Source: Hemiscyllium ocellatum (lineage: Eukaryota). From it: 64,000 nucleotides of DNA. The position numbers were made by a program, and so were the translations under genes. How positions within the stretch are numbered: position 1 is the first letter of the stretch; every line of letters begins with the position of its first letter. Under the pieces are notes generated by a model, which did no database searches, was not told the DNA's origin, and saw nothing but the letters and a program-made list of their open reading frames with translations. Below, piece after piece: positions 1-64,000 of this stretch. Location of the stretch: the NCBI RefSeq assembly GCF_020745735.1, contig NC_083409.1, positions 16,800,303-16,864,302 on the forward strand, written 5' to 3'.

Positions 1-1440
1 ACAGAAAGGCAAAATGACACATTCTCTGGTCATACACCAGGAACAGGAGGGAGATCAGGAAAAATATTTTGATATAGAAATTGGAATTTAGCAAGTGCTG
101 GTAAACTGAGTCGTCCATTCTAAATGGGACAGAATTACTTCTTGAAATTTGAACAGGTCTGAAGCAAAAGAGCAAATTAGGATCAAATAGTCATTTGAGA
201 ATATTAAACTGGCCTGAAAAACGTCTGGCTTTTGGAAGCTTTTTGTTTTGACCTCTTCAGGACAATTTTGTTTTTTGAAACATTCAAATGAGGATCAGTT
301 TGGAGAGAAAGAATGAAGATGGAAATGTATTAAGTTAACAATGAAAATTGATCTAAATTCAGCAGAGACCAGGATAGCTTCACCTTGAACTTAATACAGG
401 AATTACCAGGTGAAATTTAATCACTGGAATGATTTAACTACCTTCCACCAGTTTGATTGTTTGAATTGTTCATCAGTTATTTGGATTACTCCTGGGATGG
501 GGAGGACAATGATATGTCTGCTGTTTATTGCCCTTCCCTATCTATCCTGGAGAGGGCGGTGGTGAGCCATGAGTTTCTCAAAGAGGATCTGACAGTGGGA
601 CTAGCTCATGTGCTGGGCCTGAGTACAGCTGTCCCTCAGGAGAATGAGCTGTGGCACAAGGGAAAACCTGGGAGTGGTGAAAAGGCACAGGCAGACCGGC
701 TAGGTTGCAGAGGGACAGAACCAGGTTTGACAAATGAGCTGAGGTCCTTCCGAGCTGAGTTGCAGACTCAGGCTTTCAGGGCCGCACAGCTTACACTGTT
801 ACTGACCATAGCTCCATGGTTGATGAGACCTGCCCCAGGAGAACATCCACAGAAAGCTGTCTCCTGTGTGTCTGATGTGTCTGTGTGTCTCTCAGACGTG
901 ACAGAGCAGGCAGCAAGAGATTCAGCAGCAACAAAGATGTTACTCTAGTAGCCCTCCCACTTTCACCCAGCGACTTACAAACTCCTTCCGGGGAAAGGGC
1001 TCAGCACCTGCTATCGCCTGCTTCAATCTGTCCTACACCCCACCTCAAGACAACTGATCCCACTGCCCCCTGCCCCTATCATCTGTTCACCATCTCTCTC
1101 CTGAAGGCACTATCTCTGGCTGGGAAACATCTCTAGCCTCCCCAGGTGGTCTCATTCCTCCAAGTGTGGGCTGGGATGGGGAAGCAAGGCAGGCTGTTGG
1201 ACCGGGAGGTTTCAGCCTGGTCCCAGTGGGGAGCACTCTCCCCTCCCACTCACAATGTAGCAGACTGGGTGGATGAGCCATTGGGAAATGCAGGTTGCAG
1301 GGATAGTGCATTGGTTTAGATCTGGGTGGGATGCTCTTCGGAGGATGGGTGTGAACTCATTGGAGTGAATGGCCTGTTCGACGTTGTACGGATTCCATCA
1401 TTACATGATTCTATCACTGAAGCAAATGATCCAGGCTGAG

Positions 1441-1890
1441 AGTGCAGTGCAACATTGTCAGAAGGTCAGTACTGAGGGACTGCCACACTGTCAGAGGGAC
1501 AGTACTGAGGGAGTGCCACACTGTCAGAGGGTCAGTACTGAGGGAGTGCCACACTGTCAGAGGGACAGTCCTGAGGGAGTGCCACACTATTGAAGGGTCA
1601 GTACTGAGAGAGTGTTGCACTAATGGTGGGTCAGTACTGAGGGAGTGCTGCACTGTCAGAGGGTGAGAGCTGAGGGAGGGTTGCACTGTCAGAGGGTGAG
1701 TACTGAGGGAGTGTTGCACTGTCAGAGGGTGAGTACTGAGAAAGTGCCACACTGTCAGAGGGTTCGTACTGAGGGAATGCCGCAATATCAGAAAGTCCAC
1801 ACTGTGGGAGTGCTGCACTGTCAGATAGTTCATGATGAAGGCATGATGCACTGCTGGTGTGTCAATACTGAGGGAGTGCAACACTGTCAG
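1441..1890 (+). repeat. 33-bp tandem array (about 13 units) inside a Deu-domain SINE-like element (about 1415-2000)
   Basis: Unit gtcagtactgagggagtgccacactgtcagagg. The downstream gtctgccctctcag...agatgccatg resembles the DeuSINE core; related minus-strand pieces occur at about 17020-17250 and 17980-18140. Confidence 0.75.
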
Positions 1891-2358
1891 ACGTTCAGTT
1901 CTCAGGGATGATCTTTCAGATGGGATATTCTGATGTCTGCCCTCTCAGAGGCCAGTAGAAGATGCCATGACTCTATTAGAAGAGCAGAGCAGATCCCCAT
2001 AAAATATACCTTTTAAAAAATACCTGGATGAGCGCCTGAAATATCCAAACATTCAATACCTTGGGCCCAGTTCTGGAAAGTGGATGGAGAGTAGATTTAG
2101 TTTTGCCTTGGTGGGACAGACATGATCAGATGAGGGACCTCTTCTACACTGTATGATTCTCTGATTCTGTGAAACCTCCGGCTGATGACCATGTTCTGTC
2201 CTCCCTCGTCTGATGAGTCAGTCTCTCCTCCATGTTGAACAGCACTTGGAGGAAGCTCTGAGGGTGGTGAAGGCACAGAATGTACTCTGGGTGGGGGGCT
2301 TCAATGTCCACAATAAAAGGGAATTTTAAAAAAAACATCGAGTTTGTTAGGTGTTGTG

Positions 2359-3008
2359 CACAGAGGAGACACAATTTTAAATAGAACAGGGCTGAGCTGA
2401 CAGGACAAAGGTCATTGTCAGCACTGAATTTCAACTCTCTTCCTTCTCAGGACTGGCCTCTGGAGACTCTGAGGTTCGGGGTTTCAGGCGGGTAACTGTG
2501 ACACGATAGACAGAGATTCACTCTGTACCCAACCAGTGCTGTTCCTGTCAGTGTGGAGACAGCTTTATTCTGTTTCTTATCCTGTCCCTGTTCTGGGTGT
2601 CTTTGTTGGGAACAGTACAGAAAGAGCTTTACTCTGTATCTAACCCTATTCTGTCCCTGTCCAGGAGACTGTTTGCTGGGGACAACGTTGACTTGTGATA
2701 ACAAGCATAACCTTTCAAAGGTATTGAAGACAGTCAGCTGCTTCAGTAAACCAGATCTCCATCCTGCTCAGCCGCCAGTTCCACCTCAGGGTCTTGTCAC
2801 TGTTTAAAGGGACAGGATTCTCATGTTAGTGGGAAAATCTCCACAAGTGTTTTCCTCAAGCTCCATTGTGGCTGTGAATTTGAGCAGCTTCCTCTGTCTG
2901 GGCTGTTAATTGCTGACTGTTTTCTGTCAATGTCAGTCCGGAAAGGGAAATAAAGATGAAGAAGATTCAGTCTCTGTCTTTGTCTCTGTTTCGTGTGTGC
3001 TTTGGAAA
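2359..3008 (+). pseudogene. Orphan, diverged copy of the light chain C-gene 3' UTR lacking the C exon
   Basis: Colinear homology to the reverse complement of 14388-13828 (e.g. gacaaaggtcattgtcagcactgaatttcaactctcttccttctcaggactg), with AATAAA at 2949-2954. A LINE fragment lies upstream rather than C coding sequence. Confidence 0.85.
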
Positions 3009-4399
3009 TGTCCCGAACTGAAGCCTAAGGTGTGTGAAGTGAAACCCTCCACCATTAGGGCACGGAAAACGGGATTGAAAATAGAGAGTCCAATGGGGTC
3101 CCGGGAGCAGGAGGGCCACACTACAGTTAGGGCCAGAAGGGGCACTTTCAGCAGGAACGCAAGGCCCTGAGAAAATTTTCCCCAATAACTGGAGAAGAGA
3201 AGAAAGGTATGGTGGAGTACGGAAAGATTGAAGAATGATGCTGAGAGTGAGCTGAACTCAGAGTGTAGATGGGGAAGTTCCAACCCAGAGTGGGGAGGGT
3301 ACCTTTCACTCCATAACCCCCATCCACCATGTTGGTGCTCTGAAGGGGCAGTACCCATCCTGAATACCTGTGCCTGATGGTGTACAGTGAATGGAGAAGA
3401 GCCTGTGTCCATATGTATGTGGGTGGGGAACAGGGAACATATTGAGTTTTTTATATGCATATATATATATATATATATACACACACACTCATACATCTCA
3501 CACACAGATGCATCCATCAAAACCACTGGGATCAGTCCCCTCCAGTGGAGAGTGAACTGAAGGGGTTCACGGGGGTCTCTGGGATGGGAGGGCGAACAAG
3601 AAGAGGGAGAATGGGCTCTCTGGCAGTGCATCTGAACATAATAGAGTGAGCTCACTCAGGGAGTGTTCAGAGCTGATTGCCTGATTGCTGAGGGACTGGC
3701 AGTGTGTCTTCACACAGTTGAGAAGGAGAACGTGTCCCTTCAGAATGACAGAACTCTGAGGAGTTGCTCCGAGGGATCCAGATGTTGATCCCTTCCCTGG
3801 AACAGCAGGTGAAAAACTGCTGCATTGCTCAGGTTCCTTGATGCCACACACCATCAAAGAGGCCTTGATGTCAAGGGCCGTCACTCTGCCCTCACCTCAC
3901 TCGCATGGTCAGGGAGAGCTCACTGACTCACATTTATCTGAATGAATTACACTTGTTACTGATCAGCCCATCTGACCCTCCAGCCCGTCTATATCCTCAT
4001 GTCATCTTGTACTGCTTCGGGACACCCCCATTTGGGAAGGTCAATAAATGGAAAGCACTAAAACTTTAATTCAGATACTGATAGAGGAATAGACATCTTT
4101 CGTTTGTAAATGGGATCAACATTTCTTTATTGAGTTAAAGTGACTCAGATTAAACACATCTGTAGTGAATGTATAAATCTACGACAATTCCCACACAGAG
4201 TGTTTGGATTGGAGGCTGAGTTGAAAGTATTGGTGACACATCAGGGAGGTGCAGAGATACCTGGAGACTTTGTTCCAGAAGGATGTTATAAGCCTCAGGA
4301 CCAGGCAGTCCCATTCCATATGTAGGAAGGGGCAGGAGGGTATGACAATGAGGAGGGCAGGTAAGGATTTGGAGAGCACTGTAGGACAGGAAAACCCTT

Positions 4400-5165
4400 C
4401 ACTTTTGCTGTAGTTGTGGGTATGCTCGCTGAACTGGGAAGTTGATTTGTAGACATTTTGTCCCCTGTCTCGGTGACATCTTCAGAGCTTTGGAGCTTCC
4501 TGTGAAGCGCTGTTGTGCTGTGTCTTCTGGAATTTATTTGGTTCCATTCTTGCTGTTTTCAGTTACTGGTTCCTGATGTTCGTTGCAGTGGTCAGTGTAC
4601 TGGGTCTAGGTCAATATGTTTATTGATGGAGCCCATGGATAAGTGTCATGCCTCTAGAAATTCTCTGGCTACCCTCTGTTGAGCTTGTCCTATGATCATA
4701 GTGTTGGCCCAATCGAATTTGTGGTCCTTGTCATCTGTGTGTATAGCTACTCAGGACAGCTGCTCATGGGGTTTAGTGGCTCGTTGGTGTTCATGGATGT
4801 GGATGGCTAGTTGTCTGGCTGTTTGTCCGAGGTGTTTCGTGCAAAACGTTGCATGGATTCTTGTAAATTACATCTGTCTTTCACACAGTGGGTATTGGGC
4901 CTTTTGTTCTCATGAGTTGTTGTCTGAGCGTGGCTGTCAGTTTCTGGGCAGTTTATGAGTGGTTGGAGAAGTCTAGCTGTCAGTTCTGTGATGTTTTTAT
5001 ATAAGGTAGCGTGGCTAGTGTGTTAGGTTGTGGCATGTCCTCATCGCGTTGTTTGTCTGTTAGGCATCTGTGGATGAAGTTGCAGGAATATCCGTTCTTT
5101 GCAAAGTCTTTGTAGAAATGTTCTTCTCTTTGCAGTTCGGGAGTGCTGCAGTGGGTTGTAGCCCT
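4400..5165 (-). mobile_element. Penelope-like element 3' fragment, different family
   Basis: Minus-strand translation gives LPYIKN...VIYKNPC...IHEHQ...FDWANTMIIGQA...REFLEAWH, the GIY-YIG region of PLEs. A degenerate hammerhead (CTGAAGA TGTCACC...GGGAC AAAATGTC) lies near 4445-4485. Confidence 0.8.
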
Positions 5166-8027
5166 TTAGAACAGGTTCCTAATGCAACTTCTCCTGTGTG
5201 TGGGGAGGGATCAGGCAGAGAGGAAGAGTCAGTGCAGCCATTGTGCAGCATCCATTGTCGAGTTGTTCCATTTCCAATCCCACTGCAATGTCATTGTTTG
5301 CCCTGACACCAAGCAGATGCTCCCATCACAAGAGGCTCCATGGCCCTGAGGACTGTGAGAGTGAGCCCTGTCCATTCAGCCCGATCATCAAGCTCCAGCC
5401 TTCCTGATGTGGTGGCAGCCAGGAGAACCCTGCCCATGGGAGATTCCACACACACTCCCTCCCTCCCTGCAGGGAAAGATGATTCCATGGCCCTGCTTTC
5501 TCTCCAAACTGATCCAAATTCAAGTGTTGCTGAAAAAAAAGAGACATTTTGTCAAAGCTTTTGTCTTGCACACAACAAGACATTTTGTAAGAAATAGCGC
5601 AGCAAAATAATGGAGATCCCAGCGGGTCAGGCAGCATCCATGGAGAGAAAGCAAGGCAAAATGAAATGTTTTCACACGAAGGATCTTGTCTCACTCAAGT
5701 ACTATATTCGCAAATGATTATTTGATCCTGATTTCCTCTTTTGCTTCAGGTCTGTTGAAATTCTAAAAAGTAATTCTGTCTTTTTTTGAATGGAGCACTC
5801 TGTTTATCATCATTCATCATTAAGTTCCAATAACTGCATCAAAACATTTTTCCTGATCTCTTTTCTGTACCTGGTATATGACTGGAGAATAAGTCATTTT
5901 GCCTTTCAGTTTGTCTGCACTGATGATAAATCTACAGTTACTGTCTTTATTTGTTTAAAAATTTGTGAACATCAGAATTCCCTCCCTCCACTTTCGAGAT
6001 CATGTTCTGGCCTTCACAGAATCACAGAATTGAGGAATTCCTGCTGGGTGGAAACAGGCCACACAGCCCACCAAGCTCGTACCGACCCTTGAAGACCATC
6101 CCACCTAGACCCACACCTCCCCTACCTTATCCCTGTAACCATGCATTTTCCATTTGCTATCCTGCACATCTCTTGTGACCCTTGATCCCCTGTCCATTAC
6201 CCATAATGTATTGTCCCTCAAAGCAGCCCCTAACTGTGCACCATTCTAGCCATGACCTAACCATTCTTCAGGACAGCTGCCATGGTCACTCTCCCCTCCA
6301 TCTCCTCACTCTCAATATTCAATCCAAAATCACATTGACCTTTATTTCTGATATTGTTTCCAATTTAAAGGAGATCTGTCACTCCACATCCTTTCTTGCG
6401 CGCTGCAGTGTTGTTTATAATATAAACGGCCCTTCAACTTTTATCATTCTCAGAGGAGTTGCAACTGAGAAAACCCCTTCCAGCTCTCAGTGGAGAAATT
6501 CAGTAATTCCCGTTTCCCTGCTCTATCCCAATAGCTTCCCTTTCTGTGTGACTGTGTTTCTGGTGTGTTCAACAATATCTGACACTTGCCTGCCGAATGC
6601 ACTTACACCCACTGATACCTGTTGAGGTCTCCCAGATAAATTGCTGCTCTTTGCAGTTTGGTGACCCACTTTGATAGCTGTGTGTTCGGTCTTTGAGTGT
6701 AATTCATTTTGTGTCTGATCCCAGTGTCAATCTGAAGGACACTCCACCTTTCAGTCTGACAAACCAGGTTCACCCACGTCATGGCTTATTTCCAGCCTAG
6801 GCTCAAGTATTCCAAAAAGATGAATTCAAGCCTCACCACTTTGATCATTTGAAGAGTATTTCATTTATTTTGATTTCTCCTGGGATGGGCGGGCACAAAA
6901 GTGGCTGCTATTTGTTGCCCTTTCCTAATTGTCCTGGAGAGGGCAGTAGTGAGCCATGTAATATCTGGGAAGGAAGGTGCTGGGATCTGAACAAAAAAAA
7001 ACCCCATGAAACTCAATGTCATGTTCATGAATGTAGTTTGGACAAGGGAACCCAGTTATCACCCGGTCTGTGGCTCCAGTCGCACACAGTGACGCGATTC
7101 ATTCTTAAAGTCCCCATAATCTGGCTCAGAACTCAGTACGAGTAACTAGAGATGGGCAATAAATTTGAGGTTTAATTTACAATAGTTTATCAGATAGTTC
7201 ATTTTTAAAAAAGAAAATATTTAAAATATTTAAATCAATGTTAACCTGAGTGTACAAGGCATAACTTCAAACTTTGCTGATGGTATGAAACTTGAATGTA
7301 TTACGGTTGATAAAGAAGATAGTGTCTAACTTCAAAAACGATGTAGATAAGTTAATGGAATGACCAGACGGCTGTAGAAACAATTTAATGGAAAGAGATG
7401 TCACTGATTCATTTTGGAAAGAAAACGTGGAGAGACAAAACAAACTAAAGGGTACAAGTATGGATGGGTGTAGGGGCAGTAGGACCTGGATGTTTATGTG
7501 CATCAGTCACTGAAGGTGGCAGGATAGGCTGCTGTTCTCATGAGAGAGCAGCTGATTAAAGCAGATTCCATATCAACATGAACATAGAATACAGCGTGGA
7601 TGTGAAAAGCATGTTTCCTTTTCGGGGAGAACATCAAATTAAAACAAGTTCCCTCATAGAAGACCGAGATAAGCAGTTTTTTTTTCTTTCATAAGGTCAT
7701 AGATCTTTGGAACTCTTCATCAAACATAGAAATGAAACCTCTGAATGCTTGTAGTGAAGAAGTAGATAGCCATTGTTTTCGAGAATCTATCAGAGTAAGG
7801 CAAGAATGTGGAATAATCAGGTCAGCCATGGGGAGCAGGCTCAAGAGGATGAATCTCCTTCCTCTGCCCCTAACTCATTTGATCGTGTGTCCAGTTCCAC
7901 CGTTGAAAGAACAGCGCCTTGAAAGCTTGTGGTTTTCAATAAAGCAGCTGAAGTGGCTGCTGGTTTGTGTGGGCGCGAATGGAAGGGGACTTTACCCATA
8001 ATCCTCAGCAGCCGTGCAAGCGCTCTC

Positions 8028-8046
8028 TCGCCACTAGAGGGCAGCT
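8028..8046 (+). promoter_or_regulatory. CTCF-like binding motif
   Basis: TCGCCACTAGAGGGCAGCT closely matches the vertebrate CTCF core CCAC[C/T]AG[A/G][G/T]GGC; it lies in non-repetitive sequence. Confidence 0.6.
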
Positions 8047-8854
8047 GCTTCACTGTCCCTGATCAGTAAAACGTAAAGTGGGACTCTGCTTGGAGCTGAC
8101 AGGCTCAATCTGCAGAGACCCATAGAGAGCCAGTGCAACTTTAGAAGTAGGGTACTGAGGGCACCACAATGAAAATGTCCCTTGTGATAAGAAAAGTACT
8201 TTGATGGGACTTTTGCTTGTCTTCACAGTGTGCTGTTTGTTCATTCTGTGAAACACGTAGATGGTGTCAGTACTGACTTCCTGCCCCACTGTCGATGTAA
8301 AGGCAAGTGGGAACTGTTGAGGTTAATCCCATCATGAACATCAGAACATTCTGCTCAGCTGGAACTACATCCACTGACTAATTTCTCTGGCCACCATCAC
8401 ATTAAAACCAAATCTCTCCCTTTGTCATCACAAAGAGAAAGTGCCCATCAGATTCCCTCGTGTGTTTAGCCCAATAGGAGCAGCACTGGTAGACCGTGCT
8501 GCATCAGCCTGGACAGAAACTTGGGCAAACTCCAAATGAAACTGTGATCTTCAATGGATCTGCTGCTACAGGAAATATGCAATTGGAATCCTTGTTGGAA
8601 TCTCTCACTATTTAAATAATAGTCAGCCTTTCGATTATTCCGAACAAAGTGCATGGTCTCACACTTTCTGATATTAAATTCCGTCCACTGTGTATGAGTG
8701 TTTCATTTTCAGTTTGGTCACCTCTTTGTGATCGACTGACTCAATGCATCTATCTATAGTGTGTCCCATTCCCATTTGATGATGGCCCTGACACTTGATT
8801 GTCCAGCCCTTTCCTGTTGGTTCCATTCAATGAAAGGCAGGCGGTTGGAGGAAC

Positions 8855-11600
8855 ACAGCAAGCCAGGCAGCATCAGGCGGTGAAGAAGTTGATGTTTTGG
8901 GTGTAACCCTTCTTCAGGAATGGCGGAGCTGCAGATAAAGGGGTGGCGGGGCCAGGGTGGAGAATGGGGATAGATGAAGACAGGCAGAGGACACGACCTG
9001 GTTCATCAATGGAAGGAATGAATCTGTTTGGTGGCAGAGAGGAATGGAAGAGATGGGAGGGGTTGGGGAGGGAGTCAGGGAATGGGAAGCGAGGGTGTTT
9101 GAAATTGGAGAACTCAGTGTTGAATCCTCTGGCCTGTAGACTGCCCAGGCGGAAGATGAGGTATTGTTCCTCCAATTTGCAATTTGGTTCATTGTGGTAA
9201 TGGAGGAGGCCAAAGATGGTCATGGTGGAAAGGGAGTGGGAAGGGGAATTAAAATGGGTGGTGACTGGGAGGTCTGGTCGACCCCTACAGGCCCAGCTGA
9301 GATGCACAGCCAACCACTGCCTAAGTTTATGTTTGGTCTTCCCGATGTAGAGAAGACCACATCGCAGGCACCTGATGCAGTAAACTAGGTTGGAGGAGAG
9401 GCAGGTGAATGTTTGTCTCACCTGGAAGGACTGTTTGGGGCCCTGGATGGAGGTGCTGGGGTTGGTGTACCAGCAGGCTTTGCATCATTTCCGTTTGCAG
9501 GGGAAGGTACCGAGGGGTTCAGGAGAGATGGTGGAGAGAGTGGTGCAAACCAAGAATTGTCAAAGGGAACAGTCCTTGTGGAAGGCAGACAGGGGTAGAG
9601 TGAGGAAGACATTCTTGGTGGTGGGGTTTGGGGTTGGCAGAAGAGGATGATGGGTTGGATACAGAAATTGGTTTGGGTGATAGGTGAGGACAATGGGCAC
9701 TCTGTCTTTATTCTCTTTGGAGGGGGGTGGGTTTAGAGCAATGGAACGGGAAATGGAGGTTGTGCAATGGATGACAAAGGGAGCAAAAGCATGTTGTTCG
9801 AAATAGGTGGACATCTGGAATACTTGGGAGTGGAATGTCTCCTCATCCGAGCAGATAGAGCAGAGGCGGAGGAATTGGAAGAATGGGATGGAGTTCTTGC
9901 AGGATACTGGGTGGGAGAATGTATATTCCGGGTAATAATGAGTTTGCAGTAAATGTCTATCTGAACACGGTCACTGGAGATGGGAATGGAGAGGTCAGTA
10001 AAGGGGAGGGAGGTGTCCGAGGTGGACCAAGTGAATTTGAGGGTAGGGTGGAAGTTGTGGGCGAAGACGATGAACTGCTCGAGTTCAGCCTGGGTGCAGG
10101 TCACTGCACCAATGCAGTCATCGATGTAATGGTAGCAGAGCTGGGGTACAGTGCCTGTGTAGGCACTGAAGAGGGACTGTTCAGCATAGACAATAAAGGG
10201 GCAGGGGGAGCTGGGGCCCATCCACATACTCATAGCCACCCCATGGATTTAGAGGAACTGGGATGAGTTAAAGGAAAAGTTGTTGAGGGTGAGGAGGAGA
10301 GGATGGAGTTGAGGTAGGATGAGAGGAGTTCGGTGGGGCAGGAGCATGTTGAGATGATGGGTCGGCCAGTGTAGTTGGGTTTGTGGATCTTGGGGAGCAG
10401 GTAGAACTGGGCAGTGCAGGGCTGGGGGACTATGAGATTGGAGACAGTGCAGGGGAGATCACTGGAGACAATGGGGGCACTGACAGTGTGAGTGATTTTG
10501 GCCTGATGGGTCACGGTGGGGTCATGGGCAAGGGGGAGGTAGAACGTGGTGTCAGAGAGTTGGGGTTCGGCCTCTGCGACATAGACGTCCGTTCCCCAGA
10601 CTACCGCCTTTGTCAGTGGGTTTGATGGTGAACCAGGGGTTGGTACGAAGAGAGTGGAGTGCTGCATGTTTGGAGGAGGGGTGATTGGAGAGGGTGAGGG
10701 GAGGTGGAGAAATTGAGGCGGCTGATGTCACATCAGTGGTCAGCAATGAAGAGCTCTAGGGTGTGTACACAGCTGGTGGTGGGGGGGGCGGTGACCAAGT
10801 GGAGGAGGAAGGTTGAAGGTGGGAGGAGGGGTCCTCAGAGGGAGGTTGGGAGTTTTTGTTAAAGAAGAAGACATGGAGGTAGAGGCGGCGGAAGAAGAGC
10901 TCCACGTCCTGGTGGGTGCGGGGTTTTTTGAGGTGGGGAACGAATGTGAGCCCTTTTCTCAGGATGGACCTTTTGGACTCAGAGAGTTCGAGGTCGTGGG
11001 GGGATAGGAAATAAGGGGCAAGGCTTGGGGTGGGGGACGAGGTTTTCAGGGGGCTCCGAGATGGCTGAAGGAGGGGAGGGGGAAAGGCTGATGGGAATGG
11101 GAGAGAATGGGTGTGGGAGAGAAAGGAGATTGGAGTGGAGGTGGGTTATGGAGTGAGGTGTGGGAGTGGGAAGGTGGGGATGAGGTGAAGATGGAGAAGT
11201 GGAAGGATAGGGTGCACTGTGGGGGTGGATGGGTGAGGAGGGAGAGCGAGTGTGCTGGCTGGCTGCAGGTAGGCAGTTGGACTCAGGGTGACTCTGGGAA
11301 ATGTAGTCTCAGTCTTGTTTGCAGAGTGGGAGGGGCCAGAAGTAGAGGCAGAGGTTGGAGCGAAGTCAAGGATGGTTTAGGTGTTTTGAGCAGAAAATAT
11401 GTTGCTGGAAAAGCGCAGCAGGTCAGGCAGCATCCAAGGAATAGGAGAATCGACGTTTCAGGCATAAGACCTTCTTCAGGAAAGCCCTGAAGAAGGGCTT
11501 ATGCCTGAAACGTCGATTCTCCTGTTCCTTGGATGCTGCCTGACCTGCTGCACTTTTCCAGCAACATATTTTCAGCTCTGATCTCCAGCATCTGCAGACC
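8855..11600 (-). mobile_element. Penelope-like retroelement, near full length, frameshifted
   Basis: RT fragments YLLPKIHKPNYTGRPIISTCSCPTE (10230-10667) and MGPS...YHYIDDCIG (9733-10239). GIY-YIG endonuclease VYCIRCLRCGLLYIGKTKHKLRQWLAVH (8873-9421). Hammerhead-bearing terminal repeats at both ends, inverted at the 5' end. Confidence 0.92.
11487..11514 (+). ncRNA. Minimal hammerhead ribozyme motif, core intact
   Basis: CTGAAGA-A-GGGC(TTAT)GCCT-GAAAC-GTC, with an inverted partner copy at 11445-11480. Confidence 0.65.
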
Positions 11601-11619
11601 TCACTTTCTCCTTGGGTGT

Positions 11620-11900
11620 TTTGACGCAGCTTCAATTCCAGCCTCAGGCAACTGTCTGTGTGGAGTTTGCACATTCTCCAACTGTCTGCGTAGGTTTCCT
11701 CTGGGTGCTCTGGTTTCATCCTACAATCTAAAGACGTGCAGGTTAGGTGAATTGGCCATGCTAAGTTGCCCATAGTGGTCAGGGATGTGTTGGTTAGGCT
11801 CATTCGTCAGGGGAAAAGCAGAGTAATAAGATAGGGGATTGGGTCTTGGGTAGGTTACTCTTCCAAATGGCCTGTTTCCTCACTGTAGGGATTTTATGAC
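11620..11900 (+). mobile_element. HE1-type (V-SINE) elasmobranch SINE
   Basis: ctgtctgtgtggagtttgcacattctcc central domain, gtgaattggccatgctaa and a CR1-like tail; recognised from memory of the family consensus. Confidence 0.8.
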
Positions 11901-13263
11901 AGTCCATTCCACATTCCCACCACACATTGAGTGAAAAAGTTCTTCACCAAATCTCATTTGCGGTGTCCATAATGAAATCTTTCAAACCATTCATTTTGTC
12001 TCGTGTCATTTAGCTCTTGAGCTCCTTGTTCAATAAATGTTTATTCTTTTTGATGAAATATGAGTTCTCTGACAGGGACAGTTAACTTTGCCCAATCAGG
12101 GAACCCTGGCTGACAGATAGAAAGGGGCATGTCAGAAGGACTGATACTCTGGGACCTGACTCTGAATAACAACCTGCCAACCAACCCCCTCCTTCTGTCA
12201 CCCTCAATCTCCCCATGCTTACTCTTGTTTCACCTTCGATCCAGCCTGTGCTGCCTTTGGGAGAGGTTGACCTTCCCTCCATCACCCAGGAATGTGGTCA
12301 TCATCCCAGAGCAGTCACACTTTTAACCTGAGGGTCATCACAGCTGGGGCAGGGGGAGAGAAGGTGGCACCTTCATGGTGGTCATACCTGTCATTAATCC
12401 ACCGCAACCTCTCTTGGGGCTGCAAGAATTCAACCTCCCTCCCTCAGACAGCTCCCCTCCCTGGAAGGTAATATTGCTGCACCTTGTTTTGGGTTAATTA
12501 ACCACTGAAATATGACTATGGGGAGCCAGCATTGGCTGGGCAGGCAGCCACGATTGACCCTGGATTCAGAAAGTCCCCTTGTAATTGGGCAACACATTAG
12601 GGAGCACAGTCTAGATTAGAGTAGTGCTGGAAAAGCACAGCAGGTCAGGCAGCATCTGAGGAGCAGGAAAATCGACATTTCTGCATTAGGGAGCACAGTG
12701 CCCACTGCCTCTGAAATCCCTCACTTACTGAGAATACACTCTCAGTATTCACCTTTCTCAGCTGCCATCTGAATTTACAATAAATTCTGTGTCCAATGAT
12801 CCTGCCCCTCCAGCTACCTGATGAAGAAGCTGTGCTCTGAATGCTTCTACTTTCAAATAAACCTGTTTGACTATCACCTGGAGTTGTTGAATTTTTTAAC
12901 TTTGGCCATCTGAGTGAGCTGCCATCTCAGACTGAATCAGCAGACCTGTTTTCCATTCATGATTTGAGAAGATTAAAGCCTAATCTTCAATCCCCAGCAC
13001 AAAGCCCATTCTCAATCCATCGCTTGGAGACACATACCTCAGAGAGACACCTACAGACAGCACAGAGTAACACACTCACTCTGTGAGACAGGTAGCACTG
13101 AGGAACATGATCACACTCCATGCTGCAGACAGGTGTCTCCGAATGTGGGTGCGTTACTGAACGCTGCCTGTAGGTGTCTCTCTGAGTAACAAATCCACAC
13201 TGAGAGAGACCCCTCCAAGCAGCATTAAGTTAAACACTCGCACTCAGAGAGGCACACATTCTC

Positions 13264-13495
13264 GATTAGAGTGGTGCTGGAAAAGCACAGCAGTTCAGGC
13301 AGCATCCGAGGAGCAGGAAAATCGACGTTTCGGGCAAAAGCCCTTCATCAAGAATAGAGATCTATTCCTGATTAAGGGCTTTTGCCCGAAATGTCAATTT
13401 TCCTGTTCCTCAGATGCTGCCTGAACTGCTGTGCTTTTCCAGCACCACTCTAATCTAGAATCAGGTTTCCAGCATCTGCAGTCCTTGTTTTTACC
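13264..13495. mobile_element. Palindromic PLE-end hairpin with two degenerate hammerheads
   Basis: gattagagtggtgctggaaaagcacagcag...ctgctgtgcttttccagcaccactctaatc; the cores read TTGATGA and CTGATTA. Confidence 0.85.
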
Positions 13496-13827
13496 TCAGA
13501 GAGACACAGCTGACAATGTCAGTGATTGGCCGAAGATTGTTTCAGCTGCTACCCAACAGACAGCAGAGATTGCACAGTGCGATCCCATCAGCCGGGCCTG
13601 GACCAACAGAGTGAAAAGGGAATGCATCAGATTGTACTTATTGAGTCCTAACAACTTTCAGTTTCTGTTCTTTTTGGAATCTTGTAACCTGCATAAATTC
13701 CTGACCAAAGGGATCATTTGGAAATGATTAATGATTGATGATTGTAATTGATTGACAGGCCAACCAGCCAATCTTGACAATGGCTGCATTTCAGCAGGTC
13801 AATCAACTGGGGGGCGGGGAAGGTCAT

Positions 13828-14400
13828 CTATTTCCAAAGCACACAGAAACAGAGACTGAATCTTCATCTTTATTCCCTTTTCCATATTCACATTGACAGA
13901 AAAAAAACCTGCAATTAACAGCCCAGACAGAGGAGGCTGTTCAAATTCACAGCCACAATGGAGCTTGAGGAAAACACTTGTGGAGGTTTGCTCAATAACA
14001 TGAGAATCCTGTCCCGTTAAACAGTGACAAAACCTTAAATTGGAACTGGTGGCTGAGCAGGAAGGAGATCTGGTTTACTGAAGCAGAGAATTCTGAGGTT
14101 CACATTGTTTTGTACAGCTGACAGTCTTCAGCAACTTCAAGAGATTTTACTTGGCATCACAAGTCAACTCTGTCCCCATCAAACACTCCCAGAACAGGGA
14201 CAGCATGGGGTTTGGCACAGCGTAAAGCTCCCTCGACACTGTCGCAATGACCTGCTTTTACATCCAAACCTCAGAAGGTTCTCTGAGCAGTCCTGAGAAG
14301 GAAGAGAGTTGAAATTCAGTGCTGACAATGACCTTTGTCCTGCCAGCTCAGCCCTGTTCTATTTAAAGTTGTGTCTCCTCTGTGGACTGTCTCACACTCT
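13828..14400 (-). other. 3' UTR of the light chain C gene with polyadenylation signal AATAAA at 13874-13869
   Basis: First AATAAA noticed downstream of the stop on the sense strand; the signal is conserved in the paralogous UTR at 2949-2954. Confidence 0.7.
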
Positions 14401-14729
14401 CTACACACATTCTGATCTCCTGATGCTCTTGCTGAGGGGAGAGGGGAGGGTCACGTGGGTGAGGGCACAGGAGAAGTGAGCGTTGGACTCCCAGTCAGAC
14501 CCAGAGAGGGTCAGCAGGCTGCTGACACTGTAGGTGCTGTCCGAAGCTCGCAGGTAGTTGCTGGTCTGAACCCCATCCGAAATGACTGCACCGTCCTTCT
14601 TCCACTGCACCTCCAGCTCATCGGGATAGAAATGGTTGGCAAGGCACACCAGGGTGGCAGTGCCCTTGGCATTGACCTGCTCCGGGGAGGGGGGCAGCAG
14701 GGTCAGCTTGGGCTGAGAGTTGTCACGGG
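14401..14729 (-). CDS. IGKC: Immunoglobulin light chain constant exon (kappa-type/type III, NS4-like)
   Basis: Acceptor cctttcag at 14730-14731, phase-1 start, open frame RDNSQPKLTLLPPSPEQVNAKGTATLVCLANHFYPDELEVQWKKDG...FSCALTHVTLPSPLSKSIRRSECV*. C1-set Cys/Trp/Cys and the penultimate Cys for the H-L disulfide are present; TAG at 14403-14401. Confidence 0.97.
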
Positions 14730-17700
14730 CTGAAAGGCAAGAGAAACAGTTTTAATCCCTGCCATTTGAAGGGAATTCAACCCTCACAATATTCACTGGC
14801 AATACAATCTTTTTGAACATTTGTAGTCAACAAAAGAACAGACACTTTTCAAATTGCTTCTTGGGATCTGAGTGTCACTGGCAGGGCCAGCATTCATTAC
14901 CGTCCCTAGTTGCCCCTGAGAAGGTGATGGTGAAGCAGCAGAGAGAGAAGGGACAGTTTTGGACCATCGGTTATGGAATGAATGTGGGCATCTGGAAGGG
15001 CTATCAATGTGGGAGCATTTTAGTGACAGTGATCAGAACTCAGTGAGATTGAGAGTAGGGATGGAAATGGAGAACCATGGAGCAAGTGTAAAAGTTTTCA
15101 TTTTATGAAACTGTGCGGTGCTTTGGTAAAAGTGGATCGGAACCAATGGCATGATGGGAAATCAGTGTCAGGGCAGTGGGAGCCCTCGAAGGATGAGACA
15201 GACTGTTCAGAATCTGTTCCCACAATGAGTAAGGGTGGGACTTCCAGATCTAGACCAAATGAACAAGAGGATTGGGGTTCATGTACAGACTTGGATTGGG
15301 AACTGGTTGGCAGGCAGCACAGAAAGAATGAGTCTTTTTCTGAATGGCAGGTAATTACAACTTAGGGTGCCACAGGGGTCAGCCCTTGGTACCCAGTTAT
15401 TCATAATATATCACAATAGAGTCATAGGGACCCAAAAGGCCCATCAGCCCATTGTGTCCATACTGGTCAAAAAATAACAACCCAATAATTGTCATCCATT
15501 TTTCCAGCAAAAGGGAATTAGATGCAATGTGTATTTATGAAGGAATTAGATATACTTAGGATTAAAGGGATCAAAGAATGTGGGGAGAAAGTAGGAACAG
15601 GGATCTGTGTTGGATGATCAGCCATGATCATACTGAATAGTGGAGCAGGCTTGAAGGGCCGAATGGCCTACTGCTGCTCCTGTGTTTGATGTTTCTATCT
15701 GTTTCTCAGATAATGAAGGAATGTCTCTCATCATGTTGAAGCTGGAAGTCAGATGTGTGTGGAGCTGGAAGATGTGGCCATGGTGATTAATGAATGCAGG
15801 TCAGCGAGGTGGTTCCAGAAGACACATGGGAGAAACTGTTTTTCTTCTTCCCTTGATGGAATGAGGGCATTGCTGGATCGGCAGCATTTATTGCCCATCC
15901 CTAATCACCCAAAGGGCAGTTTAGAGTCACCCACATTGCTGTGGGTCTGGGGTCACATGGTAAGGATGGCAGTTTCCTTCCCTAAATGACATAAGGAAAT
16001 CAGATGCTTTTTCATGACAATCAACGATGGTTTCATGGTCATCATTAGGCTCTTAATTGCAGATGTTTTTTGATTGAATTTGAATGCCACCATCTGCTGG
16101 ATTCTAACCCTGGTCCCCAGAACATTACCTGGATCTCTGGATTAACAGCTCAGCAATAACACCATTAGACCATCACCTCCCTTATCTCATTTTTGGTTGA
16201 CTGTGAAAGCAAAGAGTTTGTTTATTCTGGAACTGTATGAAACCCCAGTTAGAGCACAGTGAGAGACCTGTGTATGGTTCTGGTCACCACATTACAGGAA
16301 GGATGTGATCTCTCGAGAGACCAGGACAGAGGAAGAGTTTGTCTGGAATGGGGACTTTGAGCTTTAAGGAATGGTTGGATTGGTTGGGAATGTTTTCGTT
16401 GGAACAGAGGAGGCTGAGGGGAGATTTGATGGTGGTGTGTAAAATGATGAGGGGCCTGGACAGAGTGGGTAGGAAGGACTGATTTCCACCAGCACAGAGG
16501 GCAATAACCATGGGGAGAGATTGAAATCAGTTGGGGGCAGGATTATAGGGGAGTTGAAGGTATTTGTTTTCAGCCATAGGTTGGTGGGATGTGGGACTCA
16601 CTGTCTGAAAGGGTGGGAGAGGCCGAAACCCTCATCATATTGAAAAAAACACTTGGATATTCACTTCAAACAGCAAAACCTCCAGAGCTATGGAGCAAGA
16701 GCTGGAAAGTGGGATGGAGCTCGATATCTCTTTAACAAACCTCCGATCACCCACAGATCAGGAGAACTTTATCCAAGAACATTGGAGCAGACTCGAATCC
16801 ACACACTTCATGAAAGAGTCACATTGTGTGTCTGTGTAGAAGATTCTAGATTATATTTCAAACCTTGCTGCACACTATTGGGCTGAGCTCAAGGGTGAGG
16901 CTGCAAAGAGTCTCAGTGTCCTAGGGTCAGACAGGGTCACTGCTCCTAATGACCCCATGACTCCTGGAAAGTGAGAGTGCGCAGACAATGGATGAGGATC
17001 CAGATCAGGAGACTCCAACCCTTAAAGAAAGACTTGCATTTGTGTACCACCTTTCCCCAACTCAGGATGTCCCACTGGATCTTTCCAGCAGACTGTGCAC
17101 AGCGAGATCCCAAACCCCATGTGATAATTAGCAGAGAAATACATTTTGAGTGATTTTGACTGGGGAATAAATATTGACCAGGGACACCAGGGGGAAATTA
17201 CCTGCTGTTCATCCAATAGTGCCATGGAATGGCATCTTTCACAACTGAAAGACTCTCAGTTCATCGAAAACATGAAGAATAGTTCCTTGAAGATGAAGTT
17301 GCAGGAAGGTAGGGGAGTGACAAAGTCATTTGGTTTGCTTTCCTTTAATGGGCACTGCATTGGGTATTGGAGTTGGGAGCTGTTGCGGCTGTACAGGGCG
17401 TTGGTTAGGGCACTTGTGGAATACTGTGTGTAATTCAGTTCTCCTTGCTGTAGGAAAAATGTTGTGAACCTTAAAATGATCCAGAAAAAATTTACAAGGA
17501 TGTTGCCGAGGTTGGAGGGTTTGCGTGAAAGGGAGAGGCTGAATATGCTGGGGCTGTTTTCCCTGGATCATTGCAGGTTGATGGGTGACCGTACCAGGTT
17601 TATAAAATCATGAGCAGCATAGATAAGGTGACTAGAGAAGATCTTTACTCCAGAGCAGGGGAGTCCAGAACTGGAGGGCATAGGCTGAAGGTGACAGGGG

Positions 17701-18189
17701 AAAGATTTAAAAGGGACCTAAGGGACAACGTTTTCATTCAGAGGGTGTTAAATGTATGGAATGAGCTACCAGAGGAGGTGGTGAAGGCTGGTACAATTAC
17801 ACCATTTAAAATGCATGGATATGTAAATTGGAAGATGTTAGAGGGATATGGGCCAAATGCTGCCAATGGGACTAGATTAATTTCGGATATCTGATCAGCA
17901 TGGACGAGTTGGACCAAAGGGTCTGTTTCTGTGCTGTCCATCCCTCTGACTCTAATTGTATTTCAATCCAGCCCTTAACACTTCAGGCTCTCCCAAAGAC
18001 ATTTACAGACAGTTTTGTTTGACAAGCAGTCACTGTTGCAATGTCAGTAACGTGGCAGCCAGTTTCTGCACAGCAAGATCCCACTAGAAACAATGAGATC
18101 AAAGAGTAATAATGATGTTGGCTCAACGATAAATATTGGCCTGAACTCAACCCAAAGAGAAAGGAATTTGGTTCAGTTGGATGGAAAAT

Positions 18190-21100
18190 GAGAAAATGGA
18201 AGGTAAAGGAGAAGGTAGGATTGCCGGTTAGTGATGGGATTGATTGTTACCAAAAAATAAAAGAAAGGGATGGAAGTTTTGAACATCAAAGGAACCATGA
18301 AAGTGCAGGGAAAATCAATAATAGTACAAACTTACAGAGGTTGTATCTAAATGCACAAAGCATTCCGAGTAAGGGAGTAATAGTGATGCCACACATTGAG
18401 GTAAATTGAGTTTCTAAGGAATTTAAACTAGTTAAAGTGGAGGAGGGCTCAGGAAAGGTTATTCAAGTTTCTAGAAGATGTAAAAGGACAGTGAGTACAG
18501 AAAGGATCAGGAATCGAACATAAAGCACAGCAGATAAGGGGACAATGATGAGAAGGAGGGCAGTCAATGCAGGACTGAGGGTGTTGTACTTAAATGCACA
18601 CAGTATACACAATGAGATTGTAGTGCAGATTGAAACTGGCAGGTACGGTGTTATGGGTATCACAGAGACATGGCTGTAAGGGGATCCAGGCTGGGAACTA
18701 AATATTCAAGGATACATGTCCCATCAAAAGGACAGGCAGATGGGCAGAGGGACAAGTGTTGCCTTGTTAGTGAGAAATGAAATTAAATCTATGGCAAGAA
18801 GTGATGGAGAGTCAGAAGGTGTAGAATCTGTGTGGGTAGAGTTGAGGAACTGCAATAAACAAAGAATCTGATGCAAGTTATGTCCAGGTCTCCAAGCAGT
18901 AATCAGGGTGTGGGGAAGGAAATCAATCAGGAGACAGAAAAGTCATACACAAAGTATCAGGGCAGACCTCAATGGATAGGTGGACTGCGTAGCGCGGCTC
19001 AAGGAAAGGATTTCGCGGAATGTCGACGAGATGGATTTTGGAGCAGCTTGTGGTTGAGCCATGATGGAACAGGCAGGTCTGGATTCAGTGATGTGTAACG
19101 AGGAAAACTTGATTAGTGAGTTTAAGGTGAAAGTATCCCAATGGATACATGACAATAATACGATAGAATTCCCCTGTAGTTTGAGAGAGAAGCTGCAATC
19201 AGATTGAACAGTATTTCAGTTGAGTAAAGGTAACTCCAAAGACATGAGGAAGGAGCTGGCCAGAGTTGGTTGGAAGGGGAGCCGAGCAGGTAAGATGGTG
19301 GGGCAGCAAACAGCAGAGTTTCTGGGGGTAATTCAGGAAGCAGAGCAGGAATTCATCCCAAAAAAGAAGAAACATACTCAGGGGAGAACAAGGCAACCAT
19401 GGCTGGTGAGGGAGGTCAAGGACAGCAGAAAAGCAAAAGAAAAAGCACACAATGTGGTGGAGAATAGTGGGAAGCCAGAGGATTAGGAAGCCTTTAAAAA
19501 CCTGCAGGGGATAACTGAAAAAGCATTAAGGGTGGAGAATGTGAAATGTGGGAGTTATCTAGCCAGTAATATAAAAGAAGATTGCAGGAGTTTTATCAGG
19601 TGTATAAAAAGGAAGAGGGAGTCAAAAATAGACTATGGATCACTGGAAAATGAGGCTGGAGAAAGAATAACAGGAAATGAAGGAATAGCAGAGGAATTGA
19701 ATAGATACTTTGCATCAGTCTGCACCATGGAAAACACCAGCAGTGTACCAGTAATTCAAGACTGTCAGGGGTCGGAGGGGAGTGCAGTGGCCATCACTAA
19801 GGAGGAGGTACTGGGGAAGCTGGAAGGTCTGAATGTGGATAACGCACCCAGACTGGACGAACTACACCCATGTGTTATGAAGGAGATCACTGAGGAGATT
19901 GTGGAGGCATTGGTGATGATCTTTCAGGAATCAATGGAGTCAGGGTGTGGAGGAGGGGTGGGGACGGAATTGGTGGGGGCAAGGGACAGGAAAATGGCTC
20001 ACATACCACCCCTGTTTAAGAAGGGAGGGAGGTGGAAGATGGGACATGATAGGCCAGTTAGCCAGGACTCAGATGTTGGTAAGGTTTTAGACTTCAATTT
20101 AATGATGAAATTGCAGAGGATTGGAAGTGCAATGGCTTCATCAAGGAGACGTCATGCCTGGCAAATCTGTTAGAATTCTTTGAGGAGGCAATGAGCCAGT
20201 CAGACAAAGGAGAGTCCGAGGAAGTAATCTATTTGGATTTTCAGAAGGCATTTGACATAAGATAAGCGCCCACAGTGTTAGGGGCAATGTACTGACATGG
20301 ACTGAGGACTGGCAGGTTGGCATAAAGCAGAGCGTGAGGAAGAATGGCCGCTGGTGACGAGTAGAGTTCTGCAGGTGTCAATGTTAGGACCATAACTATT
20401 CACGTTATACATTAACAATCTGGATGAAGTAAATGAAGACATTGTTGCTCGTGACATGAGGTAGGTGGAGGGACAGGTAGTGTTGAGGAAGTGGGAAGGC
20501 TGTAAAAGCTCCTCGATAGGCTCAGAGAGTGGGCAAAGAAGTGGCAGATAGAATATAATGTGTGACAGTGTGAGGGTGTGCACTTTGGGAGGAAGAAGAG
20601 ATGCAAAGATGGTTTGCTAAATGAGGAAAGCCTTTGGAAATCTAAAGCACAAACCACATTCAGGTTTCTCTTCAGGTTAACAGGCAGGTCCAGTTTGTGC
20701 TTGGGAAGGCAAATGAAATAATAGCATTCATTTCAATAGGGCCAGGATACAAGAGCAGAGATGTACTGCTGAGGCTGTGTAAGAGTCTCATCAGACTGAA
20801 TTTGGAATATTGTGAGCAGATTTGGGACCCCTATTCTAAGAAACAATGTGCTGGCATTGGAGGGGTTTACAAGAATGATCCTGGGAATGAAAGCCTTGTC
20901 ATATGAGGCGTGCTTGAGGACTCTGGGTCTGTACTCGATGGAGTTTAGAAGGATGAGAAGGGATCTTATTGAAATTTACAGAATACTGATAGGCCTGGAT
21001 AGAGTGGATGGGGAGAAGATTTTTCCATAATCAGGAGAGACTCAGTAACCAAGGCACAGCCTCAGAATGAAGGGCCGACCCTTTCGAGCTGAGATGAGGA

Positions 21101-21310
21101 CTTTCTTCAGCCAGAGGGTGGTGAATCTGTGGAACTCACAGCGACAGAGGGCAGGGGAGGCCAAGTCACTGAGTGTATTTAAGACAGAGATAGATAGGTT
21201 TGTGATTGTAAAGGGGATTGAACGCAGAAGAATGGGGGTGAGAAGCATATCTGCCAAGATCAAATGGCAGAGCAGATTCAATGGGCTGAATGGCTGATTT
21301 CTGCTCCTAT
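18190..21310 (+). mobile_element. CR1-clade LINE(s), decayed endonuclease and RT
   Basis: APE start LYLNA.SI, ITETWL; RT-region ORF 19532-20173 (PLFKKGGR...RPVS); CR1 3' tail; many stops and frameshifts. Confidence 0.88.
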
Positions 21311-21439
21311 TTCTTAAAGACTTCTGGTGAGTTTCCCCAAAACCCTGGAACACTGAACCCACTGGACTGTGAGCCCTGCTGGAGCTGTTTGTCATCAGAA
21401 CTTTGCCAAGAGATAACCAAAGAGTGGAGAGAGAATGCA

Positions 21440-24400
21440 TCCATGTGGGAATTTCAGAATGCTTCCTAGCTCCTGGAATACCATGAGTACAGGAAGTGTG
21501 GTCATTGACAGCAGTTGAAGCTCCGGATTTCGGAGCTTGAGCAGCAGCTGGTGTCAGTGCGGACCGTCCGTGAGGCTGAGAGCTCCATGGAGAACACGTT
21601 TCTAGATGTGGTCACTCCGCAGCTTCAGAATATGCAGGGAGTGAGGGAATGGGGGAGCAGCAGACAGTCCAAAAGGACCAGGCAGCTAGTAGAGGAATCC
21701 CCTGAATGCATCCCACTCTCCAACCAGGATTCAGTTTGGAATCCTGATGAGAATGATGGTTCATCTGGGGAGTGCATCCAGAGCCAAGTCCATGGCACCA
21801 CTGGTGACTCAGCTATATTGTTGGGGGGGTGGTGGTGGAGTGGGGGGGAGGGGGGTTAGTGTAAGGAAGACTGATCGTGAAAGGAGATTTGAGAGTGAGG
21901 GCATCGATAGGTGTTTCTGCAGCTGCAGATGGGAATCCAGGATGGCGTGTTGTCTCCCTGGTGCCAGGGTGAAGAATGTCACTAAGCGACTGCAAAGCAC
22001 CCTGAGGGGAGAGGGGAACAGGCAGCAGTTTTGGTCCACATCGGTCCCAGTGACAGAGGGAGAAAAGGATGTAGTCCTGCAATTAGAATTTAGGGGGCGC
22101 TGGAGAGAATTAACATCAGGAACTCAAAGGTAGAAATCTTCAGATTACTCCCAGTGCCCCAGGCAAGTGACAAGAGGAGCAGGAGGATAACACAAGTGTC
22201 TGTGGGGCTGGAAAGAGGATCCAGGAGGGAGGGTTTTAGATTCTTGTGACATTGGGACTGGGTCTGGGTGAGATGGGACCTGGATAGACCAGACAGCGCT
22301 GCTCCTGAACAGAGCTGGCACTGAGCTCCTTTGAGGTGATCTACTCGTGCTGTTGGAGAGGGTTTAAACTAACTTGGCAGAGCTGTGGGAGTCAGGAGGA
22401 ACTGTCAGAGAGGAACACCAATGTCCACAGAATCATTAGTGCAGTCAATAAGTTACCACCCAGTGGGATGGATTTAGAGGACTACATTTGCAAGGAATTT
22501 ACAGAGACCTGCAAATATAATAGTCATTATTTTTTTTTGGGGGGGGAGCGTGGAATGTCTTTAATTTCTGAATATAGACTGGGGTAGTAGCAGTGTGAAG
22601 GACAGAGGGGCCAGAGTCGTGAGAGTGTGTCCATGTGAATTTTCTCCAGCCGCAGGTTTCCAGTCCAATGAGAAAGGAGGCTCTGCGAGATCTGGATCTT
22701 GGGAATGAGGAGGACCAAGTGGATCAAGTGTCAGTGAGAGGACACTTAAGGAAGAGTGATCATTTTATCACAAAGTTGAGGGTGATGGTAAAAAAGAACA
22801 AAGGCCTTTTCAGGGTCAAACATCTTCACTGGGGAAATGCCAGCTTCTATAGGATATGGATGTATTGGATCTGAATAAAGTGGGATCAAAGGTTGGCAGG
22901 AAAGTCCTGAAAAGAATAGTAGAGGATGTGGACCAGGTATAGTCGAGATACATTTGAAGGAGGGCAAACAATTCCTGAACTTACTCAAGGGCAAAAGTGG
23001 TAGAATTATGGTAAATAAGAAAAGGGCAAAAGAGTAACTAGAGAGAGAATAGGGCCCCATGAAGATGAACAATGTACCTCTGGGTGGGTCCACAGGAAAT
23101 GGTTTAGGTCTTAAATGAATATTCCAGGTCAGTATTTATCATGGAGAAAGACATGGAAATTTGGGAACTTTGGAAGTAAATAGTAATGTCTTGACACAAG
23201 TCCACATTACAGAAGAGGATTTCTTAAAGTGCAAGACGGTAGATAAATCTCCAAGACCTGATCAGGTGTATCCCAGGACATTGTCGAAAGCTAGGAAAGA
23301 GATTGCTGGACCCCTTGCTGAGGTATGTTTCTGATTGACAGCCATGAGTGAGGTTCTGGAGAACCAGAGAGGTTGGCTAATGTTAGCCATTGTTTAAGGA
23401 AAAGCCAGGGAACTATAAACCAGTGAGCCTGATGTCATTGCTGGGTAAGTTATTGGAGTGAATTCTGAGGGACAGGATTTACATGCATTTGGACAATCAA
23501 TGCAGTTTTGTGCATGGTAATCGTGTCTCACTAACATGATTAAGGTTGTTTGAAGAGAAGATTGATGTAGGCAGAATAGTAGACACTGTCTATATGGACT
23601 TCAGCAAAGCATTTGACAAGGTTCCACATGATAGACTGATTAGTAAGGTTAGGCCACATGGGATCCAGGGGGAGCTAGCCATTTGGGTAAAAAAATGACT
23701 TCAAGATAGGAGTCAGAGAGTGGTGGTAAGGGGTTGCTTTTCAGATTGGAGATCAGATGTCAGCTGTGTGCCACAAGGATTGGTGCTGGGTCCATGGCTT
23801 TTCATCATTTAAATAAATGATTTGGATGTGAATATAGGAATTATGGCGAGTTTGTAAATGACACCAAAATTGATGGTACAGTGGATAGTGAAGAAGCTTA
23901 TCTGAGAGTACAGTGGGACCTTGATCATTTGGGGAAATGGGCAGAGGTGTGGCAAATGGACAAAAGTGCAGACTGTAGATGCTGGAAATCAGAGTTTAGA
24001 TCAGAATGGTGCTGGAAAAGCACAGCATGTCAGGCAGCATCCGAGGAGCAGAAAAATCGACTTTTCGGCTAGAGGAATCCAGATAAAGGGCTTTTGCCTG
24101 AAACGGCAATTTTCCTGCTCCTCGGAAATTGCCTGACCTGCTGTGCTTTTCCAGCACCGCTCTGATCTAAATGTGTGACAAATGGAGTTCAATTTAGATA
24201 AATGTGAGATGTTGCATTTTGGAAAATCAAACCAGGGCAGGACTTGTACTGTTAATGGTGGGGCCCTGTGGGGTGTTGCTCAACAAAGTGACCTCAGGGT
24301 GCAGGGGCAGGGGCAGGGGCAGGGGCATTATTCCTTGACAGTGGAGTCACAGGGAGACAGGGAGATGAAGAAGGTGTTGGGTATACTTGCCTTTATTGAT

Positions 24401-25140
24401 CACTGCACTAAGTATCAGAGTTGGGACATCATTTGCAGCTGTACAGGAAATTTGGGAATAATGTGAACAATTCTGATCATCCTGTGATAGGAAGGATGCT
24501 GTTAAACTTAAAATTCTTCAGAAAAGATTTACATGGATGTTGCCTGGAACTGGAGGGTTTGAACTGTCGGAAGATTATTTTTCCTGCAGGATCGGAGACT
24601 GAGGGGTGGCCGTATAGATGTTTATAAAACCATGACAGGCATGGACAGGGTGTATATCCCAGGTCTTTGCCTTGGGAAAGGGAATCTAAAACTCGAGGGT
24701 ACAGGTTTAAGATGGGAGGCAAAAGATGCAAAAGGGACCTGAGGGGTAACTTGTCACACAGAGGGTGGTGCGTGTACGGATCGAGCTGTCAGAGAAAGTG
24801 TTGGAGACGGATACAATTATAGCATTTAAAAGATGTTTGGATGGGTACATGAATAGGAAGGGTTTAGAGGAATGTGGGTTAAATGCTGGCAAATGGGATG
24901 AGGTCAGTTTTGGATATCTAGTTAGCATGGAGAAGTTAGACTGAAAGATCTGTTTCCACGCTGTATGACTCCGTGACCATTAGAGGCTGGAAAAGCTGAG
25001 ATCTTTTACCCTGAAGTGCTGGAGGCTGAGGAGTGACCTTATAGAGGTTTATAAAATCATGAGGGACATAAATAATGTGAATAATGCAGGAAGGAGGTGA
25101 ATGTTTTGTAGAGCTGGCAAACTTATGCACAAAGATCATT
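21440..25140 (+). mobile_element. CR1-clade LINE with ORF1 (coiled coil plus esterase-like CCLPGARV motif) and decayed ORF2
   Basis: LRISELEQQL, RMACCLPGARVKNV, QWDLDHLGKWAEVWQMEFN. Mirrored at 59900-63420. Confidence 0.85.
23961..24178. mobile_element. Palindromic PLE-end hairpin inserted in a CR1
   Basis: TSD CAAATGGA at 23953-23960 and 24179-24186; absent at the paralogous site near 60800. Confidence 0.88.
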
Positions 25141-25205
25141 CCAGGGATGAGGAATATCAGTTATGAAGATAGATTGGAGAATTTGGGACTGCCTTCTTTG
25201 GAGAA

Positions 25206-25407
25206 AGTTACAGATCACACAACATCAGGTTATAGTCCAACAGGTTAATGTGGAAGCACTAGCTTTTGGAGCACCGCTGACAACCATTTGATGAAGGAGG
25301 GGCGCTCCGAAAGCTAGTGCTTCCAAATAAACCCTCTGTTGGACTATAACCTGGTGTTGTGTGATTTTTAATTTTGTCCACCCCAGTCCAACCCCCGCAC
25401 CTTCAAG
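25206..25407. mobile_element. Palindromic PLE-end hairpin, second family
   Basis: TSD TCTTTGGAGAA at 25195-25205 and 25408-25418; core-like TTGATGAAGGAG..GCTCCGAAAGCTAG; absent at the paralogous site near 59775. Confidence 0.82.
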
Positions 25408-25858
25408 TCTTTGGAGAAGGCAGCGAGGAGAATTGTTCCAGAAATTCAAAATCAGGAGGGGCCTGGAACAGAGTAAATAGGGAGAAAATGATTCCACTTG
25501 TGAAAGGATTGAGACCGAGAGGCCACAGATTGAAAGTAATTGAAAAAGTAAGAAAAGTGAGATGAGGGAAAACATTTTCAGCCAGTGGGTGGTTAAGGTG
25601 TGGAATGCACTGCCTGAGAGTGTGGTGGAGGCAGCTTCAATTGAAACATTCCGAAGGGAATGAGACTGTTATCTGAAAAGGAACAATATGCAGGGTGACA
25701 GGGAGAAGGCAGGAGAATGACACTCAGTGAATTGCTCATTCAGAGAGCTAGTCCAGACAGGATGGATGGAATGGCCTCCTTGTGCACTGTAACAATTCTG
25801 TGATTGTGTGATTGAGCAGAGTTAAAGCTGGGGGAGGTGGGAGCTCGGTGTCTCACTG

Positions 25859-25860
<2 letters not shown>

Positions 25861-25893
<33 letters not shown>
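25861..25893. repeat. (CTG)11 microsatellite in the J-C intron; paralog (CAG)12 at 59305-59340
   Basis: Direct reading. Confidence 0.95.
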
Positions 25894-26268
25894 AGGTCAG
25901 TGAGATCAGAGACTGGGACAGGGAGCCAGAGCTCACATCAAACTCTGCCCCGTGTCCGTCACACTGAGACTGGCAGGAGGCTACTCACTGATTTCACTCC
26001 ATGCTGCAGGAATGGGACCACAGGCTGCAAATGGACAGAGCTCCTCCACACAGTGAGTAAAACTGACTGACTTATATCTTGCTTTTTTTAAAGAGGGCAT
26101 GAAAGTAAAGAAATACAGCTGGACACCCTGTTAGACACAGTGCTCCTCAATCAACCATTTCATTCACTGCAGCTTCCCACTAACACCTTCAACAAATCAG
26201 TAACTGTATTTTAGAAAGTGTGTTTCAGTATTGACAGGGTTAATAACAGAGGATTGAGGTTTACTTAC

Positions 26269-26598
26269 TCAGTCTGAGCTTGGTTCCTTTACCGAACGTG
26301 TAAGGCCAGCTGTAACCTTGCTGACAGTAATAGTCAGCGACATCCTCATTCTGAACGTTGCTGATTGTCAGGGTGAAACTGGTCCCTGATCCACTGCCGG
26401 TGAATCGCTCGGAGACTCCTGTGAATCGAGTTGTTGCACGATAGATCAGGAGAGAGGGTTTCTGACCTTCTCGCTGCTGGTACCAGTTAACATAGTTGCT
26501 AACAGATTGACTGGCCGTACAGGTGAGTGTTGCGGTCTGGTCCCGTCCCACTGACAGCACCGGGGGAGACTGGGTCATGCTGATGTCCCCACTGATAC
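26269..26598 (-). CDS. IGKV: Fused VJ exon of kappa-type light chain (V 26598-26303, J 26302-26269)
   Basis: [13 protein letters not shown]...TC...WYQQ...[15 protein letters not shown] continues directly into [11 protein letters not shown] with no RSS. Acceptor cccctcag; donor A|GTAAGT. The 330-nt exon is phase 1 at both ends and splices in frame to the leader and C. Confidence 0.97.
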
Positions 26599-26784
26599 CT
26601 GAGGGGTCAAAGAGAAACACAGTGAAGTCAGAACTGTCACAGAAAGAGCCGGTCAAATGAGAGATTGTTGGAGACACTGAGCATTCCTCTGGTTTCAGCA
26701 TTTTCCCTTCAATCACAAGTCAGTGGAATTGGAGTGAAATGGAGAGCAGCGAAAGATTCAAGGTGGAAGGAGAGAGATTTGTAC

Positions 26785-26833
26785 CTGCGACACAGAATGC
26801 CAGGGGCCAGATCAGCTGGATGTGTGAAATCAT
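26785..26833 (-). CDS. Leader (signal peptide) exon of the joined cluster, MISHIQLIWPLAFCVA(G)
   Basis: ATG at 26833, 49 nt, donor G|GTACAA, 186-nt intron to the V exon. Same layout as the plus-strand cluster. Confidence 0.93.
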
Positions 26834-26893
26834 GGTGTGTGCTCCTGTCCCTGTGCCTGGTTCCTGATAAACTCTCCCTTCACTGGGCTCTGC

Positions 26894-26947
26894 TTTATAA
26901 AGCTGCAGCCTGTGAGAGTCTGACTGGGTGTTCCTCAGTATGTAAAT
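26894..26947 (-). promoter_or_regulatory. V promoter: TATA-like TTTATAAA (26894-26901) and variant octamer ATTTACAT (26947-26940)
   Basis: Position and spacing upstream of the leader ATG match Ig light-chain promoters. The octamer differs from ATTTGCAT at one base. Both motifs are shared with the plus cluster. Confidence 0.7.
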
Positions 26948-28029
26948 GGCATCAGGCAGAGAGAGCCACGTCCTCATACTTCCTCTTCTCTCTCTTTCTA
27001 TCTCACTCTCTCTGTCTCAGAGTCATTGATGTGAACAGCACTGAATGAGGCCATTTGGCCCATTGTGTCTGTGCTGGTAAACAAAGATCTGATGACACTA
27101 ATCCCATCCTCCAGCTCTTGGCCCATTACCCTGGAGGCTACAGCAACACAAGGGAATATCTAAACACTGCTCCAATTGTCACGAGAGTTTCTGACTCAAC
27201 CAGCCTTTCAGGCAGTGAGGTTCAGACTCTCACCACCCTCTGGGTGAAAACATTTCTTCTCAACTCTCCTCCCACTCTCCAACTCGCCTGGCTATGGACT
27301 CCCTCGTGTTCAGAACGATGAGAGGGGATCTGATTGAAACATATAAAATTGTAACTGGGCTGGGCAGGGAGGAGGTTTCCCCTGGTTGGGAGTCTGGAAC
27401 CAGGGGACACAGGCTCAGGGGGATACAGGGTTGACCATTTCGGACTGAGATGAGGAAACATTTCTTCACTCAGAGGGTGGTCAACCTGTGGAATTCTCTA
27501 CCACTGAAGGCTGTGGAGGATAAGGAACTGAATATATTCAAGAAAACAAGAGAGAGATAATTGTTTTGCATTTTAACAGCTTGAAGAGAATGGGGAGAAG
27601 GCAGGAATATGGCTTTGAGAGAGAGGATCAGCCATAGATCTTAGAATGCCTACAGTGTGGAAACAGGCCATTTGGCCCGACTAGTCCACACCGACCCTCA
27701 AAAAAATGATGACATTCAAAACTTGATACAGCCATGATCATACTGAATGACAGAGCAGAATCAAAGGGCCGAATGGCCTACTGCTGCTCCAAGTTTCTAC
27801 GTGTCCATGTCTGTGTTACCTTCAATCTCTGTACCAGGTTATTAAATCCTTTACTGATGTAAAATGTGCCATCCTACCTACCCTATCATTGTCCTGAATA
27901 ATCTTATCCCTCTCTATCAGGTCCCTTTTGAGCCTTCACTGCTCAAAGCTCACATTCAGGCAGCATCCTGGAAAATCTCCCTGTACCCTCTCAGGTACAA
28001 TCACATTCTTCCCAGAGTGTGGTGACCAG

Positions 28030-28648
28030 GACTTGTCCCTCTCTCTCTGACTCACATCTGCCATTTCTTTCTCTCTACCTCTATCTCTCTCTCCTAATGT
28101 TAATCTCTTTCATGTTCTCTCCCTCTCTCTCTCACACACACACACGCGCTCTGTCTCATAGCCACATTCTCCAACTCACTGATGCTTTCTGACTACATCT
28201 TATCATCTGTTTCGCCTTCTCTCACTGTCTCTGTTACTCGCTCCCTCTCTCACTCAGCCTCCAATTGTTACCTGTCACTCTCTATTCCTCCCTCTTTCTC
28301 TCTCCCTCCCTCTCTATCTTCCAATTTACAGTCTCTCTCCCTCTCTCTCTGTCATTATAAATCTACCCATACTCATCTCTTTCTCTCACAATCAACCCTA
28401 CCCTCCCTCTCAACTCTCTTCATGCTTAGTCTCACACCCATCCTGTCTCTTTCTCTCTCTCTCTCTCCTTGTCTCTTTGTCTCTCTCCATCCCTCTCAGT
28501 CACACTGTCTCACATCTTGTTTTTCTCTCTCTATCCCTCAACCTCACCATTTCTACCTCCCTCTACCTCTCTCTTGGTCCCCTCACATATCTTACACCGT
28601 ATCAGATGCTCGTCCCTCTATCTCTCTCTCTCACTTTCTTTCTTTCTT

Positions 28649-28682
<34 letters not shown>

Positions 28683-28740
28683 TATTTTTCCCTCCATCTC
28701 TCTCTCTCTCTGCCTCACTGCTCTCTCTTTCTGACAGTGT
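28030..28740. repeat. Long CT-rich low-complexity tract upstream of V; GA-rich mirror at 56290-56750
   Basis: Direct reading. Confidence 0.9.
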
Positions 28741-29569
28741 CCTGGGTGGTGACAGTTGAATGCAGGATAAATCTCCCTCTGCTTTGCCCCACTAATGGAT
28801 GTTAACCCTTGACCCCTGTCTTCTCCTTGGGTAAGGCCCTATTTCCACGTTGACCAGGGTTTGGTCTTTCTCAGGAAGATGGACAGATTCTGGTCAAATG
28901 AAGGGCAGTTCTGTGCTGTTGGCCTATTCTCACTGGGGACTGATTTGGACACAAACCTCATTCCGTGAAGGCCCAGCAGAGAGAGGAGATCCTCAGATCA
29001 TCAGCGTGAGTTCGAGGGGAGACAGGAGAGGCTCTGACCCACTGACCCATCCTGTCCATTCACAACATGTTCCAATCCTTTCCCCTCTCCTTCCCCTTCC
29101 ATGGTCAGTCTTTTCTGAATGGAGAGGTCCCTTCCCTGTCTCACACCAAGGAGGAGATGGACAGATATTTAATGGGTAATGGGTTAAAGGATGATGGAAA
29201 GTGGGCAGGAAAGTGGAGTTGAGTCTGAGATGGGATCAGCCATGATTGTATTAAATGGTGGAGTGGGCTCGAGGGGCTGAATTGCCTGCTCCTGCTCCTA
29301 GTTCTTATGTTCCTCCACCCTCTCCCCCATCCCTCTTACTGCAACTTTGTGAACATTCTTGGAATGCTTGGACATCGAAGGAGTTATGTGAATTCAGGAT
29401 TTGTGTGGATTTAATGTGGGGACAGAATTGCACACGGGCTGTGATAGATCCTGCGGGTGAATATCCTGCTGGCAGGCTCCCGCCTTCCATATACAGAATG
29501 GGGAAGTGGGGGATGTCGGAATGTACTGCCGGGGTACACGGCACTGTCCTCTAGCAATGTGGTTGACTC

Positions 29570-31690
29570 TCTAGTGCCCTCTGAAATGGCCGAGCAAGGC
29601 TCTCAGTTGTATCAATTATGACAATGTTTCAACAAAGAAATGAGACCGGACGGACCACAGGCATCGATCTAGACACCGAAAAGACAAGGACAGAAACAAC
29701 CCTGTCTACCCTGCTCCATCCTCCTTACTGACATCTGGGAGCTAGTGCCAAATTCAGGAGAGCTGTCTCACAGATGACTCAAGCAACAGTCTGACACAGT
29801 CACACTCACAGAACCATACCTTACAGACAATGCCCCAGACACCACCATCACTGTCCCTGCATGTGTCCTGTCCTACCAGAAAGGCAGACCCAGCAGAGCT
29901 GATGACACAGTGGTCTACGGCCAGAAGGGAGTTACCCTGGGAAGTCTCAAAGTTGTCTCCCGTGAAGACTCATGACACCAGGTTAAACATGGGCGTGGAA
30001 ACCTCCTGGTGATTACAAGATATCTTGCTCCCTCGGCTGATGAATCAGTCTCTCCTGGATGTTGAACAACATTTGGAGAAAGCACTGAGGGTGATGACAG
30101 CAGAGAGTGTACTCTGTGTGGGGGGGTTTCAATGTCCACCACTGAGAGTGGCTCGGCAGCAGCATTACTGATCGAGCTGGTTGGTTCCTCATGGATGTAG
30201 CTGAGGGACTGGCTCTGCAGCTGGAACCAAAGAGATGGAAAAAGTTGCTTGACCCCATCCTCACCAATCTTATGGCTGTAGATGCATCTATCCTTGACAG
30301 TATTGGTAAGAGTGACCATCACACAGTCCTTGTGGAAACAAAGTCTGTCCTTCACATTGAGAATCCCCTCCATTGTGTTGTGTGGTACTATCACCGTACT
30401 AAATAGGACAGACTCCGAACAGATATTGCAACTCAAGGCAAACTCTTATTGCACAATGCTCAGCACTCTTCCCAACTCCTCAGATACTGAAGCAGTCCAC
30501 ATGCAAATGCAACAATATCTGGACAATATCCAAGTTTTGTCTGAGAAGTGACATTTCCCATTGGTGCCATGCAAATGCCAGCCAATCACCATCACCAATA
30601 AGAGACAATCTAAACATCGCCCCTTGACAATCAATGCTATTACCATCACTGAATCCCCACGATCAACATTCTTGAGGTGTCATTGACCAGAAACACAACT
30701 GTATTCACCAAAGAAACACAGTGGTTACAAGAGCAAGTTAGAGGCTAGGAATACTGCATCCAGTAATTCACCTTCTGATCCCCCAAAGCCTGTCAACCAA
30801 GTCAGGAGTGTGAGCAAATACTCCCCACTTGCCTGGACAGGTGCAGCTCCAACAACATTCATAGATTGATAGTGTCACAGAGTCAAACAGCACAGAAACA
30901 AACCCTTAAGCCAAACTTCTACATGCTGACCAAGTTTTCTGAAGTGAACTCATCTTATTTGCCTGCGTTTCACACATATCCCTTGAAACCTTTCCTATCT
31001 ATGTCGATTGTATCCTATGTCTTTCTTATCCACTCAAAAAGCTTGATACCATCCAGAGCAAAGCAAACTCCTTGATTGGCATCGCATTCTCAAAGCATCC
31101 AAACTCACCGTCACTGACGCTCCATAGCAGCAGTGTGTATTATCGATAAGATGCACTGCAGAAATTCATCACTGATCTTCAGATAGCACCTTCCAAACCC
31201 ATGGACAAAAATAGAAATTTCAGGAAAAGCTCAGCAGGTCTGGCAGCATCTTGGAGAGAAATCAGAATTAACATTTCGGGTTGAGTATGAAATATTAACT
31301 CTGATTTCTCTTCACAGATGCTGCCAGACCTGCTGAGCTTTTCCAGCACTTTCTATTTTTGTCTCAGATTTACAGCATCTGCAGTTCTTTTGGTTTCCCT
31401 TCAAACCCACGTTCACTTCCATTTAGAACAAGAGCAGCAGATACATGGGAACACTGTGAGCTGCAAGTTCCCCTCGAAAAAGCTTAGCATCCGGACTTGA
31501 AAATATGTCGCTGATCCCTCAGCCTTGCTGGGTTAAAATGCTGGCATTGTGGGTCAACTTACAGCTTGTGGACGATAACAATTCAAGATGGCAGCTTCCC
31601 ACCACCTTCTCCAGGGCAACTAGGGACAGGGTAAAAAATGTTGGCCCAGCCGGTGATGCCCACTTCCCACAGGTGAATATGTAAAACCAA
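29570..31690 (+). mobile_element. Decayed APE-type non-LTR element of a non-CR1 family (fragments also at about 2170-2315 and 52480-52965)
   Basis: VEQHLEKALRV...VGGFNVHH..WLGS and DSIGKSDHHTVLVETKS endonuclease motifs; the clade could not be assigned by eye. Confidence 0.7.
31201..31396. mobile_element. Palindromic PLE-like hairpin inserted in a LINE
   Basis: ggaaaagctcagcaggtctggcagcatc...gatgctgccagacctgctgagcttttcc, flanked by ccttccaaaccc / cccttcaaaccc. Confidence 0.75.
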
Positions 31691-31959
31691 ATGAAGTGTC
31701 CCTCAGGAGGGGAGAGGGAATGTTCAGGATCCTGAGCTCCATTTCCCAGCCCAGGCAGTTTGTCTCCCAATGAATGAATGAGATGCCAATTTGAAGCCCA
31801 GGTTCAGGGCAGTCTCACTCTGTGGACATGAGGTCTATAAGAGGGAATTGGAGATTGAGCTATAAAAGAAAGATTTGCTTGGTTACGGGGAGAGAGAGGG
31901 GAGCAGTGGGATTAACTGGGTCATTCAAAGGCATGATGGGCTGAATGGCCTCCTCCTGT

Positions 31960-32215
31960 GCTGTCAGATTCCAGGGAGTGCAGACAGTTCACAGTTTTCT
32001 CCTGTCTCAGTAACAAACACCCAGCTGCTCCGAGCTCCTTCTTTCACTTCCTCTCTTGGTGAAGTTGCAACCTTGCGCTCTGACAGTCTTTGCAGTTATT
32101 TGTTGCACTGGGGCTTTCTGCTGTGGTCAGAATCTCTAATAATAAGTGTCCAATCAGTGACAATCACAGCAGCTAAGACCAGTCAGGACTGAGGAGCCAG
32201 GCTCACTGGGAAACA
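31960..32215. promoter_or_regulatory. Candidate lymphoid enhancer (EICE, RUNX, MYB, E-box), copy 1
   Basis: GGAAGTGAAA on the minus strand (32051-32042), TGTGGT 32122-32127, CAGTTA 32093-32098, CAGCTG 32022-32027. Confidence 0.45.
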
Positions 32216-32680
32216 CATTGGCAGGATCAAAGCCATCCTCTTCAGCTCCCAGTACAAACTCCATCCCTCTCCCTGAGCACTGTCTGCTGCTCTACCAGAC
32301 TCTTTACAACTTTGGCCTCATCTTTGGGGCTGATTTGAGGCCCAAATCCTCCACATCACGATTATCAGCCACTGAAAATCTCAACCATGTTTTTGAGACC
32401 ATTCCAATGTTATCCACGCCCACATCACAGCTACTGACTTCCGTAAACATCAGCTCATCCCAAACTCTGCTGTCAGTGTTCAAACTCACACCAAGTCCAC
32501 CCCATACTCCTGTCCACGCCTCCCTACTCCACCATGACCATCACAATCCTCACTGACTGACATAAGCTCCTGGTCCAGCAACACCTCGATTTTCAAATTC
32601 TCATCCTTGTTCTCAATCTGCTCCCTGTTCTTCCACCCTCCCTATCTCTGTGACTTCCTCCAAGCTGCCTCACTCACTGT
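32215..32680 (+). mobile_element. L2-like LINE 3' coding fragment (mirror copy 51575-52030; another at about 53760-54230)
   Basis: The mirror copy reads LQLIQNYAARIQTCTKSR..LYWLLVKQHLDFQILIVVLKSL, typical of the L2 ORF2 C-terminus. Confidence 0.7.
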
Positions 32681-32897
32681 GATCAATAATCTTGGATATA
32701 TGGCTCTCTGTTTCTTCATCCAAGTCATTGAGAAATATCGTGAAAAGCTGAGGTCCCAGCACAGATCCCTGGGAATACCACTACTCACATCTGGCTCATT
32801 GGAACACACGCACATTATCCTTCCTCTCTGTCTCTTAGACAGACCCATTCCTGACCCAAGGTAAATGCATTTCTCAAATTCCATCCAATTCCATGAT

Positions 32898-33025
32898 TTG
32901 GAGATGCCGGTGTTGGACTGTCGTGTAAATGTTAAAAATCACACAACACCAGGTTCTAATGCAACAGGTTTGTTTGGAAGCATCAGCGTTTGGAGCGCTG
33001 CTCCTTCATCAGATGGTTGTGGAGT
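32898..33025 (-). mobile_element. PLE-end fragment, second family (another copy at about 12790-12905, plus strand)
   Basis: The minus strand reads CTGATGAAGGAGCAGCGCTCCAAACGC; it shares the cacacaacaccagg tail with 25206-25407. Confidence 0.7.
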
Positions 33026-33039
33026 GTAAGGTCTGAATC

Positions 33040-33340
33040 AATGTTTCTTTTGTGGAACATTCTTAAATGTCTTTTGGAATTCCCTATAGACAATAGCCAT
33101 CGACATTCCCTTATATCCCACACCAGTGAGCTCCTAACAAAGTGTAACCCGGTTAGTTAAAGATGTCTGAACCTTTGTCAATCCAGACTGACTCTCTCGG
33201 ACCAGTTCATATTTGTCCGTTATTCTGTCTCTAAAAACAGACTCAACCACTTCCTGACAACAGACATTCAATGGAGATGTTCATTGTGATTGAGGCTCGT
33301 AAACAGCTAGCACTGACACGAGGGGCTGAACAGCCTCCTC
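33040..33340. repeat. Innermost inverted-duplication block (partner 44335-45150, which carries a 550-bp insertion)
   Basis: cactgacacgaggggctgaacagcctcc matches the reverse complement of ggaggctgttcagccccttgtgtcagta; homology resumes after 44952. Confidence 0.8.
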
Positions 33341-33464
33341 CTGTGCTGGCACATTCTCTGTCTCCTGGACTGAAATATTTTACAGATTAAAAACTAAAGA
33401 CCAGCAGCAAATTTTAAAATATAAATTAAAAACTCCTCAAATAATTTCCACATACAGGGCCGGG

Positions 33465-36400
33465 CGATGTGTAGTAATTGTACGATGGGGAAGCTGGTGG
33501 AGCCCATTGTAGCTCAGAGTGACCACATCTACAGCAAGTGTTGGTTGCTCAAGGCACTCCAGCTCAGAGTTGATGAGCTGGAATCTGAGCTTCAAACACT
33601 GCGACACATCAAGGAGGGGGGAGAGTTACCTGGACACTGTGTTTGGGGAGACAGTCACACCTTGTAGGTTAAATACTTCAAATTATGGCCAGTGGTCAGG
33701 GACAGGAGGGTGTGACCAAAAGTGAACAGGCCGATGCAGCCTGGATTTAGCCTTACAGGTGCCTCAGCTCCTTGTCCAACAGGAATGAGGTACTTGCTCC
33801 CTGTGTCAATGAGGAAAAGGATTGTCGGGAGAATGGGCAAATGTAGTTTGAGGATTTTGGTGATAGTGACCATAACTCTGGAAGTTTCAAAGTCATTATA
33901 TAAAAAGATAAAGATAGGGCAGAAATTATAATGTCTAAACTGGGGAAAATGTAGGGATGTGTAGGTTAGGTGCATTAGCTATGGGAGATGCAGATTTACA
34001 GGGATAAGGTAGGGAGACAAGTCTGGGTGGGATGCTCTTCAGAATGTTGGTGTGGACTCATTGGTCTGAATGGCCTGTTTCACACGGTATGGATTCTATG
34101 ATTCGATGACTCCTACGGGCAGTCATTGCTGGCTTGGCCAGAGATGTCCATTTCCTATGAATGAATGAAGGAAACCACTGCACCATGGTCCAGGAGACCA
34201 CTCAGACTGGGGGAGCATAAAGAAAAGAGGGGTCTTGATAATGAGGGGAACTGATAGCATCCTTTGTGAGCAGGATTGAGAGCCCCACATGGTGTGTTGC
34301 CTGCCTGGTTTCAAGGTAAGGGCATCTCGAGCCGGCTTTTAAGTATAACAGACTTGGGGGGTGGGGGGGTGGGGGTTGAGGATCCAGTTGTTGTTGTCTG
34401 TGTCGGGACCAACAACGTCAACAAAAATCGGCAAAAGGCCCTATTTGGACAATATCAGGAAAGCTATCAGAAGGATATTGATTAGACAGATGGAGAGAAA
34501 TAAGAAAGAGGTGAGTACAGCATCAGTGCTGAGGAACAGATTCCAGTGAATGGACTAAATAAGAGTTCTATATCCGAATGCATGAAGCGTAAGGAATAAA
34601 TACAATAATCTGCAGGCACAAATTCAAATTTAAGATTGTGGTATCGGATCAATTACTGAGCCATAGTTGCAGAATCATTCAGATTGGGAACGATATCTAT
34701 CGGGTTAGAAGGTTCACAGGATGGATATGGGAAATGGCAGAAGAGGTGGAGCAGCTTCATTGATGAGGGAAAAAATGGCTTCAATGGTGAGGGAGGTCAT
34801 AATGAGGAGAAAACATTCAGTGGGACTGAGGAGCAGGAAAGGATCGAAAACTGTAGTAGATGTTGGATACAGACCCCCCTGACAGCAGCTCTGAGGTGCT
34901 GGATTGTATAAATGGAGGAATTAGACAAGTGTGTAGCAAAGCCAGTGTATTATTAATGGGGAAGTTTAACTTTAAATTAGATTGGGAGACAGACAAGCCC
35001 TCTGTCAGAAAGGTAGTGAATTGCTGCTGTGTGTCCAGAATAGTTTCCAACAGCAATAGGTCCTGGATACAACAAGGGGACAAGCAATATTGGAATTAGT
35101 AATGAATAATGAGCCAGATTTAGTTTGTAACTATTTGTGCATGAATATTTATCAAATAGTGATCATAACATGATCTAGTTCAGTGTCGCATTTGAAAGTA
35201 AAAAGCATGAATCAGCTGCTAGAATTTGAGATTAAGGTAAGGGCCGACTTTAACGAGATGCGACAGAGACAGTCCACAGTAAACTGGGAAAATCTGCTCA
35301 TGGGTAAAACAACTGAAGAACAGTGGGGAATACTTAAAGGAACATTCAGCACAAAACAAAGCCAGTTTATACCTGAGAGGGAAAAGCGAACAAACAACAA
35401 TGGTCAATTAAAGAGATAAGGGAAAGAATAAAATGTTAAAAAAGGCTTACAGAAAAGCCAAAAAAAGGACAGATTCCGCTGAATGGGAAGGATACAAAAG
35501 GGCCCCATATCAGCTTCTAAGAGCTACCATAAGGGATTCTGAAAGGAAACATGTAAGGGATAACAAAATCAATAAGGAGAAATGTTACAGTTCCATAAAA
35601 GGGAAGCTGGGAGGTCAGGAGCAATGTTGGCCATTAAAGACTGAAAGTGAGGGATATTGTCAGTGACAATGGGGAAATGACAGACATATTAAATAAATAC
35701 TTTACCTCAAGATTTGCAGCAGAAAAGGAAGAGGACTTGCCTGAAGTCCCAAAGGAATTAACAGAGGATCTGTGTCAGGGACTGATTAGATTCCCTGCAG
35801 TGTGCAAACATGCCTTTTGGCCCAACCAGTCCACACCGACCCTCCGAAGAGTAACCCACCCAGACCCATTTTCCCTCTGACTAATGCACCTAACGCTATG
35901 GGCAATTTAGTATGGCCAATTCATCTGACCTGCACATCTTTGGATAGTAGAAGGAAACCCATGCAGACAATGTGCAAACTCCACACAGGCAGTTGCCCAA
36001 GGCTGGAATTGAACCTGGGACTCTGGTGCTGTGAGGCAGCAGTGCTAACCACTGTGTCACCTGAATAAAGTTAATGTCAATAGAACATGTGTAATAAGGA
36101 AAATAATGGAACTAAAGAGTGACAAATCCTCAGGACCTGAGGGTGATAAAGTAGTAATAGACCACATTGCAGACACCCTGACTATAATCTTTCAGAGTTA
36201 CCTGGCTTCAGGAGTCGTACCTCTGAATTGGAAAATTGCAAATTTCATTTCACATTTAACAAGAATGTTAGAGAAAAACCAGGGAATTACAGGTCACGAA
36301 GCCAACGTTTGTGGTGTGGAAATTGTTGTAGTCTATAATCAAGGATGGGGGTAACTGAAGACCTTGAAAATGGTCAGTTAATCAGGGAGAATCAGCATAG

Positions 36401-36790
36401 ATTCATGACAAGTTGGTCATGGTGAAAAAATCTCACTGAACATTTTTGAAGAGGAAACAAAATTACTGGACACAGTAATGTCAATGGATGTTGTTTATAG
36501 GGACTTCCAGAAGGCATTTGATAAAATCCCATGTAAGAAACTGTTCAACTCAGTTAGAAATCCACAGAATTGAGGCTAAAATACTGCCATACCGAAATTG
36601 GTTGACAGGTGACAGAAAATAGGGATCATGGATAAGTGCTGAAATTGGCAGGATGTGACCAGTGGTGTCCAATAGGAATGTGTGCGCACACCTCAATTAT
36701 TTACATTATTTATTAATGCATTGGATAATGGCATAGAAAGTCAGATACTCTAGTTTGCTAATGACACAAAGTTAGACAGCTTTGTAGGTA
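33465..36790 (+). mobile_element. CR1-clade LINE, decayed (Cys-rich ORF1 start plus ORF2)
   Basis: MCSNC...SKCWLLKALQLRVDELESEL, CCLPG, MGKFNF, PLNWKIAN, QHRF; interrupted by a SINE. Confidence 0.8.
35784..36062 (-). mobile_element. HE1-type SINE
   Basis: tRNA-like head (gtggttagcactgctgcctcacagcaccag on the minus strand), V-domain and tail. Confidence 0.82.
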
Positions 36791-36989
36791 GTGTTCATAG
36801 AGTCAGAGAGTCAGCATTCATCCAGTGCAATCTTTAACAGAGTATAATTTATCTTTGACATAGAACTCCTTGACTCCATCTCTCTCACTCATTCTCTCTC
36901 CCCACCCCTCTCTAACTCAGCTGCATAGATCTCACTCTGAGTTCCATTCCTCTTTCTCTGTCCAAGCTCTATCCCCCTCTCTCTTAGTG

Positions 36990-37029
<40 letters not shown>

Positions 37030-38458
37030 GTGCTCCATCTCTTGCTCTCTAAGCTGTATCCCTCCCTCCATTTCAGCTGCTGGGAGTTCGATCTGAGCCA
37101 ATGCCAGTGAATCCCATGGAGAATAATGACGGGATATTTGGAGTGTGAGTTTGATGATGTAAATGTGAACCATTGCAGCAAAGACATTACAGATGGTTTG
37201 TACAGACAGCAAAGCCCAAACCAGAGCATTGTGTCAATCAACACAGACCTAATGAAAGCTTCAATAAAATAATTATAAATGCGATTCTCAGAGATATCAT
37301 TATTCTAGTTACAAATGGCTATTTCTCAGTGAAGATCCATCCTGCTGAATATTAGATACAGCTGGGCTTTGAAGAAATATTGGGCAGATGGAGTGTAATG
37401 TGGGGGAGTGTGACCTTGTTCACTTTCATAATAATCATTCAAATGTGACTGGAGAGTTGTTAAGTCCACAGAGCAAAACTTGCCATTGGGTATAATCCAT
37501 TAGGTGTGATAAATACAGAACCTCGCTTAGTTCTAGTTATCAGTGAGTTCTTGTCAACATCCTTTTAACAAATCAATTTTATACAAGAATGACATACAAC
37601 AAACCCTCTCTATACAACCTTCTCAGCTGGGAATAGGGCATCCCATATGCCTTCTTCACCACCCTGTCTAGCTGCGCTGATACCTTCTGGGATTGATGGA
37701 GTTGTACACCAAGGTCCCTTTGTTCCTCAGTACTCCCAAGGAACATAAGAACATAAGAACTAGGAGCAGGAGTAGGCCATCTGTCCCTTCAACCCTGCTC
37801 TGCCATTCAATAAGATCATGGCTGATCTTTTCATGGACTCAGCTCCACATTAGACCATAAGACAAAGGAGTGGAAGTAAGGCCATTTGGCCCATCGAGTC
37901 CACTCCGTCATTCAATCATGGGTGATGGGCATTGAAGGACAGTTACCCACACTCTCCCTGTAGCCCTTAATTCATTCCAAGATTAAGAATTTATCAATCT
38001 CTGCCTTGAAGACATTTAATATTTCAGCCGCCAGTGCGCTCTGTGGCAATGAATTCCAAAGGCCCATCACTCTCTAGCTGAAGAAATGTCTCCTCAGTTA
38101 TGTTTTAAACTGACCCCCTCTAACTCTAAGGCTGTGCCCTCGGGTCCTAGTACTCCCACCTAATGGAAACAATTTCCCAGCATCCACCCTTTCAAAACCA
38201 TGCATTATCTTGTAAGTTTCTATTAGATCTCCCCTTCTAAAGTCGAATGAATACAATCCCAAGATCCTCAGCCATTCATCATATATTAGGATTACCATTC
38301 CAGGGCTCACCCATGTGAATCTCCACTGGACACGGTCCAGTGTCAATATGTCCTTCCTGAGGTGTGGGGCACAAAAGTGGACTAAATGGGGCCTAACCAG
38401 AGCTTTATAAAGTCTCAGTAGCACATCTCATTTTACATTCCAACCCTCTTGAGATAAA

Positions 38459-38623
38459 CTGGAGAAAGTGAGGACTGCAGATGCTGGAGATCAGAGCTGA
38501 AAAATGTGTTGCTGGACAAGTGCAACAGGTCAGGCAGCATCCAAGGAGCAGGAGAATTGATGTTTCAGGCATAAGCCCTTTTTCATTCCTGCTGCGCATT
38601 TTCAGCAACACATTTTTCAGCTC
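38459..38623. mobile_element. Partly palindromic PLE-end insertion in a CR1
   Basis: TSD GAGATAAA at 38451-38458 and 38624-38631. Confidence 0.82.
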
Positions 38624-39547
38624 GAGATAAATGACAACATTACATTTGCTTTCTTAACCACGGATTCAACCTGCAAGTTAACCTTTAGAGAATCCGGGAC
38701 TAGCATTCCCAGATCACTTTGTACTTTGGCTTTATGAATGTTCTCACCGTTTCGAAAATTGTCCATGCCTGTAGTCTTTTTTCTGAAGTTCAAGACTTGG
38801 CATTTACTCTCACTGTATCTCTTAATTCCTTTATTGTTCAAAAAAATCTACTTAGCTTTAAAACATTTACTGAAGTAGCATCAATTTCTTCATTGAGCAA
38901 GGAATTTCATAGATTTATGACCCTCTGGATAAGAGGTTCCTTCTCAATTCAGTCCTAAATCTGCTCCCCCTAATTTTGAGGTTAAACCCTCTTGTTTTAG
39001 TTTCACCTGCCAGTGAGGACATCCTCTCTACTTCTGTCTTATCTATTCTCTTTATAATTTTATTTGTTTCTATAAGATTCCCCTCATTCTTCTAAGTTCC
39101 AATGAATAGATCCCAGTCTACACAGTCTCCCTTCATAAGCGAAACCCCTCCACCCCAGAATCAGCCTGGTGAACTTTCTCTGCACCCCTCTAGTGCCAGT
39201 ATTGCCTTTTTCAAGTAAGGAGACCATTACTGCATGCAGTACTCCAGGTGTGGTCTCACCAGCACCCTGTACAGCTGCAACATAATCTTCCCGCTTTTTG
39301 AACTCAATCCCTTTAGCAATGAAGGACAAAATTCCATTTGCCTTCCTAATTGCTTGTTTTATCTGTAGACCAACCCTCTGTGATTCATGCATAAGGATAC
39401 TCAAGGTACATGCCTTTCATTGTGTATATCCTTCCCTTATTAGACCTCCCAAGTTGGATCACCTCAGAGGTATCAGGATTAAATTACATCTGCCATTGCT
39501 CTGCCCAATTTACCAGCTGACCAATATCAGACTGTAGCCTGAGACCC

Positions 39548-40405
39548 AGTAATCCAAGATGGCCGCAGAGTCAGACACTTCAGAACGAGTTCATCTGCTC
39601 CGTCTGTTTCCTTTTCTTCTTTCTATCCCACTTCTCTTTTCCTTTTCTTTTGTGTTTTTCTTTTGTCCTTCTCCCTAATTTCTTCTCCCGGACTCGGACT
39701 CGCAGCCTCAGTTGCCAGGCCTCTGACCCAGTGCAGACCTAATGATGTGGCCTCTTGGCTTGATGTGGCAGTGTCCTGGCCTGGCAGGGAGATCTACCAG
39801 AGCTGAAAATGTGTTGCTGGAAAAGCGCAGCAGGTCAGGCAGCATCCAAGGAACAGGAGAGTCGGCGTTTCCGGCATGAGCCCTTCTTCAGGGATACCTT
39901 CCAGCCCAACGAGGCAGTCCAACATGATGGCCTCTGTTTGATGTGGTGGCCTCTCAGCCCAGCATGCTAGACTGTCAGCCCAGCGTGATGGTCACTCGGC
40001 CTAGTGTAGCGATCTCTGAGTGGCCCAGAGTGGTTCTCTCTCAGCCCACATAGTGGTCCTTTCTGTATATGGTGGTCTCTCCACCCGGGAAGGCCTCAGC
40101 GTGGACTTCCGGTCTCGAGATGATGATTTAAAGAATGATCCCATGGTAGCTAAGTTCTTAAGAAATGCTGTAATGTTTGAACTTTCAGCTTTATTTCTTC
40201 ATTTTCTACTTAAAACTAAAAAAGATCTGCAACGTGTAACCTTGAACTTTATTCTTTCTTTCTACCTTGTTCTTACGATTCTGTACTGAGGTCCTTGTAC
40301 CTAAGATGGCACCTTGTGAGGTGACGTTACATACTTTTCACTGTACTCCAATACTTTTGCAATCGAGAACACGTGACAATAAACTTAAATAAAAATCAAA
40401 TCAAT
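39548..40405 (+). mobile_element. Non-coding SINE-like element with internal short repeats and AATAAA/(AAATC)n tail
   Basis: Interrupts a CR1 whose sequence resumes on the other side. Begins caagatggcc and ends cacgtgacaataaac...aaatcaaatc. Confidence 0.6.
39790..39893 (-). mobile_element. Single-arm PLE-end fragment with degenerate hammerhead
   Basis: Same ctggaaaagcgcagcaggtcaggcagcatcc family; the minus strand reads CTGAAGAAGGGCTCATGCCGGAAACGCC. Confidence 0.75.
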
Positions 40406-40629
40406 ATCAATAGCACCACCAATTTATGTGGCCTCTGAAAACTTTCTAATTTTACAATCACAGTCAATTTGTTAATGTACATTACAAACAGCAAGGGTCC
40501 CAGCCCCAATCCCTGTCTTACACCACTGGTCACAGGCTTCCAATCACAAAGACAAACCTCTCCCATCACTCTTTGCCTCATATTTGGATCCAATTTGCCA
40601 AAATGCCTTGGATCCCATGGGCTCTTACC

Positions 40630-43600
40630 ATAACTCCAGGAAAGGCAAGAGAGGTAGGCAAGTAGTGCAGGAGTCTTCTGTGGTTATTCCCATTTCAAAC
40701 AAGTATGCTGTTTTGGAAAATGTAGGGGGTGATGGAAACTCAGGGGTACTTAGCATGAGCAGCCAAGTTTCTGGTATTGACACTGGCTCTAATGTAATGG
40801 GAGGTACGTCGGGTTCCAAACAATCGACTGTGTTAGGGGACTCTCTAGCCCGAGGTACAGACAGACATTTCAGTGGCCAGCAGTAAAAAATCAGAATGGT
40901 GTGTTGCTTCCCTGGTGCCAGGATCAAAGATGTCTCCGGGAGGGTGCAGAATGTTCTTAAGTGGAGAGAGACCAGCAGGAGGTCTTGTACACTTTGGAAC
41001 CAACGACATAGGAAGGGAAAAGGTTGAGATTCTGAAGGGAGATTGCAGAGAGTTAGGCAGGAATTTAAAAAAGGAGGTCCTCAAGAGTAGTAATATCTGA
41101 ATTACTACTGGTGCTATGAGCTAGTGAGGGCAGGAACAGGAGGATAGAGCAGATGAATGCATGGCTGAGGAGCTGGTGTATGGGAGAAGGATTCACATTT
41201 TTAGATCTTTGGAAGCTGTTTTGAGGTAGAAGTGACCTGTACAAGAAGGACAGATTGCACCTAAATTGGAAGGGGACTAATATACTGGCAGGGAGATTTG
41301 CTAGAGCTGCTCGGGAGGATTTAAACTAGTAAGGTGGGCGGGTGGGACCCAGGGAGATAGTGAGGAGAGATTTCAACCTGAGATTGGTAAAGTTGAGAAC
41401 AAAGGCAAGTCAATCAGTCAGGGCAGGCGGGGACAAAGCAGAGAACAAGGTAAGACTGATAAATTAAACTGCATTTATTTCAGTGCAAGAGGCCCAACAG
41501 GGAAGGAAGATGAACATGGGGCGTGGTTAGGATCATGGGACTGGGATATCATAGCAATTACAGAAACATGGTTCAGGGATGGGCAGGACTGGCTGTTTAA
41601 TGTTCTAGGATACAAATGCTACAGGAAGGACAGAAAGGGAGGCACAAGAGGAGGGAGAGTGGCATTTTTGATAAGGGATAGCATTACAGCTGTACTTAGG
41701 GAGGATATTCCCAGAAATACATCCAGGGAAGTTATTCGGATGGAACTGAGAAAAAAGAAGGGGATGATCACCTTGTTGGGATTATAATATAGCTCCCCTC
41801 CAGTAGTCAGCGGGAAATTGACAAACAAATTTGTAAGGAGATTTCAGTTATCAGTAAGAATAATGGGGTGGTTATAGGAGGGGATTTTAACTTTCCAAAC
41901 ATAGACTGTGACTGCTATAGTGTGAAGGGTTTAGATGTAGAGGAATTTGTTAAGTGCGTACAATACAATTTTCTGATTCAGAATGTGGATGTACCTACTA
42001 GAGACGGTGCAAAGCTCAACCTTGGAAATAATGCAGGGCAGGTGACTGAGGTGTCAGTGGAGGAGCACTTTTGGTCAGCGACCATAATTCTATTCATTTT
42101 AAAATAGTGAAGGAAAAGGATAGACCAGATCCAGAAGTTGGAGTTCTAAATTGGAGGAAGGCTAATTTTGCCAGTATTAGGCAAGAACTCTGAAAAGCTG
42201 ATTGGGGGCAGTTGCTCGCAGGTCATGGGACAGCTGGAAAATAGGAAGCCTTCAGAAATGAGATAAATTGAGCCCAGAGATAGTATATTCTAGTTACGGT
42301 GAAAGGAAAGGCTGGTAGGTGTAGGGGATATTGGATGATGAGAGAAGTTGAGGGTTTGGTTGAGAAAAAGGATGAAGCATATGCCAGGTATAGACAGGAT
42401 AGATTGAGTGAATCCTTAGATGGATACAAAGGCAGTAGGAGTACACTTAAGATGGAAATCAGGAGGGCAACAACATGAGATAGCTTTGGCAAATAGGGTT
42501 AAGGAGAATACAGAGGGGTTTTATGAATACATTAAGGACAAGAGGGTAACTAAGGAGAGAATAGGGCCCCTCAAAGATCAGCAAGGCGACCTTTGTGTGG
42601 AGCAGCAGGAGATGGGGCAGATACCAAATGAGTATTTTGCTTCACTTTAACTGTGGAGAAGGATATTGAAGATATAGAATGCAGGGAAATAGATGGTGAT
42701 ATCTTGAAAAATGTTCATATTACAGATGAGGAGGTGCCAGATGTCTTTGAAATGCATAAATGTGGATAAATCCCCAAGACCTAATTAGGTATACCCTAGG
42801 ACTCTGTCGGAAGCTAGGGAAGTGATTGCTGGGCCTCTTACTGTGATATTTGTATCCTCAATAGTCACAAATGATGTGCCAGAAGACTGGAGGTTCACTA
42901 ATTGGTGCCACTACTTAAGAAAGGTGGTAAGGACAAGCCAGGGAACTGTAGACCAGTGAGCCAGACGTCAATTGTGAGGAAGTTATTGGAAGGAATCCTG
43001 AGGGACAGATTGTCCATAAATTTGGAAAGGCAAAGACTGATTAGGGATAGTCAGCATGGTTCTGTGCATGGGAAATCATGTCTCACAAACTTGATTGAGT
43101 TTTTTGAAGAAGTAACAGAAAGAATTGATGAGGGCAGAACATTAGACTGGATCTGTACGGACTTCAGTAAGACATTCAACAAGGTTCCCCATGGAAGATT
43201 GGTTAGCAAGGTTAGATCTCATGGAATACAGTTAGAACTAGCCATTTGGATACAGAACTGGCTCAAAGGTAGAAGACAGTGGGTGATGGTGGAGGGTTGT
43301 TTTTCAGACGGGACGTCTCTGACCAGTGGAGTGTCATAAGGATTGGTGCTGGGCAACTACTTTTTGTCATTTACATAAATGATTTGGATGTGAACATAGG
43401 AGGTAGAGTTAGTAAGTTTGCAAATGACACCAAAATTGGAGGTGTAGTGGACAGCGAAGAAAGTTACCTCAGATTACACCAGGATCTTGATCTGATGGGC
43501 CAATGGGCTGAGGAATGGCAGGTGGAGTTTAATTCAGATAAATGCAAGGTGCTGCAGTTAGGAAAGCAAATCTTAGCAGGACTTATACACTTAATGGTCA

Positions 43601-44330
43601 GGTTCTCGGGAGTGTTGCTGAACAAAGAGACCTTGGAGTGCAGGTTCATAGCTCTTTGAATGTAGAGTCGTAGGTAGGTAGGATAATGAAGACGACATTT
43701 GGTATGCTTTACTTTATTGATTAGAGAATTGAGTATGGGTGTTGGGAGGTCACCTAAACCACTTTTGGAGTATTGTGTTCAATTCTGATCTCCTTCCTAT
43801 CAGAAAGATGTTGTGAAACTAGAAAGGGTTCAGAAAAGATTTACAAGGATGTTACTAGGGTTGGAGGATTTAAGCTATACGGAGAAGTTAAATAGACTAG
43901 GGATGTTTTCCCTTGAGTGAGGTGTGACCTTACAGAGGTCCCTGCTGAGGGGTGACCTTACAGAGGTTTACAAAATCATGAGGGACATGGATTGGGCAAA
44001 GAGACCAAGTCTTTTCCCTGAGCTGGTGGAGTCCAGTAATAGAGGGCATGGGTTTAGGGTAAGAGGGGAAAGATATAAAAGAGACTTGAGAAGCAACTTT
44101 TTCACGCACAGAGTGGTGCAAGTGCAGAATGGGGCTGCCAGAGGAAGTGGTAGAGGCTGGTACAATTACAACATTTAAAAGGCATCTGAATGGGTATATG
44201 AATAGGAAGGGTTTGGAGGGAACTGGGCCAGGTGTTGGCAGGTGGGACTAGATTGGGTTGGGATGTCTGGTTGGCATGGACAAGTTGGACCTTAGGGTCT
44301 GTTTCCATGCTGTACATCTCTATGACTCTA
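40630..44330 (+). mobile_element. Near full-length CR1 LINE, disrupted
   Basis: Esterase-like ORF1 (VLGDSLARGTDRHF, CFPGAR, VHFGTND); ORF2 GDFNFPNIDC, PLLKKGGKDKPGNCRPVS, QHGSVHGKSCLTNLIEFFEEVT, YINDLD...SKFANDTKIGG. Confidence 0.92.
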
Positions 44331-44400
44331 GAAGGAGGCTGTTCAGCCCCTTGTGTCAGTACTAGCTGTTTACTAACCTCACTCACAATGAACATCTCCA

Positions 44401-44952
44401 CTGAATTCTGGATGAGTGGTGCTGGAAGAGCACAGCCATTCAGCCAGCATCCGAGGAGCAGCGAAATCGATGTTTCGGGCATAAGCCCTTCATCAGGAAT
44501 AAAGGCAGTGAGCCTGAAGCGTGGAGGGATAAGCTAGAGGAGGGTGGGGGTGGGGAGAAAGTAGCATAGAGTACAAGCAAATGTGTCTGTGGTAGCGAGT
44601 TTGTTTCATGAAATGTTTGAAGAGCTTCAGGGCAGAGGAAATGACCTGGGAGTTGCAGTGGGAGAGGGACTCCCTGAGATTATTGTAGAGAGAAGCTCTT
44701 CAACCATGTCATGAAACAAACTCGCTCCCACAGCCACATTTGCTTGTACTCTATGCTACTTTCTCCCCACCCCCACCCTCCTCTAGCTTATCTCTCCACA
44801 CTTCAGGCTCACTGCCTTTATTCCTGATGAAGGGCTTTAGCCCGAAACGTCGATTTCGCTGCTCCTCGGATGCCACCTGAACTGCTGTGCTCTTCCAGCA
44901 CCACTCATCCAGAATCTGGTTTCCTGCATCTGCAGACATTGTTTTTATCTCT
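44401..44952. mobile_element. Palindromic PLE-end insertion (arms 44405-44625 and 44695-44914)
   Basis: About 220-bp inverted arms, each with a hammerhead motif; decayed 13-bp TSD; empty site in the paralogous arm at 33266-33278. Confidence 0.85.
44824..44851 (+). ncRNA. Minimal type I hammerhead ribozyme motif, core intact
   Basis: CTGATGA-A-GGGC(TTTA)GCCC-GAAAC-GTC: conserved core, perfect 4-bp helix II, palindromic ACGT helix III and a GUC cleavage triplet, as known for PLE ribozymes. Confidence 0.75.
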
Positions 44953-45899
44953 GTTGAACGTCTATTGTTGGGAAGTAATTAAATCTGTTTAGAGACAGAA
45001 TGTCTGACAAATGTGAACAGATCAGAGTAAGTCAGCATGGATTAAAAAGGGTCAGACATCTTTAACTAACCTGGTTACATGTTTTAACGAGGTCACTAAT
45101 GTGTGAGATAAGGGAATGTGTTGTTTATATGGACGTCCAGATGACATTCAAGGAAGTTCTGCACAAGTGTTATAATGTTATCGTTGGAACAAAGAGATGA
45201 CAGATAAACATATTCTGGATCTTTCTGCACAAATGAATTCTCAAATAAATCTCAGACACGTTGGTGAACTTGGGGTTTTATCAGAGGAAGGAGCTGAGGG
45301 AAGTCAGTTGTTGGAGAAAAATGGTTCTGGGTAAATTAGAATGTCTTAAATCAGGAGGGCCAAATAATCTATTTTCAGGAGTGCTTCAGGAAGTGGTTGT
45401 AAAATATGAGAAACATTGATGGTTATCTGTTTGTCGACTGTGGAATAGGTCCTACAAAATGGAGGGAGTTAATTTAACACGCCTATTGAAAGAGAGAGAG
45501 AGAGAGAGAGGGAAAATAAGAAATTTTAGACCAATTAGCCAGAAGTCAGCAGTGGAGAAAATGCTTAAGTTCATTATAAAATATTTTATAGCTTAGCACT
45601 TTGAAAACAGTGGCAGAACTGGACAGAGTCGGCATGAATTGTCGAAAGGGAAATCATGCTTAAAAAATCGACTGGAATTGTTTGAGGATGTAGTGAGTAG
45701 ATTTGATAAGGTGGGGGCCCATGGATATGGTTTGTTTGGACTGTGTAAGGGGAATAGATCGGCGGTTCTGTGGTCAAATACAAGACTCACGAATAGCATG
45801 TTGCCTCCCAGTTGTACAGCTCAGGGATGTCTCAGATCGGCTGCAGGACATTCTGAAGGGGTGGGTGAACAGCTAGCTGTGATAGTGCATGAAGGGACT

Positions 45900-48800
45900 G
45901 ATGATATCGTAATAAATGGAATGGGGTCCTACAAGCAGAATTTATGGAGTGAGGAACCATATTAAAATGTAGGATCTCAGAGGTAGTAATCTCAGGATTG
46001 CTCCCAGTGCCATGTGCTAGTCAGAGTCGAAATGAAAATATAGGCAGGGTGAATGCGTGGCTTGAGAGATGGTGCAGGAGGGAGGGTTCAGATTTTTGGG
46101 ACATTGGGACTGGTTCCTGGGGAGGTGGGACAATTACAAATTGAGCGGTCTACACCTGGGCAGGACTGGAACCAGTGTCCTGTGGGATATGTTTGATCAC
46201 GCTCTTGGGGAGGGTTCAAAATAGTGTAGCAGAGGGATGGGAACCAAATGAGGAGGTTAGTGGGCAATAAGGAGGGAGTAACTAAAGCCTGTCAGGAACT
46301 AGATATTGAAGTCAGTGTGACTAAGGTTAAGAGTAGGTAGGGAGCAGATGATGAACGCAAAGGGACAGATGGTCTGAGATGCATTTGTTTTAATGTGAGA
46401 AGCGTAGTAGGTAAGGCAGAGGAATTTAGGGCTTGGACTAGTATCTGGGAGTATGATGTTATTGCTATTACTGAGACGTGGTTGAGGGAATGGCAAGATT
46501 GGCAACTAAATATCCCAGGATACAGATGTATCAGATGCGTTCGAGAGGGAAGTAAAAGGGATGGAGGAGTTGCATTACTGGTCAGAGAGAATATCACAGG
46601 TGTGGTGAAGGAGGGCACTATGGAGGACTCAAGCAGTAGGGCAATATGGGCAGAGGTCAGAAACAGGAAGGATGCAGTAACAATGTTGGTGCTATCCTAC
46701 AAGTCTCCTAACAGTGAACGTGAGATAGAGGTACAAATATGTAAACAGATTATGGAAAGATGTAGGAGTAACAAGGTGGTGGTGATGGAAGATTTTAATT
46801 TTCCCAACATTGACTGGGATTCACTTCATGTTAGAAGTTAAGATGGAGCAGAATTTGTAAGAAGCATCCAGGAGGATTTCACAGAGTAATGTGGAAGTAA
46901 TCTAACTTAGGAAGGGGCCATACTGGGCTGGTGTTGGGGAATGAGCCCGGCCAGGTGATTGAAATTTCAGTCGGGGATTACTTTGGAAGAATGATCACAA
47001 TTCCATACGTTTTAGAATGCTCATGGATAAAGATGAGAGTGGTCCTAAAGGAAGAGGGCTAAAGTGGAGGAAGGCCAACTATCCCAAAATTTGGAAGGAG
47101 CTGGGGAATGTGGATTGGGAGCAGCTGTTTAAAGGGAAATCCACATTTGATATGTGGGTGGCTTTTAAAGAGAGGTTGACTAGAGTCAGGACAGACATGT
47201 CCCTGTGAAAATAAAGGATTGAAATGGCATGATTAGGAAACGCTGGATGACAGATGAAATTGTGAGACTAGCTAAGAGGAAAAAGGATGCATACATAAGG
47301 TCTAAGTGGCTGAAAACAGACAAAGCTTTGGAAGAATATCGTGAAAGTAGGACCAATCTGAAGTGAGGAATTAAAAGGGCTAAAGGGGTCACAAAATATC
47401 ATTAAGGAAAATCCCAAATCCTTTTATTCATACATAAGGAGCAAGAGGATGACTCGAGAAAGGGTTGGCCCACTCAAGGATAAAGGAGGAAAGTTATGTG
47501 TGGAGTCAGAAAATGGATGAGATTCTTAATGAGTGCTTTACGTCGGTATTCACCAAGGAGAGGGAAATGACAGATGTTGAAGTTGGGGATAGGTGTTTGA
47601 TTACTCAAGGTCAAGTCGATTTAAGTAGGGAGGAAGTGTTGGGTATTTTAAAAGGCATCAAGGTGAACAAGTCCCCAGGTCAGGATGGGATCGATCCCAG
47701 CTTACTGAGGGAAGCAAGAGAGGAAATAGCTGGGGCCTTAATCGATATCTTTGTAGCAACCCTGAACATGGATGAGGGTCCCAGAGGACTGGAGAATTAC
47801 TAATGTTTAAGAAGGGTAGCCAGGATAATCCAGGTAACTATCAACCAGTGAGCCTGATGTAGTGGTAGGGAAGCTGCTGGAGAAGATACTGAGGGATAAG
47901 ATCTATTTACTTTTGGAAGAAAATTGACTTATCAGTTATAGGCAGCATGAAGTTGTGCAGGGAATGTCATGTCTTACCAACTTTATAGATTTTTTTGAAG
48001 AACTGATGAAGTTGATTGAGGAGGGATGGGCTGTGGATGTCATACGCATGGACTTCAGTAAGGTGTTTGATAAAGTTCCCCATGCTAGCCTGATAAAGAA
48101 ATTTAAGTCGCATGGGGTCCAGAGTGTACTCACTAGATGGGTAGAGAACAGGTTGGGCAACAGAAGACAGACAGTAGTGGTGGGAGTACTTTCTCAAAAT
48201 GGAGAACAGGAATCCGTGCTGGTACCGCTCTTGTTTTTGATCTCCATAAATGATCTGGAGGAAGGTATAGGTGGTCTGATTAGCAAGTTTGCAGATGACA
48301 CTAATATTGGTGGAGTAGCAGATAGTGAAGTGGACTGTCAGAGAATGTAGCAGAATATAGACAGATTGGACAGTTGGGCAGAGAAACGGATGGATGGAGT
48401 TCAAACCAGGCAAATGCGATCTGATGAATTTTGGAAGATCCAAATCTGGAGTAAACTGTACGGTGAATGGAACACCCTGGGAAAATTGATGCCCAGAGCG
48501 ACCTGGGTGTTCAGGTCCATTGTACCCTGGAGGTGACAACACAGGTCGACAGAGTGGTCAAGAAGGCATATGGCACATCTTCCTTCACCAGACGTGGTAT
48601 TCAGTACAAGAGTTGGAAGGTCATATTAGAATTATATCAGACTTTGGCTTGGCCACATTTGGAATACTGCGTACAGTTCTGGTTGCCACATTACCAGAAA
48701 GATGTGGATGCTTTGGAGAGGGTGTAGAGGAGGTTCACCAGGATTGCCTGGTGTGGAGGGCACGAGCTATGAAGAGAGACTTAGTAGATTAGGATTATTT

Positions 48801-49180
48801 TCATTAGAAAGTCAAATGTTGAGGGGGGACCTGATTGGGGTCTACAAAATCATGAGAGATATAGACAGGGTGGATAGCAAGAAGCTTTTTCCCAGAGTGG
48901 GGGACTCAATTACTCGGGGGTCATGAGTTCAAGGTGAGAGTGGAAATATTTAAGGGAGATATGTATGGAAAGTTCTTCACACAGAAAGTGATTGGTCCTG
49001 GAACACGTTGCCAGTGGAGGTGGTAGAGGCAGGTACAATAGCATCGTTTAAGATATATCTAGATAGATACATGGATGGGCAGGGAGCAAAGGGAGACAGA
49101 CCCTTGGAAAATTGATGACAGGTTTAGATGGAGGATATGGACCAGTGCAGGCTAGTAGGGCCGAAGGGCCAGTTCTTGTG
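45900..49180 (+). mobile_element. Near full-length CR1 LINE, disrupted
   Basis: YDVIAITETWL...EDFNFPNIDW (46395-46841), SCLTNFIDFFEE...SKFADDTNIGG (47955-48350), 3' tail. Confidence 0.92.
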
Positions 49181-49199
49181 CTGTAATTTTCGTTGCTCT

Positions 49200-51060
49200 T
49201 TGTTCTTTGAACTGAGGAAGCTCAAAGGAACAGAGTGATCTTGGGTGCTTCTCCACTGATCCCTGAATATGGCAAGACAGGTTAACAGAGCAGTTATGAA
49301 GGCATAGGGGACACTTGGCTTTGTCATGTCAGGTATTGGTTATAAAAGCAGGAGGATATGGTGCAGTTAAGCAGAACATTGGTTAGGCCACAGCTGGAGT
49401 ACTGTGTGCAGTTCAGGTCACCACACTGTAGGAAGGAGGTGATTGCACTGGTTGGGGTGCAGAGGGGAATCACCAGGATGTTGTGTGGGATGGAACCTCG
49501 CAGTGATGAAGAGAAATTGGATCAGCTCGGGTTGTTTTCTTCAGAGCAGAGAAGGTGGAGGGGGGACCTGATAGAGGTGTATAAGGTTATGAGGGGAATT
49601 GGCAGGGAGGTGAGAAAGCAGCTGTTCTCCTTCTTGGGAGGGTCAATAACAAGTTGACTCACATTCAATGTGAAAGCTAGGAGGCTTCAAGATGTTTTAA
49701 GGAAAATGTTTTTCATCCAGAGGTTGGTGTGCATCTGGAATGCACAGCCTGAGAGGGGAGTTGAGGTGGGAAACCTCACAAAGTTTAAAATGTACTTGGG
49801 TGAGCAGTTGAAATGTCATAACATTCAAGCTGTGGGCCTCATGTTGGAAAGTGGGACTGGTATAGGTTTAGTGTAGTGTGGCTGGTACACAGTTAATGAA
49901 CTGAAGGGCCTCCTCTGTACTGTGTGATTTTCTGATTCTGTCGTGGGTAGTTTCAGGCTCCTTAACTGAGGAAGGATGTTCTGGCTGTGGGGGGAGGGCA
50001 GTGAAGGTTTACCAGACTGATTCCTGGGAAGACAGCACTTAGATCTGATGAGAAACTGGATCAGTTAGGATTATATTCATTGGCACTTAGAAGATTGAAA
50101 GGAATCATATTGTAACCTTGAAAATCCGAACAGGACAAGACTAGAACAACACAGGGAGGATGTTCCTGATGACTGGGGAATCCAGAACTACGAATTATGG
50201 TTTAAAGAAAAGGGAAAGGTTATTTCAGACTGAGCTGAGGAGACATTTCTTTAGCCAGAGACTGGGAAGCTCGTGGAATGTTCTATCACAGAAAGCAGTT
50301 GAGACCAAAACATTCAATATTTTCAAGAGAGGATAAGTATTTTCTTAGGACTAAAGGGGATAAATTTTATGGAGAAAAAATGGGAGCAGGGGACTAAGTT
50401 GGATGATCAGCCGTAGTCATATTGAATGGCAGAGCCAACTCGAAGGGCTGAATGGCTTCCTCTTGCTCCTAGTTCCTTTGTTTCTATGTTTGAGAGACTG
50501 TTCATAAACATGGAAACATATGGAATTATAGAGTCTTAGAGCCATCGAGTCCTACAGCACAGACACAGGCCCTTTGGCCCAAAATGGACCGTGCTGACCA
50601 AAATTTCCATCCATGCTAACCCCATTTCCCTGCACTTGGCCCATATCCTTCAAATGTTTTCCTATCTATGTATTTGTTCAAATGTCTTTTAAATATTGTT
50701 AATGTATCCACCTCAATCACTTCAGCTGGCATCTCATTCCACATGCGTGCCACCCTCTGTGTAAAAATGTTGCCCCTCAGGTTCCCTTTTATTCATTTCT
50801 CTCTAACACTAAACTGATGCCCTCTCATCCTCGATTCTCCAAACCTATCCATGTCTCTCATGATCTTATACACTTCTAAAGGTTTCCCAACCAGTCTCTT
50901 ACACTCTAAGAAAAAAGTCCTAACTTGCCTAACTTCTCCCTATATGTTGAGTCCAGGCAACATCCTTGTAAATTTCTTCTGTGCTCTTTCTGGTTTAGTA
51001 ATATCCTTCCTATAACAAGGTGACCAAACTGAATACAATATTCCAAGTGCGACCTCACTG
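49200..51060. mobile_element. Cluster of CR1 3' fragments on both strands
   Basis: RTLVRPQLEYCVQFRSPHCRKEVIAL (49358-49657) and repeated CR1 tails. Confidence 0.85.
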
Positions 51061-52029
51061 ACATCCTGTACAAGATTAGAGATTAGATTCCCTCCAGTGT
51101 GGAAACAGGTCTTCGGTCCAACCAATCCACACCAACCCTCTGAAGAGTAACCCACCTAGACCCATTTCCCACTGACTAATGTACCTTAGACTATGGCCAA
51201 TTTAACATGGCCAATTCACCTGACCTGCACATCAAACTTACTAATCATGCCTTACAGTTTCTCATCCAAATCATTAATATTGATAACAAACAGTAATGGG
51301 GCCAGCACTGAGCCCTGAGGCACTCCACTCAACACAGGCCTCCAGTCTGACAAGCATCCTTCCAATATTACCTCTGCTTCCTATCATCAAGACAGTGATA
51401 GAAAAGTATTTGTCTTTGGTTAGGAATTAGTTTGGAGGTAGGAGACAGAGAAGAGGGATAATGCTCTCCAATAAACAAGATGTGAATAGTGGTGTCCCCA
51501 GGGATTTGTGCAGGGGCCTCAGTATTTCACGATATTTCTCAATGACTTGGATGAAGGAATAGAGAGCCAATTATCCAAGATTGCTGACCACACGGAGTGA
51601 GGCAGCTTGGAGGAGGTTACAGAGATAGGGAGAGTGGAGGGCAGAGAGGGATTTGAGAACAACGATGAGAATTTGAAAATCGAGGTGTTGCTTGACCAGG
51701 AGCCAATATAGGCACGAGGTGCAGGGGGTTGTGGGAACGGGACTTGGTGCAAGTTTGGATACGGGCTGCATAATTTTGGATGAGCTGAAGGATACGGAGG
51801 GCAGTGGCTGTGATGTGCATCAGCCATTGGAATGGTCATGTTTGGAGCCCCATAAACCTGGCTGAGATTTTCAGTGGCTGATCTTTGTGATATGGAAGAT
51901 ATGGGGCTTAGATCATTCTCAAACATGAGACCCAGTTTGTAAAGAGTCTGGTTGAGCAGCAGACAGTGCTCAGGGAGAGGGATGGAGTTTATACCAGAAT
52001 CTGAAGAGGATGGCTTTGATCTTCCCAAT

Positions 52030-52295
52030 ATGTTTCACAGTGAGCCTGGCACCTCAGTCCTGACTGCTCTTAGCTGCTGTGATTGTCACTGATTAGACAC
52101 TTATTATTAGAGATTCTGACCACAGCAGAAAGCCCCAGTGTAAAAAATAACTGCAAAGGCTGTCAGATCGCAAGGTTGAAACTTCACCAAAAGAGGAAGA
52201 GAAAGAAGGAGCTCAGAGCAGCTGGGTGTTTGTTACTGAGACAGGAGAAAACTGTGAACCATCTGCACTCCCTGGAATCTGACAGCACAGGAGGC
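52030..52295. promoter_or_regulatory. Candidate lymphoid enhancer, copy 2
   Basis: GGAAGAGAAA 52195-52204, ACCACA 52119-52124, TAACTG 52148-52153, CAGCTG 52219-52224. Confidence 0.45.
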
Positions 52296-54280
52296 TGGTT
52301 CTAGGATTTATTTTTTGCAGAAACAGCACAGTTTTGGAAAAGGTGTCAGTCATTCTCTCACAAACACACACGCCTGCACTCGGAGATCAGAAACAGAATC
52401 CAGCAGCTGCTCTGTCTCCAAGCTGTGAAACCTGCACAGAATTGTTCCCTCATTCAGTTTATAACTGGCAGGATAGACCAAGCAGGGGAAAAAACACAGT
52501 GGTGTATACAGTCGGAAGGGAGTTGCCCTGAGAGTCCTCACCATTAACTATGGAATCCATGAAGCCTCATGACAGCAGGTCAAACATGGGGAAGGAAACC
52601 TCCTGCTGATTATCACATAGCACCGCCCTCCGCTCCAACCTCAACTGAGCAGTCAGTCCTCCTCCATGTTGAACAACACTTGGAGGAAGCACTGAGGATG
52701 GGAATGATGCAGGATATACCCTGAGTAAGGGACTTCGAAGTCCACCATCAAAAGCTGCTCAGAAGCATCACTACTGAGCAAGCTGGTCACGCTCCACCTG
52801 ATTCAGCTGCGAGACTGGACCTGGGGCAGGTGGTGAGGGAACCAACAAGAGGGAAAAACATACTCACTATCACCTTCACCAATCTGCCTGCTGGTGTATC
52901 TGTCCATGACAGTATCAGTAAGAGTGACCACAGCACAGACCGTGTGGAGACAAAATCCTGTCTTCCCTTTGAGATTATCTTACATTCTGTTGGGCAAGAG
53001 ATATGGAATGTCAGAAAGAACTTTGATTTTAGCAGCAATTGTCAAAGTCTTGGAAATTAGTGCCCATTCAGGTGAGACAGGTGAAGAAACTCAGTGATTG
53101 CAATGGCAGATTGGATGGGCTCTTAATGGAAATAAACCTGCAAGGCCCTGGGGGTCGAGTAGGGGAGGGGGTGGGACTGACTGGATTGCTCCATGAAATG
53201 ACAGCATTTCCCTGACAGGCTGAATGTTCTCCCCCTGTGCTGGAAATAGGTCTCACTCAATGAGGGGTTCACAGTTAGAGAGTCTGGATGCAGTAAATAC
53301 AGGACAAATTGTTTCTCCAGGCAGGAGGGTCAGTAACCAGAGGGCACACATTTCAGAAAGGGTCTGAAGTACAAGAGAGAAGATAGGAACATTTTTTATC
53401 CAGCGAGTTCATGATGACTGTCTGCAAGGTGAGTGGAAGTGGATTCAACAGCAACTTTCAAAAGGGCATTTGGAGAAATAGCTGAAAAGGAAATAATTGC
53501 AGTTATACAGGAAGGGCTGGGGAAATGGGACTCATTGGACTCATTTGACTAACAGTCGCAATTAACCCAGTGACCTCTGTCTGTGCTGTTTTAGAGCTTA
53601 CACATACTTAGACTCACCTTTACACAAAGACTGGGAGAAACAGACAACCCAGTTTACAGAAGAGTGTTTTCTCAAGGGAAACTCTCTTGAACCAACTCAG
53701 GGAACAGGCCAGACTAGATTTACTGATGAGGAATAATTCAGCAAATCAATGGCAAAGGAACAGTGAACCAAAAGTGATGGGATTGAACAGTATATTCAAT
53801 AGCACAACCATTCAGAGGGGGAGGGATCAAGGGCAGGAAGTCCGAGAGCATGCTGTAGGGGTCTGAAGGCTCTGCTGTCAATGGTGGGACGGAGCAAGCA
53901 GCAATGGGCAGGAGACCAGAGACAGAAGATGGAAGGGGGAGAGAGGGAATGTGAGTCTGCAGCAGGACACAGACGGAGGGAGGCCATGGTGGCAATTGGC
54001 TGGCAGTGAGGTCAGGGGTCATTCTGGAATGAGAGATGGATAAGACAGGGAAGGGCCCACTCCATATCAGACAAATTGGAGTTTATGGAATATGGCTTTA
54101 GGAAGCTAGGAGAGGACATTAGAATCATAGAGTTAGGGAGCAGGACGAGCAGGAATTAGGGTTTCTGTGGTCAAGGGGGCGAGGTAGTGCAGAGACAATG
54201 TTGTTGAGATTGAAATAAGAGGCATACGTGATGGAAAGGATGTGGGGTTTGCAGCTCAGGTGCTGGATAGTCCTGAGGGA

Positions 54281-55810
54281 AGGAGGGCCATGTTTACTGG
54301 TCTCTTCTGGAGCATCCAGTGGGAAGGAGGTCCCTGTTTATTGGTGTCTATTGGAGGTTCCAGTGGAAAGAGGTCCATGTTTATTGGTGTCTATTGGGAG
54401 GTGGTCCATGTATACATCATTAAAGAGTCATAGAGGTTTACAGCATGGGACCAGGCCGTTCAGCTCAACTCATCCATGCCGACCAAGTATCCAAAACTGA
54501 ACTAGTTCCATTTGCATGTGTTTGGCCCAATTCTCTCTAAATCCTTCCTATCCATGTTCCTGTAAAAATGTCCTTGAAATGTAGTAATTGTACTCACCTC
54601 TACGAATTCTTCTGGCAGCTCATTACACATACACACTAACCTCTGTGTGAAAATGTTGCCCCTCAGTTTCCTACTAATTTTTTCCCCTCTCAACTTAAGT
54701 TACTCCTTCTAGTACTGGACTCTTCTACCCTGAGGAAAAGACTTTGATTATTCACCTTATCTATGACCCTCATGATTCTATAAACCTCTATAAGGTCACC
54801 CCTCAGTCTCCTGCATTCCTTGGAAAAACATCTTGGCCTATTCATCCTCATCTTGTAATTCAAATCCTCCAATCTTGATAACATCCCTGTTAATCTTTCT
54901 TGTATTCAAACCACTGTCATAACTTCCTTCCTATAGCAGGGTGAGCAGAAATGTACTGTGTCCAAATGTGGCCTTCCCAATGCCTTGTACAGCTGTAACA
55001 TGATGTCCCAGCTCCTGTACTCACTGCTTTGACCAGTGTAGGTGAGCATGCCAAATACTTTCTTCACCACCCTGTCTACCTGTGACCCCACTTCCAAGGA
55101 ACTATGTACCTGTACCCCTCAGACTCTCTGTTCAACAACACTCCCCATGGCTCTACCATTAATTGTGTAATTCCTGCCCTGGTTTGTCTTCCCAAAATGC
55201 AACTCCTTCCATTTATCAAAATTTCCATCTGGATATGTTGACCCACTGGCCCAGTTGATCAAGATGACATTGCACTCTTGGATAACCTTCTTCCCTGTCC
55301 ACTATGCCAACAATTTTAACATCAGCCACAAACTTACTGACCATTCCTGCTATTTTCTCATCCAAATTACTCATATAAATGATGAACAACAGTGGATCCA
55401 GGATCGATTCTTTTGACAGGCAGTTGGTCACTGGCCTCCAGTCTGAAGAACAACCCTCTCTCACCAGCCTCTGCCTCCTATCATCAGGCCAATTTTATAT
55501 CCAATTGGTGAGCTCTCCCTGGATCCTGTGTGATATAATCTTACTGAGCAGTCTACCATAGGGAACCTTGTATTAACTCCATGTAGACAGAGTGTACTAC
55601 TCCATCTTTACCTATCTTCTTGCTTACTTCTTCAAAAACTCAACCATCTACTCATCTCCATTGGAAGTTCCAGTGATTAGGAGGCCCATATTTATTGATC
55701 TGTCTTGGAGGATCCAGTCAGAAGGAGACCAATGTTTACTGGTCTCTAGTGGAGGCTCTTGCAGGAAGGAGGCCATGTTTACTGGACTCTGTAGGAGAGT
55801 CCAGTGCATC
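54281..55810 (+). repeat. About 42-bp minisatellite in two parts (54281-54410 and 55661-55810)
   Basis: Unit approximately ggaggccatgtttactggtctctantggaggntccagtgggaa. Confidence 0.7.
54420..55600 (-). mobile_element. CR1 3' fragment splitting a minisatellite
   Basis: LYKALGRPHLDTV, SKFVADVKIVG. Confidence 0.85.
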
Positions 55811-56340
55811 ATGGACTCCAAGGTGAGTGTGGGGTTCAGTTCCTTTCTGTTGTAACTGTGTAATGGTTCAACCCACATCCCAGTAAAACACCCTGACTCA
55901 GAGACTGATCATGGAAAGGGAAAGAGAGGGGTAGGAGAGGGGAAGCGATTGGAAAATATTGTGAATGGACAGGCTGGATCAGTGGGTCAGAGCCTGTGCT
56001 GCCCCCCCCAGCTCACACTGATGGCCTGAGGATCTCCTCTCTCTGCTGGGCCTCCATGGAATGGGCTTTGTGTCCAAACCAGTCCCCAGTGAGAACAGGC
56101 CAAAAGCACAGAACTGCCCTTCATTTGACAAGAATCTAGCCATCTTTCTGAGAGAGGCCAAATCCAGGTCAATGTGGAAAATGGGGCCTTACTCCCGGAG
56201 AAAACATGCTTCTGGGGTCAAGGGTTAACATCCATGAGTGGAGCAGAGAGAGGGAGATACATCCTGAATTCAACTGCCACAACCTGGGACACTGTGAGAA
56301 AGAGAGAGAAGTGAGTCAGAGACAAAGGGTGAGTGTCTGT

Positions 56341-56404
<64 letters not shown>

Positions 56405-57740
56405 AAGTGAGAGACATGAGTATGATTAGAAACAGAATGACAGAGAGGGAGGGAGTGCGACTGTAGATTGGGAATACAGAGAGGGAGGGAGAGAGACAGA
56501 GGGAGGTATAGAGAGGAGAGATAACAGAGGATTTAAATTGAAGCGAGAGAGGGAAGGAGTTATGGAGACAGTGAGAGATGGAAAAATAAAAATTATGAGA
56601 TGGAGTGAGAAAGCATGAGTGAATTGGGGAGAGTGGCTATGAGACAGAGTGAGAGAGAGAGAGAACATGAATGAGATTAACAGGAGGAGAGAGAGGGATA
56701 GAGAGAAAGAAGTGGCAGATGTGAGACAGAGAGAGAGAGAGAGAGAGGTGGATAGGTCCTGGTCACCACATTCTGGGAAGGATGTGACTGTACTTGAGAG
56801 GGTGCAGAGATTTACCAAGATGCTGCCTGGGATGGAGGGTCAGCTGTGGGGAAATCTTGGAAAGGTTGGGATTGTTTCCTTGGAGCAGTGAAGGCTGAGA
56901 GGGGACATGATAGAGGGGGATAAGATTATTTGGGGCAGTGATAGCGTGGGTAAGAAGGCACTTTATATGTCAGTAAAGTACTCAATAACCTGTGTCCCAG
57001 GTAACACAGACATGGACACAGAAACTCGGAACTGGAGTAGGCCTTTTGGCCCTTTGAGCCTGCTCTGTCATTCATTATGATCATGGCTGATCCTCCATCT
57101 CAAAACCATATTCCTGCTTTCTCCCCATTCCCTTCATGCTGTTAAAATGCAAAACAATTATCTCTCTCCTTTTCTTGAATTTATTCAGTTCCTTGGGTTC
57201 CACAGTTGTCCTACCCTTTGAGTGAAGAAATGTTTCCTCATCTCAGTCCTAAATGGTCTACCCTGTATCCCCCTGAGACTGGGTCCCCTGATTCCAGACT
57301 TCCCAACCAGGGGAAACCTCCTCCCTGCCCAGCCCTGTTAGAATTTTATACATCTCAATCAGATTCCCTCTCATCCTTCTGAACTTGAGTGAGTCCAGGC
57401 CCAGTCAAATTGGAGTGAGAGGAGAATTGAGGAGAAATGTTTTCACCCAGAGGGTGGTGGGAGTCTGGAACTCACTGCCTGAAAGGCTGGTTGAGTCACA
57501 AACTCTCGTGACACTGGAGCAGTGTTTAGATATTCCCTTGTGTTGCTGTAGCCTCCAGGCTGATGGGTCAAGAGCTGGAGGATGGGATTAGTGTCATCAG
57601 ATCTTTGTTTACTCACACAGACACAATGGGCTAAATGGCCTCATTCAATGTTGTTCACATCAATGATTCTCTGAGAGAGCGAGAGAGAGAGCGAGAGAAG
57701 GAAGTGTGAGGGGCTGACGTGGCTCTCTCTGCCTGATGCC

Positions 57741-57794
57741 ATTTACATACTGAGGAACACCCAGTCAGACTCTCACAGGCTGCAGCTTTATAAA
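57741..57794 (+). promoter_or_regulatory. V promoter of the unjoined cluster: ATTTACAT (57741-57748), TTTATAAA (57787-57794)
   Basis: Mirror image of the promoter at 26894-26947. Confidence 0.7.
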
Positions 57795-57854
57795 GCAGAG
57801 CCCAGTGAAGGGAGAATTGATCAGGAACGAGGCACAGGGACAGGAGCACACACC

Positions 57855-57903
57855 ATGATTTCACACATCCAGTTAATCTGGCCCCTGGCATTCTGTATCG
57901 CAG
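57855..57903 (+). CDS. Leader exon of the unjoined cluster, MISHIQLIWPLAFCIA(G)
   Basis: ATG at 57855, 49 nt, donor G|GTACAA, 186-nt intron. Confidence 0.92.
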
Positions 57904-58089
57904 GTACAAATCTCTCTCCTTCCACCTTGAATCTTTAGCTGCTCTCCACTTGACTCCAATTCCACTGACTTGTGATTGAAGGGAAAATGCTGAAACCAGA
58001 GGAATGCTCAGTGTCTCCAACAATCTCTCATTTGACCGGCTCTTTCTGTGACAGTTCTGACTTCACTGTGTTTCTCTCTGACCCCTCAG

Positions 58090-58385
58090 GTATCAGTGGG
58101 GACATCATCATGACCCAGTCTCCCCCGGTGCTGTCAGTGGGACTGGGCCAGACTGCAACCACCACCTGTATGACCAGTCAAAGCATTAGCAGCAACCTTG
58201 CTTGGTACCAGCCGCGAGAAGGTCAGAAACCCTCTCTCCTGATCTATAATGCAGCAACTCGATTCACAGGAGTCTCCGATCGATTCACCGGCAGTGGATC
58301 AGGGACCAGTTTCACCCTGACAATCAGCAACATTCAGAATGAGGATGTCACTGACTATTACTGTCAGCAGTATAGCAGCAGCCTT
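58090..58385 (+). CDS. IGKV: Unrearranged kappa-type V segment (open frame, probably unable to rearrange)
   Basis: [23 protein letters not shown]...WYQP...[15 protein letters not shown] followed by an RSS. Some normally conserved framework residues are altered (WYQQ>WYQP, DVAD>DVTD). Confidence 0.93.
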
Positions 58386-58413
58386 TACAGTGATACAGAG
58401 CCATACAAAAACC
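58386..58413 (+). other. 12-bp-spacer recombination signal sequence with mutated heptamer
   Basis: TACAGTG (consensus CACAGTG) + ATACAGAGCCAT (12 nt) + perfect nonamer ACAAAAACC. Confidence 0.95.
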
Positions 58414-58857
58414 TCAATATGCACAACACCACCTTCTGTACTGACACATCCAACAGTTATATGAAATGTATAATAAGGGACAGATAGTCCCACCTCTTGC
58501 ACTGACACGTCCACAGTTATATATAAAGTAAATTGAACAAATTACCCCATGCTGGGTTTGTCACTGTCTACTACACATTCCAGTCCCTGTAGTGTCCACC
58601 TCTCACTGAAGGCCTCAAGTTTCCCTCTTACACTCCATGGCCACATGTGAAGAACAGCTGCAAGATTTAACAATGAAAACTAAATTTCACAAACCCCCGA
58701 GAGTAGCTGGACACAACCCAGGGAGACAGAGAGAGAAAGACACATGAATGAGGGAGAGACAGAGAGGGGTAGGGAGTGAATGAGATTGACCAAGAATAGA
58801 CAGAGACAGAGAGAGACAGGGAGAGGTTGAGAGTGACAGGGGGAAGCAGAGAGCAGA

Positions 58858-58896
58858 GGTTTTTATACAGCCTCTGCACTGGGAGCTCTCACTGTG
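58858..58896 (+). other. 23-bp-spacer recombination signal sequence of J
   Basis: GGTTTTTAT (one mismatch to GGTTTTTGT) + 23 nt + perfect CACTGTG. V-12/J-23 is the kappa configuration. Confidence 0.95.
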
Positions 58897-58930
58897 TACA
58901 CGTTCGGGAAAGGAACCAAACTCAGACTGA
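58897..58930 (+). CDS. IGKJ: Germline J segment [11 protein letters not shown]
   Basis: FGxG motif, 34 nt, near-identical to the J half of the fused exon; followed by A|GCAAGT instead of A|GTAAGT. Confidence 0.95.
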
Positions 58931-59304
58931 GCAAGTAAACCTCAATTGTCCGTTATTAACCCTGTCAATACTGAAACACACTTTCTAAAACACAAATGCT
59001 GAATTGTTGAAGGTGTTAGTGGGGAGCTGCAGTGAATGAAATGGTTGATTGAGGAGCACTGTGGCGAACAGGGTGTCCAGCTGTACTTCTTTAGTTCCAT
59101 TGCCCCGCTTAAGCAGCAAGACAGAAGTCAGTCAGTTTTACTCACTGTGTGGAGGAGCTCTGTCCATTTTCAGCCTGTGGTCCCATTCCTGCAGCATGGA
59201 GTGAAATCAGTGAGTAGCCTCCTGCCAGTCTCAGTGTGACAGACTCAGGGCAGAGTTTGATGTGAGCTCTGGCTCCCTGTCCCAGCCTCTGATCTCACTG
59301 ACCT

Positions 59305-59342
<38 letters not shown>

Positions 59343-61805
59343 CAGTGAGACACCGAGCTCCCACCTCCCCCAGCTTTAACTCTGCTCAATCACACAATCA
59401 CAGAATTGTTACAGTGCACAAGGAGACCATTCCACCCATCCTGTCTGGACCGGCTCTCTGAATGAGCAATTCACTGAGTGTCATTCTCCTGCCTTCTCCC
59501 TGTCACCCTGCACATTGTTCCTTTTCAAATAACAGCCTCATTCCCCTCGGAATGTTTTAATTGAAGCTGCCTCCACCACACTCTCAGGCAGTGCACTCCA
59601 CACCTTAACCACCCTAAAAATGTTGTTCCCCATCTCACTTTTGTTACTTTTCCCAATTGCTTTCGATCTGTGGTCTCTTGGTCTGAATCCTTTCTTAATT
59701 GGGAACATTTTCTCCCTATTTACTCTGTCCAGGCCCTTCCTGACTCTGAATTCCTTGAACAAATCTCCTCTCAGCCTTCTCCAAAGAAGACAGTCCCAAA
59801 TTCTCCAATCAAACTTCATAACTGATGTTCCTCATCCCTGGAATGATCTTTGGGAACAATTTTTGCCATCGCTACAAAACATTCGCCTCCTTCCAGAATT
59901 CTTCACATTATCTATGTCCCTCATGATTTTCCAAACCTCTACAAGGTCACTCCTCAGAACCTTCCGCTTCAGGGGAAGAAGTCTCAGCTTTTCCAGCAAC
60001 TCATAGTCACAGAGTCATACCGCGTGGAAACAGACCTTTCAGTCCAACTTGTCCATGCTAACCAAATATCCTAAACTGATCTCATCCCATTTGCCAGCAT
60101 TTGGCTTACATCTCTCGAAAACCAGCCTATCCATGTACCCATCCCAATGTGTTTTAAATGCTGTAACTGTATCTGCCTCCAACACTTTCTCTGGCAGCTC
60201 AATCCAGACACGCACCACCCTCTGTGTGACAAGTTACCCCTCAGGTCCCTTTTGAATCTTTTGCCTCTCACCTTAAACTTATGTCCTCTTGTTTTGGAAT
60301 CCCTTTCCCACGGAAAAGACCTTGGATATACACCCAGTTCATGCCCCTCATGGTTTTATAAACATCTATAACGTCACCCCGAGGCCTTAGATGCTGCAGA
60401 GAATATAGCCCCAGTTTCTTCAGCCTTTCCCGACAGCTCGAACCCTCCAAATCCTGGCCACATCCTTGTAAATCTTTTCTGCAGCTTTTTAAGTTTAACG
60501 ACATCCTTCCTACCTCAGGATGATAGAATTGTTCACATCATTCCCAAAGTGGCCTCACCAATCTCCTGTACTGCTCAACATTATGTTCCAACTCCTGTAC
60601 TCAATGCAGTGATGAACAAAAGCAAGCAAACCAAACACCTTCTTCATCACCCTGTCTACCTGTGACCCCACTTTCAAGGAATAATGTACCTGCATCTTCA
60701 CCCCTAGGTCTGTTATTCAGCAACACTCCACAGGGCCCTCCCATTAACTGTATAACTCCTGCCCTGGTTTGCCTTTCCAAAATGCAACATCTCACATTTA
60801 TCTAAACTGAACTCCATTTGCCACTCTTCTGCCCATTGCCCCATCTGATCAAGGTCCCGCTGTACCCTGAGATAATCTTCTTCACTATCCACTGTCCCAC
60901 CAATTTTGGTGTCATTTACAAACTTACCGTAACTCCTATATTCCCATCCAAATCATTTCTTTAAATGATGAAAAGCATTTGTGGACTCAGCACCAATCCT
61001 TGTGGCACACAGCTATTCACAGATCTCCAGTCTGAAAAGCAACCTTTTCCCACCACTCTCTGCCTCCAATCTTCAAGCCAATTTTTTGACTCCAATGGCT
61101 CGCTCCCCCTGGATCCCATGTGGTCTAACCTCACAACCAGTCTATCATGTGGAACCTTGTCAAACACTTTACTCTGAAGTTCATATTGACAATGTCTACT
61201 GTTCTGTCTTCATCAATTCTTTTGGTCACCTCCTGAATCAAATTCAGGAGACATGATTTCCTATGCACAAAGCCACACTGATTATCCAAACGATGTAAAT
61301 CCTGTCCCACAGAATCCACTCCAACATCTTACCCAGCACTGACATCAGGCTCACTGGTCTATAGTTCCCTTGCTTTTCCTTTCAGAAATAATGGCATAAT
61401 CTTAGCCAACCTCTCTGTTTCTCCAGCACCTTATCCATGGTTGCCGATGATACATATATCTCAGCAAGGGTCCCAAAAATCACTTCCCCAGTTGCCACAA
61501 TGTTCTGGGATACACCTGATCAGGTCCTCGGGTTTATCTACCTTTATGTGTTTTAAGATCTTTAGCGTCTCCTCATTTATATGTGTTCTCTTTTCAAGAC
61601 ATCACTATTTTTCCAAATTCCCTAGCTTTCCCCACAATATATACTGACCTAAAATATTTGTTCAGGATCTCACCCATCTCTTGTGTCTTACCAAAATATA
61701 GCACTCCCATTTATCTGAATTAAACTCCATCTGCCAGTCCACAGCCCACTGGCCCAGTTGGTCAATATTCCATTGTATTCTTAGACAGCCTTCTTCACTG
61801 CCAAT

Positions 61806-62118
61806 GATTAGATTAGATTCTCTACAGTTTGGAAACAAGCCCTTTGGCCCAACAAGTCCACACTGATCTCCGAAGAGTAACCCACCCAGACCCATTTCCC
61901 TCTCAGTAATGCATCAAACACTATGGACAATTTAGCATGGCCAATTCACCTGACCTGCACACCTCTGGACTGTGGAAGGAAACCAGAGCACCCGGAGGAA
62001 AAACACGCAGACACAGGGAGAATGTGCAAACTCCACACAGACAGTCACCCAAGGCTGGATTCAAACCTGGGACCCTGGTACTATAAGGCTGCAGTGCTAA
62101 CCACTGAGCCACCATGCT
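61806..62118 (-). mobile_element. HE1-type SINE, full length
   Basis: tRNA-like head, V-domain and (AATCT)n tail. A partial copy lies at about 51075-51235. Confidence 0.85.
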
Positions 62119-62519
62119 GATCCCCACCCCTGAGCCACCACTAAGCCACCAATGCCACCTGAAAATTCACCTAAACACACTTTTGCCAGTCTGGTCACTA
62201 TATTCAGAAATTAAAGACCCCCCCCCCCCCATTTATAAGGGCTCTATCATATTTGCAGGTCTCTGTAAATTCCTTGCATTTGTATTCCTCCACATCCTTC
62301 CCACTGGGTGGTGTCTTATTGACTGCTGTGAGGATTCTGTGGTCCTTGGTGTTCCTCTCTGATATTTGCCCCTGGCTCCCACAGCCCTGCCAAGTTAGTT
62401 TAAACCCTCTCTAACAGTAGTAAACCACCTCACAAAAATCTAAAGCCCTCCCTCATGGATCCTCTTTCCAGCCCAGCAGTCACCTGTGTTCACCTCCTGA
62501 TTCTATTCTCACTTGTGTG

Positions 62520-62609
62520 GGGTGCTGCAAATGTGTTGCTGGAAAAGCGCAGCAGGTCAGGCAGCATCCAAGGAGCAGGAGAGTCGACGTTTCGGGCCTG
62601 AGCCCTTCT
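62520..62609 (-). mobile_element. 90-bp single-arm PLE-end insertion truncated in the hammerhead core
   Basis: 11-bp TSD TCACTTG[T/C]GTG at 62509-62519 and 62610-62620; absent at the paralogous site near 22165. Confidence 0.8.
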
Positions 62610-64000
62610 TCACTTGCGTGGGGCACTGGGAGTAATCTGGAGATTCCTACTTTTGAGTTCCTGCTACTAATTAGCAGCAGGAACTCAAAAGTAGGAAGCT
62701 CCCAGATTACTTAAAAGTCGGAAGCTCCAAAACCTCTGACTGCAGGACTACATCCCTTTTCTCCCTCTGTCACTGGGACCGATGTGGACCACGAACTGCT
62801 GCCTGTTCCCCCTCTCCCCTCAGGGTGGTCTGCAGCCGCTCAGTGCTATCCTTGACGCTGGCACCAGGGAGACAACACACCATCCTGGATTCCCATCTGC
62901 AGCTGCAGAAACACCTATCGACTGCCTTCACTCTCCAATCTCCTCTCACTATCACTCTTCCAGTTTTCCTTGTGCCCCCCTGTACAGCTGGGTCCCCCCG
63001 TGGTGCCAGGGACTTCGCCCTGGCTACACTCCCCAGATGAACCATCATTCGCATCAGGATTCTGAACTGAATCCTGGTTGGAGAGTAGGATGTCTGGGGA
63101 TTCCTGTACTAGCTGCCTGGTCCTTTTGGACTGTCTGCTGTTCCCCATTCCCTCTCTCCCTGCATACTCTGAAGCTGCGGAGTGGCCACATCTAGAAACG
63201 TGCTCTCCACGGAGCTCTCAGCCTCACGGACACTCCGCACTGACACCAGCTGCTGCTCAAGCTCCAAAACCGGAGCTCCAACTGCTGTCACTGACCACAC
63301 TTCCTGTACTCATGGTATTCCAGGAGCTGGGAAACATTCTGAAGTTCCCACATGGATGCACACTCTCTCCACTCTTGGATAATCTCTTTGCAAAGTTCTG
63401 ATGACAAACAGCTACTACAGCAGGGCTCAGAGTCCAGTGTTCAGTGGGTTCAGTGTTCCAGGGTTTTGGAGAAACTCTCCAAAAGACTTTAAGAAATAGG
63501 AGCAGAAATCAGCCATTCAGCCCATTGAATCTGCTCTGCCATTTGACCTTGGCAGATATGCTTCTCACCCCCATTCGTCTTCCTACTCCACAAGAATGTT
63601 CGATCCCCTTCACAATCACGAACCTACCTATCTCTGTCTTAAATACACTCAGTGACTTGGCCTCCCTGCCCTCTGTAACAATGAGTTCCACAGATTCACC
63701 ACCCTCTGGCTGAAGAAATCCCTCCTCATCTCAGGTCTAATGGGTCGGCCCTTCATTCTGAGGCTGTGCCTTGGTTAGCGAGTCTCTCCTGTTTTCGGAA
63801 ACATCTTCTCCACATCCACTCTATCCAGGCCTATCTGTATTCTGTAAATTTCAATAAGATCCCGCCTCGTCCTTCTAAACTCCATTGAGTACAGACCCAG
63901 AGTCCTTAACCATGCCTCATATGACAAGCCCTCCATCCCCAGGATCATTCTTGTAAACCCCTCCAATGCCAGCACATTGTTTCTTACAATATGGGTCCTA

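What the first reader, a model, noticed from the sequence alone, without database searches (positions are those of the whole stretch)
14401..26833. Complete light-chain gene with V and J already fused in genomic DNA
Seen: leader (49 nt) + VJ (330 nt) + C (329 nt) have canonical GT-AG sites and give an uninterrupted 235-aa chain with CDR3 QQGYSWPYT; no RSS or V-J spacer remains. Established: cartilaginous fish carry germline-joined Ig clusters, including some nurse shark NS4 kappa genes, attributed to RAG activity in germ cells. Inference: this is an intact, inherited pre-rearranged antibody gene whose unjoined sister lies 31 kb away, so the before and after states can be compared directly.
Basis: partly seen in the sequence, partly recalled or inferred. 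Interest (0 to 1): 0.75.

Follow-up and report, generated by a model that had tools for sequence, protein, structure and literature searches.

The report
Intact pre-joined shark kappa light-chain gene
This is a complete shark antibody light-chain gene whose V and J pieces are already fused in the assembled genome; it is a clean, apparently working example of a kind of gene described in nurse sharks in 2000, so it is a new member of a known class.

Summary
On the minus strand, a 49-nt leader, a 330-nt VJ exon and a 329-nt C exon, all with GT-AG borders, give a 235-aa kappa-type (shark NS4/type III) light chain with CDR3 QQGYSWPYT. No RSS and no V-J spacer remains.

An unjoined paralogue lies head-to-head, 31,022 bp from ATG to ATG. 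It keeps a 12-spacer RSS, a 511-bp interval including both RSSs, and a 23-spacer RSS.

Compared with four unjoined relatives, the join lost only 3-4 nt at the coding ends and needs no added bases. Both introns are retained. This fits V(D)J-type recombination fixed in inherited DNA.

The C domain is 99% identical to bamboo-shark and epaulette-shark kappa chains, so the animal is a hemiscylliid, not a nurse shark.

A second VJ-joined kappa cluster exists in an independent Chiloscyllium punctatum assembly. Unchecked notes of this scan list at least eight more joined kappa genes, some of them dead, elsewhere on this chromosome.

Two caveats apply. The sister is a 6-7% diverged paralogue with defects of its own, so it is not the precursor.

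Verdict: real, probably functional, and already explained by Lee et al. 2000.

The parts
26940..26947 (-). Octamer-like promoter element ATTTACAT
   Evidence: Read. Identical in the sister and in C. punctatum contig L001. Lee et al. 2000 (PMC2193156) mark an octamer at this position in NS4 genes.
26894..26899 (-). TATA-like box TATAAA, about 60 nt upstream of the ATG
   Evidence: Read. Conserved in the sister and in L001.
26785..26833 (-). Leader exon, 49 nt (MISHIQLIWPLAFCVA + 1 nt), donor GT
   Evidence: The same leader occurs in bamboo-shark, epaulette-shark and nurse-shark kappa chains.
26599..26784 (-). Leader intron, 186 bp, retained
   Evidence: It has the same length as the NS4 leader intron in Lee et al. 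2000. Its retention excludes an origin from spliced mRNA.
26269..26598 (-). Fused VJ exon, 330 nt
   Evidence: Pfam V-set E 2.4e-19.
26297..26323 (-). CDR3 (QQGYSWPYT). The V/J junction lies between 26303 and 26302 (CCT|TAC).
   Evidence: It has 27 nt between the Cys codon and the TTC of J. Unjoined relatives have 24+7 nt (the sister 21+6).
14730..26268 (-). J-C intron, 11,539 bp, retained. It is collinear with the sister's J-C intron for at least 5 kb.
   Evidence: C. punctatum RefSeq kappa gene models span 9.1-11.7 kb.
14401..14729 (-). C-kappa exon, 329 nt including the stop. It ends ...RRSECV, keeping the C-terminal Cys.
   Evidence: Pfam C1-set E 7.5e-23. It is 99% identical to C. punctatum P0036 and H. 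ocellatum P0112, and 92.5% identical to nurse-shark P0043.
13869..13874 (-). First AATAAA downstream of the stop, about 530 nt away: a candidate polyadenylation signal
   Evidence: Motif match only.
57855..58385 (+). Unjoined sister: leader (57855-57903), 186-bp intron, V segment (58090-58385)
58386..58896 (+). Sister V-J interval, 511 bp: RSS12 (TACAGTG, 12-nt spacer, ACAAAAACC; 58386-58413), then spacer, then RSS23 (GGTTTTTAT, 23-nt spacer, CACTGTG; 58858-58896). This whole stretch is absent from the joined gene.
58897..58930 (+). Sister J segment (34 nt), followed by a GC donor (gcaagt)

Best explanation
This is a germline-joined kappa (shark type III / NS4) light-chain cluster of a hemiscylliid shark. 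An ancestral L-V-RSS12...RSS23-J-C cluster underwent V(D)J-type recombination in a germ-line cell. That removed both RSSs and the roughly 0.5-kb interval, trimmed 3-4 nt from the coding ends, and left an in-frame VJ exon that has since been inherited. The gene keeps its own octamer/TATA promoter, leader intron, J-C intron and C exon. It can therefore be transcribed and spliced into one invariant 235-aa light chain without RAG. Any diversity would come only from heavy-chain pairing and somatic hypermutation. By analogy with nurse-shark joined NS4 genes it is most likely used mainly early in life. Shown here: the anatomy, the intact frame, the absence of RSS and spacer, the junction arithmetic, and family membership. 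Inferred: that the join is germline, that RAG did it, and that the gene is expressed.
For: The exon structure and the 235-aa ORF are intact, with V-set and C1-set domains. The alignment with the sister breaks exactly at the V coding end and resumes exactly at the J coding start, so only the RSS-to-RSS interval is missing. Three unjoined C. punctatum clusters carry 24 nt after the Cys codon before CACAGTG, and 7 nt of J before TTC. The joined gene has 21+6 nt, so the breakpoints lie within 0-3 nt of both heptamer borders and no untemplated bases are needed. Both introns are retained, so mRNA was not the template. The promoter, leader and intron are 97-98% identical to the sister. NS4 landmarks from Lee et al. 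2000 are reproduced: a 186-bp leader intron, a roughly 500-bp V-J interval in split genes, and a PstI fragment of 736 bp for the joined gene against 1,247 bp for the split one. A different kappa cluster in an independent C. punctatum assembly (L002) is also VJ-joined with an intact ORF. C. punctatum RefSeq models P0036, P0038 and P0039 look like two-exon VJ+C genes, and P0039 is encoded at two places. Unchecked notes of this scan list at least eight further joined kappa genes on the same chromosome, four of them judged dead by follow-up agents. That number is not what capture of a somatic clone would give.
Against: Presence at full depth in non-lymphoid DNA and in other individuals is therefore untested. 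No orthologue with the same junction was found: the best database match to the VJ domain is 87% identical. DNA of the chromosome-scale C. punctatum and H. ocellatum assemblies could not be fetched. Expression is untested. dN/dS on the V frameworks rests on too few changes to show constraint. The tree of six clusters is an unresolved star, so the closest split relative and the age of the join are not fixed.
Confidence: 0.85

Rival explanations
1. The assembly captured a somatic V-J rearrangement from a B-cell clone in the sequenced tissue, and the inherited allele is unjoined.
For: The junction looks like any productive kappa joint. No read-level test was possible.
Against: Each shark B cell rearranges one of many clusters, and junctions differ between cells, so no single joint should reach consensus depth in an assembly. 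An independent C. punctatum assembly also has a joined kappa cluster. Notes of this scan list at least eight more joined kappa genes in this genome, including dead ones (unchecked by me). Lee et al. 2000 showed by Southern blot and PCR in seven sharks that such genes are germline.
Confidence: 0.04
2. The gene is inherited and joined, but RAG did not make the join. It arose instead by an ordinary deletion, microhomology-mediated repair, or gene conversion from another joined cluster.
For: One T could be shared by the V end (CCT T..) and the J start (TACACG), which is compatible with microhomology. V paralogues here show mosaic similarity that suggests gene conversion. Other joined clusters exist in this genome and could have served as donors (unchecked).
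Against: Both breakpoints fall within 0-3 nt of the two heptamer borders and the frame is kept, which a random 0.5-kb deletion would rarely do. The J and its downstream intron are collinear with the local lineage at about 92-94% identity. The CDR3 matches no joined protein in the database.
Confidence: 0.06
3. The gene is intact in sequence but functionally silent or on its way to decay. It would be a recent join that is not expressed, or not expressed usefully.
For: Expression is untested. Framework dN/dS against the sister is about 1.4, on 11 changes. FR1 has an unusual R-D where relatives have L-G. Follow-up agents of this scan judged four other joined kappa genes in this genome dead (unchecked). 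In adult nurse sharks joined NS4 genes were not detectably expressed.
Against: All 708 coding nt, three splice junctions, the octamer, the TATA box, the structural Cys and Trp residues, the FGXG motif and the C-terminal Cys are intact. Nurse-shark R4 and R18 are expressed in neonates.
Confidence: 0.2
4. The gene is a relic of the primordial, never-split V exon that predates insertion of the RAG transposon.
For: It has no RSS and no footprint.
Against: Its flanks and introns are about 92-94% identical to split clusters of the same family. The V-J interval is homologous among the split relatives and has the same size in nurse shark, so the split state is ancestral for this clade. Lee et al. 2000 reached the same polarity.
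Confidence: 0.01

Closest known systems
Nurse shark germline-joined NS4 (kappa, type III) genes R4, R7, R18 and RE18 (Lee, Fitch, Flajnik, Hsu, J Exp Med 2000; PMC2193156)
   Same: Same isotype and cluster anatomy: 186-bp leader intron, an octamer upstream, two PstI sites giving a fragment of about 730-750 bp when joined (736 bp here), and split relatives with a V-J interval of about 500 bp. The VJ is in frame, the joint shows small deletions and no obvious N region, and the joined gene sits among split paralogues.
   Different: The species and family differ: the C domain is 92.5% identical to nurse-shark NS4 but 99% identical to hemiscylliid kappa. The CDR3 differs. The restriction landmarks of R4/R7 (ClaI in CDR2) and of R18 (EcoRV present, AclI absent) are not met. 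The J-C intron is 11.5 kb. Germline status and neonatal expression were shown experimentally for the nurse-shark genes and are only inferred here.
Chiloscyllium punctatum joined kappa-like cluster chiPu_0011747 (P0058; contig BEZZ01000502, locus L002)
   Same: VJ is fused in genomic DNA, the leader and J-C introns are retained, and the 237-aa ORF is intact. It comes from a related shark and an independent assembly.
   Different: It belongs to a divergent subfamily (VJ 74% and C 80% identical). Its J-C intron is only about 3.5 kb and its CDR3 is longer. It represents a separate join.
[quoted passage not shown] 1995, PMC2192082)
   Same: They are inherited VJ-fused light-chain clusters that need no somatic rearrangement.
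   Different: They are different isotypes in which all or most loci are joined. Here the family is mostly split and the join is a derived, sporadic event.
Somatically rearranged mammalian kappa chains
   Same: The domain architecture matches, the CDR3 is 9 residues ending P-Y-T, and the framework is FGxGTKL. The closest solved structures are kappa VL domains.
   Different: Those joints are made in individual B cells and are not inherited. Their loci have a translocon organisation rather than clusters.

Membership tests
Ig kappa (shark type III / NS4) light-chain cluster | One V-set domain and one C1-set domain, encoded as leader / V(J) / C exons | tested here: met
   Pfam V-set E 2.4e-19 and C1-set E 7.5e-23. 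Exon structure.
Ig kappa (shark type III / NS4) light-chain cluster | Kappa-type RSS arrangement: 12-nt spacer at V, 23-nt spacer at J | tested here: met
   This cannot be read on the joined gene itself. The sister has a 12-nt and a 23-nt spacer, and so does C. punctatum contig L001. In L003 and L004 only the V-end heptamer and the J-side RSS23 were printed.
Ig kappa (shark type III / NS4) light-chain cluster | Closest sequence relatives are kappa / NS4 chains | tested here: met
   The C domain is 99% identical to C. punctatum and H. ocellatum 'immunoglobulin kappa light chain-like' proteins, and 92.5% identical to the nurse-shark chain P0043. Non-shark hits are Ig kappa V regions.
Ig kappa (shark type III / NS4) light-chain cluster | NS4 gene landmarks: 186-bp leader intron, roughly 500-bp V-J interval in split genes, PstI sites flanking L-V-J | tested here: met
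   The intron is 186 bp. The sister's interval is 511 bp. PstI fragments are 736 bp (joined) and 1,247 bp (split).
Germline-joined Ig genes of cartilaginous fish | V and J are contiguous in genomic DNA, no RSS remains, and introns are retained | tested here: met
Germline-joined Ig genes of cartilaginous fish | The junction is explicable by V(D)J-type processing of the coding ends of split relatives | tested here: met
   The joined gene has 21+6 nt against 24+7 nt (the sister 21+6) in four split relatives. That is a loss of 3-4 nt with no added bases, in frame. The direct precursor is not available, so the exact trimming is inferred.
Germline-joined Ig genes of cartilaginous fish | The joined form is present in non-lymphoid or germ-line DNA and shared among individuals | not testable with these tools
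Chromosome-scale DNA of related assemblies was not delivered. Indirect support comes from a joined cluster in another assembly and from many joined clusters noted in this genome.
Germline-joined Ig genes of cartilaginous fish | Expression, typically early in ontogeny | not tested

The most novel reading that the evidence does not exclude
Hemiscylliid sharks may carry an unusually large set of intact germline-joined kappa genes. This scan's notes count roughly nine or more on one chromosome, this gene among them. These could together form a hard-wired, RAG-independent light-chain repertoire used in early life or by an innate-like B-cell subset. In that case this gene's mammalian-looking CDR3 would be maintained by selection for a fixed specificity or for pairing with a germline-joined heavy chain.
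Probability: 0.15. Interest if true: 0.5.

Novelty: new member of a known kind. Interest (0 to 1): 0.27.

Why it matters
Germline-joined Ig genes are the standing evidence that RAG has acted on the germ line of vertebrates, and that a rearranging receptor can revert to a fixed one. This locus adds an intact example from a second shark family, with its full 12-kb gene context and a split neighbour in the same window. It could serve as a convenient PCR or RNA-seq target for testing inheritance, population frequency and developmental timing of expression. It does not change the picture drawn by Lee et al. in 2000.

Tried and rejected

(2) Looking for the same junction in other animals. Two protein searches were run. 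The second used the 150-aa open frame with region 42-150 so that full-length 235-aa chains were within range. The best match was 87% identical, with no identical or orthologous VJ.

(3) Fetching the chromosome-scale C. punctatum and H. ocellatum loci for P0036, P0039 and P0112. No DNA was delivered because the files are too large. I could not confirm that those RefSeq models are joined, or fix the species.

(4) Identity with a published nurse-shark gene. The restriction landmarks of R4/R7 and R18 are not met, the EcoRI fragment is 4.03 kb rather than 2.1, 2.4 or 4.6 kb, and the C domain shows it is not a nurse shark.

(5) Re-inserted excision product. No other copy of the 511-bp interval and no stray RSS pair occurs in the window.

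(6) Phylogeny to name the closest split relative. The tree is an unresolved star with no starred branch.

(7) dN/dS. There are too few changes to be informative.

(8) Other genes in the window. None of the seven longest non-Ig ORFs had a Pfam match.

(9) Looking this gene up in the scan's notes by CDR3 word or by sequence gave nothing.
Full report
**What is there**

- The leader runs 26833-26785 (49 nt, donor GT).
- A 186-bp intron follows.
- The VJ exon runs 26598-26269 (330 nt, acceptor AG, donor GTAAGT).
- The J-C intron is 11,539 bp.
- The C exon runs 14729-14401 (329 nt with the stop).

The 708 nt translate into 235 residues without interruption. The protein keeps the framework Cys and Trp residues, CDR3 [18 protein letters not shown], the C-domain cysteines and the C-terminal Cys. 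Pfam calls V-set and C1-set. An octamer-like ATTTACAT (26947-26940) and a TATAAA (26899-26894) lie upstream. The window has one C exon and two V exons.

**The neighbour**

The second V lies on the opposite strand (leader ATG at 57855), so the two clusters are head-to-head, 31,022 bp apart from ATG to ATG. It is unjoined, with these parts in order:
- V ends at 58385.
- RSS12: TACAGTG, 12-nt spacer, ACAAAAACC.
- RSS23: GGTTTTTAT, 23-nt spacer, CACTGTG, ending at 58896.
- J runs 58897-58930.
- Its C exon is beyond the window end.

From 58386 to 58896, both RSSs included, is 511 bp.

The two clusters are arms of an inverted duplication: about 51,400-64,000 (+) against 32,874-20,825 (-), 80-91% identical by blastn. 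The alignment stops at the V coding end and resumes at the first base of J. The joined gene therefore lacks the RSS-to-RSS interval and nothing else. A search of the whole window finds no second copy of that interval. The only canonical RSS found (scan anchored on CAC, so the sister's crippled V RSS is not scored) is the sister's J RSS.

**Which family, which animal**

The V12/J23 spacer arrangement is the kappa arrangement. Non-shark hits are Ig kappa V regions and the nearest solved structures are kappa VL domains. Identities of the C domain are:

| Compared chain | Identity |
|---|---|
| Chiloscyllium punctatum RefSeq kappa (P0036) | 99% |
| Hemiscyllium ocellatum kappa (P0112) | 99% |
| Nurse-shark chain P0043 | 92.5% |
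| Lamniform, carcharhiniform and heterodontiform kappa | 80-84% |

The animal is therefore a hemiscylliid, not a nurse shark. Another agent's note in this scan calls the genome epaulette shark. My data are compatible with that but cannot separate the two genera.

The gene nevertheless reproduces the landmarks Lee et al. (2000, PMC2193156) gave for nurse-shark NS4 genes:
- a 186-bp leader intron;
- a 502-524-bp V-J interval in split genes;
- PstI sites that predict fragments of 727-754 bp for joined genes (736 bp here) and about 1,250 bp for split genes (1,247 bp in the sister).

It is not one of their genes. It lacks the ClaI site of R4/R7, it has the AclI site that R18 lacks, and its EcoRI fragment is 4.03 kb.

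**The junction**

The sister alone is a poor 'before' state, so I fetched three unjoined C. punctatum clusters (L001, L003, L004).
- All three carry 24 nt between the Cys codon and a canonical CACAGTG, ending CCT-YGA or TCT-TGG.
- All three carry 7 nt of J before TTC.
- The sister has 21 and 6 nt.
- The joined gene has 27 nt: 21 nt that match the V pattern up to CCT, then TACACG.

A blunt 24+7 join would be out of frame. The observed joint needs a loss of 3-4 nt, split as V minus 3 with J minus 0-1, or as V minus 2 with J minus 1-2 if the T comes from V (the lower figure if J was the sister's 6-nt type). It needs no untemplated bases. Lee et al. describe the same for their R genes: small deletions or P nucleotides and little sign of TdT.

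Breakpoints within 0-3 nt of both heptamer borders, with the frame kept, are the signature of V(D)J recombination rather than a chance deletion. Retention of the leader intron and the J-C intron rules out a processed-mRNA origin.

**Polarity**

Over 1.36 kb of promoter, leader, intron, V and J-intron, the joined gene is 93-94% identical to the sister and about 92-93% identical to the C. punctatum split clusters L001 and L004. For L003 only the promoter-to-V half aligned. A divergent joined C. punctatum cluster (L002) falls outside this group.

The tree within the group is an unresolved star, so I cannot name the nearest split relative or date the join. The V-J interval is homologous between the sister and L001 (about 85% identical) and has the same size in nurse shark. 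Split is therefore ancestral and joined is derived.

**Germline or somatic?**

The chromosome-scale assemblies of related species gave no DNA. The indirect evidence is strong.
- A polyclonal B-cell population cannot give a consensus joint at one of many clusters.
- An independent C. punctatum assembly contains another VJ-joined kappa-type cluster with an intact 237-aa ORF and a 3.5-kb J-C intron (L002).
- C. punctatum RefSeq models P0036, P0038 and P0039 start in the leader-intron reading frame and run cleanly through FGxGTKLRL into C. A two-exon VJ+C gene would give such a model, whereas models of split clusters are visibly garbled (P0042, P0050). P0039 is encoded at two places. This is an inference from the models, not from DNA.
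- Notes of this scan list four joined kappa genes that follow-up agents judged dead, and four more that first readers judged intact. All are on the same chromosome, 0.4-10 Mb from this window. I did not check them.
- Lee et al. proved germline status for this class experimentally.

I put somatic capture at about 4%.

**How it most likely works**

The gene should be transcribed from its own promoter and spliced L-VJ-C to give one invariant kappa chain, independent of RAG. In nurse shark the joined NS4 genes R4 and R18 were undetectable in adult blood but present in neonatal spleen and epigonal organ. A joined sigma-2 chain pairs with the germline-joined IgM1gj of neonates (review PMC5192425). 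By analogy I expect early-life use. This is inference.

The gene may equally be a recent join drifting toward the fate of its dead relatives. Framework dN/dS is uninformative (11-15 changes per comparison). FR1 carries an unusual R-D where relatives have L-G.

**The sister**

The V regions are mosaic. The promoter-to-leader-intron stretch is 97-98% identical to the sister and the frameworks about 95%. CDR1 and the start of CDR3, however, resemble C. punctatum L001 ([16 protein letters not shown]), with no synonymous differences from L001 in CDR1+2. That pattern suggests gene conversion or shared CDR lineages among paralogues.

**Verdict**

The phenomenon, the isotype and the proposed mechanism were published in 2000 and are in reviews. 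I found no paper describing joined kappa genes in bamboo or epaulette sharks in the searchable library. This is therefore a new member of a known kind, one of several in this genome, and of modest interest.

Noticed in passing
window 58386-58392, 58931-58932, and FR2 of the sister V (about 58210-58220): The unjoined sister carries three oddities: an RSS12 heptamer TACAGTG (first base T), a GC instead of GT splice donor after J, and WYQP instead of the conserved WYQQ. Its V coding end is 3 nt shorter than in three C. punctatum relatives. It may be recombination-impaired.
   Followed up: partly
window 26303-26960 (-) versus 57730-58385 (+) and L001:270-940: Mosaic similarity. The promoter, leader and leader intron are 97-98% identical between the two arms and the frameworks about 95%. 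The joined gene's CDR1 and the start of its CDR3 match a C. punctatum paralogue (L001) instead, with dS = 0 in CDR1+2. This suggests gene conversion or CDR-lineage sharing among kappa clusters.
   Followed up: partly
window 20825-32874 (-) and 51400-64000 (+): The two kappa clusters are arms of a head-to-head inverted duplication, 80-91% identical, that includes about 6 kb upstream of each promoter. About 18.5 kb of unshared sequence lies between the arms.
   Followed up: partly
L002:6001-10428 (C. punctatum BEZZ01000502.1): A divergent kappa-like cluster (VJ 74% and C 80% identical) is also VJ-joined in genomic DNA. It has an intact 237-aa ORF and a J-C intron of only about 3.5 kb.
   Followed up: partly
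P0036, P0038, P0039 (C. punctatum RefSeq, GCA_047496795.1): These gene models begin at an ATG inside the leader intron (MLKPEEC...) and run through a clean VJ into C, as expected for joined clusters whose leader exon was missed. P0039 is encoded at two places on the same chromosome. The DNA could not be fetched.
   Followed up: partly
P0019: An 89-aa shark kappa V fragment (leader MISAIQLIWPLAFCIAG) is filed in NCBI under Salmonella enterica on a 299-bp contig. It is almost certainly contamination of that assembly.
   Followed up: no
window 1446-1908: A tandem array of a 33-bp unit: 14 copies, 76% matches.
   Followed up: no
window 54277-54402 and 55649-55805: Two short arrays of a related 44-bp unit lie upstream of the sister cluster.
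   Followed up: no
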